A stretch of DNA of 64,000 nucleotides from the IMG/VR virus record IMGVR_UViG_3300002835_000040, one strand, 5' to 3'. The position numbers and the translations under genes are program-made. The first letter of the stretch is position 1, and each line of letters begins with the position of its first letter. The DNA comes from an uncultured virus (IMG/VR IMGVR_UViG_3300002835_000040) (taxonomy: Duplodnaviria; Heunggongvirae; Uroviricota; Caudoviricetes). A model generated the notes under the pieces. It did not search any database. It was given only the letters and a program-made list of their open reading frames with translations, and was not told the DNA's origin. Below, one piece after another: positions 1 through 64,000 of this stretch.

Positions 1-3000
1 CCTGATGAACCGCTAGTACCTGATGTACCAACACTACCACTTGAACCAGAAGAACCTGACGTTCCAACTGAACCTGAACTACCACTAGTCCCTGATGTAC
101 CAGCACTACCGCTAGAGCCTGAAGAACCGGATGTACCTACACTTCCCGATGAACCACTACTTCCGCTTGAACCAGATGTACCAACAGAACCAGAACTACC
201 ACTTGTTCCAGCACTACCACTAGAACCGCTACTACCTGATGTTCCTGAAGAACCGCTAGTTCCTGTTGAACCTGAACTTCCAGATGACCCAGTACTTCCC
301 GAAGAGCCGCTAGTACCAGATGAACCCGTACTACCACTTGAGCCTGAACTTCCTGATGTACCACTTGTACCTACTGAACCTGAGGTTCCACTTGTTCCTA
401 CACTTCCAGATGAACCTGAACTTCCACTTGAACCAGACGAACCTGAATTACCACTAGTTCCGCTTGACCCTGTACTTCCGCTAGAACCTGAACTTCCACT
501 TGAACCAGAAGAACCGCTAGTACCTACGCTACCTGATGACCCTGATGTTCCCGAACTACCACTAGAACCTGAAGTTCCAGAACTTCCTGAACTACCAGTC
601 GAGCCAGAACTTCCTGATGAACCACTACTACCGCTAGTACCTGAACTACCCGTACTTCCAGATGAACCTGAAGTTCCCGATGTACCTACACTACCACTTG
701 AACCTGATGTTCCAGTACTTCCTGACGTACCACTTGTCCCAACACTTCCTGATGTACCACTAGAACCTGATGTTCCTGAAGAACCGCTAGTTCCTCTTGA
801 ACCTGTTGACCCTGAACTTCCTGATGAACCAGAACTTCCACTTGAACCGGATGAGCCACTTGTACCTGATGAACCGCTAGTTCCAACACTTCCACTTGAA
901 CCAGAACTTCCTGAACTTCCACTTGTACCAGATGTACCTGACGAACCTGATGTCCCAACAGAACCAGAACTTCCTGAGCTTCCAGCACTTCCGCTAGAAC
1001 CTGACGAACCACTTGAACCTGATGTACCTGAACTTCCGTTAGCACCTGATGTACCCGACGAACCACTTGAACCAGATGACCCCGTACTTCCACTACTTCC
1101 TGAAGAACCAGAAGTTCCAGAACTTCCGCTTGTTCCTACACTACCACTAGACCCTGAAGAACCACTTGAACCAGATGTTCCACTAGTTCCAGAAGTACCA
1201 ACACTACCACTTGAGCCAGATGTTCCGCTAGTTCCTACACTACCTGAAGAACCTGATGTTCCACTAGTACCTACACTACCCGATGAACCTGATGTTCCAA
1301 CACTACCACTTGAACCTGAACTACCTGAAGAACCTGATGTTCCAACACTACCTGAAGAACCAGAACTACCTGATGTTCCTGAGGTTCCAGTACTTCCACT
1401 AGAACCTGCACTTCCTGAAGAACCACTTGAACCTGATGTACCAGAAGTTCCAACGCTACCACTACTACCTGAACTTCCACTTGAGCCGGTAATACCTGAA
1501 GTTCCACTTGAACCTGAACTACCTGATGAACCGCTAGTCCCTGTTGAACCAGAGGTTCCACTAGTTCCTGTACTTCCGCTAGAGCCTGAACTACCGCTAG
1601 TACCTACACTACCCGACGTACCAGAGCTTCCTGAAGACCCTGTACTTCCACTTGTACCTGATGTTCCAGTTGAACCACTTGTTCCTGAAGTCCCCGTTGA
1701 ACCTGATGTACCACTAGTTCCTGTACTTCCACTTGAACCGCTAGTTCCTGAAGTACCCGATGTTCCTCTTGAACCTGTAGAACCTGAACTTCCGGATGAA
1801 CCACTTGAACCAGAACTTCCTGAAGAACCAGATGTTCCTACACTTCCACTTGTACCAGCTGAACCTGAACTACCAGAACTTCCTGAAGACCCACTAGAAC
1901 CTGATGTTCCTGAAGAACCACTTGTACCTACTGAACCTGAACTTCCTGAAGAGCCACTTGTACCTACTGAACCTGAACTTCCAGCACTACCACTAGACCC
2001 TGAACTTCCACTGCTTCCATTGGCTCCCGATGTACCTGATGAACCAGAAGTTCCGCTAGAACCTGATGAACCAGAAGTTCCCGAAGTGCCTGATGTTCCA
2101 CTTGTACCACGACTTCCTGTAGAACCAGAACTTCCTGATGAACCAGTACTACCACTACTTCCTGACGTACCACTAGTACCACTTGAGCCAGATGTTCCTG
2201 AAGAACCTGAGCTTCCAGCACTACCACTACTTCCACTTGTTCCCGTAGAACCTGAACTACCAGCACTACCGCTAGACCCTGAACTTCCACTACTTCCTGA
2301 TGTACCAGCCGAACCACTTGTTCCTGTAGACCCAGACGAACCACTTGAACCCGAACTTCCTGAAGAACCACTTGAACCTGTTGAGCCAGAAGAACCTGAG
2401 GTTCCTGAACTACCACTTGAGCCACTAGTTCCAGTACTTCCCGAAGAACCTGAAGTACCTACACTTCCTGACGAGCCAGATGTTCCTGAACTTCCAGTAC
2501 TACCACTTGAACCCGAAGTACCACTTGTACCTGAGCTTCCAGCGCTTCCGCTAGAACCTGACGAACCACTAGTTCCTGAAGTACCCACACTTCCCGAACT
2601 TCCACTTGAACCTGAAGACCCAGTTGAACCCGATGTTCCACTTGTACCTGAACTTCCACTATTTCCTGACGAACCGCTAGAACCTGACGTTCCACTAGTA
2701 CCCGAAGTTCCTGATGTACCAACACTACCAGATGAACCTGAACTACCTGATGTTCCTGAGGTTCCATTAGTGCCGCTTGAACCAGATGTTCCTACACTTC
2801 CTGAGCTTCCACTAGTACCTGAAGTACCTACACTTCCTGAGGAACCAGATGTTCCGCTTGTACCTACAGAACCACTTGTTCCTGAAGAACCTGACGTACC
2901 AGTAGAACCACTTGTTCCTGAAGAACCTGACGTACCAGTAGAACCACTTGAACCTGTGCTACCGCTAGAACCTGACGTTCCTGAGCTTCCAGCGCTACCG

Positions 3001-6000
3001 CTAGAACCTGATGAACCACTTGTTCCAGATGTTCCGCTAGTTCCTACTGAACCAGACGTTCCACTAGTTCCAACAGAACCAGAACTTCCTGATGTTCCGC
3101 TAGTTCCTCTTGAACCCGTACTACCTGAAGAACCAGAACTTCCCGATGAACCGCTAGTACCTGAACTACCTGTTGAACCTGAACTTCCACTTGAGCCAGA
3201 TGAACCTGAAGTACCACTTGTTCCTACACTTCCACTTGTACCGGCAGAACCAGAACTTCCCGATGAACCACTTGTTCCTGATGTGCCAGAAGTTCCAACA
3301 CTTCCACTAGAACCAGATGTTCCGCTACTTCCTGAACTACCTGAAGACCCACTTGAACCTGAAGTTCCGCTAGTACCTGTAGTTCCTGATGAACCACTAG
3401 TACCTGAAGAACCTGATGTCCCACTTGTTCCCGCAGTTCCTGAAGAACCTGAAGAACCTGAAGTTCCACTTGAACCGCTAGTTCCCGATGTTCCTGTTGT
3501 ACCTGAAGTTCCGCTTGTACCTGACGAACCTGAAGTTCCACTTGTTCCTGTAGTACCGCTTGTGCCTGATGAACCTGACGTTCCACTCGTACCTGAAGAA
3601 CCACTAGTTCCCGATGTTCCTGTTGTTCCGCTAGTTCCTGAGGAGCCTGAAGTACCACTTGTACCTGAACTACCCGATGTTCCACTTGTTCCTGCAGTAC
3701 CACTAGTTCCTGACGAACCGCTAGTACCACTCGTTCCTGATGAACCTGATGTTCCTGAAGTACCACTTGAACCTGAAGTTCCGCTAGTACCTGAAGAACC
3801 ACTTGTTCCGCTTGTACCTGTTGTACCTGATGTTCCTGAACTTCCCGATGTTCCGCTAGTTCCCGAAGAACCACTTGTACCTGAGGTACCTGTAGTCCCA
3901 CTTGTTCCTGAAGAACCTGATGTACCACTTGTACCTGTTGTCCCTGATGAACCACTAGTTCCAGAAGTTCCACTTGAGCCTGATGTTCCGCTTGTTCCTG
4001 AAGAACCTGATGTCCCACTTGTTCCACTTGAACCGCTAGTTCCCGATGTTCCTGTTGTACCCGAAGTTCCTGATGAACCTGAAGTTCCGCTTGTACCTGT
4101 TGTTCCGCTAGTACCTGAAGAACCACTTGTACCTGACGAACCTGAAGTTCCACTTGTTCCTGAAGAACCACTAGTTCCCGATGTTCCTGTTGTACCCGAA
4201 GTTCCTGAACTACCCGAAGTTCCGCTAGTCCCTGTTGTTCCACTTGAACCTGATGTTCCACTTGTTCCCGAAGTACCACTTGAACCTGACGTTCCGCTAG
4301 TTCCTGATGTTCCACTTGTTCCTGTTGTACCGCTAGTTCCTGAAGAACCTGAAGTACCACTAGAACCTGAAGTTCCGCTAGTACCACTTGTTCCTGATGA
4401 ACCTGAAGTTCCACTAGTACCTGTAGTACCTGATGTACCACTAGAGCCACTTGTACCCGATGAGCCTGAAGTACCACTTGTACCCGTAGTGCCTGATGTA
4501 CCACTTGAACCTGAAGTTCCGCTTGTTCCTGACGAACCTGAAGTTCCGCTAGTACCTGTAGTACCTGATGAACCGCTAGTACCACTTGTTCCTGAACTAC
4601 CTGAAGTACCACTTGTTCCTGTAGTACCGCTAGTTCCTGAAGAACCTGATGTACCACTCGTACCTGAAGAACCCGAAGTTCCGCTAGTACCCGATGAACC
4701 TGAAGTTCCACTTGTTCCTGTAGTACCGCTAGTTCCTGACGAACCCGAAGTTCCGCTAGTTCCTGATGTTCCTGAAGAACCGCTAGTTCCACTTGAACCC
4801 GATGTTCCACTCGTACCCGATGAGCCTGAAGTACCACTTGTTCCTGTAGTACCACTTGTTCCCGATGAACCTGATGTTCCGCTTGTGCCTGAAGAGCCTG
4901 ATGTTCCGCTTGTTCCCGTAGTACCTGATGTCCCACTAGAACCTGAAGTTCCGCTAGTCCCTGATGAACCCGAGGTACCTGAAGTACCACTTGTTCCTGA
5001 AGAACCTGACGTACCACTCGTACCTGTAGTTCCAGATGTGCCTGAAGAACCACTTGTACCACTACTTCCTGATGTTCCTGAAGAACCGCTAGTACCCGAT
5101 GTACCCGAGCTACCTGATGTACCGCTCGTACCCGATGAGCCTGAACTACCACTTGTACCTGAACTACCACTTGAGCCAGATGTACCATCACTACCACTAG
5201 ACCCTGAACTTCCTGACGTGCCACTTGAACCTGAAGTTCCTGATGAACCAGTTAAACCAGAACTACCTGATGAACCTGAACTACCAGTAGAACCTGATGT
5301 ACCACTACTTCCTGAAGAACCTGTTGTTCCACTTGTACCACTAGTACCACTAGTACCAGCACTTCCTGAAGAACCTGAAGAACCTGTTGTTCCACTTGTA
5401 CCACTAGTACCTGCACTTCCTGAAGAACCTGATGTTCCACTAGTACCATTAGTTCCTGAAGTACCCGAACTTCCCGAAGAACCAGATGTACCTGTAGTCC
5501 CACTAGTTCCTGATGTTCCTGAAGAACCAGAACTTCCCGATGAACCACTTGTTCCTGTTGTTCCACTAGTACCTGAACTGCCACTTGAACCATTTACCCC
5601 ACTACTACCTGAACTACCACTTGAACCACTAATTCCTGAAGAACCTGATGTTCCCGATGAACCACTTGTTCCGCTTTCACCTGATGTTCCTGACGAACCA
5701 CTTGTCCCGCTTTGTCCTGATGTTCCACTTGAACCACTTGTCCCGCTTTGTCCTGATGTTCCACTTGAACCTGTTAATCCACTACTACCTGACGAACCTG
5801 TTGAGCCAGAGCTACCACTAGTACCAGTACTACCTGATGTACCCGATGAACCACTTGAACCTGAACTTCCCGATGAACCACTTGAACCTGAAGTTCCTGA
5901 ACTTCCGCTTGTACCAGAACTTCCCGAAGAACCTGACGTTCCACTTGTTCCCACACTTCCTGAAGAACCTGAGGAGCCAGATGTTCCTGATGTACCCGAA

Positions 6001-6315
6001 GAACCTCCAGTACCTGATAGTCCTGATGAACCACTTGTACCTGATGTTCCACTTGCACCATCAACACCATTAATACCTGATGTTCCAGCACTACCTGAAC
6101 TACCGCTAGTTCCAGTACTTCCCGAAGAACCGCTATCCCCTGATGAACCAGACGTTCCACTTGTTCCTGATGTACCCGCAGAACCAGAACTACCTGATGA
6201 ACCAGAACTACCTGAAGTTCCACTTGTACCTGCTGAACCTGAAGAACCAGAGCTACCTGAAGAACCACTTGTACCCGCAGAACCTGATGTTCCAGAACTA
6301 CCATTAGAACCAGAT
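1..6315 (-). repeat. Degenerate 9-nt-period coding repeat (~700 Gly-X-Y triplets)
   Basis: The plus strand reads ccN every ninth base (Pro every third residue in the antisense ORF), i.e. Gly every third residue on the minus strand. Synonymous codons vary extensively. Confidence 0.95.
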
Positions 6316-6932
6316 GCCGTAATACCTGTTACAGAAATAATAGTTCCATCACTATTATATAATTCTAATGTACTTGTACCTGAAAAATAAGTACCACCCG
6401 TTAATTCAGTACCTTGAGCAAAAACTCTCCATCTCGCATTTTCTCTTGTAACACCACTAACACCTTCAATAGTTGAGCCTGTCCAAGCATTAATAAATGC
6501 CTGACCTTCAGGTGTATTATTCTTTATAATAGTTTCGTAAGATAATTGAGTTACAGAATTAGCACTTACTGCAGCATCCCATAAATCATTGTAATTGTCT
6601 ATTTGATATTGATATGCCGTTTCAGTTTCATTAACCCAAACAATCATACCCAATCTTCTTCTACCCGAAGAGAAATTGTCAGAATTTAAAGTTAAATATG
6701 TTGGAGAAAATGTACCGTTACCAATGTTAATATTAATAGGTATATTATTAACACTTAATTGTTGTTGTCCTTGCCCACTAAATGTTAAACCTAAATTAGT
6801 AAGGTATGCCGCCTCTTGCCATCCACCAACATTTAAAACATTAAAATTGGTTCCGTATGGACTTGTTCTCGCTACACTGAAAGGTCCTGTAATTTGGGAC
6901 GCACTTATTGGATTTTGATACGGTATTGCCAT
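3..6932 (-). CDS. Giant Gly-Ser/Thr-Ser collagen-like repeat protein, putative virion fibre (3' partial, >=2310 aa; not in ORF track)
   Basis: Manual translation from ATG at 6932: MAIPYQNPISASQITGPFSVARTSPYGTNFNVLNVGGWQE...LNSDNFSSGRRRLGMIVWVNE..., then from ~6315 continuous G-X-Y (GSS/GTS/GTT/GSV). The same frame still reads G-T-S-G-S-S at positions 20->3. Its absence from the ORF track fits having no stop inside the window. The N-terminus is homologous to that of the 15743..17977 protein. Confidence 0.9.
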   Translation of the reverse strand, partial: MAIPYQNPISASQITGPFSVARTSPYGTNFNVLNVGGWQEAAYLTNLGLTFSGQGQQQLSVNNIPININIGNGTFSPTYLTLNSDNFSSGRRRLGMIVWVNETETAYQYQIDNYNDLWDAAVSANSVTQLSYETIIKNNTPEGQAFINAWTGSTIEGVSGVTRENARWRVFAQGTELTGGTYFSGTSTLELYNSDGTIISVTGITASGSNGSSGTSGSAGTSGSSGSSGSSGSAGTSGTSGSSGSSGSSGSAGTSGTSGTSGSSGDSGSSGSTGTSGSSGSAGTSGINGVDGASGTSGTSGSSGLSGTGGSSGTSGTSGSSGSSGSVGTSGTSGSSGSSGTSGSSGTSGSSGSSGSSGSSGSSGTSGSTGTSGSSGSTGSSGSSGLTGSSGTSGQSGTSGSSGTSGQSGTSGSSGTSGESGTSGSSGTSGSSGISGSSGSSGSSGVNGSSGSSGTSGTTGTSGSSGSSGSSGTSGTSGTTGTSGSSGSSGTSGTNGTSGTSGSSGSAGTSGTSGTTGSSGSSGSAGTSGTSGTSGTTGSSGSSGTSGSTGSSGSSGSSGLTGSSGTSGSSGTSGSSGSSGSDGTSGSSGSSGTSGSSGSSGTSGTSGSSGTSGTSGSSGTSGSSGTSGSSGTSGTTGTSGTSGSSGTSGTSGTSGSSGTSGTSGSSGTSGTTGTSGTSGSSGTSGTSGSSGTSGTTGTSGTSGSSGTSGTSGSSGTSGSSGTSGTSGTSGSSGTSGTTGTSGTSGSSGTSGTSGSSGTSGTSGSSGTSGTTGTSGTSGSSGTSGTSGSSGTTGTSGTSGSSGTSGTSGSSGTSGTTGTSGTSGSSGTSGSSGTSGTTGTSGTSGSSGTSGTSGTSGSSGTSGSSGTSGTTGTSGTSGTSGTSGSSGTSGTSGTSGSSGTTGTSGTSGSSGTSGTTGTSGTSGSSGTSGTSGSSGTSGSSGTSGTTGTSGTSGSSGTSGTTGTSGTSGSSGTSGTSGSSGTSGTSGSSGTSGTSGSSGTTGTSGTSGSSGTSGTTGTSGTSGSSGTSGTSGSSGTSGTTGTSGTSGSSGTSGTSGSSGTSGTSGSSGTSGTSGSSGTSGTAGTSGTSGSSGTSGTSGSSGTSGTTGTSGTSGSSGTSGTSGSSGTSGTTGTSGTSGSSGTSGTSGTTGTSGTSGSSGTSGSSGSSGTAGTSGTSGSSGTSGSSGTTGTSGTSGSSGSSGSSGSSGTSGSSGSVGTSGTSGTSGSSGSSGSAGTSGSVGTSGTSGSSGSSGSSGSTGSSGTSGSSGSSGSSGSTGSRGTSGTSGSSGSVGTSGTSGSVGTSGTSGTSGSSGSSGSAGSSGTSGSSGSTGSSGSTGTSGSSGTSGSTGTSGSSGTSGSVGTSGTSGSSGSVGTSGTSGSSGSVGTSGSSGTNGTSGTSGSSGSSGSVGTSGTSGTSGTSGSSGSSGNSGSSGTSGTSGSTGSSGSSGSSGSVGTSGTSGSSGSSGSAGSSGTSGTSGSSGSTGSSGTSGSSGSVGTSGSSGSTGTSGSSGSSGTSGSSGSTGSSGSSGSSGSSGSSGSTGTSGSAGTSGSSGSSGSSGSAGSSGSTGTSGSSGSAGSSGSSGTSGSSGTSGTSGSSGSTGSSGSSGSTGSRGTSGTSGTSGTSGSSGSSGTSGSSGTSGANGSSGSSGSSGSAGSSGSVGTSGSSGSSGSVGTSGSSGTSGSSGSSGSSGSSGSAGTSGSVGTSGSSGSSGSSGSSGSSGSTGSRGTSGTSGTSGSSGSTGTSGTSGSTGTSGTSGSTGTSGTSGSTGSSGSSGTSGSVGTSGSSGSSGSTGTSGTSGSTGTSGSSGSSGSSGTSGITGSSGSSGSSGSVGTSGTSGSSGSSGSAGSSGSTGTSGTSGSSGSSGSVGTSGSSGSSGSSGSVGTSGSSGSVGTSGTSGSSGSVGTSGTSGSSGSVGTSGTSGTSGSSGSSGSSGSVGTSGSSGTSGSSGSSGSTGSSGSSGSSGTSGANGSSGTSGSSGSSGSSGSAGSSGSSGSVGTSGSSGTSGTSGSSGSSGSSGSVGTSGSSGTSGSSGSSGSSGSSGSSGSTGSRGTSGSSGTSGSSGTSGSVGTSGTSGSTGTSGSSGSVGTSGTSGSSGSTGSSGTSGSSGSSGSSGSTGSSGSSGTSGSSGSSGTSGSSGSVGTSGSSGSSGSSGSSGSTGSSGTSGNSGSSGSSGSSGSSGSVGTSGTSGSVGTSGTSGSSGSSGSTGSSGTSGSSGSTGSSGSSGSTGTSGSSGTSGSSGSSGSAGTSGSSGSVGTSGSSGSSGSSGSVGTSGSSGSSGSAGTSGTSGSSGSVGTSGSSGSSGSVGTSGTSGSS

Positions 6933-6961
6933 TTTTTTACTTACTAATAATTATCTTTTTT

Positions 6962-8170
6962 TTAGGTTTTATACACCCCTTTGAAATAATAATTATTTTT
7001 ATCAGGAAGTTTTGGAGGTAACAATCCATCGTTAGACAAGTATAATACTCTATAAATCCCCGCAGGTATTGCTCCACCTGGAGTTATTGTAATATCCCCA
7101 ACCGAAATTTTAGGGTCAGGAGTTGCTAAAATATCAAAGTCACAAGGTTGTGATTGATAACCAACATTTACTGTCATGTTATTTAAACTTTCATCAACAC
7201 CCGCAAGTGGTATCCAAATCGTATACATGTACTGTAAACTAGTGTTAATAACACTATTATCAACTTCAATTGTTTCAAAAGTATATTGGTTAATTAAACA
7301 TCCAAATCTATCGTTAATTGTATTTGAAAATTGATTTATCGCACCTTTTAAATTTGTAGGTTTAACAAAGTTTCCTGTTCCACCTGTAAATCCTGAGTAT
7401 GATGCGTATTTGTTCATCATATAACTGTAGTTTGGACTTGTTGGTAATGGAAGTGCTCCCGAATTACCCCATCCGTACCAATTAACACTAGTATCAGGTG
7501 TTATACCGTCCGATAAGTAATACATATAACTTCCTAATCCATATAACGAACCACTTCCCGAAGAATCTTGCGGTTCCGCAAATACGTAAGCGTAATATAG
7601 AGGTGTTGTAATTGATGGTGTTGGGGTAAATGTTGGTGTTGGTGTAGTTGTTGGCGTAGGTGTTGATGTTGCTGTCGGTGTTAAAGATAGAGTTGGTGTA
7701 ACACTTGGAGTAATTGATGGTGTTGGAGTTGGTGTTGCCGGTAGAGCAGGTGCGTTACAACAAGGTCTATCAATAATGTAAGGATTATTAGTCGGATAAG
7801 AGTAAGAGTTTAAACTAAAACTACTAAGAACACTTACATAAATTTTTTGAGGTAGTGGTATAATAACAATACCCTGAGATGATTGTTTTAAAAACTGAAC
7901 TAAAAACTTACCTTCATTTTTTGTTTCTCTACTTGTGAATTGATAGTTCACATAATAAGTAATATCTAAAGGATTAACAGTAGACGCACTTGTTGTAATA
8001 TAACATTCTTTAGACGCTACAACATATTTCTTATTAAATTCGTCATATACCGAAATTAAAATTGTATTACCCGAAATATTTTCATTTAAACCAAAATCAC
8101 TTCTCCCGTCTTTTGATATCTCAACTTGGAAAACTGGTAACGTTGAATTTTTCTTAATAAACCATTCCAT
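6962..8170 (-). CDS. Virion adapter-like protein: BppU-like N-terminal domain + Thr-Pro linker + conserved C-terminal domain
   Basis: Likely start is MEWFIKKNSTLP at 8170, 1 nt after the upstream stop (track start 8197). The N-terminus is paralogous to 8172..8540. PTPTPSITP linker. The C-terminal domain (YAYVFAEP...MNKYASYSGFTGG...YTIWIP...YYFKG) is paralogous to 17987..18991. Confidence 0.7.
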   Translation of the reverse strand: MEWFIKKNSTLPVFQVEISKDGRSDFGLNENISGNTILISVYDEFNKKYVVASKECYITTSASTVNPLDITYYVNYQFTSRETKNEGKFLVQFLKQSSQGIVIIPLPQKIYVSVLSSFSLNSYSYPTNNPYIIDRPCCNAPALPATPTPTPSITPSVTPTLSLTPTATSTPTPTTTPTPTFTPTPSITTPLYYAYVFAEPQDSSGSGSLYGLGSYMYYLSDGITPDTSVNWYGWGNSGALPLPTSPNYSYMMNKYASYSGFTGGTGNFVKPTNLKGAINQFSNTINDRFGCLINQYTFETIEVDNSVINTSLQYMYTIWIPLAGVDESLNNMTVNVGYQSQPCDFDILATPDPKISVGDITITPGGAIPAGIYRVLYLSNDGLLPPKLPDKNNYYFKGVYKT

Positions 8171-8171
8171 A

Positions 8172-8540
8172 TTAAATAGATACGTAACTATTACCAATTT
8201 TTATCGTTAGTTTTTCTCTGATTGGTAAAATATAAGTTCCTGTATCAGTGATAAAAACAAACTCTCCTTCATAAAGTCCCTCTCTACTTGTATCGCTTGA
8301 AGTGAATTTATAATAAACATAGTATTCTGTCTCAGCATTTGGGTCAATAAATGTCTTTTCAACAAACCCTCCTTTCTTATTCAGAATTTTGTAACCCCCT
8401 GTTTTAACATCTATCATGGAAAAATAAATCAACGAGTTTTCTATCAGTGACATAAACTCTGTTATGTCAGCAATACCATCTTTAACCACTTGCATTTTAA
8501 GAACAGGCAGTGTTGCACCTTTGTTAATAAAAAATTCCAT
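8172..8540 (-). CDS. Small BppU-N-like (baseplate upper protein-like) Ig-fold protein
   Basis: MEFFINKGATLP...YYKFTSSDTSREGLYEGEF...ILP pattern resembles BppU N-terminal-type domains. Paralog of the next gene's N-terminus. Confidence 0.55.
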   Translation of the reverse strand: MEFFINKGATLPVLKMQVVKDGIADITEFMSLIENSLIYFSMIDVKTGGYKILNKKGGFVEKTFIDPNAETEYYVYYKFTSSDTSREGLYEGEFVFITDTGTYILPIREKLTIKIGNSYVSI

Positions 8541-8569
8541 TAATAGTTTTTTAAATAAATATCAAAAAA

Positions 8570-10240
8570 TCAACATTCTTTCCTTAAATTACTATCATAA
8601 TGTTCAAATCTATTATGTTCGGTAGGTGTGAGTAATAAAATACCTGGTTTTAATTTACCTTTAATTGTGTTTTGGAAGTTGTGAGACATTAAAGTTTGTT
8701 CATACGGGTGTTGATATTTTGTCTCCAAATAACATTTATAACTCCCACTTTTTGAAAGAATTATCGGCCAATTACACAAATAGATTTCCCCTGACGCATA
8801 AGGTAAACCCTTATGTGTTTTTATCTCGTTGAATTTTGTTTTTGGAGCGTTCGGGTCTAATCCCTGTTGAGGTAGTTTTGGATTTTTTGGCCAATGTTGT
8901 TCTCTGAAATTTTGTGGTACATTATACCAACTCCATTGAGTACTATTATCACCATAAAACTCTGAAAAATTTAATTTTAAAAAATCAAAGTTTTCTTTAT
9001 TAACTATCTCTAAACTTTTTTGATATAGATTACTTGCATACCTATTAAACCCATTTCTACACACTTCATTTTTTTGTGAATAAAAAAACATATCATCCTC
9101 AAAGAATAACATATAGTCCAACCCTGTTTCATCAAAATGTTCCGCAGTCCATTGTCTTCCACCTGTAATACCTATGTTATCTTTTTTAATATGTTCAAAA
9201 TCATATTCTTTACAAAGTCTCAAGTATTCTTCTGTTGTTGATAGGTCAGTTGAGTTATCCAATAAAAATTTCTTTGGTCTGTCTAAGAAATCCCTATCAT
9301 ATTCAATCATAGATTTAATTAATGTTTCAAATTGTTTTGGAGAATTGAATGTTATTACATACAATGCAACTTTATCCATATCTAAGTCATTTTGAATTTT
9401 AACAAACTCTGTCTTTTTAACTAAAACATCATCTTTTAAATCCTCAAAGAATTTTCCAAATAAACCATTATATTCAATTTCAAAATAATTTATATATTCA
9501 CTTAACTTATAAACCATTATTGAAAATATTGACTCCTCAGTTCCCATATACCCACTTGATAATGTATCATTCAATAGGTTATAGTATTCACCATTCATCT
9601 GTGATATGGTTTCTTTTGGTCCCCCAAAAAACCCACCTCGAGCAACTTTCTTCACATCATCTTCAGCCCATTCATTAATCTTTGGATATGAAAATCCGTG
9701 TATCTCATTACTTGCGTCGTATGGAAAACAAACAAATGTAAACTTATCAATATACTTACTTAAATTATTTAAAACCTTATCGTGTGTGAAATATCCGGGA
9801 TGAACAGTATTTGTAAGACCCGCATCAATCCAAAATAAAAACTCTGAATTAAATCTATCAAAAATCCTTGCGTCGTTTAATAAAAACATTTTTGACATAA
9901 CAAGTGGATTATACATTTCTAATCTACCTTGTGTTGATTCCTTTAACCAACCTGATTGATTATACCATTCGGGATTGTTTCTGATTTGTTGTATTTTATT
10001 ATAAAAGTCATTTTCAACAAACCAACTTTTATCTCTTAAAATAAATTGTGTATTACTTTGGTCTCTTTTTTCCCAAACAAAATCTTCCAATTCTTTTTCA
10101 CCAAAAATTATTAAGTTTTCTTCAACTTTTAATAGTTGTTCAAATTTTTCTAAATAATGTGAAAAAGAACGAGACCAACCTTCTTCAAGATTTTCTCTAC
10201 CAATATTCCACAATCCTGTAACTAATGTAATATTACTCAT
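8570..10240 (-). CDS. Two-domain glycosyltransferase: HtrL/YibB(WlaTC)-like + GT-A (GT2-like) domain
   Basis: N-half: TLVTGLWNIGR, FWIDAGL, GGFFGG, GTEESIF. C-half: LYVITFN, LLDNSTD, NIGITGGRQ, FFEDDM (DxD-like). Confidence 0.75.
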   Translation of the reverse strand: MSNITLVTGLWNIGRENLEEGWSRSFSHYLEKFEQLLKVEENLIIFGEKELEDFVWEKRDQSNTQFILRDKSWFVENDFYNKIQQIRNNPEWYNQSGWLKESTQGRLEMYNPLVMSKMFLLNDARIFDRFNSEFLFWIDAGLTNTVHPGYFTHDKVLNNLSKYIDKFTFVCFPYDASNEIHGFSYPKINEWAEDDVKKVARGGFFGGPKETISQMNGEYYNLLNDTLSSGYMGTEESIFSIMVYKLSEYINYFEIEYNGLFGKFFEDLKDDVLVKKTEFVKIQNDLDMDKVALYVITFNSPKQFETLIKSMIEYDRDFLDRPKKFLLDNSTDLSTTEEYLRLCKEYDFEHIKKDNIGITGGRQWTAEHFDETGLDYMLFFEDDMFFYSQKNEVCRNGFNRYASNLYQKSLEIVNKENFDFLKLNFSEFYGDNSTQWSWYNVPQNFREQHWPKNPKLPQQGLDPNAPKTKFNEIKTHKGLPYASGEIYLCNWPIILSKSGSYKCYLETKYQHPYEQTLMSHNFQNTIKGKLKPGILLLTPTEHNRFEHYDSNLRKEC

Positions 10241-11108
10241 ATTTAATATCCTCTAACGCCTTGTAAAAACTTTTATTTATTGTAAAATAATCCTCAGGTA
10301 GACCTGGAGGCCCATTTGTTTCATGCCACCATGTTTCAAAATAGAACATTTTAAACATATCAATATAATTTTGATACATTAATGATAAAATCTGTTCTTC
10401 AAACCATAGCCCTTTGGTGTCCTCAACTATTTCTTTAAGGTTCTGTTCAAACACCTCAACTAATTTTATAAAATTATTTTTTTCACCCCCAAAAATACCC
10501 CCAATAATATGTAATGAATTATCATATATTTTATAAAACTTCGGTGGGACAGTACCACTCCAATAATTCCTAACATTATCTTTTCCAATAATTAATATTT
10601 TATCATCACTTTTATTTATTAATTTATTTAAAAAATCATTATCAAAAAAATGACTGTTGTAGTACCCTTGGTATTCGTCATTATGTTCCAAATATTTGTC
10701 GGGTAGTAATCCACAATGTGATAATCCAGCATCTATCCAATAATAATAATCATATGACATATCCTCATTTAAGAACCAAAAAAACTTGTTATACTGTATT
10801 TCAAAACATCTATCACCAGTTTTAACTGACTCAACATTTTTAAAATTTTTAATTAAATTAAAATGATTACTATCCTCTAAATTAAATCCAACAATCTGTA
10901 ATTGATTTTCAGAAATATTATTTTCAGAATAAAAAAAATGTTTTAGTTGTTCAATTTCTTCATTACTTGTATAACAAACAAAATTAGCGTTTGTCATTCT
11001 TAACAATGATATTAGACTCCAACGATAGTGATTATCTCTATTTTGTCTTCCACCATAATCAGTTCCATTTAAATTAGAGTATATTGCGGTTATAAATTTA
11101 ACTTTCAT
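10233..11108 (-). CDS. HtrL/YibB(WlaTC)-like glycosyltransferase
   Basis: YYYWIDAGLSH, IIGGIFGG, FEEQILSLM. Paralogous to the N-half of 8570..10240. Confidence 0.7.
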   Translation of the reverse strand: MKVKFITAIYSNLNGTDYGGRQNRDNHYRWSLISLLRMTNANFVCYTSNEEIEQLKHFFYSENNISENQLQIVGFNLEDSNHFNLIKNFKNVESVKTGDRCFEIQYNKFFWFLNEDMSYDYYYWIDAGLSHCGLLPDKYLEHNDEYQGYYNSHFFDNDFLNKLINKSDDKILIIGKDNVRNYWSGTVPPKFYKIYDNSLHIIGGIFGGEKNNFIKLVEVFEQNLKEIVEDTKGLWFEEQILSLMYQNYIDMFKMFYFETWWHETNGPPGLPEDYFTINKSFYKALEDIKYE

Positions 11109-11817
11109 ATTTTAATATTTGATTGTTATTATAATCCATATATTCTGATGGTATTTTTACAGGTGAGTATCCATTCCAATTATATGTTTGAGTATAAAAA
11201 TTGTTATAAACATCGTGTGACACATCTGAATAAGAACTTCGTTGAGGAGCGATTGGTAAATTTGGACAATAACTTTGGAAATTAGGGTATATTACTTTAG
11301 CAAGGAACCCATCTATCGGATAAAAATAATTTCCGTCATGGAACTTTTCCTCCGAAATTTTAAACATCTCATCATATATTTTTTCATCGTATATTAGAAT
11401 GTTTGTCGCAAAAGTTTCGGTTAAATAATCATGTTTTTTTTCAGGTAACTTTGTTAAGTCCAATAATAAATCACAATCATCACTAATGTTAACATGTCTA
11501 TTTAATGTTGGTGATAGATTTAATACATAATAATTTAAATCGTTCATTTTTAATTCAATCTCTTCCAATAGTTTTTTTGAATACGGCATAAAGACACAAT
11601 CATCTTCAATAACCATAACTTTATGGTAACCTCTTTCTTTAGCAATTTTGATGATTTCTAAATGAGATAAAGTACATCCCATATATCCATTCATATCAAT
11701 AGCTTTAAAAATTTCAAAGTCCCAAGACATGTATTTCATTTCTTGGGTTATTTCATTTAGTCTCTCAGGTCGTTTTTCTAAATTGATTACAAATTTTGGT
11801 ATGTCTATAAATCTCAT
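11098..11817 (-). CDS. Glycosyltransferase family 25-like
   Basis: FVINLEKRPERL, GCTLSHL, VMVIEDD are the GT25 (Lic2A/LgtB-type) motifs. Confidence 0.85.
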   Translation of the reverse strand: MRFIDIPKFVINLEKRPERLNEITQEMKYMSWDFEIFKAIDMNGYMGCTLSHLEIIKIAKERGYHKVMVIEDDCVFMPYSKKLLEEIELKMNDLNYYVLNLSPTLNRHVNISDDCDLLLDLTKLPEKKHDYLTETFATNILIYDEKIYDEMFKISEEKFHDGNYFYPIDGFLAKVIYPNFQSYCPNLPIAPQRSSYSDVSHDVYNNFYTQTYNWNGYSPVKIPSEYMDYNNNQILKYES

Positions 11818-13058
11818 AAGTTTCCTGTTATTCTATCACACCACCCTTTAGATTCCGAGTGAGGCCAAACCACCCAATATTTAGGTTTTGAATCAGTTAA
11901 GAACTCTCTCCAAACTTTACAATAACCATCAGGGTCTCTTAACATTCTATCAACTTCACCTTTATCAGCATCTTGTCTGTAAATGGTTTCATCTAATTCA
12001 TTATGGAAAGCAACTACCCAAAAGTCATAATCCTTTTCAGGTACTTGAGTAAACCCAATATCAATACAATGTTTGAATACCGATGTGAATGATTTTAACC
12101 ATTCCTCTTCTGAATTGAAGTTGTTTGGATTTGGTGGATAACCTTTATCTAATGTATATTGTTGAACAGCTCTCTTTGAAAATAGAAGTCCTGAATATTT
12201 TTCATAGTCTCTTAAAGTTCTAACTTTACCAAAACCATACTTTCCGTGTTTCATATCTTCCTCACCATCCATACCAAATAGAGAACGATTTTTCTTATGA
12301 GCGAAATTATTCTTATCCACCCATTCTTTATCGTCATCCCATTGTTTGGTTCTACCCTTACGAGTATATTCATGCCAAATCAAAACTTTATGTGGGTGGA
12401 ATAAATCATATCCATGAGTGTAAGCTCTTGCGGCAATTGAAATCTCTTCACCATGAAAATAAAACTCAGGGTCATGTTGAACTTCTTTAGCAAACTTACC
12501 AAGAGTAAAACAGAAGTGAGCAGAGTAAAATCTTGCGGTAACAGGTTCAGTTAAATTTTGCCAACCCGGTATTGTCTCAGGTAAAAAGAAAACCGCACCT
12601 TCAGGAATAAATCTATCAAACGCCATTCTCCACGGTTCGTTAACACGTAAGTTTGGGTCATTGTCAGGGTCAAACGATGAAACATAACCTGTCAATAAAG
12701 GTTTCTTATATCCTTTTTTTTGAAGTTGTTTAATCATCTTAATCATCTCATCATCCCAATTTTGACCGAACCTCATGTGTGAGTCAATTTGGAGGGTGTA
12801 ATTTTCTTTATCATACACTTGTTGTATTTGATTTCTTGCCCAACATGCTCCTCTAGATTCATAATAAGGAATATCAATTATTCTAAATCTTTCATCATCT
12901 CTATATTCATCTAAATTATCAAAATTATCATCGCGATGATACTGACGAGCGATACCGAAAACTAAGTTTTCAGGTCGTTTAGCATTTTCTAATGCTGACT
13001 TTATAGTCGGGATTAACTGTGGGTCTCTATAAGACGCAACTTGTATAAAAATTTTCAT
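11814..13058 (-). CDS. GT60-like polypeptide N-acetylglucosaminyltransferase (Gnt1/'GlcNAc' family) with extra C-terminal domain
   Basis: IFIQVASYRDPQL, RGACWAR, LQIDSHMRF (DSH motif), FHGEE, ARAYTHGYDLFHP, WHEY match Dictyostelium Gnt1 / trypanosome OGNT-type enzymes. Confidence 0.85.
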   Translation of the reverse strand: MKIFIQVASYRDPQLIPTIKSALENAKRPENLVFGIARQYHRDDNFDNLDEYRDDERFRIIDIPYYESRGACWARNQIQQVYDKENYTLQIDSHMRFGQNWDDEMIKMIKQLQKKGYKKPLLTGYVSSFDPDNDPNLRVNEPWRMAFDRFIPEGAVFFLPETIPGWQNLTEPVTARFYSAHFCFTLGKFAKEVQHDPEFYFHGEEISIAARAYTHGYDLFHPHKVLIWHEYTRKGRTKQWDDDKEWVDKNNFAHKKNRSLFGMDGEEDMKHGKYGFGKVRTLRDYEKYSGLLFSKRAVQQYTLDKGYPPNPNNFNSEEEWLKSFTSVFKHCIDIGFTQVPEKDYDFWVVAFHNELDETIYRQDADKGEVDRMLRDPDGYCKVWREFLTDSKPKYWVVWPHSESKGWCDRITGNL

Positions 13059-13127
13059 GTAAAGTTTTACACAAAAAGTATTAATTTTAAATAAAAATTA
13101 AAGAAATAAATGAATAAGTTTTAGTTT

Positions 13128-13991
13128 TTAAAATCCGCTTGTTACCAAATTATAAAAAATTAAACCTGTTACGGTGGTTGTTTTTGCAATTGTTGGAGTT
13201 GAGTAACTAAAAGTCATCACGTCACCGCCACTTAGTTCTCCAAATTGTATTCGTAACGGATAATATGTACCAGCAGTTAATGCTATAGAACCTGAACGTT
13301 CTTGTGTTCCATGTAATCCACCGTTATTAACTGTCGAGTTTGTTGTTGTAAATCCTGAAATACTATTACTACCAACCCAAACATAGGAAGCATCATCAGA
13401 TGAAGTAAAGAATGTGTAAGTTTCTGTAGTAGTTGGTTTGAAATAACCTAACCATTGACAACTGAAATTCTCACCGTCACTGGTTGGTGGTTCTGTTATC
13501 TCGGTGGTCTGTACTGAAGTCGCAGGATTTCCACCTACTGATGCGGGAGTTGCGGTTGCAAAGAAATTAACATTATCATTAAAGTACCCACTATAAGTTG
13601 TTTTAAATACTCCAGCAGTATAACTTAAATCCCAAGATGTCCAATATCCCGCCGAGTTTAACCATGTCTTAGCCGCTGAAGCACTTGCAAATGTTTGTGG
13701 TGTTCCGGTAAAACTTGATACATACTGAGACAAACTAATAAAGTTATTATCTGTCTTACTTGGTGTTCTCCAAAAACCAATATTAGCAGGTACTCCAAGT
13801 TTATTTGGTTGTGTTCCTGATGGTACGGTATGAGCAATCACATAACCTAAATCTTCATCAGGACCACTCCACCATCTTAGTCCTGTAGATGTAAATCCAC
13901 TTGTTGGGTATCCAATAGCAATACTTCCAACTTGTTCTGTTCCAGTAATTGTTGAACCTGTATTATATGCAAAAGGTCTTGATGTTGCCAT
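13128..13991 (-). CDS. PA14/GLEYA carbohydrate-binding domain protein (putative receptor-binding/decoration protein)
   Basis: ENFSCQWLGYFKP..TYTFFTSSDDASYVWVG..NNGGLHG..LTAGTYYPLRIQFGE..GG, with the adjacent Asp-Asp typical of PA14 lectins. Confidence 0.8.
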   Translation of the reverse strand: MATSRPFAYNTGSTITGTEQVGSIAIGYPTSGFTSTGLRWWSGPDEDLGYVIAHTVPSGTQPNKLGVPANIGFWRTPSKTDNNFISLSQYVSSFTGTPQTFASASAAKTWLNSAGYWTSWDLSYTAGVFKTTYSGYFNDNVNFFATATPASVGGNPATSVQTTEITEPPTSDGENFSCQWLGYFKPTTTETYTFFTSSDDASYVWVGSNSISGFTTTNSTVNNGGLHGTQERSGSIALTAGTYYPLRIQFGELSGGDVMTFSYSTPTIAKTTTVTGLIFYNLVTSGF

Positions 13992-13992
13992 T

Positions 13993-14133
13993 TTATATTT
14001 CTATTATAGTATAGATTGTTGCGTCACCATTTATTAAAATCCATTCAAAACACTGCTCTTCAGTGAAGTCAATAGTTTCTTCCACCAATTCAGATGGTGT
14101 TACTCTCAAATCATATACACAATATTTTTTCAT
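13993..14133 (-). CDS. Small 46-aa acidic protein (not in ORF track)
   Basis: ATG at 14133 to TAA at 13993: MKKYCVYDLRVTPSELVEETIDFTEEQCFEWILINGDATIYTIIEI. It exactly fills the gap between neighbours (5 nt and 1 nt spacers). Confidence 0.7.
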   Translation of the reverse strand: MKKYCVYDLRVTPSELVEETIDFTEEQCFEWILINGDATIYTIIEI

Positions 14134-14138
14134 AATAA

Positions 14139-15743
14139 TTAACTAAATGTCACAGTTATTGTTTGTGTAGGTTGTCCACATGAACTACCGTTTAATCCAC
14201 CCCAATTTGAATTTTTAATCATAGGTCTCACTGTGTATGTTCCTGGACATTGACACAACCCTCCCGATGTTAAATAAATTGAATTAGCATCAACAGTTCC
14301 TGAAACACAACCGTGTGCAACTCTCCAAGTATTAGCTCCAATTGTTACTGTAAAGTTTGTACCTGTAGTAGCTGTTCTCAAAGCATTTGCAATATCTTGA
14401 ACTTTAACATCTGTCACTATTACTGAAGTTCCGAGGTTATTTGATATTGACATATTAGTATAAGTACCCGTTAATTGACTCCTGAAAGTTGTCCAAGCGT
14501 TTTCTATTGTGGTTCCTGGTGCGGCATTATTTGTAAATGTTTCAGAGAATGTAACACCTGTAGCAGGTATTGGACTAACACTTGGTGTTGGGGTATTAGT
14601 AGGAGTTATTGTCGGTGTGATTGTATTAGTCGGTGTTTGTGTTGGTGTTAATGTATTAGTAGGTGTAATTGTTGGAGTTATTGAAGGTGTTGGGGTGTTG
14701 GTTTGAGTATTAGTTGGAGTAATACTTGGTGTTACAGTTGGTGTAACTGTTGTTGTCGGAGTAGGTGATGGTGAAATAAATCTTGACGAAAATGAATTGT
14801 AATTTTTTAATACTTCAGTAGAACTTAATACTCTATTGTAAGTCATAGCAACTGAAACTCTACCATTTAATAAATTATTACCAGCGCCAAACGCTCCTAT
14901 CCTTGTTGAACCATTACCCCCAATAGGTGTCTTTTGAGCTGTGTATGTATTATCCTGAACACCATTAACATATAATACAAATCCATTTGTGGTATCAAAA
15001 GTTACACACGCATTATACCACACCCCATTACTAAAGTTAGTGACCGATGGGAAAACTGTATAAACACCCCAATTTGAGTGGCCACAATATAATTTATTGG
15101 TGCTAGCAAAGAACATAAAGTGTCCACCAGTATCACTACTTAATAAATTATTATCTGAAGTACTATTTAAATAAAACCAAATATTCTTTGTATACGATGA
15201 TAGTCCAAGAGGTGTTCCTCCAACGTTGACGTATTGAGTGTTACCATTAAATGTAAGGTATCCGTTGTTACTTGAATTGAATGTTGGAGTATTAATTAGT
15301 GTTCCGTTGTTACCACTAAAACTTAAATCATCCCATCGTGAACCACTTCTTGGGTATGATGAAACATAACCAGCATCAAGCAATAATGTTAATCCGTCAG
15401 TAACAATATCAGGATAATCAAGGTTAACACAAATAAGTCCTGTTTGTCCTGTGTACCATCCTAAGGCTTCGTTAGCCGTACTAAATGTTTGTCCCGCAAA
15501 TCCTTGTGTAAAACCAATAAGTTCTGAGTCGTTTTGAGCAACCACTATGGATGGTCCAGCAACTGCCTTGTTTCCATACATGGTATAACCACCTGATGGT
15601 GGTATAATAGAATTCCAAAATCCTGTAACACTTGTTGGCCCGTATTCCGCACCTTCATTAATACCCAAAACCCAATCCTTAACTTTAATCGTATTAGGAT
15701 GAAAGGACGTTGAGTATTTTATTTTATTTGGTGGTATTGGCAT
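14139..15743 (-). CDS. LamG/concanavalin-A-like domain protein with Thr-Pro linker (putative adhesin)
   Basis: Likely start MPIPPNK at 15743 (TAATG overlap with the upstream stop; track start 15773). IVTDGLTLLLDAG..WDDLS..NNGTL..WYNACVTFD..LYVNGV..YNRVLS is the phage LamG-like signature. ~70-aa TPT linker and a Cys-containing C-terminal domain. Confidence 0.8.
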   Translation of the reverse strand: MPIPPNKIKYSTSFHPNTIKVKDWVLGINEGAEYGPTSVTGFWNSIIPPSGGYTMYGNKAVAGPSIVVAQNDSELIGFTQGFAGQTFSTANEALGWYTGQTGLICVNLDYPDIVTDGLTLLLDAGYVSSYPRSGSRWDDLSFSGNNGTLINTPTFNSSNNGYLTFNGNTQYVNVGGTPLGLSSYTKNIWFYLNSTSDNNLLSSDTGGHFMFFASTNKLYCGHSNWGVYTVFPSVTNFSNGVWYNACVTFDTTNGFVLYVNGVQDNTYTAQKTPIGGNGSTRIGAFGAGNNLLNGRVSVAMTYNRVLSSTEVLKNYNSFSSRFISPSPTPTTTVTPTVTPSITPTNTQTNTPTPSITPTITPTNTLTPTQTPTNTITPTITPTNTPTPSVSPIPATGVTFSETFTNNAAPGTTIENAWTTFRSQLTGTYTNMSISNNLGTSVIVTDVKVQDIANALRTATTGTNFTVTIGANTWRVAHGCVSGTVDANSIYLTSGGLCQCPGTYTVRPMIKNSNWGGLNGSSCGQPTQTITVTFS

Positions 15744-17977
15744 TATCTTGCAACTTCTGTTATTCTCAACCACATTGAAGTAGATGAATTTACTATTGTG
15801 ATACTATCATCCGCAGAACTTCTACGACATGCAACTACTATCGATTTTGCGGTTGTATTAGAGTTAGTGTATCTACCCGTTAATGGAAATAAAACACCTG
15901 TACGAAATCCATTAACCGTGCTTTGTACTGAATAGGTTATTTCACCACCATCAACCTTTATTCTAGATATGTATGAATCATTACCTGTACCAGAAGTAAA
16001 ATCAAAAGATGCTAAGTGATAATGTATTACTAAATAACTTGTAGAACTTAATGGTGTATAACTATAAGTAACAAAATCAGTATCCGAAGTACTGGTAGCA
16101 ATAGTTGTAGTACTAACAGTTACCTCAGTATTACTCAAAATAATATCGTTAATTACCTGACCGGCTCTCCACGCATTAGCCTTTATAAATCCTGTAAATA
16201 CCACATTACCTGTGGTATCTATAGCCATTTTTACCGCACCTCCTGCTTCATTTAAATTATTTGTGATACGAACTAACTGTCCACTTAGAACATCAAATGA
16301 CCCATTAAAACTATCAATACCAAAGTTTGAATTATTAGCATAATAAAACAAAACACCCGGAGTATCTGTACTATTATTATCAAGAAGAACATCACCAGTA
16401 GCTGACCCCGCCTTTGTAAATGTTCCGTTACCAAAAGATGTTACACCTGTAGTACTTATATTACCATTAACACTTGTATTACCTGTAACTGATAATGTAG
16501 TACCATCAAAAGTCATTCTAGCCTGAGCAACCGCAGCATTAGATGTCCCATCAGATGTTAATACTCTATTACTACCCGGACTTGTGATTGTGGTAAATCC
16601 TGTACCTGATGTTCCGGCAGAACCGGAACTACCCGATGAACCTGATGTACCAGAACTACCTGAAGTTCCTGAAGAACCACTTGAACCTGATGTTCCGCTA
16701 GTTCCTGAAGAGCCACTTGAACCTGATGTTCCGCTAGTTCCTGAAGAGCCAGTACTTCCACTTGACCCTGAAGAACCACTACTACCACTTGAACCATATG
16801 TACCAGAACTACCTGAAGTTCCACTACTACCACTTGTTCCTGACGAACCTGTAGAACCCGAACTCCCCGAACTTCCTGATGACCCAGACGTTCCTGATGA
16901 ACCAAAAGATAAACCCGAACTTCCTGATGACCCCGCACTTCCCGAAGCACCTGTAGAACCACTACCACCACCTCCACCACCAACAGGCATAACGGTAACA
17001 ATCAAAGAAGGAATTGCTGGATGTAAAGCAGTTGATGCCTCTGCCAATAATGAAATATTGACATTGTTAGTCGCCCACATTAATTCAACATATGTTCCGG
17101 CAGTTACAGTAATTAAAAAATCCCAAGCAGCAACTAAATATGGGTTGTTTGTAGGAACTGAAACTTTTGTATTGGTATTAGGAACATTAACACCATTTTG
17201 TCTTAACCAAATATCAACATCCACACCCGCACCACCACCTTTATTATTGTTTAATTGAACCGAGAATTGAATATCATAAGTTCCAGCACTAGCAAAAGTG
17301 ATTTGTGAACCTGAAACAATCGTAATACCACTAGCCTCAGCAGTACTATTCAATCTCATAGGATATGCGGTATTGATTAGTGTCGCCGTTTGTCCTGATG
17401 TATCATAGAACGAACCATATAAATTAACACCTGAAGTTAAAGCTCCCGTTGAAAACTTTCTCCATGCCGCAGTACTATATGTTGCACCACTAACATCTTC
17501 AATAGTGTTAGCAGTCCAAGAATTAATAAACGACTGACCCGCAGCAGTTTTATTATTTATTGTTGTTCCAAAATCAGAAACCTGAGCACATCCCGTACTA
17601 GCAGTCGCAGCATTAAATAAAGTCTCGTAATCATTAATATGATATTGATAAACTTGGTCAACCTCATAAACATAAGCCAACATACCAAGTCGTCTTCTAC
17701 CTGATGAAATATTATCTGAAGCTAATGTAATTACATCAGGAGACCAAGCGGCACCCGTTCCCTTTGTAAACTCAATAGGAATAGTATTACCTGAATATTC
17801 AATACTTCCCGTTGTTCCTGTTGGTATTGTATAATAAAGGTCAGATAAACTGAAAACCTCCATATAACCACCCGTATTGTTAACACTGAAAGTAGTACCA
17901 TAAGTATTGTTTCTTGGGACACTTTGTGTTCCATTTAGTTGGATAGACGATATTGGATTTTTATATGGGAAACTCAT
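15743..17977 (-). CDS. Fibre protein: shared N-terminal domain + C1q/TNF-like domain + ~40 Gly-Ser/Thr-Ser triplets + C-terminal fibre domain
   Basis: The N-terminus (SDNISSGRRRLGM) is paralogous to the giant ORF. YGSFYDT..AGTYDIQFSVQ..IWLRQNG..YVELMW resembles C1q/BclA-CTD. GSS repeat at ~16600-16965. Confidence 0.75.
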   Translation of the reverse strand: MSFPYKNPISSIQLNGTQSVPRNNTYGTTFSVNNTGGYMEVFSLSDLYYTIPTGTTGSIEYSGNTIPIEFTKGTGAAWSPDVITLASDNISSGRRRLGMLAYVYEVDQVYQYHINDYETLFNAATASTGCAQVSDFGTTINNKTAAGQSFINSWTANTIEDVSGATYSTAAWRKFSTGALTSGVNLYGSFYDTSGQTATLINTAYPMRLNSTAEASGITIVSGSQITFASAGTYDIQFSVQLNNNKGGGAGVDVDIWLRQNGVNVPNTNTKVSVPTNNPYLVAAWDFLITVTAGTYVELMWATNNVNISLLAEASTALHPAIPSLIVTVMPVGGGGGGSGSTGASGSAGSSGSSGLSFGSSGTSGSSGSSGSSGSTGSSGTSGSSGTSGSSGTYGSSGSSGSSGSSGSTGSSGTSGTSGSSGSSGTSGTSGSSGSSGTSGSSGTSGSSGSSGSAGTSGTGFTTITSPGSNRVLTSDGTSNAAVAQARMTFDGTTLSVTGNTSVNGNISTTGVTSFGNGTFTKAGSATGDVLLDNNSTDTPGVLFYYANNSNFGIDSFNGSFDVLSGQLVRITNNLNEAGGAVKMAIDTTGNVVFTGFIKANAWRAGQVINDIILSNTEVTVSTTTIATSTSDTDFVTYSYTPLSSTSYLVIHYHLASFDFTSGTGNDSYISRIKVDGGEITYSVQSTVNGFRTGVLFPLTGRYTNSNTTAKSIVVACRRSSADDSITIVNSSTSMWLRITEVAR

Positions 17978-17986
17978 TTACTATAA

Positions 17987-18991
17987 TTATATATCAACCT
18001 TACTTCCTCTAAAATAAAGGTCGTAAGTATTATCCAATTCAAATGTATTTGATGGGTATGTTGTGTAAACTTTATATTCCGCCTTAACAATAGTTCCACC
18101 AGTATAATTAAATGTGTTTGAATATATTGTTGGTTCCATTTTCACACTTGTAAAAACATTTGGATTTACAATTCCTAAATCAATCTCAATTTGATATTTG
18201 TAATTAGTATATACCACAGGTATTATCCATGTGTACCACGCCTTAGAACCTACAGTATTTTCAGGTACTTTTGTTGTTAAAAAGTTGTAAGCAATTATTG
18301 GGTTACCATATGAATCCAAACCACTTGTTGTAATCGGTACTGTCTGTTTTATAATTGACGGGAATGAACCTGATGTCCATCCTGAATAATTAACATATCT
18401 ATTCATGTCTAAATCAAACGTAGATGCTGATGTACTTGGTTGAGAAGTATTTGTAAAACCATAAAAACTTGAACCGAGTGAACTCATATAAGAACCAATA
18501 CTTGATGACCCTGAATATGGTTCAATGAATAAGTAAGCATATAAAAAAGGTTCAGGTGTTTGAGTTGGTGTAGGTGTTGTCGTAACCGTAGGAGTTACTG
18601 TCTTAGTCGGAGTAATACTTGGTGTAACTGTATTTGTTGGTGTAATTGACGGAGTAATACTTGGTGTTGGAGTAAATGATGGAGTAACACTTAGTGTTGG
18701 AGTATTCGATGGTGTTAAAGATAATGTGGGAGTATTTGTCGGTGTAATACTTGGTGTTGGAGTTGGTGTTAAACACATGTAATTTTGTGTAAATACACAT
18801 CCCGTTGAATCAACAATCTTAATTAATAATTGAGGAGCTGTTGTATAACCACTTGGCACAGGAAAACTAACTGATGGTGGAATGTAATCCGTGAAAGTTC
18901 CTATAAATTGACAATTAAACTGGAAAATATCACAAACATATATTTGATACGGTGGAATACCTGAAACACTATCAATAGTAATTAAACTCAT
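17987..18991 (-). CDS. Virion adapter-like protein: SprB-like N-terminal unit + Thr-Pro linker + conserved C-terminal domain
   Basis: N-terminal SGIPPY...IVDSTGC, long [10 protein letters not shown] tract, and C-terminal YAYLFIEP...[13 protein letters not shown]...YTWIIP...LYFRG paralogous to 6962..8170. Confidence 0.65.
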
Positions 18992-19017
18992 CTAAAATAA
19001 ATACTTCAAACAGAACT

Positions 19018-21162
19018 TTAAGTTCTACATGAAATATTATAAACTACTCTAACACTAATTGTTAATAATTCATCTTTATATACTTCAACCCCACCAACAA
19101 CTTGAGACTCAATAACAATAGTATTAGTGTCAGGATTAATTTCAGTACTCTGTAAATTAGGTATTAAAGATAGTAATGACTCAATTGCCGTTATAAAATT
19201 ATCAGTCGATGGTACTGAATTTAAATTAGGTGATACATAAAATACTGATGAATATGTAGTGCCAGTTATTTCAATATCACAATTAAATTGAGCGTAATTT
19301 AATTTACAATCATCATGTCCACTAACTAAATTAGCATACCCTGTAAATAACATATTTCTAAAATCATATGTTTTTGTAGGAATATATGTTGGTGTGGATA
19401 CTTTAACAGGTTGTACTTTAGAATAACTAATTAAAGGATTACAAGTTATTGTTTTACTTTTAGTTGTTACACATCCTGTAGCAGCACTTACTGTTAATGT
19501 ATATGTTCCAGCAGTCAATCCTGTTAGATAAACACCTGTTTGCCCATTTACATTACTACTCCAAGTTAAATCAACAGGAAAATCAGTGTAATTAATCATT
19601 GCGCTTATTGTACCCCCACTACCATTACCACAACTTGTACCATACAAAAGAACATTAATAGGGCTTGTGTCTATAATATTAACTGAATAACTTTGACTAC
19701 AATAATTTGAGTCAGTAACTATTAAGTCATAAACTCCTGCGGTTAGATTAGAAAATGTATATGCCGTTGATATAGTTTGAATTGATGTAACACCATTAGA
19801 TAAACTATATGTATAAGTTAATCCTGTTACAACAGGTGTAACTTCTAAGTAGATACTACCACCATTAAAACTACAGTTTGTAGTAGTTGCAGTTATTGAA
19901 GTTGCAAATGATAAACTTGTATTAATTGAAAAGTTTTTAGTATATGTGCAAGCAGATGTCGCATCATTTATCGTTACTGTATAGTTACCTGAAGATAAAT
20001 CGCCAAAAGATTGATTTGGAATATTAACAGTGTTAATTAATGTATAACCACTATTGTTTGTAAAATTATAAGTATAAGGTGTTGCCCCACCTTGTAATTG
20101 AATATTATAAACCCCTGAATTATTGTTACAACTTGAGTCAGTTATTGATTCCGAAACAACAAAGAAAGTATTTGGTGTTTGTAATACAACATTAAATGTT
20201 GCAGTACATAAAGCAACGTCAGTAACTTCTAACGTATAATTACCAGCCGATAAACCACTAAAAGTTAAAAATTGGTCATAACTAACTAACGAGTCACCAT
20301 TACTTAATAAATAAAAGTAAGGTCCTGTACCACCTGAGATGTAATAAGTAATTGAACCTGTATTACCTGTACATGTCGGTGAAACTAATGTATATGTTAT
20401 TAAACCTATCGGGTCGGCATTTAATACTGTAGTTGTTTTTGTTATTGAACATCCTTGTGAGTCAGTAACGGTACAAAAATAGTTACCACTAGTTAAACCT
20501 GTAACAGATGATGTTGTTGGAGAACCACTAATATTTGATGACCATGTATAAGTATATGGTGGTATTCCTGTAACACCTGTAACAAATATTTTACCATTTG
20601 TAAGTGAACATGCTGGATTATTTACAACATAAAATCCAAAATCCATAGAACTTGTATTGTAAAGTACAACATTTTCAGACTCTCCATAACATCCACCATA
20701 ATTAGTACAAGTCGCATAATAAACACCTTCAGGTAAATTAACAAATGTATATTGATTAGCACTTGTAACCGTTGCGGTACTATATTGTACATTATCTTTA
20801 AATAATGTTATTTCATTAGTACCATAATTGGTGTATGTATTAACACTTAATGACCCATTTGATAATCCACACGAAGTATTTTGAACATCTTGTATAAATA
20901 AGGTGCTTGCGGATGTAATATAAACTTGTATAACTCCTGAAGATTGATTAACAGGAACTGATGAGTCGTTCACATAAAATTGGTAAGTTCCAGCACTTAA
21001 TCCTGTAATCGAATAATTTCCTGTTGTTGATGCAGATGCGTATAATGGTGTTAACCAATTAACAATATAAGGTGTATTACCACTTGTAAAATCAATACTA
21101 AAACTACCTAAGTTACTATTAGTACAATCTCCAGTTACCGATATGTTATAAAAAAATGACAT
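19018..21162 (-). CDS. SprB-repeat protein
   Basis: About six to seven ~85-aa units of the form C...NG.I......GG..PYTY.W......GL.AG.Y...VTD..GC, as in Bacteroidota SprB adhesin repeats. No signal peptide is evident. Confidence 0.75.
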   Translation of the reverse strand: MSFFYNISVTGDCTNSNLGSFSIDFTSGNTPYIVNWLTPLYASASTTGNYSITGLSAGTYQFYVNDSSVPVNQSSGVIQVYITSASTLFIQDVQNTSCGLSNGSLSVNTYTNYGTNEITLFKDNVQYSTATVTSANQYTFVNLPEGVYYATCTNYGGCYGESENVVLYNTSSMDFGFYVVNNPACSLTNGKIFVTGVTGIPPYTYTWSSNISGSPTTSSVTGLTSGNYFCTVTDSQGCSITKTTTVLNADPIGLITYTLVSPTCTGNTGSITYYISGGTGPYFYLLSNGDSLVSYDQFLTFSGLSAGNYTLEVTDVALCTATFNVVLQTPNTFFVVSESITDSSCNNNSGVYNIQLQGGATPYTYNFTNNSGYTLINTVNIPNQSFGDLSSGNYTVTINDATSACTYTKNFSINTSLSFATSITATTTNCSFNGGSIYLEVTPVVTGLTYTYSLSNGVTSIQTISTAYTFSNLTAGVYDLIVTDSNYCSQSYSVNIIDTSPINVLLYGTSCGNGSGGTISAMINYTDFPVDLTWSSNVNGQTGVYLTGLTAGTYTLTVSAATGCVTTKSKTITCNPLISYSKVQPVKVSTPTYIPTKTYDFRNMLFTGYANLVSGHDDCKLNYAQFNCDIEITGTTYSSVFYVSPNLNSVPSTDNFITAIESLLSLIPNLQSTEINPDTNTIVIESQVVGGVEVYKDELLTISVRVVYNISCRT

Positions 21163-21163
21163 G

Positions 21164-24118
21164 TTATAAACAGCTTGTTGTTAAATTAACTATAATGTTT
21201 ATGTCAGTAGACACTGGTGCGGTTTCAAAGAATGTTACATTATTAGATTCTAAAATATAATATAAATTAGGATATGAATAATCATAAGTAGCAACAATTC
21301 CAACATCAAACAATTGAGATTGTATATCAGTAAATCCTTCAATTACAATATCATACCATTGTTCATTTGTTAAGGTAGCACCATTAAAATAATTTTCAGG
21401 ATTACCAGGATAAACAAAATTAACACCATTTATGGTAAATGAAAAACCAAAATAAACTGAAACAGTACTTAGGTTAGGACTACATTCATTATCAATAATC
21501 CAATCTTGTAACGTCATGTTATAAGCCTCAATAACTGCACCTTGGTCAACAAATAAAATCGGATATGTTATTGACGGAGCCCCAACAGTACCCTCAATAG
21601 TACCATTACTAATAGGACCTACAGTATCCTCAGAACCTATTTGACACATTCTTTGTCTTCTATAAACAAACTTTTGTCTATGAAAAATAGAATTTTCAAA
21701 TTTAGTTCCAGTATTCCAAATAGTCGTAGCAGGTATAAATTGTTCAACCAATCTTATCCATGAATCACCCAAACCATTAATATATTCAATCATGTTTTGG
21801 TAATTAAAATTATTGTTTTGAATTCCAACATCTTGGTACATAGTAAGATATTTCCAAAATAAAGATTGTAATGTAGGGTATCCACTCGTCTTACCGTCAG
21901 AGGAGAATTGTCTATTTCTCACATTAATCATGTTACTCCAAAAAGTTTTATAAAACTCGAAGAAGGTTTCATATTGTGGTTGAGGATTTATAAATGTCCA
22001 ATCTATCCCTCCAACTTGTGGATATGGATTAGATAACCCTGATGATGGTATTGGATAGTTTTGTGTGTTTGATAGATACCAAACATCATAAGTTAAAGCT
22101 TGAGCAGGATTTAAAAACAAATCAACATTTTTAACATTCAATACTAATCTATCATCACTAACTGTATAATAAGCATCAAATAAATTGTCAGTATTTTTTC
22201 TTAATGGTGGTTGTAAGTCACTCCAACTCTTTTTATTATCATTAACTTTTTTAAGTGAAAATCCGTAATTTAAGAAAGGGAAATCTCTAAATGTTTCTAA
22301 ATATTTTTGACCATATGTAAATGGTTCTAATTGCGTTTGAACATTTAAGTTTTGACCCGTAAATGAATCAGTAGTTATTATTAATTCTTCAGGAGACCTA
22401 TGTTCCGGAGTCTGTTCAAACCATCCCTCTCCCTTTTGGAAAAACATGTTCTCCGTATTTGCCCTTGGACTTGGGTATCCCTGACTATCAATAGGGTAAT
22501 CATCAATCGTAGTTGTCACAGTTTCTATTGTTGTCGTTGAGGTATAAGCAGTAAATGGGTTACCTTGGAAACTATATATATTTAAGGGGTCAAATGACGG
22601 TGTTTCAGGTATAAATACACCACCTGAAATTTGTTGGAATAACTCATTAAATCTTTCTATGTTAATCGGACTATCCGCAACATAAACATTCTCATTAAAT
22701 TCTATTAATGCTTCAGGAGCACCAATGTAATTCATCAAGAAATCAATAGCCTTTCTTGTACCTTTTGACTTATACAAATACGCAGAATTTAAAATTAAAT
22801 TTCTGTAAAATTGACTATTTAAATCATCAATAGTTTGACTTGTTGAGTATCCTGGAAAAGCATTTTGAGTTGTTCCATATACGGAAGTAATGTAATTAAC
22901 ATTAGTTATTGGTGATATATTTGTTGACCATCCTATAGTTTCCGCTAAATTTGGTAATAATTTAGATGGAATATCATTCCCAACATTGTAATTAACAGAA
23001 TTCATGAACGAAAGAGCGTCTATGTATTTTTTACTTTCGTCAAAACTTCTTCCGTATATTTTTAAAGTTTTTTCAACTTTTTTATCAGGTGTATCAAATT
23101 CCTGAAAAGCATCCGTCACATAAAACCTTGATAATAAATCTGTCTGTTGACTGTCAAATTCATTACCAATCTGATTTAACTTTTCAATATACGCCGAAAA
23201 GTTTTCGGTTCTTATATCTATATTCCATGAACCATCTAAAGTCCAAGTAACATTTTCATATCTTGTAAAAATATTACCATTATCCGCCTCAGTTGGTATT
23301 TGAAATTGAGCAGTATAGATTGGAGTGACGTACCTATATAAAAGAAATTCATCGACCTCATCTAAATTAAGATTAAAAACTTCATTAACAATAACATCAT
23401 TTGGTCTAATAACTATTGTATCAACTGATGTTGTGTTACCTGAAAAAGGATTTCCATCAACCTGTATTGTTAACGTACCGGCAGTTAAGCTTTGTGATGG
23501 GAATAAATAAGATAACGGATATTGGTTTCCGTTTACTATTAAAACATACGCCGGAAATGTTTCTTTAAGATTCCTATATCGTGAAATTTCAAATGGTAAA
23601 CTATTAATGTCACTAGTTGCATTTACTGTGAAATTAATTTCAAAAGGATTTCTTATAGCACTTATTGGTAAATCTAATTCTGTAACATTTTCGTTTGAAT
23701 AAAATGTTATATTTTGAGCAGTATTACCTGTTGTATAACCTTCTCTTAAATTAATTATTTCTAAAGCCGCTGGAAAATAATTAATAATATTAACTATTGA
23801 CGATTCAAATCTTTTTGTTAAAGAACCATAAGCAGTAAAATTGGTAATTTTTGTACTATCAAAATTTGGTATTACCTTAAAATTGTTTTGAAAAACCTGA
23901 AATGATTTTCCTATATCAATACCTAAGTCATTTAATGATATAGGTGTCGAGAATGTCCCAATATCAAAGCTTCGATTGGACTTTTCAACAACTGCAATAG
24001 TAAAGTCAAAAGTTGCAGTAGTTAATCCACCACCTTTCACAAGTTGTAGTCCGACAATATTATCGGAAAATGTACTAGCGCCTGTAGGTCCTTGTGGTGG
24101 ACATTTATATGTTGCCAT
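21164..24118 (-). CDS. Large virion structural protein, probable baseplate wedge/tail component
   Basis: 984 aa. LLPNLAETIGW and YLYKSKGTRKAIDFLM resemble the KGT motif of P2 gpI / T4 gp7-like wedge proteins. Structural gene context. Confidence 0.5.
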   Translation of the reverse strand: MATYKCPPQGPTGASTFSDNIVGLQLVKGGGLTTATFDFTIAVVEKSNRSFDIGTFSTPISLNDLGIDIGKSFQVFQNNFKVIPNFDSTKITNFTAYGSLTKRFESSIVNIINYFPAALEIINLREGYTTGNTAQNITFYSNENVTELDLPISAIRNPFEINFTVNATSDINSLPFEISRYRNLKETFPAYVLIVNGNQYPLSYLFPSQSLTAGTLTIQVDGNPFSGNTTSVDTIVIRPNDVIVNEVFNLNLDEVDEFLLYRYVTPIYTAQFQIPTEADNGNIFTRYENVTWTLDGSWNIDIRTENFSAYIEKLNQIGNEFDSQQTDLLSRFYVTDAFQEFDTPDKKVEKTLKIYGRSFDESKKYIDALSFMNSVNYNVGNDIPSKLLPNLAETIGWSTNISPITNVNYITSVYGTTQNAFPGYSTSQTIDDLNSQFYRNLILNSAYLYKSKGTRKAIDFLMNYIGAPEALIEFNENVYVADSPINIERFNELFQQISGGVFIPETPSFDPLNIYSFQGNPFTAYTSTTTIETVTTTIDDYPIDSQGYPSPRANTENMFFQKGEGWFEQTPEHRSPEELIITTDSFTGQNLNVQTQLEPFTYGQKYLETFRDFPFLNYGFSLKKVNDNKKSWSDLQPPLRKNTDNLFDAYYTVSDDRLVLNVKNVDLFLNPAQALTYDVWYLSNTQNYPIPSSGLSNPYPQVGGIDWTFINPQPQYETFFEFYKTFWSNMINVRNRQFSSDGKTSGYPTLQSLFWKYLTMYQDVGIQNNNFNYQNMIEYINGLGDSWIRLVEQFIPATTIWNTGTKFENSIFHRQKFVYRRQRMCQIGSEDTVGPISNGTIEGTVGAPSITYPILFVDQGAVIEAYNMTLQDWIIDNECSPNLSTVSVYFGFSFTINGVNFVYPGNPENYFNGATLTNEQWYDIVIEGFTDIQSQLFDVGIVATYDYSYPNLYYILESNNVTFFETAPVSTDINIIVNLTTSCL

Positions 24119-25023
24119 TAAACAATAATAGTTTCAAAGTTTTTAGTTCTATCAATATCATCCCCTCTATCTTGTCTAACCTCATACAACAATTGATTTA
24201 ATTGGTCTCTAATTTCGTATAAGTTATATTGTTTATAGATGTTATTAGAAGTATCGTAGATAGTATAAATTCCATCATCAATAGATTTAGTTTGATTACC
24301 ATAAAGAGCAATTGCTAATGTTGATATATCATGTTCAACAATTTCAACTTCTAAAGATATTGGGTTAAAAAATGTATTTGTAATTACAATATTTTGATTT
24401 GGTTGTCCAATATTAGGTATAGCATTTGGTCTGTTTGTTGGTGCGGATGAAGGTGACAATGTACAAAATACTAAATTAGATGAACCTTGAGAATAAATAT
24501 ATCTAATAGATTTGTCTTGTGTGTTTGTTAAGTTTTGAGTAACAGGTTCACAATAAAAATTAGAAGTAATAATTCTATAAAAGTTAGGAATTTTAGTGTT
24601 GTCTGTCGGGTCGTAATATTCAACTCTAAATCCAACCAATCCTTGATTTGCGAAATTTGTTAAAAAATTTGACGGCACATTTGATAAATCAATAACTATC
24701 CCTTTAACATTAGGTAACGAACTTAAAATACCACAATCAGTAATTACTGTATTAATTTGTGCGGGTCTTAAAATCAATGTATAAATCCCTAAATTATTAA
24801 ATTGATTTGCAGGTAAATTTAAATTATACAAACCTCCTAATATTTGGTTTGCATCCCCACCTGTATTTGTATTATTGAAATATGGTGTAAGATTTGAATT
24901 TGGTATCGTGAAAAGAGTGAAATTTTCAGTCTGGTCGCGTGATGCCGTATAATGAACTATTATTTCAACATCTGCGGGACTTACATCCGCTAGTCTTATT
25001 GTTCCGTAATTACCTGTTGCCAC
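24118..25023 (-). CDS. Hypothetical virion protein
   Basis: 301-aa ORF with GTG start, coupled to the next gene, beta-rich composition. Confidence 0.6.
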   Translation of the reverse strand: MATGNYGTIRLADVSPADVEIIVHYTASRDQTENFTLFTIPNSNLTPYFNNTNTGGDANQILGGLYNLNLPANQFNNLGIYTLILRPAQINTVITDCGILSSLPNVKGIVIDLSNVPSNFLTNFANQGLVGFRVEYYDPTDNTKIPNFYRIITSNFYCEPVTQNLTNTQDKSIRYIYSQGSSNLVFCTLSPSSAPTNRPNAIPNIGQPNQNIVITNTFFNPISLEVEIVEHDISTLAIALYGNQTKSIDDGIYTIYDTSNNIYKQYNLYEIRDQLNQLLYEVRQDRGDDIDRTKNFETIIV

Positions 25024-25075
25024 AAATTTTTATTTATGTATGTTTATTTTTATAAATAGTAATAATGATTTTTTT

Positions 25076-26170
25076 TTAACTCTTAACAACGTTGAAAAAA
25101 CCATATCCGTATTTTACTAACCCTGGTGCAGTACCTACTTCACCTATTCTTCTAAAATTCTCTAATCCACTATTAACCCCTCTCTCAATCAAAACAGTCG
25201 TTTCAATTTGGAAATCATCAATAACATTCATTAAAACTTCATTTTTAGTTATTGCACTATAATGTAACATTGATTCAGTTAATCCTGAAGAATATGCAAC
25301 AAATACTGAAGTACCACCTGAAAAATCTAAATAATCTATATTATTAATTGTATACGCCGTATATCCATTTTGTATGTTTGTAACAGTTCCTGTACAACCT
25401 GAGCAGTTTGGAATAGATATCTCAACACCAATCTGATATGGATTTGAACCATATAACGCCAATTCTCTTATTCTTGACTGAGTTGACCCTGAAATAACAT
25501 AAGGTACTGAGACATAAGCTGGTGTTGATTGTTCGTATAGGTTGAGATTAGAGTCACCAGTCCATGTAAAATTATATGATGACGGAGCGGTACTCCAACT
25601 ACCTCCTTGTGAAACAAAAGTAACTGTGCCTAAGGGGTTTAAAATGTCAACATTTGTAAATGGTACCTCCACTGTTTTTTGAACTGTTAGTACACCAAAA
25701 CTATTAAATTGAGTTAAAGTAATAACAAAGTTTTGAGGGTTATTTGAATCACACTGTGAATAGACATGACTAATGTAATCAGGTGAAAAATTAGTTATAG
25801 ATTGAACAGGTGTTCCATCACCCCAATCAACCTGATATGTTGAGTCTTGTAAATAATTAATTGTACTTTCTGTAGTATTATAAACATAATATGTGCATGG
25901 TGACCCTGTTGTTGCACTAAAAAGAAAATTAACATTAACATTTTGTTGACTAATATCACCATCAAATACTGAGTAGTAACCTATATCATGATAATCTTGA
26001 TTTAATACAATCGGTATTGTTAATCCTGTAAATAATGAAGAACCATTTGTTCCACCACTTAACATTTGACTAAGACCTGAGTATACACCAAAAGTATTAC
26101 CATCATAAGTTTCGCTAATAATGTCAGTCTTTAAAAACTCAGGTGATATTTTTATTCTAATAGTATCCAT
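25076..26170 (-). CDS. Hypothetical virion protein with PKD-like motif
   Basis: YQVDWGDGT...SHVY is a PKD-type motif. Confidence 0.55.
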   Translation of the reverse strand: MDTIRIKISPEFLKTDIISETYDGNTFGVYSGLSQMLSGGTNGSSLFTGLTIPIVLNQDYHDIGYYSVFDGDISQQNVNVNFLFSATTGSPCTYYVYNTTESTINYLQDSTYQVDWGDGTPVQSITNFSPDYISHVYSQCDSNNPQNFVITLTQFNSFGVLTVQKTVEVPFTNVDILNPLGTVTFVSQGGSWSTAPSSYNFTWTGDSNLNLYEQSTPAYVSVPYVISGSTQSRIRELALYGSNPYQIGVEISIPNCSGCTGTVTNIQNGYTAYTINNIDYLDFSGGTSVFVAYSSGLTESMLHYSAITKNEVLMNVIDDFQIETTVLIERGVNSGLENFRRIGEVGTAPGLVKYGYGFFNVVKS

Positions 26171-27294
26171 TAACCATTATTCTTTGGTGGGTTTATATAT
26201 TCATACCAATCTAATGTCAGTAAACTTTTACCTGAACCAATTACATCATATAAGTAATTAACAAAATCAAAAGTGACTTCACGATAAAAATAATCGTTAT
26301 TAATTCTAAATGGATTATTTGGATTAATACTAGTTTGTCTTCGGGTTGTAAAAGTTGTGTATTCACCAGTTTTTCCATTAAAGAACTTAACTCTCATATA
26401 AAGTTTATTAAGTTTTAAAATATCAAAATCTTTAAACCAATAAATAAAATATGACTCTTTTAATCCAATATGGTCTAATTCAAAAGTTGGTGCTAAAGAT
26501 TGTACAACATCACTAATAGTTGTTGTAGTTGTAATATTTGTTTCATTTCCTGAACTGTCAATACATGTACACCCACTTATAAATGTAATAACTCCATTAA
26601 ACGAAGAATATGTACCAGCAACTGAAGGAATTGTAAATGTACCTGAACTTGTATTAAAAACAATATTTGAATTATTTAGAACACACAATTGACCAGTAAA
26701 AAAATTACCCCCGCCATTTATATTTGTCTCTTTATTACAACAATCTGTATACCTAATACTATTAACTTTTGATGATACTTGTATTAGTAATGTACTACAA
26801 TTATAAGTTGTAGTTGTTGACGAGGTAACAACTTCAGTCGGTAAACTTAATGAACCGTTCAATATTAAAGTAAGATAATTTTTTTGTGTTCTAGCATCTT
26901 TACTGTCATATAGGTCAACCTTGAAAAAAGACTTTTGAACTGATTTTGTATTATTTTTAAGTTCGTCAGGTGTAAATGTATTTGCTAACTCATAACTATT
27001 ATACCAAGTCGGTGTTAATACATTTGGTGTTAATGTATTTTGCGTATAATCAGCAAAATAAAATTTATAAGTTACTGAAGTATTAAGCTCATTATTACTA
27101 TCTAAGGTAGGTTTTCTTGAGAACCTCGCCATCTCAAAGTTTTGTGGAACCCCAACCATTTCTTTAGCAACAATAGTTTCGTAGTCATCAATCAAATCAC
27201 CACGATTAGCATAGTCCCAAGTAGTCGGGATGTTAACCTGCAACTGAAAATTTTTATTTGTATTTAAAATTTTATACTTATTCACATCCGTCAA
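26170..27294 (-). CDS. Hypothetical virion protein
   Basis: 374-aa ORF tightly packed with neighbours, with a Thr/Cys-rich central insert. Confidence 0.55.
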   Translation of the reverse strand: MTDVNKYKILNTNKNFQLQVNIPTTWDYANRGDLIDDYETIVAKEMVGVPQNFEMARFSRKPTLDSNNELNTSVTYKFYFADYTQNTLTPNVLTPTWYNSYELANTFTPDELKNNTKSVQKSFFKVDLYDSKDARTQKNYLTLILNGSLSLPTEVVTSSTTTTYNCSTLLIQVSSKVNSIRYTDCCNKETNINGGGNFFTGQLCVLNNSNIVFNTSSGTFTIPSVAGTYSSFNGVITFISGCTCIDSSGNETNITTTTTISDVVQSLAPTFELDHIGLKESYFIYWFKDFDILKLNKLYMRVKFFNGKTGEYTTFTTRRQTSINPNNPFRINNDYFYREVTFDFVNYLYDVIGSGKSLLTLDWYEYINPPKNNG

Positions 27295-29125
27295 TTATTG
27301 GGTCGTTAACTGAACTACTAGTGTTAAACACATTAGTACCTTCAGGTATTATTTTAAAAAAGAAATTATCATATAAATAATGTCTACCATTCATAAATGG
27401 ATAATCAACACCAATATCAGTTTCATCAATAAAACCATACGGGTATAAATCTCTCCACCTAAAATCATTATTATATACTGAGTAATATGCGTAATTTGGG
27501 AAATTTTCAATTCTATAATTTTGTGGATTATCTTCATCACTCTGTTCAACATATGGTGAATATTCTTTAATAGTTAAACTATGATGAGGCTTATAATAAT
27601 ATCCGAGTGGGTTTTGAATATCAGGGCCAATAGAAAAATTATCAGGATTAAAAGTAAACTTATGATAATAATCAGATATTACCCTCTCTCTTTGGTCAAA
27701 ATCATTCCATTCACAATAGTCACCGTAAATTGTATCACCTGTATTTAAATTTCCATTATAATAAAAGTTTCTTTGTGAAACTAATGGTGTTGCGTTTTGT
27801 GCGTAGTTATCAAATGTTCCAGTATTATTCCAAAAGTTAGTTGTAACATTTGTTAATGAAAATTGACTTGACCACCAGTTATTTAATTGTGGACCTAAAT
27901 TAAAATCCCAACCTTGTCTTAAAGAAACATTACTTGAATCGTTAGGTTTGTTAAACCAACCAAAAAAACCTCTGTTAATAACTGTAACAAATATTTCTGA
28001 AATAGGTCTTCTCTGATTATCAATCATTCCTTTTATATCAAGGTATTCTTGGAAAGAAACATTATAAGATAAACTATCTTCTTTAACCGAAACTCTACCT
28101 TGATTATTTAAATATGGTGGTTGTAATGATTTGGATTCAAACTTTTTATTGGTTCTTAAAGCGTTATTTTCAAACCCTGAGTTATTAATTATCGCTTGTC
28201 GATATGGTGTTAATATCTTGTGTAATCTTACATAATACTTTGAGGTTGTTTCCTCAATATTGTTAATATCTAACACTCTTTTAAATGTACCTTGTACATC
28301 ATTTGTAAAAACACTACACAAATACCCAACATCATATACATCAAAAATTGTAAGTTCAGAGTCGACAAAACCATTACCTAAATTATAAACTTCAAACGCT
28401 TGTATGTTATTACAATTACCTCCTGTTTGGAAACTTAACGAAACATATTCACCCGGGGTTAATCCGTGTGGACATGGACATACAAATCTCAACATAGGTT
28501 TCCCATCACCATCATTTGTTTTATTCATTATAAATGGTATACCATCACCAGCAGTCCAACTATTTGTTGTTGTTGTACCTGTTTGGTACTGCATCGTTGT
28601 TGCCGTTGTAGAACTAAAAGCGTACGTTAAATGAAAATACCAATTATAAAATGTAGTTTCACTTGCCTGAAATTTAATATGTTTGTTTGCTCCGATTGTC
28701 CAACCCGGTATTCCGTAATCAGTTCTAATAAATTTAAATTCATCGTACTGAGGATATCCTCTCCAAGCAATTGGTTCGGTACAGTCATATCCAATCTGAC
28801 TTTGTTTATCTTCTAAAGCCTTAGAATAATACAAATTATTATTAAATGGTGGATATGGATAATTTTGGTTGTTAACCAACTTACCAGCAACACCTTCATA
28901 GGCATTTTCAAAAACCATATTAAATTTACAAGTAGGAACAAAAATTGTTGAAGCTTGTCTTTCAGTGTCAAATAATTGAGCTAAATTTAAATTTGTATTT
29001 CTTGAATATTCTTCAAGTTCTTTAATAGTATTTTCAATAGGGATTTGTAAACTGATATCTTCATCAGTTGCTCCTTTAAATCTTAAAGAACCTTTAATAT
29101 ATCGAGTATTACCTAAATCAGACAT
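27278..29125 (-). CDS. Hypothetical virion protein
   Basis: 615-aa ORF overlapping both neighbours. Confidence 0.55.
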   Translation of the reverse strand: MSDLGNTRYIKGSLRFKGATDEDISLQIPIENTIKELEEYSRNTNLNLAQLFDTERQASTIFVPTCKFNMVFENAYEGVAGKLVNNQNYPYPPFNNNLYYSKALEDKQSQIGYDCTEPIAWRGYPQYDEFKFIRTDYGIPGWTIGANKHIKFQASETTFYNWYFHLTYAFSSTTATTMQYQTGTTTTNSWTAGDGIPFIMNKTNDGDGKPMLRFVCPCPHGLTPGEYVSLSFQTGGNCNNIQAFEVYNLGNGFVDSELTIFDVYDVGYLCSVFTNDVQGTFKRVLDINNIEETTSKYYVRLHKILTPYRQAIINNSGFENNALRTNKKFESKSLQPPYLNNQGRVSVKEDSLSYNVSFQEYLDIKGMIDNQRRPISEIFVTVINRGFFGWFNKPNDSSNVSLRQGWDFNLGPQLNNWWSSQFSLTNVTTNFWNNTGTFDNYAQNATPLVSQRNFYYNGNLNTGDTIYGDYCEWNDFDQRERVISDYYHKFTFNPDNFSIGPDIQNPLGYYYKPHHSLTIKEYSPYVEQSDEDNPQNYRIENFPNYAYYSVYNNDFRWRDLYPYGFIDETDIGVDYPFMNGRHYLYDNFFFKIIPEGTNVFNTSSSVNDPIIDGCE

Positions 29126-32100
29126 TTACTTCAGTATTAATATATTTTGTTATGAACACATCCATTGCACTTGCACCTTTTTTCAACCCAAAATAGAAAT
29201 AGAATGGTGCTCCAACCAAAAACGTTTGTTCAAAGTTTTGTGGTATTGACTCGGTTGGTACTCCGTTGTTATCAAAATTAATTTGAGTACCTCTGATGTA
29301 ATAACCATCAGCTTGGTCATTTTGGAAATATTGTGACGCCGGATTTAATCTATCTAAACTTTGGTATTTGTAAGAGAAAAACGAATTGTCATTTGTGTAA
29401 TAATTGTTTGACTGACTACCAAATATATTTTGAGGTGTCTGACTAAGATAATCCAATGACCATTGATAAAATGGAACTTCCTGAGAATTAGTTGTAATAT
29501 TAGTAAACCAACAATCAATTAATTGTTGATTATTTGTTAATGTTCCTCCGCTATTCCATATAGTTCTTCTTGGTGAGATATAATCTCTATCTTGGGTATT
29601 ACCTGTAAGTAACAAACCAAATAGAGGAAAACCAATTGATGCACCACCACCAAGAGATACAGTATTTTGACCAATGTATACCGAATCAGAACTATACGAT
29701 TCAGGTGAAAATTCAGTTATACCAAATTGTGAATTTATAGCAATCATTTGTGAGTAATCACCATCAACATATCCAGGTACGAAAGTCGCTCCGTTATTAT
29801 TCCATCTTGAGTTTGAAAATAATGCCTTAACCGATGGGTCATTACTACCTTCATCCCCACTTTCAGTATTAGGTGTAATTTGTTCATTAAATGAAGTGTT
29901 AATTAATCTACTTAATATAAATAAATTTAATATATCACTAATTGCTTGGAATGATGTTGATTTAACTTTATCAACAATATACCCATCATAATCATCATTA
30001 TACACTAACTCTTGTATAAAATCCGATTTTGGTCCTAAATCCAATAATGTTGTCGGTGAACCTAAAAATTTATCATTACCTGTACCAGTAGCATTTCCTC
30101 TATTATTCTTCTTACCAATAAAACTTCCTGTCTCAGGATTAGTTTGGTCAGGTGTTTGGAATGGACTACTTCTGTAGTAAAAATTACTTGTTTGGTCATG
30201 TAAATAAATTAAATCCGTACAATATAAACTTGATGGGTTATTATTTAAATCAAATATTCTTTGGTTTTGGAATGGGTAAGCGTATAGTGTACCATTAACA
30301 TATTGATTAGTAAAGTTATGTGACGTAATGTCAAAACATAATGCTAAATTCAAATTAATTCTTGTGAATAACTCAACAATATTTTTAATATCTTTACCTA
30401 AAGTAGTTATTGGTTTTGACACAAAATTATAACATCCATAACCCTTTAAAAAGTATTTTTTAGAATCAGATGGGTCAATATAATCCTCAACACAATTAGG
30501 TAATATAATTGGTTGATTTTGAGAATTAAGACCATAACAAGGTAACGGAACGGCTTCACTACAATTACTTAAACTTTCAAGTACCGCAGCGTAACTTGGT
30601 GGTGTAAAAATTTGTGAATTTTCGTTATTTGTTTGAGGTGTAGTATCAATAGTAATAACTTGTTCCGACGCTCCTTCATCACTAACTTTAAAAATAGCAA
30701 ATTGACTATTTTGATGTAATAGGAAACTATTAATTCTAGCAGTTTGTATAGTTGTTGAGGTAGGTAACCTATCAGACCTAAATACAATATTTGAATCATT
30801 ACTTAAAGAAGTAGTCATTCCTGTCGAATATTGTGTTGAGAAAAATTTTGGGTTACCATTATATGGGGCCTGATAATTTGAGTCTTGAATGGCAGAACCT
30901 AAAGCGCCTGAACCATCAGTAAATTTTGGCATAGTATTAAAAACAGGCACATCCCAAAAAATTCCTGTTTCCCCATTAAATGAAAAATTACTTCTCATGA
31001 ACGACGCTCCATCAACAACTTCATTACCTTGGTACCCTAAAACATTACGGTTAGATGTACATCGATTATCAACTTGTTTAGTGTAAAATGAAAACGACCC
31101 AAGAGCATTTAAATATAGGGTATATATAGTTTGAGGATTTGTGAATATTTTTGTAAGTGAATTTACATGATAAGATGGGGGATTAAATGAATTTGGTGAT
31201 GATGTGGTTACTGAAGGTTCGTTACATACATTTGAAGAATTAACTGTCAAAACCTCTCCGTTAGGAACAGTAATATCATTTAAAATATTTGTGCCAACAT
31301 AATTAATTGTAGTGTCGGTGGGGTTAATAAAATCCCAAGGATTATTTATATTATTACCATTATAAGTTAATCCGCCATTTAACGTATTAAACAAATTAGA
31401 GTCTACCGATGAATAATATGATGGTAATGTAGTATTTCCAGTAGTAATATAGTCATTCTGAGTATAGGTAAAAGCATAACTTGGTTTAAATAAGTTTGAA
31501 GTATTATTTAATGTGTTATCATGTCTTTCTGAATAAATTGTTCCTGTAATAGGATAATTCATTTTAAATTCTCCACTAATAACTAAACCACTATTATATG
31601 TAGGAAATCCAAATATTCGAGATAAATCAATCTGTTGAGGGATTCTAGGTGAATGAGCATCTATACCACGTTGTAATAAAACTATTTTATATTCATCATA
31701 ATCAGTAATATAATTAGTTAAATAAATGTCTGTTGAATCATTACCATAAACTACGTTACTAGCGTTATTTCCACCTAATGTCCTAATCATTGGAATTTTA
31801 AGTACACTTTGACCGATTGACGGAGTAATTCTTTGGAGATATCTAACACCAAAACTTAATACGTCAGGATTTGGATTTGCTAATGATTCGTATTGTCCAA
31901 TAGTCATTCCTGTGATAACTTGGAAGTATTCAACATCCGAAGCAAAAGAACTTGTTCCAGAAACAGATGTTGTTGAAGATAAAACAGGTACAATATATGT
32001 TGTGTTTAAATTAGACCCGTTATTTGACAGAAAATCAGGGTTAGCATAATTTACATTTATTGATGCCGGAAAAATAGTTGTACCAGTTGTTACATTTTTA

Positions 32101-34793
32101 TTTGCATCTCCACTTAACTCATCGTCTTGAAATGATAATAATTGACCTAATGTATAATCAGGCGCTGATTTATCTAAGACTAAAACCATAATATTATCTA
32201 AGTGGTGAGCAGTAGGTGCCGGATTTTCAGTGGGAAACCATTTAACTTTTATTTGGTTCCAACCGAGTTCGAAACCATCACCAAAACCAGGAACGTTATT
32301 AAAATATTTTGATTTAGTATTAAATAAGTTATATAACTCAGAAGTCGGTAATACAGTTGTTGTATAAAATTCACCCGTAAGAGTTAATTCTCCTTCATCA
32401 CTATTATAATACGTTTCTTGGATTGGGAATCTTTTTATATTAACATCTAAAGAACCTCCGAATACTTGAGCGTAATTATTTATTTGATTTGCAGCTATTC
32501 CATTATATGTCACAGTCGCTGTTGAATTAATTAAAAAAGATGTTTGAGGGTCACCAGGTGGTTGTGGGAACGAACCTAATGAACCATCCATTTCAGTGTC
32601 AATAGATGTTGATGAATTACACTTACATCGTTCACATCCATCATCGGTATATAAAACTAATGGTAGAGTAAAATTTTTCAATTTATTTCCAATCTCTTTA
32701 ATTTTATCTAATTGGGTCGTCAATAAAACCGCTAAACCTATATATATTGCTACGTATATGGTGTACAAAATCGCAAGAGCAAGAATTCCCCAGTTAAATA
32801 CTGTAACCGCACCAAGACCAACTCCCACAGTTACAACATTAGAGTAAAAAGAAATCGCCGCACTAGCGTCTTGAGCAGCTTGAACAGTCAAGTACGCAAT
32901 TAAGAAAAGAAATAACAATGGTAAACCAGTTGTCATTAACCACGCAAGAACATGTATAATAAATAAAATCGGTAGAGATAGAAACTTAAATACATTTAAG
33001 AAAAATGATATTACTAAATAAATAAAATCAAACCTATAGAAAGCGTCATTAGTTGGAAATGTGTTATAATCCCCCTGACAACTTGTATCAGTAATTTTTT
33101 TAACACCAACAGTATTCCAAGCAAATCGACTACCCTGATACCTATCAATAAACTGAGTTGTTGTATAAACTTTATTATACGACATATCATAAAATGTATC
33201 TCTACAATTAATTGCCTCATCAGGTACCGCATAATCATTCCAATCTAAACTGAAAGCATAAGAACCTTCCAACATAAACCTATCAAAAGGAATATTATAA
33301 AATGTGAAGAGATATTGAGCCGCAGGGTCTTCTCTATAAAATTGCAAAATATATGTTCCAGGTTCTCTAAATACTTGACTAAGATAAGGATTACCATTAG
33401 GGTCAGTAATTGTCAAATCTTTAACATTCTGAACTGTTTTAATTCTAATAATTTGTCCTTGGGTCACGGGGAGATTTAAAGTAACTAAATCACCATCAGG
33501 TAATGTAGTACTAGGGTCAGTAGCTTCAAATGTACCAAATGGGGTTAATATTGGGTCAGTAAATGGGTCTTCCCATCCTCTTTCTTTAATGTTTGGTATT
33601 AAAAAATACGCTCTTTTAGTTGGGTCACTTAAAGCAGGTGATTGAGACCACTTAACTTTAAATCTATATTTACCTCTTGTAGGTACTCCCAATTTAGGGT
33701 CATTACTTATTTTTTTAACCCCATTCTCATCGGTATATACATAATCTAAGTTCATAGGTACTTCTAATACCCATACACCATTTTCGTCAATAACTTTACC
33801 ATCATTATCTAATTGAGCTTGTTCTAAAATTGGTCTACCATCCTTATCATTGAAGATTGTTTGTCTCAAAGCCACTATCTGACCCGGACCTGTGGTCATG
33901 GTACATAATTCACCAGCAGTCCTTTTAACTTTACATGCCGATTGTGTTTGATTTAAAAATTTAAAGTTTTTACCAACTTTTTGTGTGTCGTCAGTAGATA
34001 TTATTGAACCCATAAAAACCGCAGTAGGTTCAAGTTTAACATTAGCTTCAGAAGTTAAATCAAAATCAACTCTTGCAATGTTATAATTACAAATCTCAAA
34101 TTCACCAAAGAATGGTTCAATCTGAACAGTCTTTTGACTTGTTATAATTTGTGGTAACTCAGCATAATTTGTTGATGTTTTAAATTTTGAACCATTAACA
34201 GTATCTTCAGTTGCCAATCCCATTCTTATCAAATCCTGAGGAGTTAATGAAAACTCACCAATATCTGAAAGGTCAACTTGCATAAATAAAGTTTGTTGAC
34301 CCACTGGAACTCCAAAAATCATGTAGTCACCCGACTCATTTGTTTTAACTGTAAACTTGTAATATTTTTCATAAACCTGAATAAGTGGTTTATCTGTTAA
34401 AACATCTAAACGTTCAGGAAAAGTTCCTACAGGTACGTGACCTGAGTGCGACTGAGTGTAAGGTAAAAGATTATATCTATATCCATCCTCATTAATATCT
34501 GTAAAACTTGTGTAAGGATATAATGATGCAATATAGTCATTTTGTGTATCTATGTCCTCGATTGGAACAAATACTGAAACTCTCGCATTAGGAATACCAA
34601 AACCATTATTACAGAATATTCTACCACAAACAACACCATAATCCGAACAACTTCTAATGTAGATGTCATCAGGACGAATAGCCAAAGACAAAATTTCTAA
34701 AGTATCAAAATTTTGTTCTAAAACTATAGGTATCTTAACAGGGATATTTTGATTAATACCTAATTGGGTACGTATTCTATATGACTTCGGCAT
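29118..34793 (-). CDS. Very large protein with N-terminal carboxypeptidase-regulatory-like beta-sandwich and a central multi-helix hydrophobic segment
   Basis: 1891 aa. GVVCGRI..GIPNARVSVF..KTNESGDYMIFGVPVG. A ~105-aa nearly uncharged stretch is followed by CERCKC. Confidence 0.6.
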   Translation of the reverse strand: MPKSYRIRTQLGINQNIPVKIPIVLEQNFDTLEILSLAIRPDDIYIRSCSDYGVVCGRIFCNNGFGIPNARVSVFVPIEDIDTQNDYIASLYPYTSFTDINEDGYRYNLLPYTQSHSGHVPVGTFPERLDVLTDKPLIQVYEKYYKFTVKTNESGDYMIFGVPVGQQTLFMQVDLSDIGEFSLTPQDLIRMGLATEDTVNGSKFKTSTNYAELPQIITSQKTVQIEPFFGEFEICNYNIARVDFDLTSEANVKLEPTAVFMGSIISTDDTQKVGKNFKFLNQTQSACKVKRTAGELCTMTTGPGQIVALRQTIFNDKDGRPILEQAQLDNDGKVIDENGVWVLEVPMNLDYVYTDENGVKKISNDPKLGVPTRGKYRFKVKWSQSPALSDPTKRAYFLIPNIKERGWEDPFTDPILTPFGTFEATDPSTTLPDGDLVTLNLPVTQGQIIRIKTVQNVKDLTITDPNGNPYLSQVFREPGTYILQFYREDPAAQYLFTFYNIPFDRFMLEGSYAFSLDWNDYAVPDEAINCRDTFYDMSYNKVYTTTQFIDRYQGSRFAWNTVGVKKITDTSCQGDYNTFPTNDAFYRFDFIYLVISFFLNVFKFLSLPILFIIHVLAWLMTTGLPLLFLFLIAYLTVQAAQDASAAISFYSNVVTVGVGLGAVTVFNWGILALAILYTIYVAIYIGLAVLLTTQLDKIKEIGNKLKNFTLPLVLYTDDGCERCKCNSSTSIDTEMDGSLGSFPQPPGDPQTSFLINSTATVTYNGIAANQINNYAQVFGGSLDVNIKRFPIQETYYNSDEGELTLTGEFYTTTVLPTSELYNLFNTKSKYFNNVPGFGDGFELGWNQIKVKWFPTENPAPTAHHLDNIMVLVLDKSAPDYTLGQLLSFQDDELSGDANKNVTTGTTIFPASINVNYANPDFLSNNGSNLNTTYIVPVLSSTTSVSGTSSFASDVEYFQVITGMTIGQYESLANPNPDVLSFGVRYLQRITPSIGQSVLKIPMIRTLGGNNASNVVYGNDSTDIYLTNYITDYDEYKIVLLQRGIDAHSPRIPQQIDLSRIFGFPTYNSGLVISGEFKMNYPITGTIYSERHDNTLNNTSNLFKPSYAFTYTQNDYITTGNTTLPSYYSSVDSNLFNTLNGGLTYNGNNINNPWDFINPTDTTINYVGTNILNDITVPNGEVLTVNSSNVCNEPSVTTSSPNSFNPPSYHVNSLTKIFTNPQTIYTLYLNALGSFSFYTKQVDNRCTSNRNVLGYQGNEVVDGASFMRSNFSFNGETGIFWDVPVFNTMPKFTDGSGALGSAIQDSNYQAPYNGNPKFFSTQYSTGMTTSLSNDSNIVFRSDRLPTSTTIQTARINSFLLHQNSQFAIFKVSDEGASEQVITIDTTPQTNNENSQIFTPPSYAAVLESLSNCSEAVPLPCYGLNSQNQPIILPNCVEDYIDPSDSKKYFLKGYGCYNFVSKPITTLGKDIKNIVELFTRINLNLALCFDITSHNFTNQYVNGTLYAYPFQNQRIFDLNNNPSSLYCTDLIYLHDQTSNFYYRSSPFQTPDQTNPETGSFIGKKNNRGNATGTGNDKFLGSPTTLLDLGPKSDFIQELVYNDDYDGYIVDKVKSTSFQAISDILNLFILSRLINTSFNEQITPNTESGDEGSNDPSVKALFSNSRWNNNGATFVPGYVDGDYSQMIAINSQFGITEFSPESYSSDSVYIGQNTVSLGGGASIGFPLFGLLLTGNTQDRDYISPRRTIWNSGGTLTNNQQLIDCWFTNITTNSQEVPFYQWSLDYLSQTPQNIFGSQSNNYYTNDNSFFSYKYQSLDRLNPASQYFQNDQADGYYIRGTQINFDNNGVPTESIPQNFEQTFLVGAPFYFYFGLKKGASAMDVFITKYINTEVNV

Positions 34794-34853
34794 TTTACTT
34801 TTTTAATAAATAGTTTAGCTACTATTTTCAAAATAGTAAATTATGTTCGAAAG

Positions 34854-36692
34854 TTAAGAGAAATTAACAGTACCTAAATTTAAAGTACTCACAGTAATGT
34901 CCTTATTTGGGAATCTAATTTGATAAATTTGTGATGGTGTTGCAAATAATGTTTCATTAATCAATCCAATTTGTTTTGTAGCACTATCACTATACGGTTG
35001 AGATGTTTGATTTGAGGAATATAAACCTCCAACTAAATTAAATACATTTAGCTCACTAATAGATAAAACACCATTTAATGATTGTATTAATCTTTTTAAT
35101 TCTGACATATAAACATTTTCACCCATGTTCCTGTTTAAAGGACTAAAAAAAGTATCCACAGTGTTAATTATATTTGTAACAACAGCTCCTTGATTTTGTG
35201 TTGAGTCTAATACTACACTAATATCAATTTTTAAATCAATAACCTCAGCACTTTCAACTGAAATATAATCATTAATCATTCGATAATTTGAGAGATAATT
35301 TGACACATTTGTTTTTAAACTACTTGTTAAATTTGAATCTAATTTACCTTCGTCATCAAACGTTAACATTTTAACTTTAATTTTATTATCCTCTTCAGTT
35401 ATTGCAACTTTAGCCGGTGCTCCAAACTGAGACGGCATTTTTCTCAAAATTGAGTTATAATCATTAATTGTTACCGCTCTATTTTGAGAAGAGAAATTAA
35501 ATCCAATTAAATTTCTAACCTCTTCAATTGTTGGTACATTAGCACCTCCAACAGCTGCGGTAACATTGGTACAAGACATACTATTAATAACCGAACTATT
35601 AATTGATTGATTTGGCCCATTAACCGCAAAATTTATCGTACCAATTTGGTTGATAACCCCTGTACCTAAATTAGTCCCCAATCCACCACCAATTCTATAT
35701 TGAACAAATAATGTTGTATTTGGTGTGATTGTTGAACCTAAAGATAAATTGTTCGAGTATTTGGATAAATCTAAAGGTGTACCATTTCTAGCAAATTCTC
35801 TTAATAGTTCATCTGTTGACTGACTTCCCCCACCAAATGTCATTTTTAAAAATCCTTGAGGTGTGTATTCAGTTATAAATTTATCACTTGTTTGAAGATA
35901 TCTGCCAACTTTTTTTCCAGCCGCACTTTGTGAACCTGTCGGGTCTTCTACAAATATCCTATCTTGTGCTAAAGCGTCAACCTCATACCACCTATTATTT
36001 AATCCTAAAAATTCTTCAACAGACGGAACATTATTATAGTTTAGTCCATCTTTTAATAAAACACTTGTAACACCTAAAACATTTTTTTCAGGTAAAAATA
36101 ATTCTAAAAATGGTCTTGACTCAGAGGTAGTAATTGTTTTTCTAAATACTTTAGTAATACCATTAACTACGGGTTCTCTTTTAGTAATTCTATAATTTAT
36201 TGTTGTACCATTTGCGTTTTGAATTGGTGTTTTAGTTCTATTTCTAAAACCTTCACTATTTGTTTCCTTTGAGAAATCTATATCATTTGCAGTTTCAAAC
36301 ACTTGTCCAGCTCCGTATACTTGTGAACCTCTTCTTAATATTCCACAATATTTAATATTTTCTTTATCTCCCTCAACAGGAACTACAATTGAAAAATCAA
36401 CTAAAGCAACTGACGGTCTTTGTCCAGGTATTTTAAGTCCATATGTTCTCGCAATGTTATATATTGATGAACTCTGTTGAGCATATTGTAAAACAGTTTC
36501 TTGTATACCTCTATCAATATGATAATGTAAATTATCCGTAACTGCAGCATTAAGGTCTAAAAATACTGAGAAAACCGCTGCATCATTAACATTTTGAATT
36601 AACTCAGGATAGTAAGCTTTAACAAAATTTACTAACTCTTGTCTTATATTTTGAAAGTCCCTTGTTGTGTATGATATTTGTTTGTTTGCCAT
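34854..36692 (-). CDS. Baseplate wedge subunit (T4 gp6 / P2 gpJ-like)
   Basis: RDFQNIRQELVNF, SSIYNIARTYG, YRIGGG..TN, GGANVPTIEEVR, QNRAVTINDY. Confidence 0.9.
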   Translation of the reverse strand: MANKQISYTTRDFQNIRQELVNFVKAYYPELIQNVNDAAVFSVFLDLNAAVTDNLHYHIDRGIQETVLQYAQQSSSIYNIARTYGLKIPGQRPSVALVDFSIVVPVEGDKENIKYCGILRRGSQVYGAGQVFETANDIDFSKETNSEGFRNRTKTPIQNANGTTINYRITKREPVVNGITKVFRKTITTSESRPFLELFLPEKNVLGVTSVLLKDGLNYNNVPSVEEFLGLNNRWYEVDALAQDRIFVEDPTGSQSAAGKKVGRYLQTSDKFITEYTPQGFLKMTFGGGSQSTDELLREFARNGTPLDLSKYSNNLSLGSTITPNTTLFVQYRIGGGLGTNLGTGVINQIGTINFAVNGPNQSINSSVINSMSCTNVTAAVGGANVPTIEEVRNLIGFNFSSQNRAVTINDYNSILRKMPSQFGAPAKVAITEEDNKIKVKMLTFDDEGKLDSNLTSSLKTNVSNYLSNYRMINDYISVESAEVIDLKIDISVVLDSTQNQGAVVTNIINTVDTFFSPLNRNMGENVYMSELKRLIQSLNGVLSISELNVFNLVGGLYSSNQTSQPYSDSATKQIGLINETLFATPSQIYQIRFPNKDITVSTLNLGTVNFS

Positions 36693-36693
36693 A

Positions 36694-37155
36694 TTATATA
36701 TTAATTATTACAAAACTACTTGAGTTAAAGACATCATTTGTTATTTGATAATCAATTCTTACTTTAGCAGTATATTCTTTAGTTGCTAATCCTGGTATTG
36801 TTAATTGTGTATTTACAACATTTCCTTCTGTTGTAACATATGGTCCGGCTTCTTCTGATGAAAGAGCGGTAACCCTTATTGATGTTATCAATAAGTTAGG
36901 TATATATGTCTCCACAGAATCTTTAATCTCCGATTCAATATCATTAAATGTTGGTCCATCTAATGGTTCAAAAATATATTCATACAATCTTGTACCAAAA
37001 TCAGGTAAAAAATATCTACTACCTTTTCGAGTTAATAATAAATGTATTAAATTATTTTTAATCTCATCACTAGTAGTTTCAGATAAATTAAGATATTTTC
37101 CAGTTAAGGAATCACCAAAAGGAAAATTAATACCGTATGTTACACCATTACCCAT
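36694..37155 (-). CDS. Baseplate wedge subunit gp25-like
   Basis: IKNNLIHLLLTRKGSRYFLPDFGTRLYEYIFEP is the GPW/gp25 signature. Confidence 0.92.
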   Translation of the reverse strand: MGNGVTYGINFPFGDSLTGKYLNLSETTSDEIKNNLIHLLLTRKGSRYFLPDFGTRLYEYIFEPLDGPTFNDIESEIKDSVETYIPNLLITSIRVTALSSEEAGPYVTTEGNVVNTQLTIPGLATKEYTAKVRIDYQITNDVFNSSSFVIINI

Positions 37156-37177
37156 ATTTCATAAATAGTATGAAATT

Positions 37178-37201
37178 AAAAATCCCGACCTAGCTCGGGA
37201 T
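37178..37201 (-). terminator. Putative rho-independent terminator after nrdA
   Basis: Minus strand ATCCCGA-GCTAGG-TCGGGAT followed by TTTT. Confidence 0.6.
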
Positions 37202-37217
37202 AACACATCGGATTTTT

Positions 37218-39650
37218 TTAAGAAGAACAACCAAAACAATCAAATTCACTATTTTCAGGTTTGTCAGGTAGATTCATATAACTGTAATCAACCTTTGGTG
37301 GTTCAGGTGTTGGTTTTGGTTTGTTAATTTTTGATACGTCCATAGCCAAGTGTTTAGCTCCCGTTGAGATTGCTCTTGTTCTAACGTAATAACAAAGTGT
37401 TTTCAATCCTTTTTCCCATCCATAAAAATGTGATGATGAAATCTTTGACAATGTTGGGTTTGACATATAGATATTCATTGATTGTGATTGGTCAATGAAC
37501 GGTGCTCTGTCAGCCGCCATTTCAATCAATGCCTTTTGTGAGATTTCCCAAATTGTTTTATACTTTTCAATCAGTCTTTCAATTCTCTTAACTTTAAAGT
37601 TATATCTTTTATCTTCAGGGTCCAAATAATTCAAGAAGTTAATTCCTTGAATTGAACCTTCATTCATAATGATTTCATTCTTTAAGTCCTCAGACCAAAT
37701 TCCAATCTTCTCAAAATCACTAATCAAATACTTGTTAACAATCATAATCTCACCACCAATTACACGTCTGTTGAAAATTGCTGAATGAGCAGGTTCTGTC
37801 ATTTCATATGACCCTGTAATCTTAGCTGAAGACGCTACAGGCATTTGAGCCGTAAATAATGAGTTACAAACTCCGTATTTACTAACATTTTCTTTTAGTG
37901 TCCCCCAAGGCCATCTTCCTGATAACTCATCTTCTTTCAATCCCCACATATCAAATTGGAATACCCCTTGTGACATTGGTGACCCTTCAAAGTGAGTGTA
38001 TGGTTCATACTTACCATCTATACACAATCTGTTACTTTCAGTGATTGCTGCGAAATAGATTGTTTCAAAAATCTCTTTATTTAATTTACGAGCCTCTTCA
38101 GATGTGAAGATGTAATCCATCAAATAGAATACATCCGCAAGTCCTTGAGTTCCAATAGCAATTGCTCTTTGGTCTAATCCACCCTTATGACCTTTTTCAG
38201 TTGAATAACTATTAATGTTAACTACTTTATTTAATGCTCTAACAACCTTACGGGTTTCATCATACAACCCTTTAAAATCAAACTCACCATCTTTTACATA
38301 GTTCTTTAACACCATAGATGAAAGAGTACAGATTGCTGTAGTTTTCTCGTCAGTATACTGGTAAATCTCATTACAAAGATTTGATTGTTTGATTACACCA
38401 ATGTTCTGATGGTTTGTCTTTCTATTAGCACTATCTTTAGAACATAAGTATGGAACCCCTGTTTCAACTTGTGATTCAATAATCTTATTCCAAATTTCCT
38501 GAGCCTTAACTTTCTTACCAAGACCCATACTTACGGCTAATTTATAATTTTCTTCATATTCATCACCGTAACTTTCTTGTAATGGTTTGATACCCGCCTT
38601 AATAATATCGTTAGGACAAAACAAATACCAATCGTTGTTGTTCTTAACTGCGTTCATAAAGTTGTCAGGAATCCAAAGTGCTGTAAACAAATCACGAGCT
38701 CTTAATTCCTCAGCTCCTGTGTTCTTTTTAATTTCCAATAAGTCAAAGATATCTTTATGCCAAGGTTCCAAGTAAATCGCTGCCGAACCAGGTCTACGTC
38801 CTTGTTGATTAAAGAAACGAAGTGACTCGTTAACAATCTTCAAATACTTTAATAATCCACCAGCATATCCACCTGAAGATGAAATACGACTCTCCTTACT
38901 ACGAATGTTAGACATTGATAATCCGATACCCGCAGCGTCAGATGAGTAGGTTGAGATATCTCTCATGGTATTTAACAAACCTTCTCTTGAATCCGAATCA
39001 TTATAATGAAGAACACAAGAAGCAAGTTGTGGTGTTTTAGTACCAGCATTAATCATGATTGGTGTTGCCGGAGATATTCTTTGTGTTGATAACGCTTGGT
39101 AATACTCAACCGCCTCCTCAAATGTGTTAGTCACCCAAAGAGCAACTCTCATATACATATGTTGTGGACGTTCAACTACTTTACCTTCCGACAATTTTAA
39201 AAGATACATTTCAGCAAGTGACCTCCAAGCAAAATAATCAAAGTTATAATCATTATCGTGATTGATAACTTCATCAATGTTAGAAGGTCCGTATTTTTCA
39301 ATAGTCTCCATTAATTTTTCATTGATGATACCTTCACCATGTAACAAATGCATTGTGTTTGAAAAACTTGGGTCAGTTTCCTTATGGTAAGATGAAATAG
39401 CAACTGACGAAGCTAATCTTGAGTAATCGTGATGACTACCTGTAAATGCCGCAGCAATTTCATAGATTAACTTATCTAATTCTTTTGTTGTAATAATACC
39501 TTCAGTTGGTACTGAAGTGATAACCTTAATAAAGATTTCATCGGAGTTGACACTCAACCCCTTTGAAGCTCTTTTGATACGGTTATAAATTTTCTGTGGA
39601 TTAAATGACGAATCATCTCCACTTCTTTTTTTAATTTTAAGTGACATCAT
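37218..39650 (-). CDS. nrdA: Ribonucleoside-diphosphate reductase class Ia alpha subunit
   Basis: N-terminal ATP cone, SPATPIMINAGT..QLASC, NQQGRRPGS, QSNLCNEI, MPVASS, FIDQSQS, KTLCYYVR, C-terminal CFGC. Confidence 0.97.
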   Translation of the reverse strand: MMSLKIKKRSGDDSSFNPQKIYNRIKRASKGLSVNSDEIFIKVITSVPTEGIITTKELDKLIYEIAAAFTGSHHDYSRLASSVAISSYHKETDPSFSNTMHLLHGEGIINEKLMETIEKYGPSNIDEVINHDNDYNFDYFAWRSLAEMYLLKLSEGKVVERPQHMYMRVALWVTNTFEEAVEYYQALSTQRISPATPIMINAGTKTPQLASCVLHYNDSDSREGLLNTMRDISTYSSDAAGIGLSMSNIRSKESRISSSGGYAGGLLKYLKIVNESLRFFNQQGRRPGSAAIYLEPWHKDIFDLLEIKKNTGAEELRARDLFTALWIPDNFMNAVKNNNDWYLFCPNDIIKAGIKPLQESYGDEYEENYKLAVSMGLGKKVKAQEIWNKIIESQVETGVPYLCSKDSANRKTNHQNIGVIKQSNLCNEIYQYTDEKTTAICTLSSMVLKNYVKDGEFDFKGLYDETRKVVRALNKVVNINSYSTEKGHKGGLDQRAIAIGTQGLADVFYLMDYIFTSEEARKLNKEIFETIYFAAITESNRLCIDGKYEPYTHFEGSPMSQGVFQFDMWGLKEDELSGRWPWGTLKENVSKYGVCNSLFTAQMPVASSAKITGSYEMTEPAHSAIFNRRVIGGEIMIVNKYLISDFEKIGIWSEDLKNEIIMNEGSIQGINFLNYLDPEDKRYNFKVKRIERLIEKYKTIWEISQKALIEMAADRAPFIDQSQSMNIYMSNPTLSKISSSHFYGWEKGLKTLCYYVRTRAISTGAKHLAMDVSKINKPKPTPEPPKVDYSYMNLPDKPENSEFDCFGCSS

Positions 39651-39670
39651 AGTTCTATATAAGTAATAAA

Positions 39671-40630
39671 TTAGAAATCGTCAGTAAAGGACAAAGTTTC
39701 ATTTAATTTAGCCTTTTGGTATTCAACAGTTCTTGACTCAAAGAAATTACCTTTTGTTTCAACTGCGATTTGTTCCATAAATTTGAACGGTTGTTCAACA
39801 TTAAATTGTTTTTTACATCCAAATTTTACTAATAATCCATCAACCACAAACTCAAGATATTGTTTCATTAAATTTGAATTCATACCAATAAGTGAAACTG
39901 GTAGAGATTCAGTAATGAACTCTTTTTCAATCTCTAATGCTGACAATAGAATTTCTTTAATTCTTTTTTCACTCGGTTTGTTTTCAATGTGATTGTTTAA
40001 TAAGTGAATTGCAAAGTCACAGTGTAGGTTTTCATCTTTGAAAATCAAAGCGTTAGCATTACACAATCCTTGCATAATACCTCTTGATTTCAACCAAAAG
40101 ATAGAACAGAATGAACCTGAAAAGAAGATACCTTCTACCGCAGCAAACGCAACCAATCTTTCTTGGAACGACGCATTTTCAATCCAATCCAAAGCCCATT
40201 TAGCCTTCTTCTGAACTGCAGGTAGGTTATCTAAAGCAGTAAAACATTTGTTCTTCTCATCTTCATTTGACACGTAAGTATCAATAAGAAGTGAGTACAT
40301 TAGACTATGGATGTTTTCCATTGCTAACTGAATTCCGTAAAAGAATTTTGCCTCAGGATATTGTACTTCTCTGTAGAAATTCTCAGCCAAGTTTTCATTT
40401 ACAATACCATCTGATGCTGCGAAAAACGATAAAATATTTTTTACAAAATACTGTTCATTCTCTGATAAGTTTTCCCAATCACGTAGGTCACCACTTAAAT
40501 CTATTTCTTCTGCCGTCCAAAACGCAGCTTGATGCATCTTATAATATTCCCAAATATCGTTGTACTTGATTGGGAATATTACAAAACGATTTGGATTTTC
40601 TACTAAAATTTTTTCCATTTTTTGTTCCAT
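39671..40630 (-). CDS. nrdB: Ribonucleoside-diphosphate reductase class Ia beta subunit
   Basis: [51 protein letters not shown]. Confidence 0.97.
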
Positions 40631-40643
40631 ATTGTTTTAATAA

Positions 40644-42014
40644 TTATACTGTTGTTTGTTTTCTTTTCTCCATAATTTCTTTAATTCTACTTCTATTTCT
40701 TTCTTCCTTCTGTTCTTCAAGTCCTAAGAATGTTGTAGTACTTTCTGTATCAATTTCTAACATTTCGTTATTGAACTTACAGTTTTCAAATACCACCCCG
40801 TCTTTACCAATTCTTGACTTTGTGATAGCAATCGTCGCAAGATTTAATTCTTTTTGTTGTAGTGACTTGGCTACCGTGATGATAACGTGTCCTACCTGAG
40901 CTTTCTTAATAGAACCACCCATTTGGTCAGTTGTAACCACATCAGATGAAATAGAACTTCTATTACCCTGTGTTGCCGTCCAACCGGCAATATCCAATTC
41001 ATGACACATTGACTCAAATGCTCTCATAACTGAACCTTCAGATTTCCATTCATCGTCCATCATCTTTTCAGGTGTTACACAATCAATATAATCCAAAATA
41101 ACAACATCAATCCTTGTCCCGTCAGCAATCATCTTTCTAATCTGATTTTTAATCTGATTCATCGTTAATGTATCCGAAGGTAACTTTTTCATAATCAACT
41201 TGTTTGGCATGGTTTCTTTAATCTCAGCGATTTTAGCCATAACCTTTTCTTTATGATTACCAAGTTCGTCAGGTGCTATACCCGTCCAACACGTAAAATG
41301 TTTTCTCTGAATGATTTTATAGTTATCCTCAAAGAAGATTTGTAAAACATTAAACCCTAAATTAAAAGCGTGATTAGCAATCTTTGTGGTCAGTGTTGAT
41401 TTACCAACACCAGTGGGTGCTAATATAACACCAATTTCTCCTTTTGCCAAACCACCTTTCAAAAGATTGTCAATACCCGGTATTCCCATAGGGATTGGAT
41501 GTCTATAATCATCCGCTAATACCTCATCTAAGTCTTGAAACACATCTCCCGTTCCTCTATCCACGTTTCCAACCTGTAAAGCTCCTCTAACCATTTCTTC
41601 CAAGGTATCGTAGTTTTCAAACTCACCGTGGTCAATGATTTTCTTAGCTTTATCCATAACTTTTTGAAGTTCTTGTTGTTTACAAAACTTCAAAGCCTTT
41701 TCCTGAACAAACTGAGTACCCTCTTCGGTAACATTCTGTATATCAGAAATAGTGTCAAGAGTTATCTTTAATAATAACTCCTGACTAATTTCACTCTTAG
41801 CTTTTTGTTGAATTGTCTCAAAACTAGGACTGTGTTCAAACTTTGAATAGTATTCTTTTACCATCTGAACAAATAATCTAAAGTATTTGTTTTCAAAATA
41901 AGTAGATTCTATCACCTCAATAATTGAGTGTGAAAAATCCTTATCAAGTATCATTTGATTAAGAAGTTGTAATTGGAAGGTCTCTCCCAAATAGTCAAAA
42001 TTTTTGTCAGCCAT
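40644..42014 (-). CDS. dnaB: Replicative DNA helicase (DnaB / T4 gp41-like)
   Basis: GGLAKGEIGVILAPTGVGKS (Walker A), VILDYID, WTATQGNR, ITKSRIG. Confidence 0.9.
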   Translation of the reverse strand: MADKNFDYLGETFQLQLLNQMILDKDFSHSIIEVIESTYFENKYFRLFVQMVKEYYSKFEHSPSFETIQQKAKSEISQELLLKITLDTISDIQNVTEEGTQFVQEKALKFCKQQELQKVMDKAKKIIDHGEFENYDTLEEMVRGALQVGNVDRGTGDVFQDLDEVLADDYRHPIPMGIPGIDNLLKGGLAKGEIGVILAPTGVGKSTLTTKIANHAFNLGFNVLQIFFEDNYKIIQRKHFTCWTGIAPDELGNHKEKVMAKIAEIKETMPNKLIMKKLPSDTLTMNQIKNQIRKMIADGTRIDVVILDYIDCVTPEKMMDDEWKSEGSVMRAFESMCHELDIAGWTATQGNRSSISSDVVTTDQMGGSIKKAQVGHVIITVAKSLQQKELNLATIAITKSRIGKDGVVFENCKFNNEMLEIDTESTTTFLGLEEQKEERNRSRIKEIMEKRKQTTV

Positions 42015-42039
42015 ATTATGTTTGTTTTTAGAATAAATA

Positions 42040-42492
42040 TCAACGAGCCAGCTGATAACCCATGTATTCGTGTGTTAAATTTCTAGATGACAACACGTCA
42101 GTAAGACCAAAAAGGATACCTTTTAGGAACGGGCGTATGTCTACGGTGTATCTCACCTTCGGTGGATAAAGTTTAGCATCAAACGTATAATGACACATTG
42201 TCGTATCACCATTTTTGATATAGATGTTAAACGACTCAGGTCCATCAGTGAATGATGTGTTCAATACCTCAGGGTCTTCACTAATCTGATATTGATTGTC
42301 CAACATGTAGTTTACAGTTTTCATCTTGAAATTTTCTTTCAATTCTGAAATGAAACCATCCATCAAATCAATCAACTCAGCCGAGTTGTGAGCCTTTGGG
42401 CTATACCCCTTAACGTTAAAAAAACGTTGTACGATAAAATTGTTGTTTACCGTCATCAAGAATTCCAGTTTGGTAATGTCTTGTTCTTTCAT
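42040..42492 (-). CDS. Hypothetical protein in replication block
   Basis: 150-aa ORF between the exonuclease and the helicase. Confidence 0.7.
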   Translation of the reverse strand: MKEQDITKLEFLMTVNNNFIVQRFFNVKGYSPKAHNSAELIDLMDGFISELKENFKMKTVNYMLDNQYQISEDPEVLNTSFTDGPESFNIYIKNGDTTMCHYTFDAKLYPPKVRYTVDIRPFLKGILFGLTDVLSSRNLTHEYMGYQLAR

Positions 42493-42500
42493 AATTTATG

Positions 42501-43505
42501 TTATTTTTTGTTTGTTTTTGTTTTTTCTTTTCTTGTTAACTTCATGAATGGTTGGATGAAGTATGTCCATGAGTCGTCACCCTTTGGTAGGTATTTAAAC
42601 AACCCGTCTTGAACCATATACTTAATTAAGTTCTTGTAACTTCTACCTTCAATATCTAATTTTTCGGTAACAATTGATAGTATTTCTTCTTTGTCTTCAT
42701 CCCTCAATAAAGGATTAGATAAGTCAACAATCTGTTCATTAACTTGGAAAAATTCTTTTTCAAAAATACCTGATTTTGTTTTACCTGTTAAAAGATTCTT
42801 TAGAGTTTGATTGTCTTTTTGTTCTTTTAACAAATCTTCAGCTCTTGTTAAAATATCGTTATAAGAAACTTCTTTTTCAAGTATCTCAGGAAAAAATTTA
42901 ACTAAAGTTTTTTCACCCAAAAGATAGATACCTTCAATATTATCTGATTTATCACCAGTTAATATCTTTAAAGTTTTTACGTTATAGTGTGGGAACTCAA
43001 AGTCATCAAATTTAATTCTATCTCCGTGTTTAAACGTAGCTTTAACTGATGGTGAGTATATGGACACGTTTTCGGAAATAAGTTGTGTTAAATCTCTGTC
43101 TGATGAAAAAATAAGTTTATCTTCATTTTCAGATACTTGACAATAATAAGCAATTAAATCGTCGGCTTCTCTACCACTAATCTCTAATTGTCTTATATAG
43201 ACTTCTTCCAAATATTGTTTGATACGATTTTTTTGTTTTAAGTAGGACATAAAGATTGCGTCCTCCATAACCAATCGTCGGTTTTGTTTGTATTTGGGAT
43301 AAAGAATTCCACGTAAACTCGTGGAATCTTCACCATCCCATAATACTACTACCTTGTCAAAGTTTTGTTCATTTATGAATTTACGTAAAGTATTCATAAA
43401 ATGATACAAAGCTCCAATGTGTTCTCCATTGTGGAAGTAATCCTTCACACCATGAAACCCAATTTTCATCAGATTGTTTCCGTCAACAAGTAGTGTTTTT
43501 TTCAC
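42501..43505 (-). CDS. 5'-3' exonuclease / flap endonuclease (PolA N-terminal, T4 RNase H-like)
   Basis: LLVDGNNL, YPKYKQNR, EADDLIA, SSDRDLTQL, GDKSDNIEGI..GEKT. Confidence 0.92.
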   Translation of the reverse strand: MKKTLLVDGNNLMKIGFHGVKDYFHNGEHIGALYHFMNTLRKFINEQNFDKVVVLWDGEDSTSLRGILYPKYKQNRRLVMEDAIFMSYLKQKNRIKQYLEEVYIRQLEISGREADDLIAYYCQVSENEDKLIFSSDRDLTQLISENVSIYSPSVKATFKHGDRIKFDDFEFPHYNVKTLKILTGDKSDNIEGIYLLGEKTLVKFFPEILEKEVSYNDILTRAEDLLKEQKDNQTLKNLLTGKTKSGIFEKEFFQVNEQIVDLSNPLLRDEDKEEILSIVTEKLDIEGRSYKNLIKYMVQDGLFKYLPKGDDSWTYFIQPFMKLTRKEKTKTNKK

Positions 43506-43514
43506 GAACTAAAA

Positions 43515-44507
43515 TTAAAATTGTTCGTTTGTAAAAGTTTCTTCAGTCTCGTCAAGAGTTATTTCGCCTGTCCCTGTAAGGATTGCGTTCCAATATTGTG
43601 AATACTCTTTCTTATATGTTTCAAGAGCATCTTTATCGTCAGCGATATATCCTTGAGCAGTTGCGATAATCTTACCATCTTTATATCCTAATCCGTTAAT
43701 ATGGTTCTTTAGGACAGAAATTTTTGTTCTGATAGCGTAAGATACCGTTCTACCATTTTTAGTGGCAGTAATGTGATTAATACCCGCATTTTTCTGATTA
43801 CCAAACAAGAATACAAGAGCTGATGCTAACCAAAGGGCTTCACCACCTTTTGCTTTAATTGTTGGTTGTCCAAATGGATTATCAGGTAATTCAACCCAAG
43901 GTTGATTAACTACCACCATTGTGTTTGTATATGGGAAATCTTCTTTACGAGATTTAGTAATCCGAGCTTGAATACCCATACCAATCTTATCCGCTAATAC
44001 AGATGCGTTATGTTGTTTACCACCTTTACCGTCAAATGTCATCTTACAAGGAACTGAACCAACTGAATCCCAAAGGAAACAAAGAGAATAAGGAATATTA
44101 CCTTTTTCTTGTTCGTCTAATAGTTCGTTAATGTAATCTGTAACTTGTTCAATGTAGTCAAAGTTATCGTTAAAGATGAATTGACCATCCCATTCACCAT
44201 CAACCATTTTAGCTTCAAGACCAAGTTCTACTGCATGGTCCCAACTCCATTTTTTCTCGGTGATAATAAAAACAGGCAAATGCCCCTTCTTCTGTACAGA
44301 CACAGCGGCTTTGACAAGCGCGGTCGTTTTTGAAGAGTTCGAGTGACCCAAGAACATGTTGATGTTACCCAAAGCAGGACCAGGTAAACCGCAACTATTA
44401 TGGAAAGCTTCACCGACCTCATAAAAGTCTGTTTCTTTATATTTTGTCTTGGTTGAATATTTGTCTTTGATTGCATCTAATGAAAATTCTTTTTTCTTTA
44501 TTGCCAT
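43515..44507 (-). CDS. recA: RecA/UvsX-like recombinase
   Basis: GLPG...FLGHSNSSKTT (variant Walker A), FIITE, LWDSVG (Walker B), VVVNQ, KGGEAL, KNHI. Confidence 0.85.
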   Translation of the reverse strand: MAIKKKEFSLDAIKDKYSTKTKYKETDFYEVGEAFHNSCGLPGPALGNINMFLGHSNSSKTTALVKAAVSVQKKGHLPVFIITEKKWSWDHAVELGLEAKMVDGEWDGQFIFNDNFDYIEQVTDYINELLDEQEKGNIPYSLCFLWDSVGSVPCKMTFDGKGGKQHNASVLADKIGMGIQARITKSRKEDFPYTNTMVVVNQPWVELPDNPFGQPTIKAKGGEALWLASALVFLFGNQKNAGINHITATKNGRTVSYAIRTKISVLKNHINGLGYKDGKIIATAQGYIADDKDALETYKKEYSQYWNAILTGTGEITLDETEETFTNEQF

Positions 44508-44547
44508 AAATGTCTATGATTTAATTTGTTTGTTGTTTAAAAATAGC

Positions 44548-44586
44548 AAAGGTTGGACACTTTGTGTATGTTAGTGTCCAACCTTT
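44548..44586 (-). terminator. Perfect 14-bp hairpin downstream of the SSB gene (terminator or processing/stability element)
   Basis: AAAGGTTGGACACT-N11-AGTGTCCAACCTTT. Confidence 0.6.
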
Positions 44587-44592
44587 TATAAA

Positions 44593-45432
44593 TTAAAATG
44601 GTAAATCACCATCTGGTTCTGCTTCTGCCTGTGGGTCAACATATGCCCCACCGATAGTACCTTCGTCAGATGAACTATCACCATAAACGTATTTACCTAA
44701 ATCAGATGACCATCTTGGAGTTTCTCCACGAGCAATTGCTTCCAAATACTCAACAGGTTTCTTAGAGTAAACATCCATCCAAGTAAGTGGGTCTTCAGTC
44801 CAAGCCTTAGCCGTTTCAGCATCTGCGTGAACAGGTGTTGGGTCATCATGCATAACAGTCTGAATAACCGTGTAAGTAGCACCTTTTGGTGTCTTCGCCT
44901 TTGTCAATTCTATGATAAGGTCACGACCATTAACAGGGTCTGTGATATCACCTTTAGCTTTCCAAATCGGAATAATTTTATCAAGGATACCTTCGTTCTT
45001 GTAATTGTGTTTAAAACGCCAAAACTTAACTCCGTCAGCTTCGTTATCACGGTCAACCACTTTAACGATATAGAATTTACGTGGCTTATACGCCTTTGCA
45101 AGTTCTTTATCAGACTCTTTACCTGTTGACATTAATTCGTCATGAATTTCAGTCAAAGGTGAACGCTCGTTGTCGTTCTTTCCTGGGTCATAGATTTTAT
45201 TCCATTTACCCTCAACTTGTACTTCGTGGTACCATACTTCTTTGAAGGGTGATGACCCGTCAGGTGTAGGTAGAATACGAAGACGTTTCTGTCCTGAGTT
45301 CTCATTTTGCATCAAGATTGCTGCAAAATATTTTTTCATTCTGTCTTCTTGAGACATTTTGTTTGCAGAGTTACCTCCACTTTTCGCTTTTTCATACTGT
45401 GCGAGTACAGCATCTAGGGAATTTGTCGCCAT
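44593..45432 (-). CDS. Single-stranded DNA-binding protein, T4 gp32-like
   Basis: RLRILP...PFKEVWYH, ITDPVNGRDLII, acidic tail ending DGDLPF. Adjacent to the recombinase. Confidence 0.8.
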   Translation of the reverse strand: MATNSLDAVLAQYEKAKSGGNSANKMSQEDRMKKYFAAILMQNENSGQKRLRILPTPDGSSPFKEVWYHEVQVEGKWNKIYDPGKNDNERSPLTEIHDELMSTGKESDKELAKAYKPRKFYIVKVVDRDNEADGVKFWRFKHNYKNEGILDKIIPIWKAKGDITDPVNGRDLIIELTKAKTPKGATYTVIQTVMHDDPTPVHADAETAKAWTEDPLTWMDVYSKKPVEYLEAIARGETPRWSSDLGKYVYGDSSSDEGTIGGAYVDPQAEAEPDGDLPF

Positions 45433-45461
45433 TTTGTGTGTATAATTTATTAGTTAATATT

Positions 45462-45493
45462 CAAGTATAAGTGTGTCAGCCGTAATAGTCAAA
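45462..45493 (-). promoter_or_regulatory. Host-RNAP-type promoter at the head of the replication block
   Basis: Minus strand TTGACT-N17-TATACT (45492-45464). The same bases read TTTG-N20-TATACTTG, one mismatch from the Bacteroidota -33/-7 consensus. Confidence 0.65.
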
Positions 45494-45501
45494 TTCGAAA
45501 T

Positions 45502-46182
45502 TTAGAATTTCAAAGGTTTGTAACCATTCTCTTCTCCAAAATCGTTAAATGTAGTTTTAATTTCTGATGGTGTATAACTTTCAACTTCATCAGTTGTTAA
45601 AACATATTCATTTTTTCCTGATTTTTCCATATCTTGTTCTTTATCTATAAAGAAATCCGATAATTTTTGATTGTATGGTCCTGAGTCTAAACTTCTCAAT
45701 TCAAGTTTTTCTTGTGGAGTTTTTTCTCTGTATTTTTCAATCTTAGATTCAATATCATTTAATTTTGTAAAAATACCTTCCATATCTTTTAATTTACTTT
45801 CTAAACCATTTAACTGATTAAAAAGATTATTAAAGTATTCTTCTTGTTTTGTTTCAATATTTTGTTGTGACTTTACTAAATCAGTAATTTCCAATTCTTC
45901 AGTTCCTGTTTCTTCAGAACCTTCATCCCCAACTTTTTCAACATCAGGGTCATTCTCAACATCAATAGGTTCAGGTTCGGTTGACGCTGGAGGTGTTGTA
46001 CCCGCAACATCTGCCTCTCCACCAGGCGCTGGAGGTGGTGGTGGTACCGCACCTGGTTCAGGAGTTGCTAATGGGTCATCACCAGGAGCCGGAATTGTTG
46101 TCCCCGCATCTTGTTCTAAAATATAATTATTAATTTTATTATATCTTCTTAACTCTTCTATAATTGTTTGTGATATTGCCAT
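45502..46182 (-). CDS. Hypothetical acidic/Pro-rich coiled-coil protein
   Basis: 226 aa with a PPPPPAP tract and a heptad-like segment. Confidence 0.7.
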   Translation of the reverse strand: MAISQTIIEELRRYNKINNYILEQDAGTTIPAPGDDPLATPEPGAVPPPPPAPGGEADVAGTTPPASTEPEPIDVENDPDVEKVGDEGSEETGTEELEITDLVKSQQNIETKQEEYFNNLFNQLNGLESKLKDMEGIFTKLNDIESKIEKYREKTPQEKLELRSLDSGPYNQKLSDFFIDKEQDMEKSGKNEYVLTTDEVESYTPSEIKTTFNDFGEENGYKPLKF

Positions 46183-46183
46183 T

Positions 46184-46408
46184 TTAACCGTTTAATAATT
46201 GTTTGAAACCTTGTGTTGTTTCTACGTTTATTTTTTTATTAGTATGAAGAGTATTATTAACTCTTTCAATTAATCCATCTTTCATTCTGATTGTATAACA
46301 ATCACCAGTATCTAAATCACAAACTTCTTTGAAACCATTTCCTTTATCTGTTTCAGTTATTCTTGTGCTTTTTCCAAGATATCTGTCTAAAATTTCTTTA
46401 GTGCCCAT
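46184..46408 (-). CDS. Small hypothetical protein
   Basis: 74 aa, EVCDLDTGDCY. Upstream TATTTATA motif and 1-nt spacer to the next gene. Confidence 0.65.
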   Translation of the reverse strand: MGTKEILDRYLGKSTRITETDKGNGFKEVCDLDTGDCYTIRMKDGLIERVNNTLHTNKKINVETTQGFKQLLNG

Positions 46409-46437
46409 AATTGTTTTTTATTATAAATATATCTCTG

Positions 46438-49400
46438 TTATAAAGAGTTCAATTCTGTGTCAAAATACTTCTTAATAGTGTCTTGTAATTTATCCAATTC
46501 AGTTTTATTAGTTTCTTTAAATTTGTCATAATCAATGTCAGTCTGATATGGGAAATATTTTAAATAACATTTAGCAAATTCTTTTGCGTATTCCACAGAA
46601 TTTGCAAAGTTTAAAACTTCATTTTTAAATAACCTACCAAATCTAGAATTTAATAATTTTACACTATTTTCAGGAGTATTAAAAACAAAATAAGGTTGAC
46701 TTACACTATTAATCTCTAAACAAATATATAATTTATCAACAATATATTGTTTATTAGTTCCACCAATAATATCAGTACTTACAGGTATATTGGCTAAATT
46801 ATTATTATAAACTTTTAATCCAGTTCCGCTATCATTTTCTAAAAGTATTAAAGTATAAATTAATTTTTTTCTTTCATTATCACTTACATATTCATTAATA
46901 TAAGCTACTATTTCAGAATAAGTTAGTGTTGTTGTTGTTGTTGAGGTTAACACATATTCACTAAATGTTGCACCTGAAGGTTCACAATTAGCGGTTGATG
47001 GGTTGGCCTGATTATTAATATTTTCAATAGCTATTGCCGAAATTTCAGTTTGTGTTCTATTAGGCAATGGGCTAATAGTATTTTGAGATGTTTTACTCTG
47101 TTGTACTATATTTTGTAAAAGTTCTCTTTTAATTGTTTGTAACAATTGGTCAACAGTCGGTAAAGTAAATACACTCATTCTTGTGCCAGTAAATGTTGTC
47201 TCAAAATTACCACTACTTATTGAGTGTGAAACACTTGTAATTAAATACGTACCACCAAATAAAGGCATATTTCTTAATATAAAATACATACTTGGTTGTA
47301 TCATAACATTACCAAACGAATTAACTGACGCTTCATAACTTCTTAATTTATATAAATTATATAATGATACGTTTTGTGTCGATGTTGTTGTTCCATTCGC
47401 TAAATTAGCCATTTCAAATTCTCGATATAACGATTCACTTGTTGGTTTACCTAAATCTTGTGATACTGAAACATTTTTAAATATACTTTGATTTTGAAGA
47501 CCAAAGTCAACCGAAAATCCTACTACTTTATTAGATAAACCACAAACCTTATTACCTGTTGAACTATCAACCAATGGTTGTTGAGCAGCTCTTTTTAAAT
47601 CAAAACCGTCATTATTATAACCATTTGCGGTATCAGGATTTTCCAATTGTTTTGACGCTTGGTCAACATACATACAAACATATTTAGTTTTTGTTTGTTG
47701 ATAATCAACATTTGTAAAAGTACCAAAAAGAGAATTCGCAAAACTAACTGGTTCACCACTTGGTGGTTCACAGTCAATAGACGGGTCATTAATACCATAA
47801 AAATTTATGTAACCAGGAATAATAAAAGGCGTAAAATGGTGTTGAATTAAAATACTATCTATTATCGCATTAACAGGACCATCAATTGTTTTTAATAAAT
47901 CTTTAACTTTAAAAACATCAACATAAATTTTATCCCCAATATCTCTGTTTGCTCTATCTAAAAATAAAAAATCTTCAAATAAAGTTTCAGAATTATAATT
48001 ATGTCCAGCAATCCAAGTGTCATTCATTGCCTTAAATTTCTCATATTTCTCAACTTTTGATTGTAAACCATCAATATTCGATTGTTGCGTACTATAAGGA
48101 TTTATTTTTTGTACGGATGGTAAACTTTTTGATATTTGTATGAATGTTTGATTAAATAAACTAGATAATTCACTGTCAAAAGTTGTTAAAATAGAATCAA
48201 TTGTTGTTTTAAAACTTGTACTATCAAAAACACCATTTGTATATTGTTGTAATTTTTTAGTCGCGAAAACTTTAATTACATTTTGATAATAAATAATGTT
48301 ACTACTTGTAAACTCAATATTCATCGTTGGAAAAAAATCGGTTATAAATGACCCGTCATCACTATAAATTAATTGGGATATCGTTGAGAACCCAACATAC
48401 AGTTCTAAAGTTTTCCAAGCTTCGGGATATAATAATTGTGAATCCGCTAATGTAATTGTTCCTCCCGATGTTGGTAATGAATTATTAATATAACCACCTG
48501 GTGGTATTGTATTTAACAATGGGTTTGATGAAACACTACTAAAAATTCTTTTATCGTATTTTTTAGGATTACCAATTGATATTAGTTTATTATAACTAAT
48601 ATGTGAATTTAAAATAATAGATTGTTGAGTTATCTGATTCTCACGTATCAAATTAATATTTGCCACCGTTGAGTTATCAGGATTTTTATCCGTGGTAAGT
48701 ATATTTTTAATTACATTATAAAATTTTTCTTTTTCGGTGTCTTTATTTGGTGATTTTGCGTAATTCAAAAAAACACTTTCAATCATATCTAATTCATCTT
48801 TTGAAAATACTGAAAAAATTTCTTCAATTGAATCGTACTCATCTTCAGCAAATAATTCAAAAGGTGTTTGTATTGCGATACTTCCAATATATATTCTTTT
48901 TAAATATTTGTCAGGGGGATTAATTATAAATTGTGTAGTATCAAAGTAACCATAGTTAGGTCCTCCCCACAATAACCTAACACTACCATTATACATACTA
49001 TTATTATTAATTAATGAATTTCGAACAAAAGGAAGACCTGATGAATTATCAATCATTTCAGCAACTAATTGATTACTTGTTGCGGATGTTTCAGTATCAT
49101 ATATTCCAAATGATGGAGTAATAACATATTTATTCGCTTGTATATCTTTAACTAATACACTCAGGCTACTGATTTTAACCATCTTAGTACTACCAGGTGT
49201 TGTAACAATATCAAAACCAACTGTTGTTCCTGAACTATCTAAAATCCAAATATTTTTTGATGTAATCGCATCATTAATTTTATTCTGAATATCAATTGTT
49301 GTATCTGCGGATAAAAATAAATTAACACCATTAACTAAATAATAAAAATCATTTATTAATTTTGGATAAAATCCTAAAGTGAAACCTTGTGAAGAAGGTT

Positions 49401-52400
49401 CATCTTGTTGTAAAACGATTGTATTGTTTTGGATAATATATGGAGTATTTACCTGACCATTAACTGGGTCATAGTTATTAGCGTAATCAAAATTATTCCA
49501 AACATTTGATAGGATATCAACACCATTTTCTTTCCAATTTTTATATCTATACCATATAGAACCAAGTTTTGCAATCCATGGTAATGGTAATGCGTGAATA
49601 CCTGAATATTTTTTTAACGTTGTTGATACGAAATCTTGTTTTTTAGTTACTCCACCCGCCAAAATATTAGCCAAGTCATTAAATACATATCTTTCTCTTG
49701 TTGTGGTTAAAGGTAAACTGTTCAAAAATAAATAAGACGCACTTATATATGGGTGGTCAGAACCACTTCTTTCATTTTCAATACCTTCCTGTATAGCGTT
49801 AATAAAATATGGAGTATTTAGGATTGATGTTGTTTGAGATTGTGTCAACTGTGAGTTTGTGCAAGTAATTTTACCTTCAGTAAAAATATATTTATCAACA
49901 GTCCTATTTGTATAAAAGGTATTTAAATTTACTTCTGATGAAATAATTTTATTACTTGTAATTTTTAAATCAACAATTGGTAAATTAGGTAAACTACCAT
50001 TATACCCCAATGGTCCAATAGCTTCATTTACATCATAATTCGCAATTTTTTTATTATACGTATTATAAAATAGTGAAGATTCGGTACTGTATATTAAGTA
50101 TTTATTTAAAATTACGCCGTTTTCTAAGTTATTTTGACACCATGTTAAATCAACAAATGGATATATATCCAAAGAATTTGTTGCGTATGTAACATTTTTT
50201 AGGGTGTCCGATACTAAAGTAGTTAAGTTTGCACCAACTAATTGACTTTGTTCAGGTAAATCTTTATTTAAAATTTTAAAAGAATTATTAACTCTATCAA
50301 TTAGATATTGAGTAGTAAGAAACCCATTTGAATATTTTGCATAACTAACAGGGAAAGTAGATAGTAAATCATTAAATGTTGTTATAGTCCTGTAAGGTCC
50401 ATATTTAAGAATATTAATTATTTCTCCATTGTCATATCTGAGTGATTCGTTCATGTTAGCAAACTCAGTTTGACTTAAAAAAAGAAGAACATTATTAAAC
50501 CCTAAATCACCTGAAAATCCATTAAGAGTTACAATTAATTGTAATCTTTCCATAATTTCAAAAAAGAAATTAGGCATTTCCAAAACACTATATGGTATAT
50601 TTGATGGTATTGTATCAAAACCTGAAATTAAATTTCTTAAAATAACATTGGTATCTTCTTGAGGTTGTGGTGTGGTCGCCGGAATATCTCTCATAATAAA
50701 ACCTTTAACATATTCCTCAACAAACTCTACTTCAGGCCAAGCCTCATAATCATTTGCACCTGTTTGATTTATATAATTAGGGTCACCAGGATATTGTATT
50801 TCAAGTTTTTCAACGCCATCAATAGTTTTACCAACCAAATATTGTGGCCAAGGATAAACAATTGGAGCAACCTCATTTTCTTTTTTATCAAATCCTCCAA
50901 TACTTTGTTGTCTTTTTTTACTCTCTCTTTGATTAAACGCCTTTGTATGTACGTCTTCTAACAATAATAAATAAGCTTCTGCCGATGCCATAATTACCCC
51001 AATAATATTTCGTATTGTTGGTTGAAATCCTATACCTTTAGATGATTGTAACAATTCTCCAAGTTGTTCCGAAAGTTTTGTTTCTAATTCTTCTTTATAA
51101 GAATTTAATTTTTTTGTGATTTTTTGAATATATGCTGAAAATCCATTTTTACTTTCAACACTAAAAATAAAAGGAAATGATGTATCCGAATAAACAAGTA
51201 TATCAATTTCTAATTTTAATTCGTCTCTTTGGACATCAGTAAATGTTGTTCCCCCATATCTTTTAATTGCAGTTTTATCAATATCAAAATTATTAGTATC
51301 TAAAAAAGGTATTAAAGAATTTACAATATCTTCCTTCTTAATTGGGATACTATATAAACCTCCTGTATCCCCAAATGTTTGATTTTTATTAAGAATAGCA
51401 ACTTTATTTTCAATTATAGTTGTTAATTCGGTATATACTTTACTAAAATACGTTATGTCCGCAGTACCAGCAGAAAGATACGTATAAACATTAAAATTAT
51501 TAGTATCTTCTTTAACAACGAAAGGTTTTGATAAATCAAGATTTTTATTAAACCAAGAATCACTATATAAATAAATTTCAGAATTTAGTTGTTCTAATGT
51601 TTTTAAATATTTTTCATAATCAGTTAACGGATTTAATGAAACTTGTCCTAATTCCTCTAAACTTGTATTAATGAAATTTTCTAATCGAGTAATTAATGAT
51701 TGTATAGTTAACTCTGGAAAATTTTTATCTAATAAACCTTTTGATTTATATTTCTTATAAACCTCAACAATTTTATTATACCCTAAAAATGTTGTAGATT
51801 TTTTAAAATCTTGTGTGACATTATTATTAACTAAAGTCCCACTATTGTAATTATTAATTACATCTGTTTGATACATTTGAGGAACTGCATATAAATCAGT
51901 CATAAATATATCTTTTAAAACCGTAAAATTGTAAGCGGTTAATGATAAAGTTATTTCAAAATTTCCTGTTCCCGAATTAAACGCCCCATGAAATTTAGTA
52001 AGAAATAATTGATATCTAATTGCTTTACCATACCATCCTTTTAAAGTTAAATAAAATACAGGATAAGGTAAGTTAAAAAACGCAGAGTAAATCGAGTCGT
52101 TACCACTTTCAAATAAAGCTCTACCTCTAACATCTTCTAAGTTTATAGTAAATTCTGCAATATAAGCCTGATTAGCTTTATAACTAATTTGTGTTATACC
52201 TAATAACTCTCCATTAATTTCTTGTTGAGTTAAATCTTTGGATTGTAACTCAGTCCAATTAGTTGTTAAATAATCGTTACCTGTTGGTTTTAAAAAATTA
52301 ATCTTACCAAGGCCTATTGTCCTAAGTTGTGAATTGTTATTACCTCCAACAATTAATTTACTTCTTGGTTGTAAGTTACATTCCAAGTTAGCGTACATCA

Positions 52401-52518
52401 CTAATTCTTCTTGAGCAATATTTCTATCCCCTACCTGTCCATTAGGTAAATCAACTTTATTAGGGTTAACTACAAAAATGTTTTGATAGTCATTTTCAAT
52501 ATGTATATTATCTGCCAT
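46438..52518 (-). CDS. Giant baseplate hub-like protein (gp27/gpD-type termini with large insertions)
   Basis: 2026 aa. N-terminal LGITQISY..FTINLEDVRG and C-proximal GNVMIQP..GGTYLITSVSHSISSGNFETTFTG resemble hub proteins. Follows the LysM/gp53-like gene. Confidence 0.55.
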   Translation of the reverse strand: MADNIHIENDYQNIFVVNPNKVDLPNGQVGDRNIAQEELVMYANLECNLQPRSKLIVGGNNNSQLRTIGLGKINFLKPTGNDYLTTNWTELQSKDLTQQEINGELLGITQISYKANQAYIAEFTINLEDVRGRALFESGNDSIYSAFFNLPYPVFYLTLKGWYGKAIRYQLFLTKFHGAFNSGTGNFEITLSLTAYNFTVLKDIFMTDLYAVPQMYQTDVINNYNSGTLVNNNVTQDFKKSTTFLGYNKIVEVYKKYKSKGLLDKNFPELTIQSLITRLENFINTSLEELGQVSLNPLTDYEKYLKTLEQLNSEIYLYSDSWFNKNLDLSKPFVVKEDTNNFNVYTYLSAGTADITYFSKVYTELTTIIENKVAILNKNQTFGDTGGLYSIPIKKEDIVNSLIPFLDTNNFDIDKTAIKRYGGTTFTDVQRDELKLEIDILVYSDTSFPFIFSVESKNGFSAYIQKITKKLNSYKEELETKLSEQLGELLQSSKGIGFQPTIRNIIGVIMASAEAYLLLLEDVHTKAFNQRESKKRQQSIGGFDKKENEVAPIVYPWPQYLVGKTIDGVEKLEIQYPGDPNYINQTGANDYEAWPEVEFVEEYVKGFIMRDIPATTPQPQEDTNVILRNLISGFDTIPSNIPYSVLEMPNFFFEIMERLQLIVTLNGFSGDLGFNNVLLFLSQTEFANMNESLRYDNGEIINILKYGPYRTITTFNDLLSTFPVSYAKYSNGFLTTQYLIDRVNNSFKILNKDLPEQSQLVGANLTTLVSDTLKNVTYATNSLDIYPFVDLTWCQNNLENGVILNKYLIYSTESSLFYNTYNKKIANYDVNEAIGPLGYNGSLPNLPIVDLKITSNKIISSEVNLNTFYTNRTVDKYIFTEGKITCTNSQLTQSQTTSILNTPYFINAIQEGIENERSGSDHPYISASYLFLNSLPLTTTRERYVFNDLANILAGGVTKKQDFVSTTLKKYSGIHALPLPWIAKLGSIWYRYKNWKENGVDILSNVWNNFDYANNYDPVNGQVNTPYIIQNNTIVLQQDEPSSQGFTLGFYPKLINDFYYLVNGVNLFLSADTTIDIQNKINDAITSKNIWILDSSGTTVGFDIVTTPGSTKMVKISSLSVLVKDIQANKYVITPSFGIYDTETSATSNQLVAEMIDNSSGLPFVRNSLINNNSMYNGSVRLLWGGPNYGYFDTTQFIINPPDKYLKRIYIGSIAIQTPFELFAEDEYDSIEEIFSVFSKDELDMIESVFLNYAKSPNKDTEKEKFYNVIKNILTTDKNPDNSTVANINLIRENQITQQSIILNSHISYNKLISIGNPKKYDKRIFSSVSSNPLLNTIPPGGYINNSLPTSGGTITLADSQLLYPEAWKTLELYVGFSTISQLIYSDDGSFITDFFPTMNIEFTSSNIIYYQNVIKVFATKKLQQYTNGVFDSTSFKTTIDSILTTFDSELSSLFNQTFIQISKSLPSVQKINPYSTQQSNIDGLQSKVEKYEKFKAMNDTWIAGHNYNSETLFEDFLFLDRANRDIGDKIYVDVFKVKDLLKTIDGPVNAIIDSILIQHHFTPFIIPGYINFYGINDPSIDCEPPSGEPVSFANSLFGTFTNVDYQQTKTKYVCMYVDQASKQLENPDTANGYNNDGFDLKRAAQQPLVDSSTGNKVCGLSNKVVGFSVDFGLQNQSIFKNVSVSQDLGKPTSESLYREFEMANLANGTTTSTQNVSLYNLYKLRSYEASVNSFGNVMIQPSMYFILRNMPLFGGTYLITSVSHSISSGNFETTFTGTRMSVFTLPTVDQLLQTIKRELLQNIVQQSKTSQNTISPLPNRTQTEISAIAIENINNQANPSTANCEPSGATFSEYVLTSTTTTTLTYSEIVAYINEYVSDNERKKLIYTLILLENDSGTGLKVYNNNLANIPVSTDIIGGTNKQYIVDKLYICLEINSVSQPYFVFNTPENSVKLLNSRFGRLFKNEVLNFANSVEYAKEFAKCYLKYFPYQTDIDYDKFKETNKTELDKLQDTIKKYFDTELNSL

Positions 52519-52831
52519 AATAGAAGAACTGTTGCTCTAATGCACCTTTATAATCTAATAAGGAATTAATTAAAGGGAATGGTATCGTTAAAACGGCATT
52601 ATTTGGAATATTAATTTCGGAACCACCATATTTACCATTTGCTTGTAAAATTAACCATCCAAAAAAAGGTGTCCCATAATACAATTGTGATATCTTATCT
52701 AATCTTGATTGTCCAATAATATATATGTGTTTTTTATCGGTTGATTTAGATTGTAAATTAACATATGGTACAACTGTTTGCTGACCATTAACTATAAATC
52801 CATCATATCTATTATAATATTGTAACGCCAT
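52508..52831 (-). CDS. LysM / gp53-like baseplate protein
   Basis: SRLDKISQLYYGTPFFGWLILQAN...IPNNAVLTIP. Confidence 0.8.
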   Translation of the reverse strand: MALQYYNRYDGFIVNGQQTVVPYVNLQSKSTDKKHIYIIGQSRLDKISQLYYGTPFFGWLILQANGKYGGSEINIPNNAVLTIPFPLINSLLDYKGALEQQFFYYGR

Positions 52832-55800
52832 TAGTTGAATTGTTTTTTACCAATAAAAAATTGTTTATCGTTATTAGAATTAACCGTAGAAAATAATTCT
52901 CGTAAAAAATCTAGTTCAGTATAAATAACCCCATTGGTGTCATAATTAAATATTCTGTCAACACCTTTAACTGAATTCCCCCCGTTTGTTGGGTTAAACT
53001 CCAAATATGGTTTCATCTCGGGACCTTTTTTAAATTCATCAAAACTTTCCACAGTTGCGGTATTCCAACTATTTAAAATACTAGTTATTTCTTCTGTTGA
53101 TTGGATTACAGTAGTTCTTACTTCACCTGAAGTACTCGGTATTAGATTAGTAATTAGAGCGTCAATAAATTGTTGATTTTTTGTACTATCTTTTAAATCA
53201 TCATAAAATAACGTAAATAAAAGATTGTTTGAATTTGCGGTAATCCCTTGAAAACCTCCAGCGGCTAAAGTCGTAAACTGAAAATATGGTGCTCCGCTAT
53301 TACTCGGTAAAAATTCTTTTGATGATAGTAAATTATAAAAATTTGTAATCCCTGAAGAAACTATTGCGTAGTCATCACTAAATTTACTGTCGATACTAAT
53401 TTTATAACCTTTTGGTTCACCGTTAGTTAATATTTTCCCATCCAATTCAAGTCCGATAACCGTATTTAATTTAAGAATATTTTGTATATATTCAGCTTGT
53501 TTATTAGCGAAAACCTGAGCGTCAGAATTAACATTTAAAAAAGAGTTATTGATTTTAGTATCAATTAAACTTTTATAATTATCCTTTACTCTTTTAACAT
53601 CAAGAACACCTAATCCCGGTTTGTCAATTAAGGCTTTAATAATAAATTCACTTCCATCATCAATATCGGATTTTAATTGGGTAGCAACTTTATTTAAATT
53701 TTCACTAGTACTACTTGGTTTACCATAAATTTTAGCGGCGTTTATTGTATTACCTGAAAGATTAATATCTCCAATAATATAGTTTCTATCAAATGTCATT
53801 TGAGCGTAAATTCCAAAATTATAATTATTTATTGAACTTTCAATAAAATTTAAAGTTGTTAAAAAATAATCTTGTGTTTGAGTAATATAGTTATCAAAGA
53901 AATTTTTATACTGAATAGTACCTGTTTGAGTATCACCAGATGGAATTGTTGTTAAAATATCCCCAATTGTTTTAGTTGCTGAAGGTATATTTTGAATATC
54001 ATTGAATGTTGCCAACGGTTCCGCTAAAGTAATTGCCGTAAATAAAGCGTCATCCAATGCTGTAGTATCTTCAGTTGCTTCAGCCCTTTCATCATACATT
54101 TCAGTATTTGCATAGTAATTAAATGAAAGAGCATTTTGTAATTTATCAATAGGTCCTTTTAATCCACTACCCCCAATAAATTTAAGACTCATAGTTATTT
54201 TTGCAATCATTGGTTGTAATCCAATACCTTCAGGATTAATATCTAAATTTTCATATTGTATTTGTATCGTTTCAGGAATTGCCTTTGTATTATAGAAATC
54301 ACCAACTCTAATAACTAATACAGGTGGAGTACCAAAATTAGTGTTAAACGTTGATGTTGATGTATCTTGTTCACCTTGCTCATTAATAACAGGTATTGTA
54401 TTACCGGGTCTTGCACACTGTTGTATAAAAGTTAATCGACTATTTAATCCTTCAGGAGTAATAGCATGAAATGCTGGTTGAAATAATTTTATTTTATCAG
54501 TAATTGATGTATATGCAAATGGGTCAGTTTGTTTTAAAACTTCAAAATAATCACATTCATTTAAAAGTTTTGTTCTTAATAATCTTTTACTTAAATTCTT
54601 TTTTTGAATATCTACAGGAGATGGTGGTTTTGGTAATCCGTTAATTGCGGTTTGATTTGCAATGTTTTCAGAATTAGTACTTGAACCGGCGTTTGCGTTT
54701 GACGGATTTTTAGGTGTTACATTAATACTTTTAAAACTTACATATCTTGAACACATTGCAACAACACTATAAGTTTCAGCATCTCCGTTTAAATCAACAT
54801 TACAATCAACAAATGTTGGCATTCCACTATTGTCTTTAGTTTCAGCATTTGTTAAAAGTAAATTTGAATAAATAAATTTAACTGCCTCACTTTGGATATA
54901 CTTACCTAAAGATTCGTTATCTTCAGTTAAATTAGAGAAAAATAATTTTAAAGAGTCAATATACGCTTTGTTATTTGATTCACTTGAATTATCCCCAATA
55001 CCTGGAAATTTAACTCCATTCATTTCTATAACAACTTCACAATTTTGTGATGTTACCGCTTTTAATATTTCACTTCTTAATAGTACTAATTTATCATAGT
55101 TTTGAGTTATTACTGGAAATAAAAGTGAAGTACCACTTGTATAAACATACCCACTGTAAATTGGTTTTTGGAGCATATACTGATTATAAAGTGTTTCATA
55201 ATCAGTACTTGAAGCGGTATCGGTATCTATTTCCGGAAAAAACGCACCATATCCTTGATATGTAGAGAAATTTGGTAAATCTTTGGCAACTGAATCACCT
55301 TCTTTTAAATCTGAATTAATTAACGTTGCTTGTTCTGCTGAAGTTTGATTACTTGAGAGAACACTTTCTTGTAATTCTTTAAGGGTATTTAAATCTAATG
55401 TCGCAAATTTTGCCGCTAATGTATATAAATCAAATTTAGCGGCTCCTGCAAAAAATGATTCAATAACCGAATCTTTCTTTTCAGTTAAATCATTCTGTAA
55501 TTCTTTTTTAGCAATCAAATTTAAAACAGAAGGGTGGTCTACAATAATTGAAAATGATAACGAACCGCTCCTACTCGTTTCTTTATATGTGTAAATTGGT
55601 TCAGGTCTACCTAAAAATGATGTTCCGTCAAAATTAGGAGAAACAGTTTCACCAAATGTTAAATCATATGGTGGAAACCACATTATTCTACCTCCATTAG
55701 GTCCTTTTTCACATCCAGGCAAATCATTAAACAAGGCACTTCCTTTCCAAGCTAAATTTTCAATTGAAAACATGTATTTCTTAACTTGTCCTCCAATAAT

Positions 55801-57561
55801 ATTTGTTGACCCTTGTCCTTTCCACGGTGCAATATTTAAATTATATGTAGAATCAAGAACAGAATTACTAAACTTTCTTATGTTACCATTAGTTTCACTA
55901 CCACTTGTATTTGCAACCGTACTTTGTAAATCTTGGTACAACTGATATGGTTTATCTTTGGTAAATAATCTTCCATATTCTTTACCTACTAATTTACCGT
56001 TAGTATTTTCGTATCTAATAACTTTAGAACCTTTTGTTAATTCTTTATATCCATCATTAAAAACTTTTGACATTTGATTAATTGCGTTACCGGCATGTAA
56101 TCTTCTGGCTAATCCACTGGTAGGTGCCGAATCAATTAATCTTTGAGTATTATCTAATATTGAACCTCGTTTAAACTCATAATTTAAAGATGATGAATAT
56201 CTATCACTTAGATTAAATGCAGTGTTATTACTAAAATCAACACCAAATGATTCACCTTCAGGTCCAAATAAATCACCAAAGTCTTCATCACCTGTTCTTG
56301 TCCAAACAAATCCTCCAACAAGAGTATTATTATCATTTAAACCAAAAGCAAAGTTTTGGTCACCTTCATATAACTTACCAACAGCATCAGGACCTAATAC
56401 AACTGCACCAGTTGGTTCTCCGTACCCATTATCAGGTGTTTGACCTGCGGGTGATGTTGTGTATTTTAATTCGTCTTTACCTCCAACATATAGATTACCA
56501 CTATCATCTTGAGAATTTCTTCTCCCAATATCACCAAATATGTTATTTAACACCTGACCAGCTCTTGTGATATTTCTATCATAGTTTGGACTATATCGGT
56601 TATATTCTAAATTAGCAAATAAAATTGATTTTTGGCCACCACCAGTATTTGCTAAAAATTTTACTGAAGCACTACCGTCATTATTACTTAATCTTTGAAC
56701 ATATCTACCAAGACCTGTTTTAGGTTGTCTTGGTGAAAAGTTAAAGTAATCTCCTTCAATTGGTGAAAATGGTAAATAGGCACCTGTTATTCTTTGTCCT
56801 AAATCAGCCGTAAAATCTAAAACCCCATCAGGAACTGTAATATGATAATCTAAATAACTTAATTGAATTTGATTAGACGCAAGTAAACTTGATTGTAAAG
56901 GATTACTATTAATTGATAAGTTATTAGCAACACTTGTTTGTTGTAGTTCTTGAGCAATTCTATATTGAAACGCTTTTCTTAATTCAAGAACGGATATTTG
57001 TAATAAGTATGAATCTTGTTGTACTAAACTATCACCACCAAAAATCAAATCAGCTAATGAATAATTCCCAACAACAAATGGTAAATTTAATGGATTGTAA
57101 TCAGTGGTACCTCCATTTTTTGCTAAAATTTTTGTATCTGCAAAAAATAACCCTTCATAACCACCGTTGGGAATAAATTTATTACTAACTTCCGCCAAGT
57201 TAATCCATTGTTCATTAATCAAATCCATATTGGTATCGTTTTGTAACGGCCAATATTCTAATTGATTAGTTGAATTTTCATTTACCTGTCCTGTTGTCTT
57301 ATTAATAAAACCTGAAGCGTCTTGGAAACCTCCTGTAGGACCGTATTGATTTGGTATAATTTCTTGTTGAGCTTCAGTAAAAATTTCATTATTAACATTT
57401 GGTGAGTCAATAACTGAGTTGTCAGCAACATTTACCTCATAATATGGGTTAGAAATTGAAGATTGGAAAGCCCCCTCAACATTGTATGGTTTTAGGTTTC
57501 TTGTGACAAGACGATTCCTAAAAAACTCTGAACTTGAATAATCTAAAGCGCTTTCACTCAT
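52831..57561 (-). CDS. Large tail/baseplate protein containing a tube-initiator-like (gp48/gp54-type) domain
   Basis: 1576 aa. FPPYDLTFGETVSPNFDGTSFLGRPEPIYTYKETSRSGSLSF and PPVLVIRVGDFY..QPMIAKITMSLKFIG. Position between tape measure and LysM genes. Confidence 0.55.
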   Translation of the reverse strand: MSESALDYSSSEFFRNRLVTRNLKPYNVEGAFQSSISNPYYEVNVADNSVIDSPNVNNEIFTEAQQEIIPNQYGPTGGFQDASGFINKTTGQVNENSTNQLEYWPLQNDTNMDLINEQWINLAEVSNKFIPNGGYEGLFFADTKILAKNGGTTDYNPLNLPFVVGNYSLADLIFGGDSLVQQDSYLLQISVLELRKAFQYRIAQELQQTSVANNLSINSNPLQSSLLASNQIQLSYLDYHITVPDGVLDFTADLGQRITGAYLPFSPIEGDYFNFSPRQPKTGLGRYVQRLSNNDGSASVKFLANTGGGQKSILFANLEYNRYSPNYDRNITRAGQVLNNIFGDIGRRNSQDDSGNLYVGGKDELKYTTSPAGQTPDNGYGEPTGAVVLGPDAVGKLYEGDQNFAFGLNDNNTLVGGFVWTRTGDEDFGDLFGPEGESFGVDFSNNTAFNLSDRYSSSLNYEFKRGSILDNTQRLIDSAPTSGLARRLHAGNAINQMSKVFNDGYKELTKGSKVIRYENTNGKLVGKEYGRLFTKDKPYQLYQDLQSTVANTSGSETNGNIRKFSNSVLDSTYNLNIAPWKGQGSTNIIGGQVKKYMFSIENLAWKGSALFNDLPGCEKGPNGGRIMWFPPYDLTFGETVSPNFDGTSFLGRPEPIYTYKETSRSGSLSFSIIVDHPSVLNLIAKKELQNDLTEKKDSVIESFFAGAAKFDLYTLAAKFATLDLNTLKELQESVLSSNQTSAEQATLINSDLKEGDSVAKDLPNFSTYQGYGAFFPEIDTDTASSTDYETLYNQYMLQKPIYSGYVYTSGTSLLFPVITQNYDKLVLLRSEILKAVTSQNCEVVIEMNGVKFPGIGDNSSESNNKAYIDSLKLFFSNLTEDNESLGKYIQSEAVKFIYSNLLLTNAETKDNSGMPTFVDCNVDLNGDAETYSVVAMCSRYVSFKSINVTPKNPSNANAGSSTNSENIANQTAINGLPKPPSPVDIQKKNLSKRLLRTKLLNECDYFEVLKQTDPFAYTSITDKIKLFQPAFHAITPEGLNSRLTFIQQCARPGNTIPVINEQGEQDTSTSTFNTNFGTPPVLVIRVGDFYNTKAIPETIQIQYENLDINPEGIGLQPMIAKITMSLKFIGGSGLKGPIDKLQNALSFNYYANTEMYDERAEATEDTTALDDALFTAITLAEPLATFNDIQNIPSATKTIGDILTTIPSGDTQTGTIQYKNFFDNYITQTQDYFLTTLNFIESSINNYNFGIYAQMTFDRNYIIGDINLSGNTINAAKIYGKPSSTSENLNKVATQLKSDIDDGSEFIIKALIDKPGLGVLDVKRVKDNYKSLIDTKINNSFLNVNSDAQVFANKQAEYIQNILKLNTVIGLELDGKILTNGEPKGYKISIDSKFSDDYAIVSSGITNFYNLLSSKEFLPSNSGAPYFQFTTLAAGGFQGITANSNNLLFTLFYDDLKDSTKNQQFIDALITNLIPSTSGEVRTTVIQSTEEITSILNSWNTATVESFDEFKKGPEMKPYLEFNPTNGGNSVKGVDRIFNYDTNGVIYTELDFLRELFSTVNSNNDKQFFIGKKQFN

Positions 57562-57601
57562 TGGGTGATTTTATTAATAAATAGAATGACTTGGTATTTT
57601 T

Positions 57602-59629
57602 TTATTTTTTAGATGTCATTCCACCTGAAGTTTTTGTATTGTCAAAATGTTTAACAATATATTGCATCAAGGTTGGATTCTTAGGTAGTTCCTCAACTAA
57701 CATGTCACTTAGTTTATTTCTTGGTGTATCAACAGATACTTTAAAATTAACTGTATGAACAACTTCTTGTTTTTGTGGTTGAGACTGAGGTTGAGTTTGT
57801 GTATTTGTTGACATCATTGCTGCGTTCATAGTTTGTCTTTCAATTTTTAAAACGTCCATTAAACCTTTGTTAACACTTTTTTGTAACACATCAGGTAATT
57901 GAGTTGCAGCTAAGAAATAGTCTTTTTCATGAATCTCAATATTACCACTAGGAGTTTTAATAGTATCACCAACTGGTGTATAAAAACCGTCACTCATTCT
58001 TGCTGCGATTTCAGCAATTGTACCAGTAAAATTTATTGTATTAACACTGGCAACATTCATATCTTTAATTTGGTCTCCCTTTTTAGGGTCGAATAACGTA
58101 TCTTTAATTTTTTTCTTTTCTTCTGTTACAAATCCGCTAACACCCGTACCTGCAATAGTACTTATTGTCACCATTTGCTCCATTATTTTTTTAAAGTCCC
58201 CTTGAATCATTGCTGCCAAAAGTTTTGTTGTATTATCTATATTTAAAGCACCACTGTTTAATTTTGATTCAAATACAGAACCAGCTCCAAAATTTTTACC
58301 AATACTATCTGCTGTCTCTTTAAATTCTTTTTTAGCGCCAGATAATAAATCTTGTCCAAGTTTTGACCCTCCAATAGTGTTTGATATTGTATTTGCAATT
58401 TTTTCCTGAGCAGCAACTAATTGACCGTATTCACCTAATTGTCCTTTAGCCATTTCAATTAATTGTTTTGCTGCCGGGTCATCTTTATCAACTATTTTAG
58501 GTTTATTACTTTGTTTAATAATCTCTAAATCTTTTTCTTTAATTTCTGATAATTTTTTAGTTTGTTCAACACCGTCTTTATCAAAATAACTTACTTTATA
58601 TTCTTTTCCACCTCCTGCAACATTTTCTAATTGAGAAAGATTTGCAAGTAATTCTTTGTCTTCTTTTGATGCGTCAAACCCTAATCTCATTTCTGACATT
58701 TTTTTGTTTAAATTAGCTGACGATAAAGCTAATTTTTCAAATTCTGCTCTGTCAATATCAAGGGCGGAAGCGACTTCTCTAAGTTGACTTTTAGCCCCTT
58801 TCATAATTTGAAAGGATTGTGTTTTTTCGTCAAAGTATGTATACTGTTTTGCTAATTTAGCAATTTCCTCTTGAAGTCCTTCAACGTCATTTTGTGCTAA
58901 ATCCATTAATTTTAAAGGGTCGGTTAACGCTGTTGCAGCACCTCCTAACCTTTGTATAGAAGCCGCCACTTCAATTGCCTTTTCGGGACTCATTAAATTT
59001 TCGGCTAAATTAAAAGTTTGAGTCACATCAAATTTTAAGGCCTGAGCCTTTGACGCCATTTTTGCCAAACCTTCAACCCCATTTACAAAACCGTATCTAT
59101 TTAATTTATCTAAATTTCCAGTTACAGTCACAGAAACCGCTTGAGCGTTAACTCCCATTTGACTAGCAACTTCTGAAATCTTAAACATATTCTCCCCAAT
59201 GTGGGCAACCTCCATACCTACATCATAAAACGATTCTTGTAGTTTTTCAGAACCTATTCCTGAAACACTGGACGCCGCGAATAATTCAGCAGCTTGTGAT
59301 TTAAGTAAAACTAAATTTCTTCCACTCGCTTTAAAAAGACCTTCTTGCATGTCAACGGCGTCACTCATTTTACCACCTAAATCAACTATTGAACTATACG
59401 AAGCGTTTAAATTTTGTTTAAGACCTAAACTATTTTCAGTTGTACGTCCCATTGTCTTAGCAAATTTAGCAGCTTCAGCGTCCATTGACTGTATAGTTGT
59501 ACTAAGGGTTTTTAATCCTTCACCCATCTCCTGATATCTGCTTAATCCGGCACTCTTAATCGATTCGCCTAAAAAATCGTCAGCAGTTGGGGTGGTTCCT
59601 CCACCTCCTCCATGTAAGTAATGAAACAT
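57602..59629 (-). CDS. Tail tape measure protein
   Basis: 675 aa, Ala/Leu/Lys/Met-rich helical composition, directly after the tube and chaperone genes. Confidence 0.7.
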   Translation of the reverse strand: MFHYLHGGGGGTTPTADDFLGESIKSAGLSRYQEMGEGLKTLSTTIQSMDAEAAKFAKTMGRTTENSLGLKQNLNASYSSIVDLGGKMSDAVDMQEGLFKASGRNLVLLKSQAAELFAASSVSGIGSEKLQESFYDVGMEVAHIGENMFKISEVASQMGVNAQAVSVTVTGNLDKLNRYGFVNGVEGLAKMASKAQALKFDVTQTFNLAENLMSPEKAIEVAASIQRLGGAATALTDPLKLMDLAQNDVEGLQEEIAKLAKQYTYFDEKTQSFQIMKGAKSQLREVASALDIDRAEFEKLALSSANLNKKMSEMRLGFDASKEDKELLANLSQLENVAGGGKEYKVSYFDKDGVEQTKKLSEIKEKDLEIIKQSNKPKIVDKDDPAAKQLIEMAKGQLGEYGQLVAAQEKIANTISNTIGGSKLGQDLLSGAKKEFKETADSIGKNFGAGSVFESKLNSGALNIDNTTKLLAAMIQGDFKKIMEQMVTISTIAGTGVSGFVTEEKKKIKDTLFDPKKGDQIKDMNVASVNTINFTGTIAEIAARMSDGFYTPVGDTIKTPSGNIEIHEKDYFLAATQLPDVLQKSVNKGLMDVLKIERQTMNAAMMSTNTQTQPQSQPQKQEVVHTVNFKVSVDTPRNKLSDMLVEELPKNPTLMQYIVKHFDNTKTSGGMTSKK

Positions 59630-59658
59630 AATTTAATCTTTATTATATAAATAACCTA

Positions 59659-59820
59659 CTATTCGTTTTTAGGTGTATTAATTTCAATAACCTTATCAAC
59701 CAAATATCTACGGTGATAAGACGGCATTTTCATGAAATCGGAATATGACAGATGTATTTTGGAACCCAATAGATAATATTGGTCCAATAAATTTTTTAAA
59801 TACTCAGAAGAAAGGGCGAA
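59659..59820 (-). CDS. Hidden 53-codon extension of the tail assembly chaperone, in the +1 frame (not in ORF track)
   Basis: FALSSEYLKNLLDQYYLLGSKIHLSYSDFMKMPSYHRRYLVDKVIEINTPKNE-TAG overlaps the chaperone's last codons at TTT TTT CGC and fills the gap before the tape measure gene. Confidence 0.7.
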   Translation of the reverse strand, partial: FALSSEYLKNLLDQYYLLGSKIHLSYSDFMKMPSYHRRYLVDKVIEINTPKNE

Positions 59821-60553
59821 AAAACTCCGCCCCAAAGGTCACACGGGTGAGTACCTTTTTTCCAGATGGGGCTGTTATTTCTCTCACTAAATCCAACTTA
59901 GGTTCGTTTTCTCTAATGAAGTTGTTTATGTATTTTGAATCCATGATTGGCATTTTAGATATAAAATCCGCAATTGCACTTTCTTCTCGGTTACCTTCAA
60001 CCTCAATAATTTGTTTAGTCAACTTCAGAGTTACTGAAGGTGAAACCATACCCTTTGGGTAAGAGTCAATCTGTCGACTAATACTTTGACTTTCTCCGTA
60101 TGTTAAAAATTTAATTTTAATTTCTTTCTTTGTTTTTGGTAAAACTAAAGAAATCAAACCTTCTGAATTAGGTTCAACATCACTTTTTTTGAAATCTAAA
60201 GACTCAAGTGTTATAGTATGTTCAAATTTCTTATCAGTTTCAGGGTCAATTAAAGTAAAATCATAATTAGCACCAAATGAAGTATTTCTTAAAAAAACCA
60301 AAATAGCCTCTAAATCACCCTCTAACATTTCTTCAGGTCTAATATCAGGTTCATATAATTTACTTCTAACTAAATTAGTAATAATTTGGTCACCACTTAA
60401 ATTGTTAACTGAAGCTAAAATGTTTTCATCGGCAGCAGTTAGATATCCAACCTTAACAGATTTTTTCTTATTTTTATAAAATCTACCCTCGCTTGGTAGT
60501 AATACCACGTCGTGTGGAAGGTCTAAATTCATTTGATTTATATTGTCACTCAT
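59804..60553 (-). CDS. Tail/baseplate hub assembly chaperone (T4 gp26/gp51-like)
   Basis: VLLPSEGRFY, YLTAADENIL, GDLEAILVFLRNTSFG, LPKTKKEIKIKFLT, ending EFFRPFF. Lies between the tube and tape measure genes. Confidence 0.75.
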   Translation of the reverse strand: MSDNINQMNLDLPHDVVLLPSEGRFYKNKKKSVKVGYLTAADENILASVNNLSGDQIITNLVRSKLYEPDIRPEEMLEGDLEAILVFLRNTSFGANYDFTLIDPETDKKFEHTITLESLDFKKSDVEPNSEGLISLVLPKTKKEIKIKFLTYGESQSISRQIDSYPKGMVSPSVTLKLTKQIIEVEGNREESAIADFISKMPIMDSKYINNFIRENEPKLDLVREITAPSGKKVLTRVTFGAEFFRPFF

Positions 60554-60596
60554 AGTTTTTTATTATAAAAATACCTTATTTTTATTTATTGTAAAT

Positions 60597-60620
60597 AAAA
60601 AAACCCACTTTCGTGGGTTT
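60597..60620 (-). terminator. Rho-independent terminator after tail tube gene
   Basis: Minus strand AAACCCAC-GAAA-GTGGGTTT-TTTT. Confidence 0.8.
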
Positions 60621-60642
60621 GAATATAAGAAAGTAAATAATA

Positions 60643-61128
60643 TTAATATAATAATATACAGTAGTCAGGTCTTAAAGATGCTTGGATAGTTACCAATCCA
60701 TCTTCAGAGTAAGATAATCCTTGGAAGTCAACTTTTGTAAGGAATGTGTTTTTAAGAACCCACTTTTCAATTACAACACCTGTCGGGTCTAATAGACTTA
60801 AGAAAATATCTCTCTTATAACCTGCAGCGTATCCCATACGTCCTGTTACAGACTCAGCATGTAGACGAACCCATTCCATCAACGCTTGTGATGCTGAAGG
60901 TCCAATTGGGTCACGGAAAGTTACAGAGATTTCTCCCCACTCATACTTACCCGCAACATAAGTTTTAGTATTTAAGAAATCAATCGCAGTAGAGTTAATC
61001 GTTAAAGAAGGTCTACTTGTTGATTCTACATACCATTCGTTAATACCCAAGTCGTTAAAAGACATGATAAACCTATTCTTCCTTTTTGGTTCGTAGGGTA
61101 TCGGCATTTTCATTAATAAATCAGCCAT
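60643..61128 (-). CDS. Tail tube protein (T4 gp19-like)
   Basis: EPKRKNRF, YVAGKYEWGEISVTFRD, LMEW, YKRDIFLSLLDPTGVVIEKWVL. Confidence 0.88.
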   Translation of the reverse strand: MADLLMKMPIPYEPKRKNRFIMSFNDLGINEWYVESTSRPSLTINSTAIDFLNTKTYVAGKYEWGEISVTFRDPIGPSASQALMEWVRLHAESVTGRMGYAAGYKRDIFLSLLDPTGVVIEKWVLKNTFLTKVDFQGLSYSEDGLVTIQASLRPDYCILLY

Positions 61129-61161
61129 ATTATTTTGTTTTAAATTTTTCTTTTATTTTAT

Positions 61162-61169
61162 TATAAATA
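61162..61169 (-). promoter_or_regulatory. TATTTAT(A) motif, putative late promoter (representative copy, upstream of tail tube)
   Basis: The same sense-strand TATTTAT recurs 4-35 nt upstream of at least 11 gene starts (see findings). Confidence 0.55.
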
Positions 61170-61244
61170 GTCCCTATCGAAAATTTTTCTATTTACTTTA
61201 GGTTTTTTTTTATTCAAACTTGCTATAAGTCCAGTTTATAAATA

Positions 61245-62060
61245 TTAATAGTTTTGCTTTTTACCACCATGTGTTGATATTGTTTGAATAATATTTTCTG
61301 GGTCTTTTGATAATTCATCTTTAACTTTTTCTAGATTTCTTAAATCATCATCTGAAAATCCTATTTTAGGAATAAAATTATTACTAATATCATCTTTAAA
61401 CATTACTGGTTTTTTAAGTATATTTGCTAAATATTTTACATATTGTTGAAACTCTCTTAAAGCATCTACCTTTCCTTTTTCGGGACTTTGAGCGGAACCG
61501 TCTCCAAATGTTACAGGATAATACTTATTCATATCCATATAAGCATTTATAAGTTCTTTATCTTTCATATCTTCCTCACCCGCAAACTTTCTAAACTTTC
61601 TTAAATTTTTAACCAATTCTTTTTTAGATATTCCTCTAAAATTAGTTTCAATCATATTTTCGATAGCTCTACGTAAAGCCAATGGTGAATGTCCTCTTGC
61701 GGTAACAATTGAAAAGATTGAACCCCCATTAACCGCTTCAACAAAGTCTCCCCAAGCTGGTCCTTCTTTTGCCATCATCGCGTCGATAATGAACCTCTTA
61801 TCCCCCTTGGTTCCAAAATTTCTGAACGGGTCGTCAGCAAATCCAACAACTGTTTTCTTTTTATATTCAAAAGGTTCAACTCCAACTTTCACACGATATT
61901 CCGCAAAGTCTTCTGTTGACATACCAACTTCTTCACCATCTTCAGTACGAAGTATTATTTGTGTTGGCATTGTAAGAATATTATCATCCCAGTCAAAAGC
62001 ATAATACTTTAAATCGGGTGTAATTTCTTCTTCAAATTTTTCTACTAAAAACATTTTCAT
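61245..62060 (-). CDS. HAD-superfamily phosphatase-like protein
   Basis: YAFDWDDNI (motif I), IVTARGH (motif II), EKGK (motif III), GFSDDDLRN (motif IV). Confidence 0.75.
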   Translation of the reverse strand: MKMFLVEKFEEEITPDLKYYAFDWDDNILTMPTQIILRTEDGEEVGMSTEDFAEYRVKVGVEPFEYKKKTVVGFADDPFRNFGTKGDKRFIIDAMMAKEGPAWGDFVEAVNGGSIFSIVTARGHSPLALRRAIENMIETNFRGISKKELVKNLRKFRKFAGEEDMKDKELINAYMDMNKYYPVTFGDGSAQSPEKGKVDALREFQQYVKYLANILKKPVMFKDDISNNFIPKIGFSDDDLRNLEKVKDELSKDPENIIQTISTHGGKKQNY

Positions 62061-62081
62061 ATCTATAAATATTATGTAAAT

Positions 62082-62112
62082 AAAAAACCCCCACTTTCGT
62101 GAGGGTCTTTTT
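62082..62112 (-). terminator. Rho-independent terminator after tail sheath gene
   Basis: Minus strand GACCCTCAC-GAAA-GTGGGGGT-TTTTT, with the same CAC-GAAA-GTG core as the tube terminator. Confidence 0.75.
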
Positions 62113-62125
62113 AAATTTAAGTTAA

Positions 62126-64000
62126 TTAGATGTCTTCAAAAGACGCTCCTGTTGGTGTAATTAAGAACTCAATATCAATGAACTCTAATGCTTTAGTTGG
62201 TTTGATATAAATCTTACCTACTAATTGGTTAGCATCTAAGTCTTCAGGAGTATTTTGTACTGTTACACGGAAGTCATATAAACCTCTGTCTCTTCTAATA
62301 GCATCTAAGATTGGATTAACAGAGTCAAGGAATTGTTGTCTAACTGTATTATCATTTTGTTCAAACAACAATCTGATAGCCACCGCAGAAATCAATTTAC
62401 GAGCTTGTAATAACAATCTTCTAACGTTAATTCTGTCTAATGCTGATTCAGCAATTTGAAGAGTTTTGTTACCCCAAATGACAGTTCCAACGTCGTTGAA
62501 AGTTGCGATTGGGTTAATTCTTCCTTTGTAAAGAGTGTCTCTATCTTCTTGAGTTAATCTCTTTCTAGCTCTAACCGCATTTACAATACCTCTTGTGTAA
62601 CCCGCAGTTGCAAACCATGGGAACGCTATGTTATCAGTTAACGCTAAGTTTCTTGTAACTTCAGCAGTTGCTGGAATATAGATTTGAGTGTTATTTACTG
62701 TATCACGAGTAAGAACCCATGGATAGTAAGTTGCTGTGTAGTTAGAGTCAATTCCTGTTTGTTCTAAACTATCAACCGCTTCTTGTGGGTAAATTAAATT
62801 ATCCATCGAAGTTGAGTTTTGTAATAGGTTAAAGTCAGGAGTTGTACAAACATAGATTGAATCCGCTCTTTCGTTTGTAATCATATCAATTGCAGATTCA
62901 ACTAATCCACTATTATTAACATAATCAACACCAGGTGTTACAAGAACATTGATGTTTGTTACCTCAGGATTAGCAAAAGTTCTAATACCTAACAAGTATG
63001 CGTAATAGTCGGTGTTTGCGTAATCAATTGTGCCGTCTTCAATAGTGATAATTTTAAATGAACCCCATCCTGTTGATGTTGGATATGGTGCTTGTGGACA
63101 AAAACCAGCTCTAAATTTAGTCTGCCCAAGAGCGTAAGAATCATCATTTGTTCTTCTTTCATCGTAGATATCCCATCCGTCAAAACCACCTTGTACTAAG
63201 AAACTAAACTTTCTTGAGTATAGGAAGTAATATGGATTAGTTGAATCTGTTGGTTCAGAACTAAATGAACCATCACCAACTTCAAATTGTGTAACACCAC
63301 TTACCGTTACAACAGTTGCCCCACTATCCATGTGGAAACCTTTTGTTGTGTTTGGCCAGTTGTTGTAACTACCTTCTTCACACAAATCACCAACAGGTCT
63401 TTGTTTTCCTTTATAGTCGAAGAAATCTGCGTCAACACCTACTGAAGATGAAATACCTAAATAAGTTCTTCTTTTATTATCACCAGGACTAGTTACTGCA
63501 TTATCACCACCTGTAGAACTACCAAATGGAGGATTCGCAATTACTTCACCAGGGATTGCATAGTGTGTTTTATAGACAGGGAAAGGAGATGTACCATTAG
63601 TATAACTTCTTGTTATAAAACCTTCAAATCCACAAGGAAGAGCGTCTAACGGAGCTTCTTCATTCATTTCTAACATAATATATTTAGAAAGAATTGCGTA
63701 TTCACCGTCGATAGAACCTACCTTCTTAGCCACAAAACTGTTATTTGTAGCATCTAATGTACAATTAGTGAATTTCTCAATAACTGATGGGTTAGCATCT
63801 GTATCATAGAAATCTCTAACTATCAAGTCAAATGTTCCATTGTTAAATGAGATATTTGCAATAGAAACCTTAACTTCTCTGTTTGCGGCATTTCCATCAG
63901 GAATGGTATAAACACGGAATAATTTATAAACTAAATTACCTCTAAGTTCAGAAACAACCCAAGGAGATGAAGGTGTTTGGTATCTCTCTAAATAGAAACC
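62126..64000 (-). CDS. Contractile tail sheath protein (T4 gp18-like), 5' partial
   Basis: TYYPWV, PWFATAGYTRG, RDTLYKGRINPI, IWGNKTL, LDRINVRRLL, LFEQND, IKPTKALEFIDIEF. The frame stays open from the track start (63826) to the window edge (GFYLERYQTP...). Confidence 0.95.
   Translation of the reverse strand, partial: GFYLERYQTPSSPWVVSELRGNLVYKLFRVYTIPDGNAANREVKVSIANISFNNGTFDLIVRDFYDTDANPSVIEKFTNCTLDATNNSFVAKKVGSIDGEYAILSKYIMLEMNEEAPLDALPCGFEGFITRSYTNGTSPFPVYKTHYAIPGEVIANPPFGSSTGGDNAVTSPGDNKRRTYLGISSSVGVDADFFDYKGKQRPVGDLCEEGSYNNWPNTTKGFHMDSGATVVTVSGVTQFEVGDGSFSSEPTDSTNPYYFLYSRKFSFLVQGGFDGWDIYDERRTNDDSYALGQTKFRAGFCPQAPYPTSTGWGSFKIITIEDGTIDYANTDYYAYLLGIRTFANPEVTNINVLVTPGVDYVNNSGLVESAIDMITNERADSIYVCTTPDFNLLQNSTSMDNLIYPQEAVDSLEQTGIDSNYTATYYPWVLTRDTVNNTQIYIPATAEVTRNLALTDNIAFPWFATAGYTRGIVNAVRARKRLTQEDRDTLYKGRINPIATFNDVGTVIWGNKTLQIAESALDRINVRRLLLQARKLISAVAIRLLFEQNDNTVRQQFLDSVNPILDAIRRDRGLYDFRVTVQNTPEDLDANQLVGKIYIKPTKALEFIDIEFLITPTGASFEDI

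Follow-up and report, generated by a model that had tools for sequence, protein, structure and literature searches.

What kind of protein is encoded by a phage gene that, after a short ordinary beginning, consists of Gly-X-Y triplets up to the edge of the available DNA? The stretch analyzed here, called the window (64,000 nucleotides), comes from a large uncultured lake-water myophage of ~240 kb with a T4-type tail. A first-pass annotation had described a protein of more than 2300 residues, in which a ~205-residue N-terminal domain is followed by Gly at every third position. In the open reading frame listing and translation, positions 3..6932 of the minus strand form a single open frame of 2310 codons with an ATG at 6932. 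This number is a lower bound for the window copy: the frame is still open at the window edge, and the C-terminal part lies outside. Residues 1-207 are non-repetitive, and in the translation of residues 208-2310 Gly occupies the first position of 701 out of 701 triplets without any register break or in-frame stop, as the first-pass annotation had proposed. The plus strand frame 1..6390 is also open, translating as P/E/V/L, and is a by-product of the repeat. The features discussed below are collected in Table 1.

Table 1 Features of the giant fibre locus in the window.
Feature	Positions	Strand	Characteristics
Shaft of giant fibre gene	3..6311	-	Residues 208-2310; 701 uninterrupted Gly-(Ser/Thr)-(Ser>Thr,Val,Ala) triplets
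N-terminal ~205-aa anchor domain of fibre	6312..6932	-	Conserved SDNxSSGRRRxGM core
Partner gene directly upstream of giant fibre	6962..8197	-	411 aa as listed; long Thr/Pro/Ser linker
122-aa ORF, function not assigned	8172..8540	-	Position conserved in relatives L001 and L009
556-aa HtrL/YibB-like putative glycosyltransferase	8570..10240	-	PF09612 E 2.1e-13
291-aa ORF inside glycosyltransferase cluster, function not assigned	10233..11108	-	No family matched
239-aa family-25 glycosyltransferase (GT25)	11098..11817	-	PF01755 E 1.1e-13
414-aa glycosyltransferase, Pfam family 'GlcNAc' (PF11397)	11814..13058	-	229.6 bits, E 9.9e-68; phrog_24687 E 2.4e-170
287-aa PA14/GLEYA lectin-like protein	13128..13991	-	PF10528 E 1e-18; PF07691 E 4.4e-15
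544-aa concanavalin-A-like (Laminin_G_3) protein	14139..15773	-	PF13385 E 5.2e-17; phrog_8510 'virion structural protein' E 4.8e-16
Paralogous ordinary-sized fibre, 744 aa	15743..17977	-	Same N-terminal anchor; ~42 Gly-Ser/Thr-Ser triplets; globular C-terminal part
334-aa partner of paralogous fibre	17987..18991	-	Thr/Pro/Ser linker
Baseplate wedge genes (gp6/Baseplate_J-like, gp25-like)	34854..37155	-	PF04865, PF04965, baseplate-wedge PHROGs; head structural module with fibre genes

Ser and Thr fill 94% of the X and Y positions of the shaft (X: S 366, T 318, other 17; Y: S 573, T 61, V 33, A 20, N 7, R 4, D 2, G 1). The most frequent triplets are GTS (289), GSS (275), GST (34), GSV (33), GTT (24) and GSA (18), and the rare triplets GIN, GVD, GAS and GQS singled out earlier are present in the translation. 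Overall, Ser plus Thr account for 63% and Gly for 33.4% of the residues. A residue count over all 2103 shaft positions agreed with the earlier description as Pro-free and likewise returned no Lys, aromatic residue, Cys, Met or His; only eight residues are charged (Arg 4, Asp 3, Glu 1). If extended, such a shaft would measure 2103 x 0.286 nm, or ~600 nm. A fibrillar collagen chain has ~338 triplets compared to the 701 in the window, in line with the earlier estimate of more than twice that length and at least 600 nm. Published prokaryotic collagen-like chains, however, reach 2000 triplets (PMC11923368), and the shaft length is less unique than the first-pass annotation implied.

When residues 201-500 were compared with Pfam, the Collagen family PF01391 was matched at 149.6 bits against a cut-off of 27.2. 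Formally, a repeat with Gly at every third residue and small side chains could also form a polyglycine-II bundle, as in snow-flea antifreeze protein or the gp38 adhesins, in which the chain would fold back into stacked helices, perhaps with ice- or surface-binding faces. The first-pass annotation had offered such a polymer as one option. Those proteins, however, consist of short helices joined by turns and contain far more Gly. In the giant shaft, no turn or loop interrupts the 701 triplets, Gly makes up exactly one third of the residues, a second Gly occurs within a single triplet (1/701) and the Gly-Gly-X pattern is absent. Relatives are moreover laid out as beads-on-a-string extended fibres with the architecture of trimeric collagen-like phage fibres. 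Together with the Pfam assignment, this makes a polyglycine-II bundle highly improbable.

At the DNA level, the array is more than a simple microsatellite. Each of the 132 TRF rows covering it has a period divisible by 9, with matches of 56-100%, the shaft Gly codons are of four kinds (GGT 380, GGA 257, GGC 33, GGG 31) and Ser is encoded by TCN as well as AGY codons. For Gly, Ser and Thr, the repeat matches nine other window genes in its codon preferences (e.g., GGT 0.54 vs 0.54). In aligned repeat blocks of the window and the related locus L001, all 528 sites at positions 1-2 of the Gly codons are identical and 21 of 264 third positions differ, whereas X and Y codons show differences at all three positions. 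The giant fibre gene is thus a real coding gene under selection.

A real gene may still have been given a wrong length if short-read assemblers inflated, collapsed or shuffled the repeat, in which case 701 or more triplets would not exist in one molecule. Among the 29 related loci, 14 stop inside the repeat, as does the window itself; L003 and L011 depart part-way through it from relatives with identical upstream 10 kb, and L011 terminates in a short out-of-pattern tail. Logan contigs break the repeat up into 200-600-bp fragments that are joined in many alternative ways, and in the four lake-water runs examined no contig spans it. On the other hand, the repeat units are only 56-100% alike, which makes their assembly feasible. 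Records from different metagenomes fall into three groups within which the long arrays agree almost to the nucleotide: 1-4 nt separate L005/L006/L007 across 10,615 nt of the gene, and L001/L004/L008 and L009/L010/L012/L014 show no differences over 7308 nt and 5997 nt, respectively. Open frame and perfect register extend over 6.3 kb in the window and 14.3 kb in L036. Exact pieces of the window array recur at about single-copy flank depth in all four lake-water runs (eight in run X1 and seven or eight per run in the rest), and at least 79% of the sampled words are present in each of nineteen runs. We therefore regard it as improbable that the length is partly an artefact. The exact repeat length and order in any single strain are nevertheless not secured, because of the loci ending within the repeat, the two diverging ones and the missing spanning contig.

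The giant fibre gene lies within the tail-fibre module, downstream of the baseplate wedge genes, in a structural module that is encoded entirely on the minus strand and includes sheath and tube genes. Thirty-seven long proteins of 1272-2510 aa begin with a homologue of the N-terminal domain (lowest E 3e-74); three of them carry a Peptidase_S74 trimerisation chaperone domain and one (P0018), inspected over its full sequence, has a repetitive shaft of non-collagen type. The domain was also matched in 29 IMG/VR loci and shares 46% identity (E 1e-45) with the anchor of the paralogous fibre, which itself matches Pfam Collagen (E 9.8e-13) and tail-fibre PHROGs. An AF2 model of the domain reached a pLDDT of 65 and found no fold match in the PDB. 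The partner gene preceding the giant fibre, whose true start is probably at residue 10, is weakly homologous to the 334-aa gene preceding the paralogue (E 2e-7); in the Atlas it fell into unnamed viral clusters only, with scores under 0.9. Its product is possibly an adaptor or assembly partner and possibly also a glycosylation substrate. No family was found in Pfam, PHROG or NCBIfam for the N-terminal domain, this partner or the 122-aa and 291-aa ORFs. The concanavalin-A-like protein is probably structural or receptor-binding, judging from its family matches. Of the glycosylation-stabilized long whisker proposed in the first-pass annotation, the whisker fits both the tail-fibre module and the homology of the anchor to long fibres; the glycosylation and the triple helix are what we infer from the evidence below.

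Complete relatives of the giant fibre measure 1998, 2435 and 4766 aa, the last with a single run of 1168 triplets. Relatives alternate Gly-X-Y runs with globular beads, and in the complete ones the shaft is followed by a small beta-barrel bead, then another brief Gly-X-Y segment and finally a hydrophobic tail of 16-19 residues. The bead domain has 818 representative proteins; of 149 inspected, 89 carry Gly-X-Y runs. Its fold has no clear known counterpart (best Z 6.1) and thus offers no hint of function. In general layout, the giant fibre resembles the collagen-like tail fibres of phages and prophages (PF01391, often with a C-terminal Peptidase_S74), such as the E. coli O157:H7 prophage proteins (PMC3368898), with which it shares a Gly-X-Y shaft, globular ends and a tail-fibre module. 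It differs from them in a shaft that is Pro-free, almost uncharged and uninterrupted for at least 701 triplets (1168 in the relative). Among 120 sampled large Gly-X-Y relatives rich in Ser/Thr, the longest run has 108 triplets and the largest total is 227. Peptidase_S74 was seen in ~35 of these 120 proteins, whereas in the window's clade no recognisable trimerisation domain of this sort was found at the C-terminus, where the bead and short tail stand instead, which counts against a trimer.

A triple helix built from this shaft would have to do without both known collagen-helix stabilisers, imino acids and charge pairs (Pro 0, Lys 0, 8 charged residues in 2103), which counts against a helix. 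Since the chains lack both, a helix would need another holder, and dense O-glycosylation of Ser/Thr could hold and protect it. Vent-worm cuticle collagen is a glycosylated-threonine collagen, in which the triple helix is stabilised by sugars on hydroxyl side chains rather than by hydroxyproline. The same is described for (Gly-Pro-Thr)10, which is triple-helical only if galactosylated and a random coil without sugars, in a source that presents Lys-Glu/Asp clamps as general (PMC11923368). These glycosylated collagens and peptides keep Pro in X and Thr in Y, whereas the giant shaft has Ser/Thr in X, mostly Ser in Y and no imino acid.

BclA of the Bacillus exosporium is a collagen-like filament protein whose repeat number varies among strains. 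In BclA, as in BclA3 of Clostridioides difficile, Thr within the Gly-X-Y repeats is O-glycosylated by the product of a nearby gene, and the BclA3 enzyme SgtA is reported to place O-GlcNAc on Thr of the collagen repeats (PMC7157674). BclA and BclA3 are, however, bacterial spore-surface proteins with Pro-rich GPT-type repeats of tens of triplets, whereas the phage fibre is Pro-free, 10-20 times longer and carries Ser in Y and Ser/Thr in X.

The glycosyltransferases that the first-pass annotation saw next to the giant fibre are real by their Pfam matches. Three of them (PF11397, GT25 and HtrL/YibB-like) lie 1.6-6 kb upstream. Four jumbo phages encode homologues of the PF11397 enzyme that are 45-47% identical to it, and the PDB contained no sequence match for it. 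The HtrL/YibB-like product scores 63.8 bits against TIGR02192, far under the cut-off of 264.9, and its C-terminal part weakly matches the T4-type glucosyltransferase phrog_842 (E 9.8e-5), a DNA glucosyltransferase PHROG. In the close relatives G002 and G004 a protein matches TIGR04414 (TibC/Aah) at 267 bits, above the curated cut-off of 200. TibC/Aah-type enzymes are protein serine glycosyltransferases, and this family of autotransporter heptosyltransferases (TibC-TibA and Aah-AIDA-I of E. coli) glycosylates many Ser of a repetitive surface protein. Their known substrates are beta-helical adhesins and not Gly-X-Y repeats, and the phage protein differs in being fused to a GT4 domain. In G002, 37 kb separate its gene from that of the fibre, and it belongs to an island that also contains GT4, GT2, DegT, PglD-like and methyltransferase genes. 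Neither the window nor the 104-kb fragment G003 contains it; L027, a divergent relative, encodes a TibC/Aah-type homologue at a distance of 3 kb from its Gly-X-Y fibre.

The window enzymes could also serve targets other than the fibre. A trimeric triple helix, marginal per triplet, might be stable overall without sugars owing to its sheer length, hydroxyl-water networks and the cold of the lake; the substrates of the enzymes would then be host LPS, phage DNA or further proteins of the virion. Register and selection speak for a helix here as they do for the glycosylated form. Fibre-island glycosyltransferases of aquatic T4-like phages were read by their authors as LPS modifiers (PMC7029224), the PF11397 homologue in phage XacN1 adjoins no Gly-X-Y protein, and one window enzyme weakly resembles a DNA glucosyltransferase. 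Yet the bare (Gly-Pro-Thr)10 peptide is a random coil and the giant shaft has still less helix-favouring content, and serine glycosyltransferases of the TibC/Aah type occur in two close relatives and beside the L027 fibre. An unglycosylated fibre is thus unlikely in our estimate.

Sugars without a helix deserve more weight. The shaft may be a disordered, densely O-glycosylated polymer anchored by its N-terminal domain and extended by its sugars like a bottle-brush, serving as a sticky or protective tether, e.g., adhering to host capsule or lake gels, or shielding the tail. The high Ser/Thr content, the lack of Pro or charge for helix stability, the flanking glycosyltransferases and the Thr/Pro linkers of the partner proteins, typical of O-glycosylated spacers, all suit this idea. 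PF11397, the family of the 414-aa enzyme, presumably corresponds to CAZy family GT60. GT60 includes the UDP-GlcNAc:polypeptide alpha-GlcNAc transferase that starts mucin-type O-glycosylation in T. cruzi, whose mucins are likewise extended Ser/Thr-rich surface polymers (PMC9472816, PMC3769586). A brush, however, needs no fixed register, and mucins, which unlike this Pro-free shaft are usually Pro-rich, have no Gly-X-Y register. Here Gly is kept in every triplet, including the 1168-triplet run of L036, its first two codon positions are invariant between strains while the third varies, and no single-codon indel breaks the register. Homologous Ser/Thr-rich Gly-X-Y runs also occur in proteins with the trimer-specific S74 chaperone. 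A mucin-like brush is therefore the most probable of the alternatives, though not the favoured reading.

The best explanation, to which we give about an even chance, is a trimeric, O-glycosylated, collagen-type tether for host capture. The N-terminal domain would dock the giant fibre on the tail or baseplate, as the same domain would for the ordinary-sized second fibre, and three chains would most likely form an extended collagen-type (polyproline-II-like) helix. Its sugars may be supplied by the upstream PF11397, GT25 and HtrL-like cluster and, in close relatives, by the TibC/Aah-type island in addition. The product would be a flexible thread, from ~0.6 µm as a minimum in the window to 1.2 µm in the 4766-aa relative. 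Such a thread may let a large virion that diffuses slowly capture hosts over a wider radius in dilute lake water or, alternatively, tether the virion to host surface polysaccharide. Repeat number differs strongly among near-identical strains, and thread length would thus appear to be a rapidly evolving trait.

The giant gene begins with an ATG and runs for 2310 codons to the edge of the window, where its frame is still open. Upon translation, residues 1-207 form an ordinary, non-repetitive domain, and from residue 208 to residue 2310 Gly occupies the first position of every triplet (701/701) without interruption. The X position is filled by Ser (366), Thr (318) or other residues (17), and the Y position by Ser (573), Thr (61), Val (33), Ala (20), Asn (7), Arg (4), Asp (2) and Gly (1). 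This shaft of 2103 residues contains no Pro and no Lys, eight charged residues in all (4 Arg, 3 Asp and 1 Glu), and no aromatic residues, Cys, Met or His. The first-pass annotation had described this Gly-X-Y reading frame, and translation and triplet count bear out both the description and its arithmetic. With 300 shaft residues as the query (residues 201-500), the Pfam Collagen profile PF01391 matched four stretches at 149.6 bits (E 2e-44), the curated gathering cut-off being 27.2 bits.

Polyglycine-II (PGII) bundles are recognized by short PGII helices joined by turns, a Gly content well in excess of one third and the presence of Gly-Gly-X triplets. A PGII or ice-binding polymer had been put forward at first pass, but the shaft gives this reading no support: its Gly content is 33.4%, a second Gly occurs in 1 of 701 triplets and turn-like breaks are absent, so that none of the hallmarks of the snow-flea antifreeze-type bundle is matched. 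Collagen helices, for their part, are generally held to require either proline/hydroxyproline or clamps of Lys with Glu or Asp. The composition of the giant shaft provides neither Pro/Hyp nor Lys-Glu/Asp pairs in X and Y. Such clamps are otherwise general in collagen helices according to a passage of PMC11923368, where prokaryotic collagen-like chains of up to 2000 triplets are also mentioned.

At the DNA level the repeat is degenerate. TRF returned 132 rows for the window, all with periods that are multiples of 9 and with matches of 56-100%. Gly is written with four codons and Ser with both codon boxes, and codon fractions in the repeat and in nine other window genes were 0.54 and 0.54 for GGT, 0.37 and 0.38 for TCA, and 0.53 and 0.49 for ACA. 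We compared in-frame aligned repeat blocks, which within a repeat may be paralogous, between the window and its relatives. Against the related locus L001, Gly codons differed at 0/264, 0/264 and 21/264 sites at codon positions 1, 2 and 3, X codons at 7, 13 and 12 per ~263 sites, and Y codons at 7, 6 and 13 per 260 sites. Against L036, the longest gene among the relatives, Gly codons showed 0, 0 and 20 differences per ~143 sites. As the first two positions of the Gly codons are invariant and the X and Y codons vary, these alignments show purifying selection on Gly and a looser selection for Ser/Thr. This selection and the strict Gly-X-Y register argue against the main rival to a collagen-type shaft, a disordered glycosylated brush, which we regard as less likely. 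Because of the Gly, Ser and Thr codons, GC rises to 0.48-0.49 over window positions 1-6000, as compared to 0.27-0.38 elsewhere. An antisense frame of the plus strand is likewise open; translated, it would give a polymer of Pro, Glu, Val and Leu. It has neither a conserved start nor a flanking domain, and seems to be a side effect of the Gly-Ser/Thr codons.

Coordinates of the features discussed, in the window and in records of relatives.
Feature	Record	Coordinates	Strand	Size	Content
Giant gene	window	3..6932	minus	2310 codons	N-terminal anchor domain and shaft
Anchor domain	window	6312..6932	minus		
Gly-X-Y shaft	window	3..6311	minus	701 triplets	
Antisense frame	window	1..6390	plus	2129 codons	
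Partner of giant fibre	window	6962-8197	minus	411 aa	Thr/Pro/Ser linkers
Paralogous fibre	window	15743..17977	minus	744 aa	~42 Ser/Thr Gly-X-Y triplets; tail-fibre PHROG hits
Partner of paralogue	window	17987-18991	minus	334 aa	Thr/Pro/Ser linkers
SprB-repeat protein	window	19018-21162	minus	714 aa	SprB repeats, CarboxypepD_reg-like and Hoc-like Ig domains
Very large ORF without Pfam family	window	29118-34793	minus	1891 aa	
Replication block	window	37218-46182	minus		both ribonucleotide reductase subunits, DnaB-like helicase, 5'-3' exonuclease, UvsX-like recombinase, gp32-like
Very large ORF without Pfam family	window	46438-52518	minus	2026 aa	
Very large ORF without Pfam family	window	52831-57561	minus	1576 aa	
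Genes just downstream of giant gene	L001	17956-19743			139-aa ORF, then 2-3 paralogous ~290-300-aa proteins
Genes just downstream of giant gene	G002	183733-186408			139-aa ORF, then 2-3 paralogous ~290-300-aa proteins
Second giant gene	L009	16148-20614		at least 1489 aa	Pfam Collagen, E 5e-53
Sugar island	G002	211309-222276			
TIGR04414 gene	G002	220144-222276			

The anchor-domain search recovered 29 IMG/VR loci (L001-L029), among which L013 equals the window over the whole overlap with no differences. The fibre frame closes in 12 of the 29, at 2435 aa (L001, L004, L008), 2429 aa (L002), 1998 aa (L009, L010, L012, L014), 1295 aa (L011, deviant), 1290 aa (L027), 816 aa (L029) and 278 aa (L028). 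Three further genes are still open at the end of the 10-kb region examined, and 14 locus contigs stop within the repeat. Extension of L005 along its 240,759-bp contig yielded a complete gene (L036) of 4766 aa whose DNA contains no N; it has 1431 Gly-X-Y triplets, 1168 of them in one uninterrupted run. The flanks of related strains are ~95% identical to the window and the repeat architecture differs, hence fibre length is hypervariable. The giant gene is absent from the nearest relative genome record, G001. In L009 a second giant gene lies directly downstream of the 1998-aa fibre, so some strains have a tandem pair of very long collagen-like genes.

A repeat inflated by assembly is possible in detail and unlikely in kind. 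Records from different metagenomes agree within 0-4 nt across 6-10.6 kb of the giant gene, at least 79% of sampled words are present in 19 lake-water DNA runs, and in all four runs mapped exact array pieces were as deeply covered as the single-copy flank. The Logan contigs of four lake-water runs, which are fragmented, included none that spans the repeat, and one RNA run held 7% of sampled words. Two loci depart from their relatives mid-repeat: over 10 kb upstream L011 is identical to L009, and L003 to L001, before each splits part-way through the repeat, the L011 fibre closing early with an out-of-pattern tail. This divergence reflects either variation between strains or an assembly error within the repeat. 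There is good support for the giant gene and for its great length; how exactly the repeats are arrayed in the window's strain is not certain.

The N-terminal ~185 residues match 37 proteins of 1272-2510 aa (E 3e-74 to 6e-20), 36 of which lack a Gly-X-Y run of at least 8 triplets. Three of the 37 (P0007, P0008 and P0019) end in Peptidase_S74, and P0018 reads throughout as repetitive non-collagen fibre sequence. In the window itself, residues 1-183 of the paralogous fibre align with the N-terminus of the giant at 46% identity (E 1e-45). We read the anchor domain as a virion-docking domain that carries very different shafts. Lake metagenomes contain the family in abundance. In 50,697 deposited phage records the domain had no protein match, thus no cultured member of the family is known; nor was there a near DNA match to window positions 6318-13058 among deposited phages, or a curated family for the domain in Pfam, PHROG or NCBIfam. 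Its AF2 model is moderate (pLDDT 65), and Foldseek found no PDB match at E <= 0.001 and only an uncharacterised homologue in BFVD.

The window is a tightly packed, all-minus-strand myophage stretch. Pfam and PHROG identify sheath, tube, T4-type baseplate and gp25-/gp6-like wedge genes, and the sheath shares only 31-38% identity with its counterparts in cultured Microcystis, Flavobacterium and Synechococcus phages. The giant gene lies downstream of the wedge genes on the strand of sheath and tube, with the same synteny around it in L025-L029. Large structural proteins follow the wedge genes, then the 334-aa Thr/Pro-linker protein, the paralogous fibre, Laminin_G_3 and PA14/GLEYA proteins, a glycosyltransferase cluster, the 411-aa protein and the giant gene. 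The two partner proteins are weakly homologous (E 2e-7); with a homologous partner and a shared anchor domain in both places, a unit of partner plus anchor-domain fibre has been duplicated. Each partner directly precedes a fibre and contains long linkers (TPTPSITPS...). Both may act as fibre adaptors or help in fibre assembly, and both are possible substrates of O-glycosylation. An Atlas search with the 411-aa partner returned only unnamed viral clusters at scores below 0.9.

Elsewhere in the window, the replication block sits between two tail/baseplate gene groups, an unusual interleaving of modules. The three very large ORFs are presumably baseplate or tail structural proteins; a 107-aa ORF adjoining them has one weak PHROG match. 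SprB repeats are typical of Bacteroidota, and those of the 714-aa protein are a weak hint at a host from this phylum. The ~290-300-aa proteins downstream of the giant gene in relatives match Pfam Glycine-rich PF21722 (E 9e-9 and 5e-7) and may be distal fibre-tip or adhesin components.

Complete relatives end with a ~110-aa domain, here termed the bead, followed by 11-47 triplets and the tail 'GGTFTLG(L/I)VYTTANNFNFI'; in L001 and L036 the hydrophobic end comprises 16-19 aa after the bead and a short Gly-X-Y stretch. Internal ~118-aa nodules in some relatives are homologous to the bead. At the C-termini of L001 and L036, Pfam finds only Collagen, and no Peptidase_S74 or other trimerisation or chaperone domain. 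A bead profile ('SGRW...TISWVxN') matched 818 representative proteins at E <= 0.001, many in multiple copies, and 89 of 149 bead proteins examined have Gly-X-Y runs. The bead is confidently modelled by AF2 (pLDDT 94.6) as a small beta-barrel with one helix. Its best Foldseek match (E 5e-3) and best VIA match (Z 6.1, generic beta-barrels of phage tail proteins) are too weak in similarity to name the fold. A trimer prediction for three copies of the C-terminal 252 residues of L001, in which the alignment was not used, scored 0.03, with uncertain partner fold, and weighs neither for nor against a trimer.

A search with the repeat sequence found Pro-free, Ser/Thr-dominated Gly-X-Y to be common among the 120 large proteins listed, a sample limited to 1270-4043 aa and to the best 8000 candidates. 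Peptidase_S74 occurs in 35 of these 120 by our own count, and the maxima among them are 227 triplets in total and 108 in one run. From this commonness, the Ser/Thr Gly-X-Y chemistry is, as judged by sequence, a widespread and unstudied variant of phage collagen-like fibres, with the window's clade as its length extreme.

Between 1.6 and 6 kb upstream of the giant gene, Pfam identifies a 414-aa PF11397 enzyme (229.6 bits), a GT25 enzyme and an HtrL/YibB-like enzyme. A PDB sequence search gave no match for any of the three, and NCBIfam gave only a sub-threshold YibB match. We take PF11397 to correspond to CAZy family GT60. As stated in part of PMC9472816, GT60 includes the polypeptide alpha-GlcNAc transferase of T. 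cruzi, which initiates mucin glycosylation at Thr. In both 240-kb relatives (G002 and G004) TIGR04414, the TibC-type family, scored 267 bits against a curated cut-off of 200 bits; the 104-kb fragment G003 had no match. The G002 gene lies 37 kb from the fibre gene and closes an island that also holds a GT4-FkbM-DegT fusion, another FkbM methyltransferase, a PglD-like acetyltransferase, a GT2 and more methyltransferases; its product joins a GT4 domain to the TibC/Aah-type enzyme. Such gene content suggests that a modified amino sugar may be made and transferred. In the divergent locus L027 a TibC-type homologue (29% identity, E 2e-58) lies 3 kb from its own Gly-X-Y fibre; none was found near the fibre in the other L001-L029 loci or in the window.

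Experimental precedent comes from SgtA, which puts O-GlcNAc on Thr within the BclA3 collagen repeats (excerpt of PMC7157674), and (Gly-Pro-Thr)10 is described in part of PMC11923368 as triple-helical only if galactosylated. SgtA-BclA3 and TibC-TibA each pair a dedicated enzyme with its substrate. The window's putative glycosyltransferases may likewise act on the fibre shaft. Against this stand the partners' linkers as alternative substrates, the fibre-island glycosyltransferases of pelagic myophages, read in a passage of PMC7029224 as LPS modifiers, and phage XacN1, whose PF11397 homologue has no Gly-X-Y neighbour and whose giant 3313-aa neighbour lacks a Gly-X-Y run, so that this route does not show an association of enzyme and Gly-X-Y. 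Core glycosyltransferases are also noted, in part of PMC12619734, for large aquatic phages ('Moraphage'), whose lineage may differ from that of the window phage.

We see about an even chance that the giant protein forms a trimeric, O-glycosylated collagen-type tether. The N-terminal domain would anchor this thread on the tail and the bead would tip it in relatives, and with at least 0.6 µm it could serve host capture at long range, or adhesion. More doubtful is the further proposal of a third chemical kind of collagen. Such a triple helix, uncharged and free of imino acids, would extend over 700 to more than 1100 triplets with no break (0.6-1.2 µm), and dense O-glycosylation of Ser/Thr by phage-encoded enzymes would alone fold it and hold it together. 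In nature it would then be an exception to the universal proline/salt-bridge folding code that has been proposed, and an evolvable-length 'fishing line' catching hosts far beyond the jumbo virion's size. The literature searched, with subscription journals outside its scope, contained no description of Ser/Thr-only phage collagen fibres or of a link to TibC-type enzymes.

Selection here keeps a perfect Gly-X-Y register over thousands of residues without Pro or charge clamps. If the shaft folds, it would show to what extent a triple helix can rest on glycosylation or hydroxyl-water networks by themselves, and biomaterials would gain a simple scaffold of uniform sequence and no charge. Phage biology would then have to reckon with threads several times as long as the virion, whose length changes fast between strains. 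These phages may encode a protein-glycosylation system dedicated to their own fibres, which would bear on the way in which large phages meet their hosts in dilute water.
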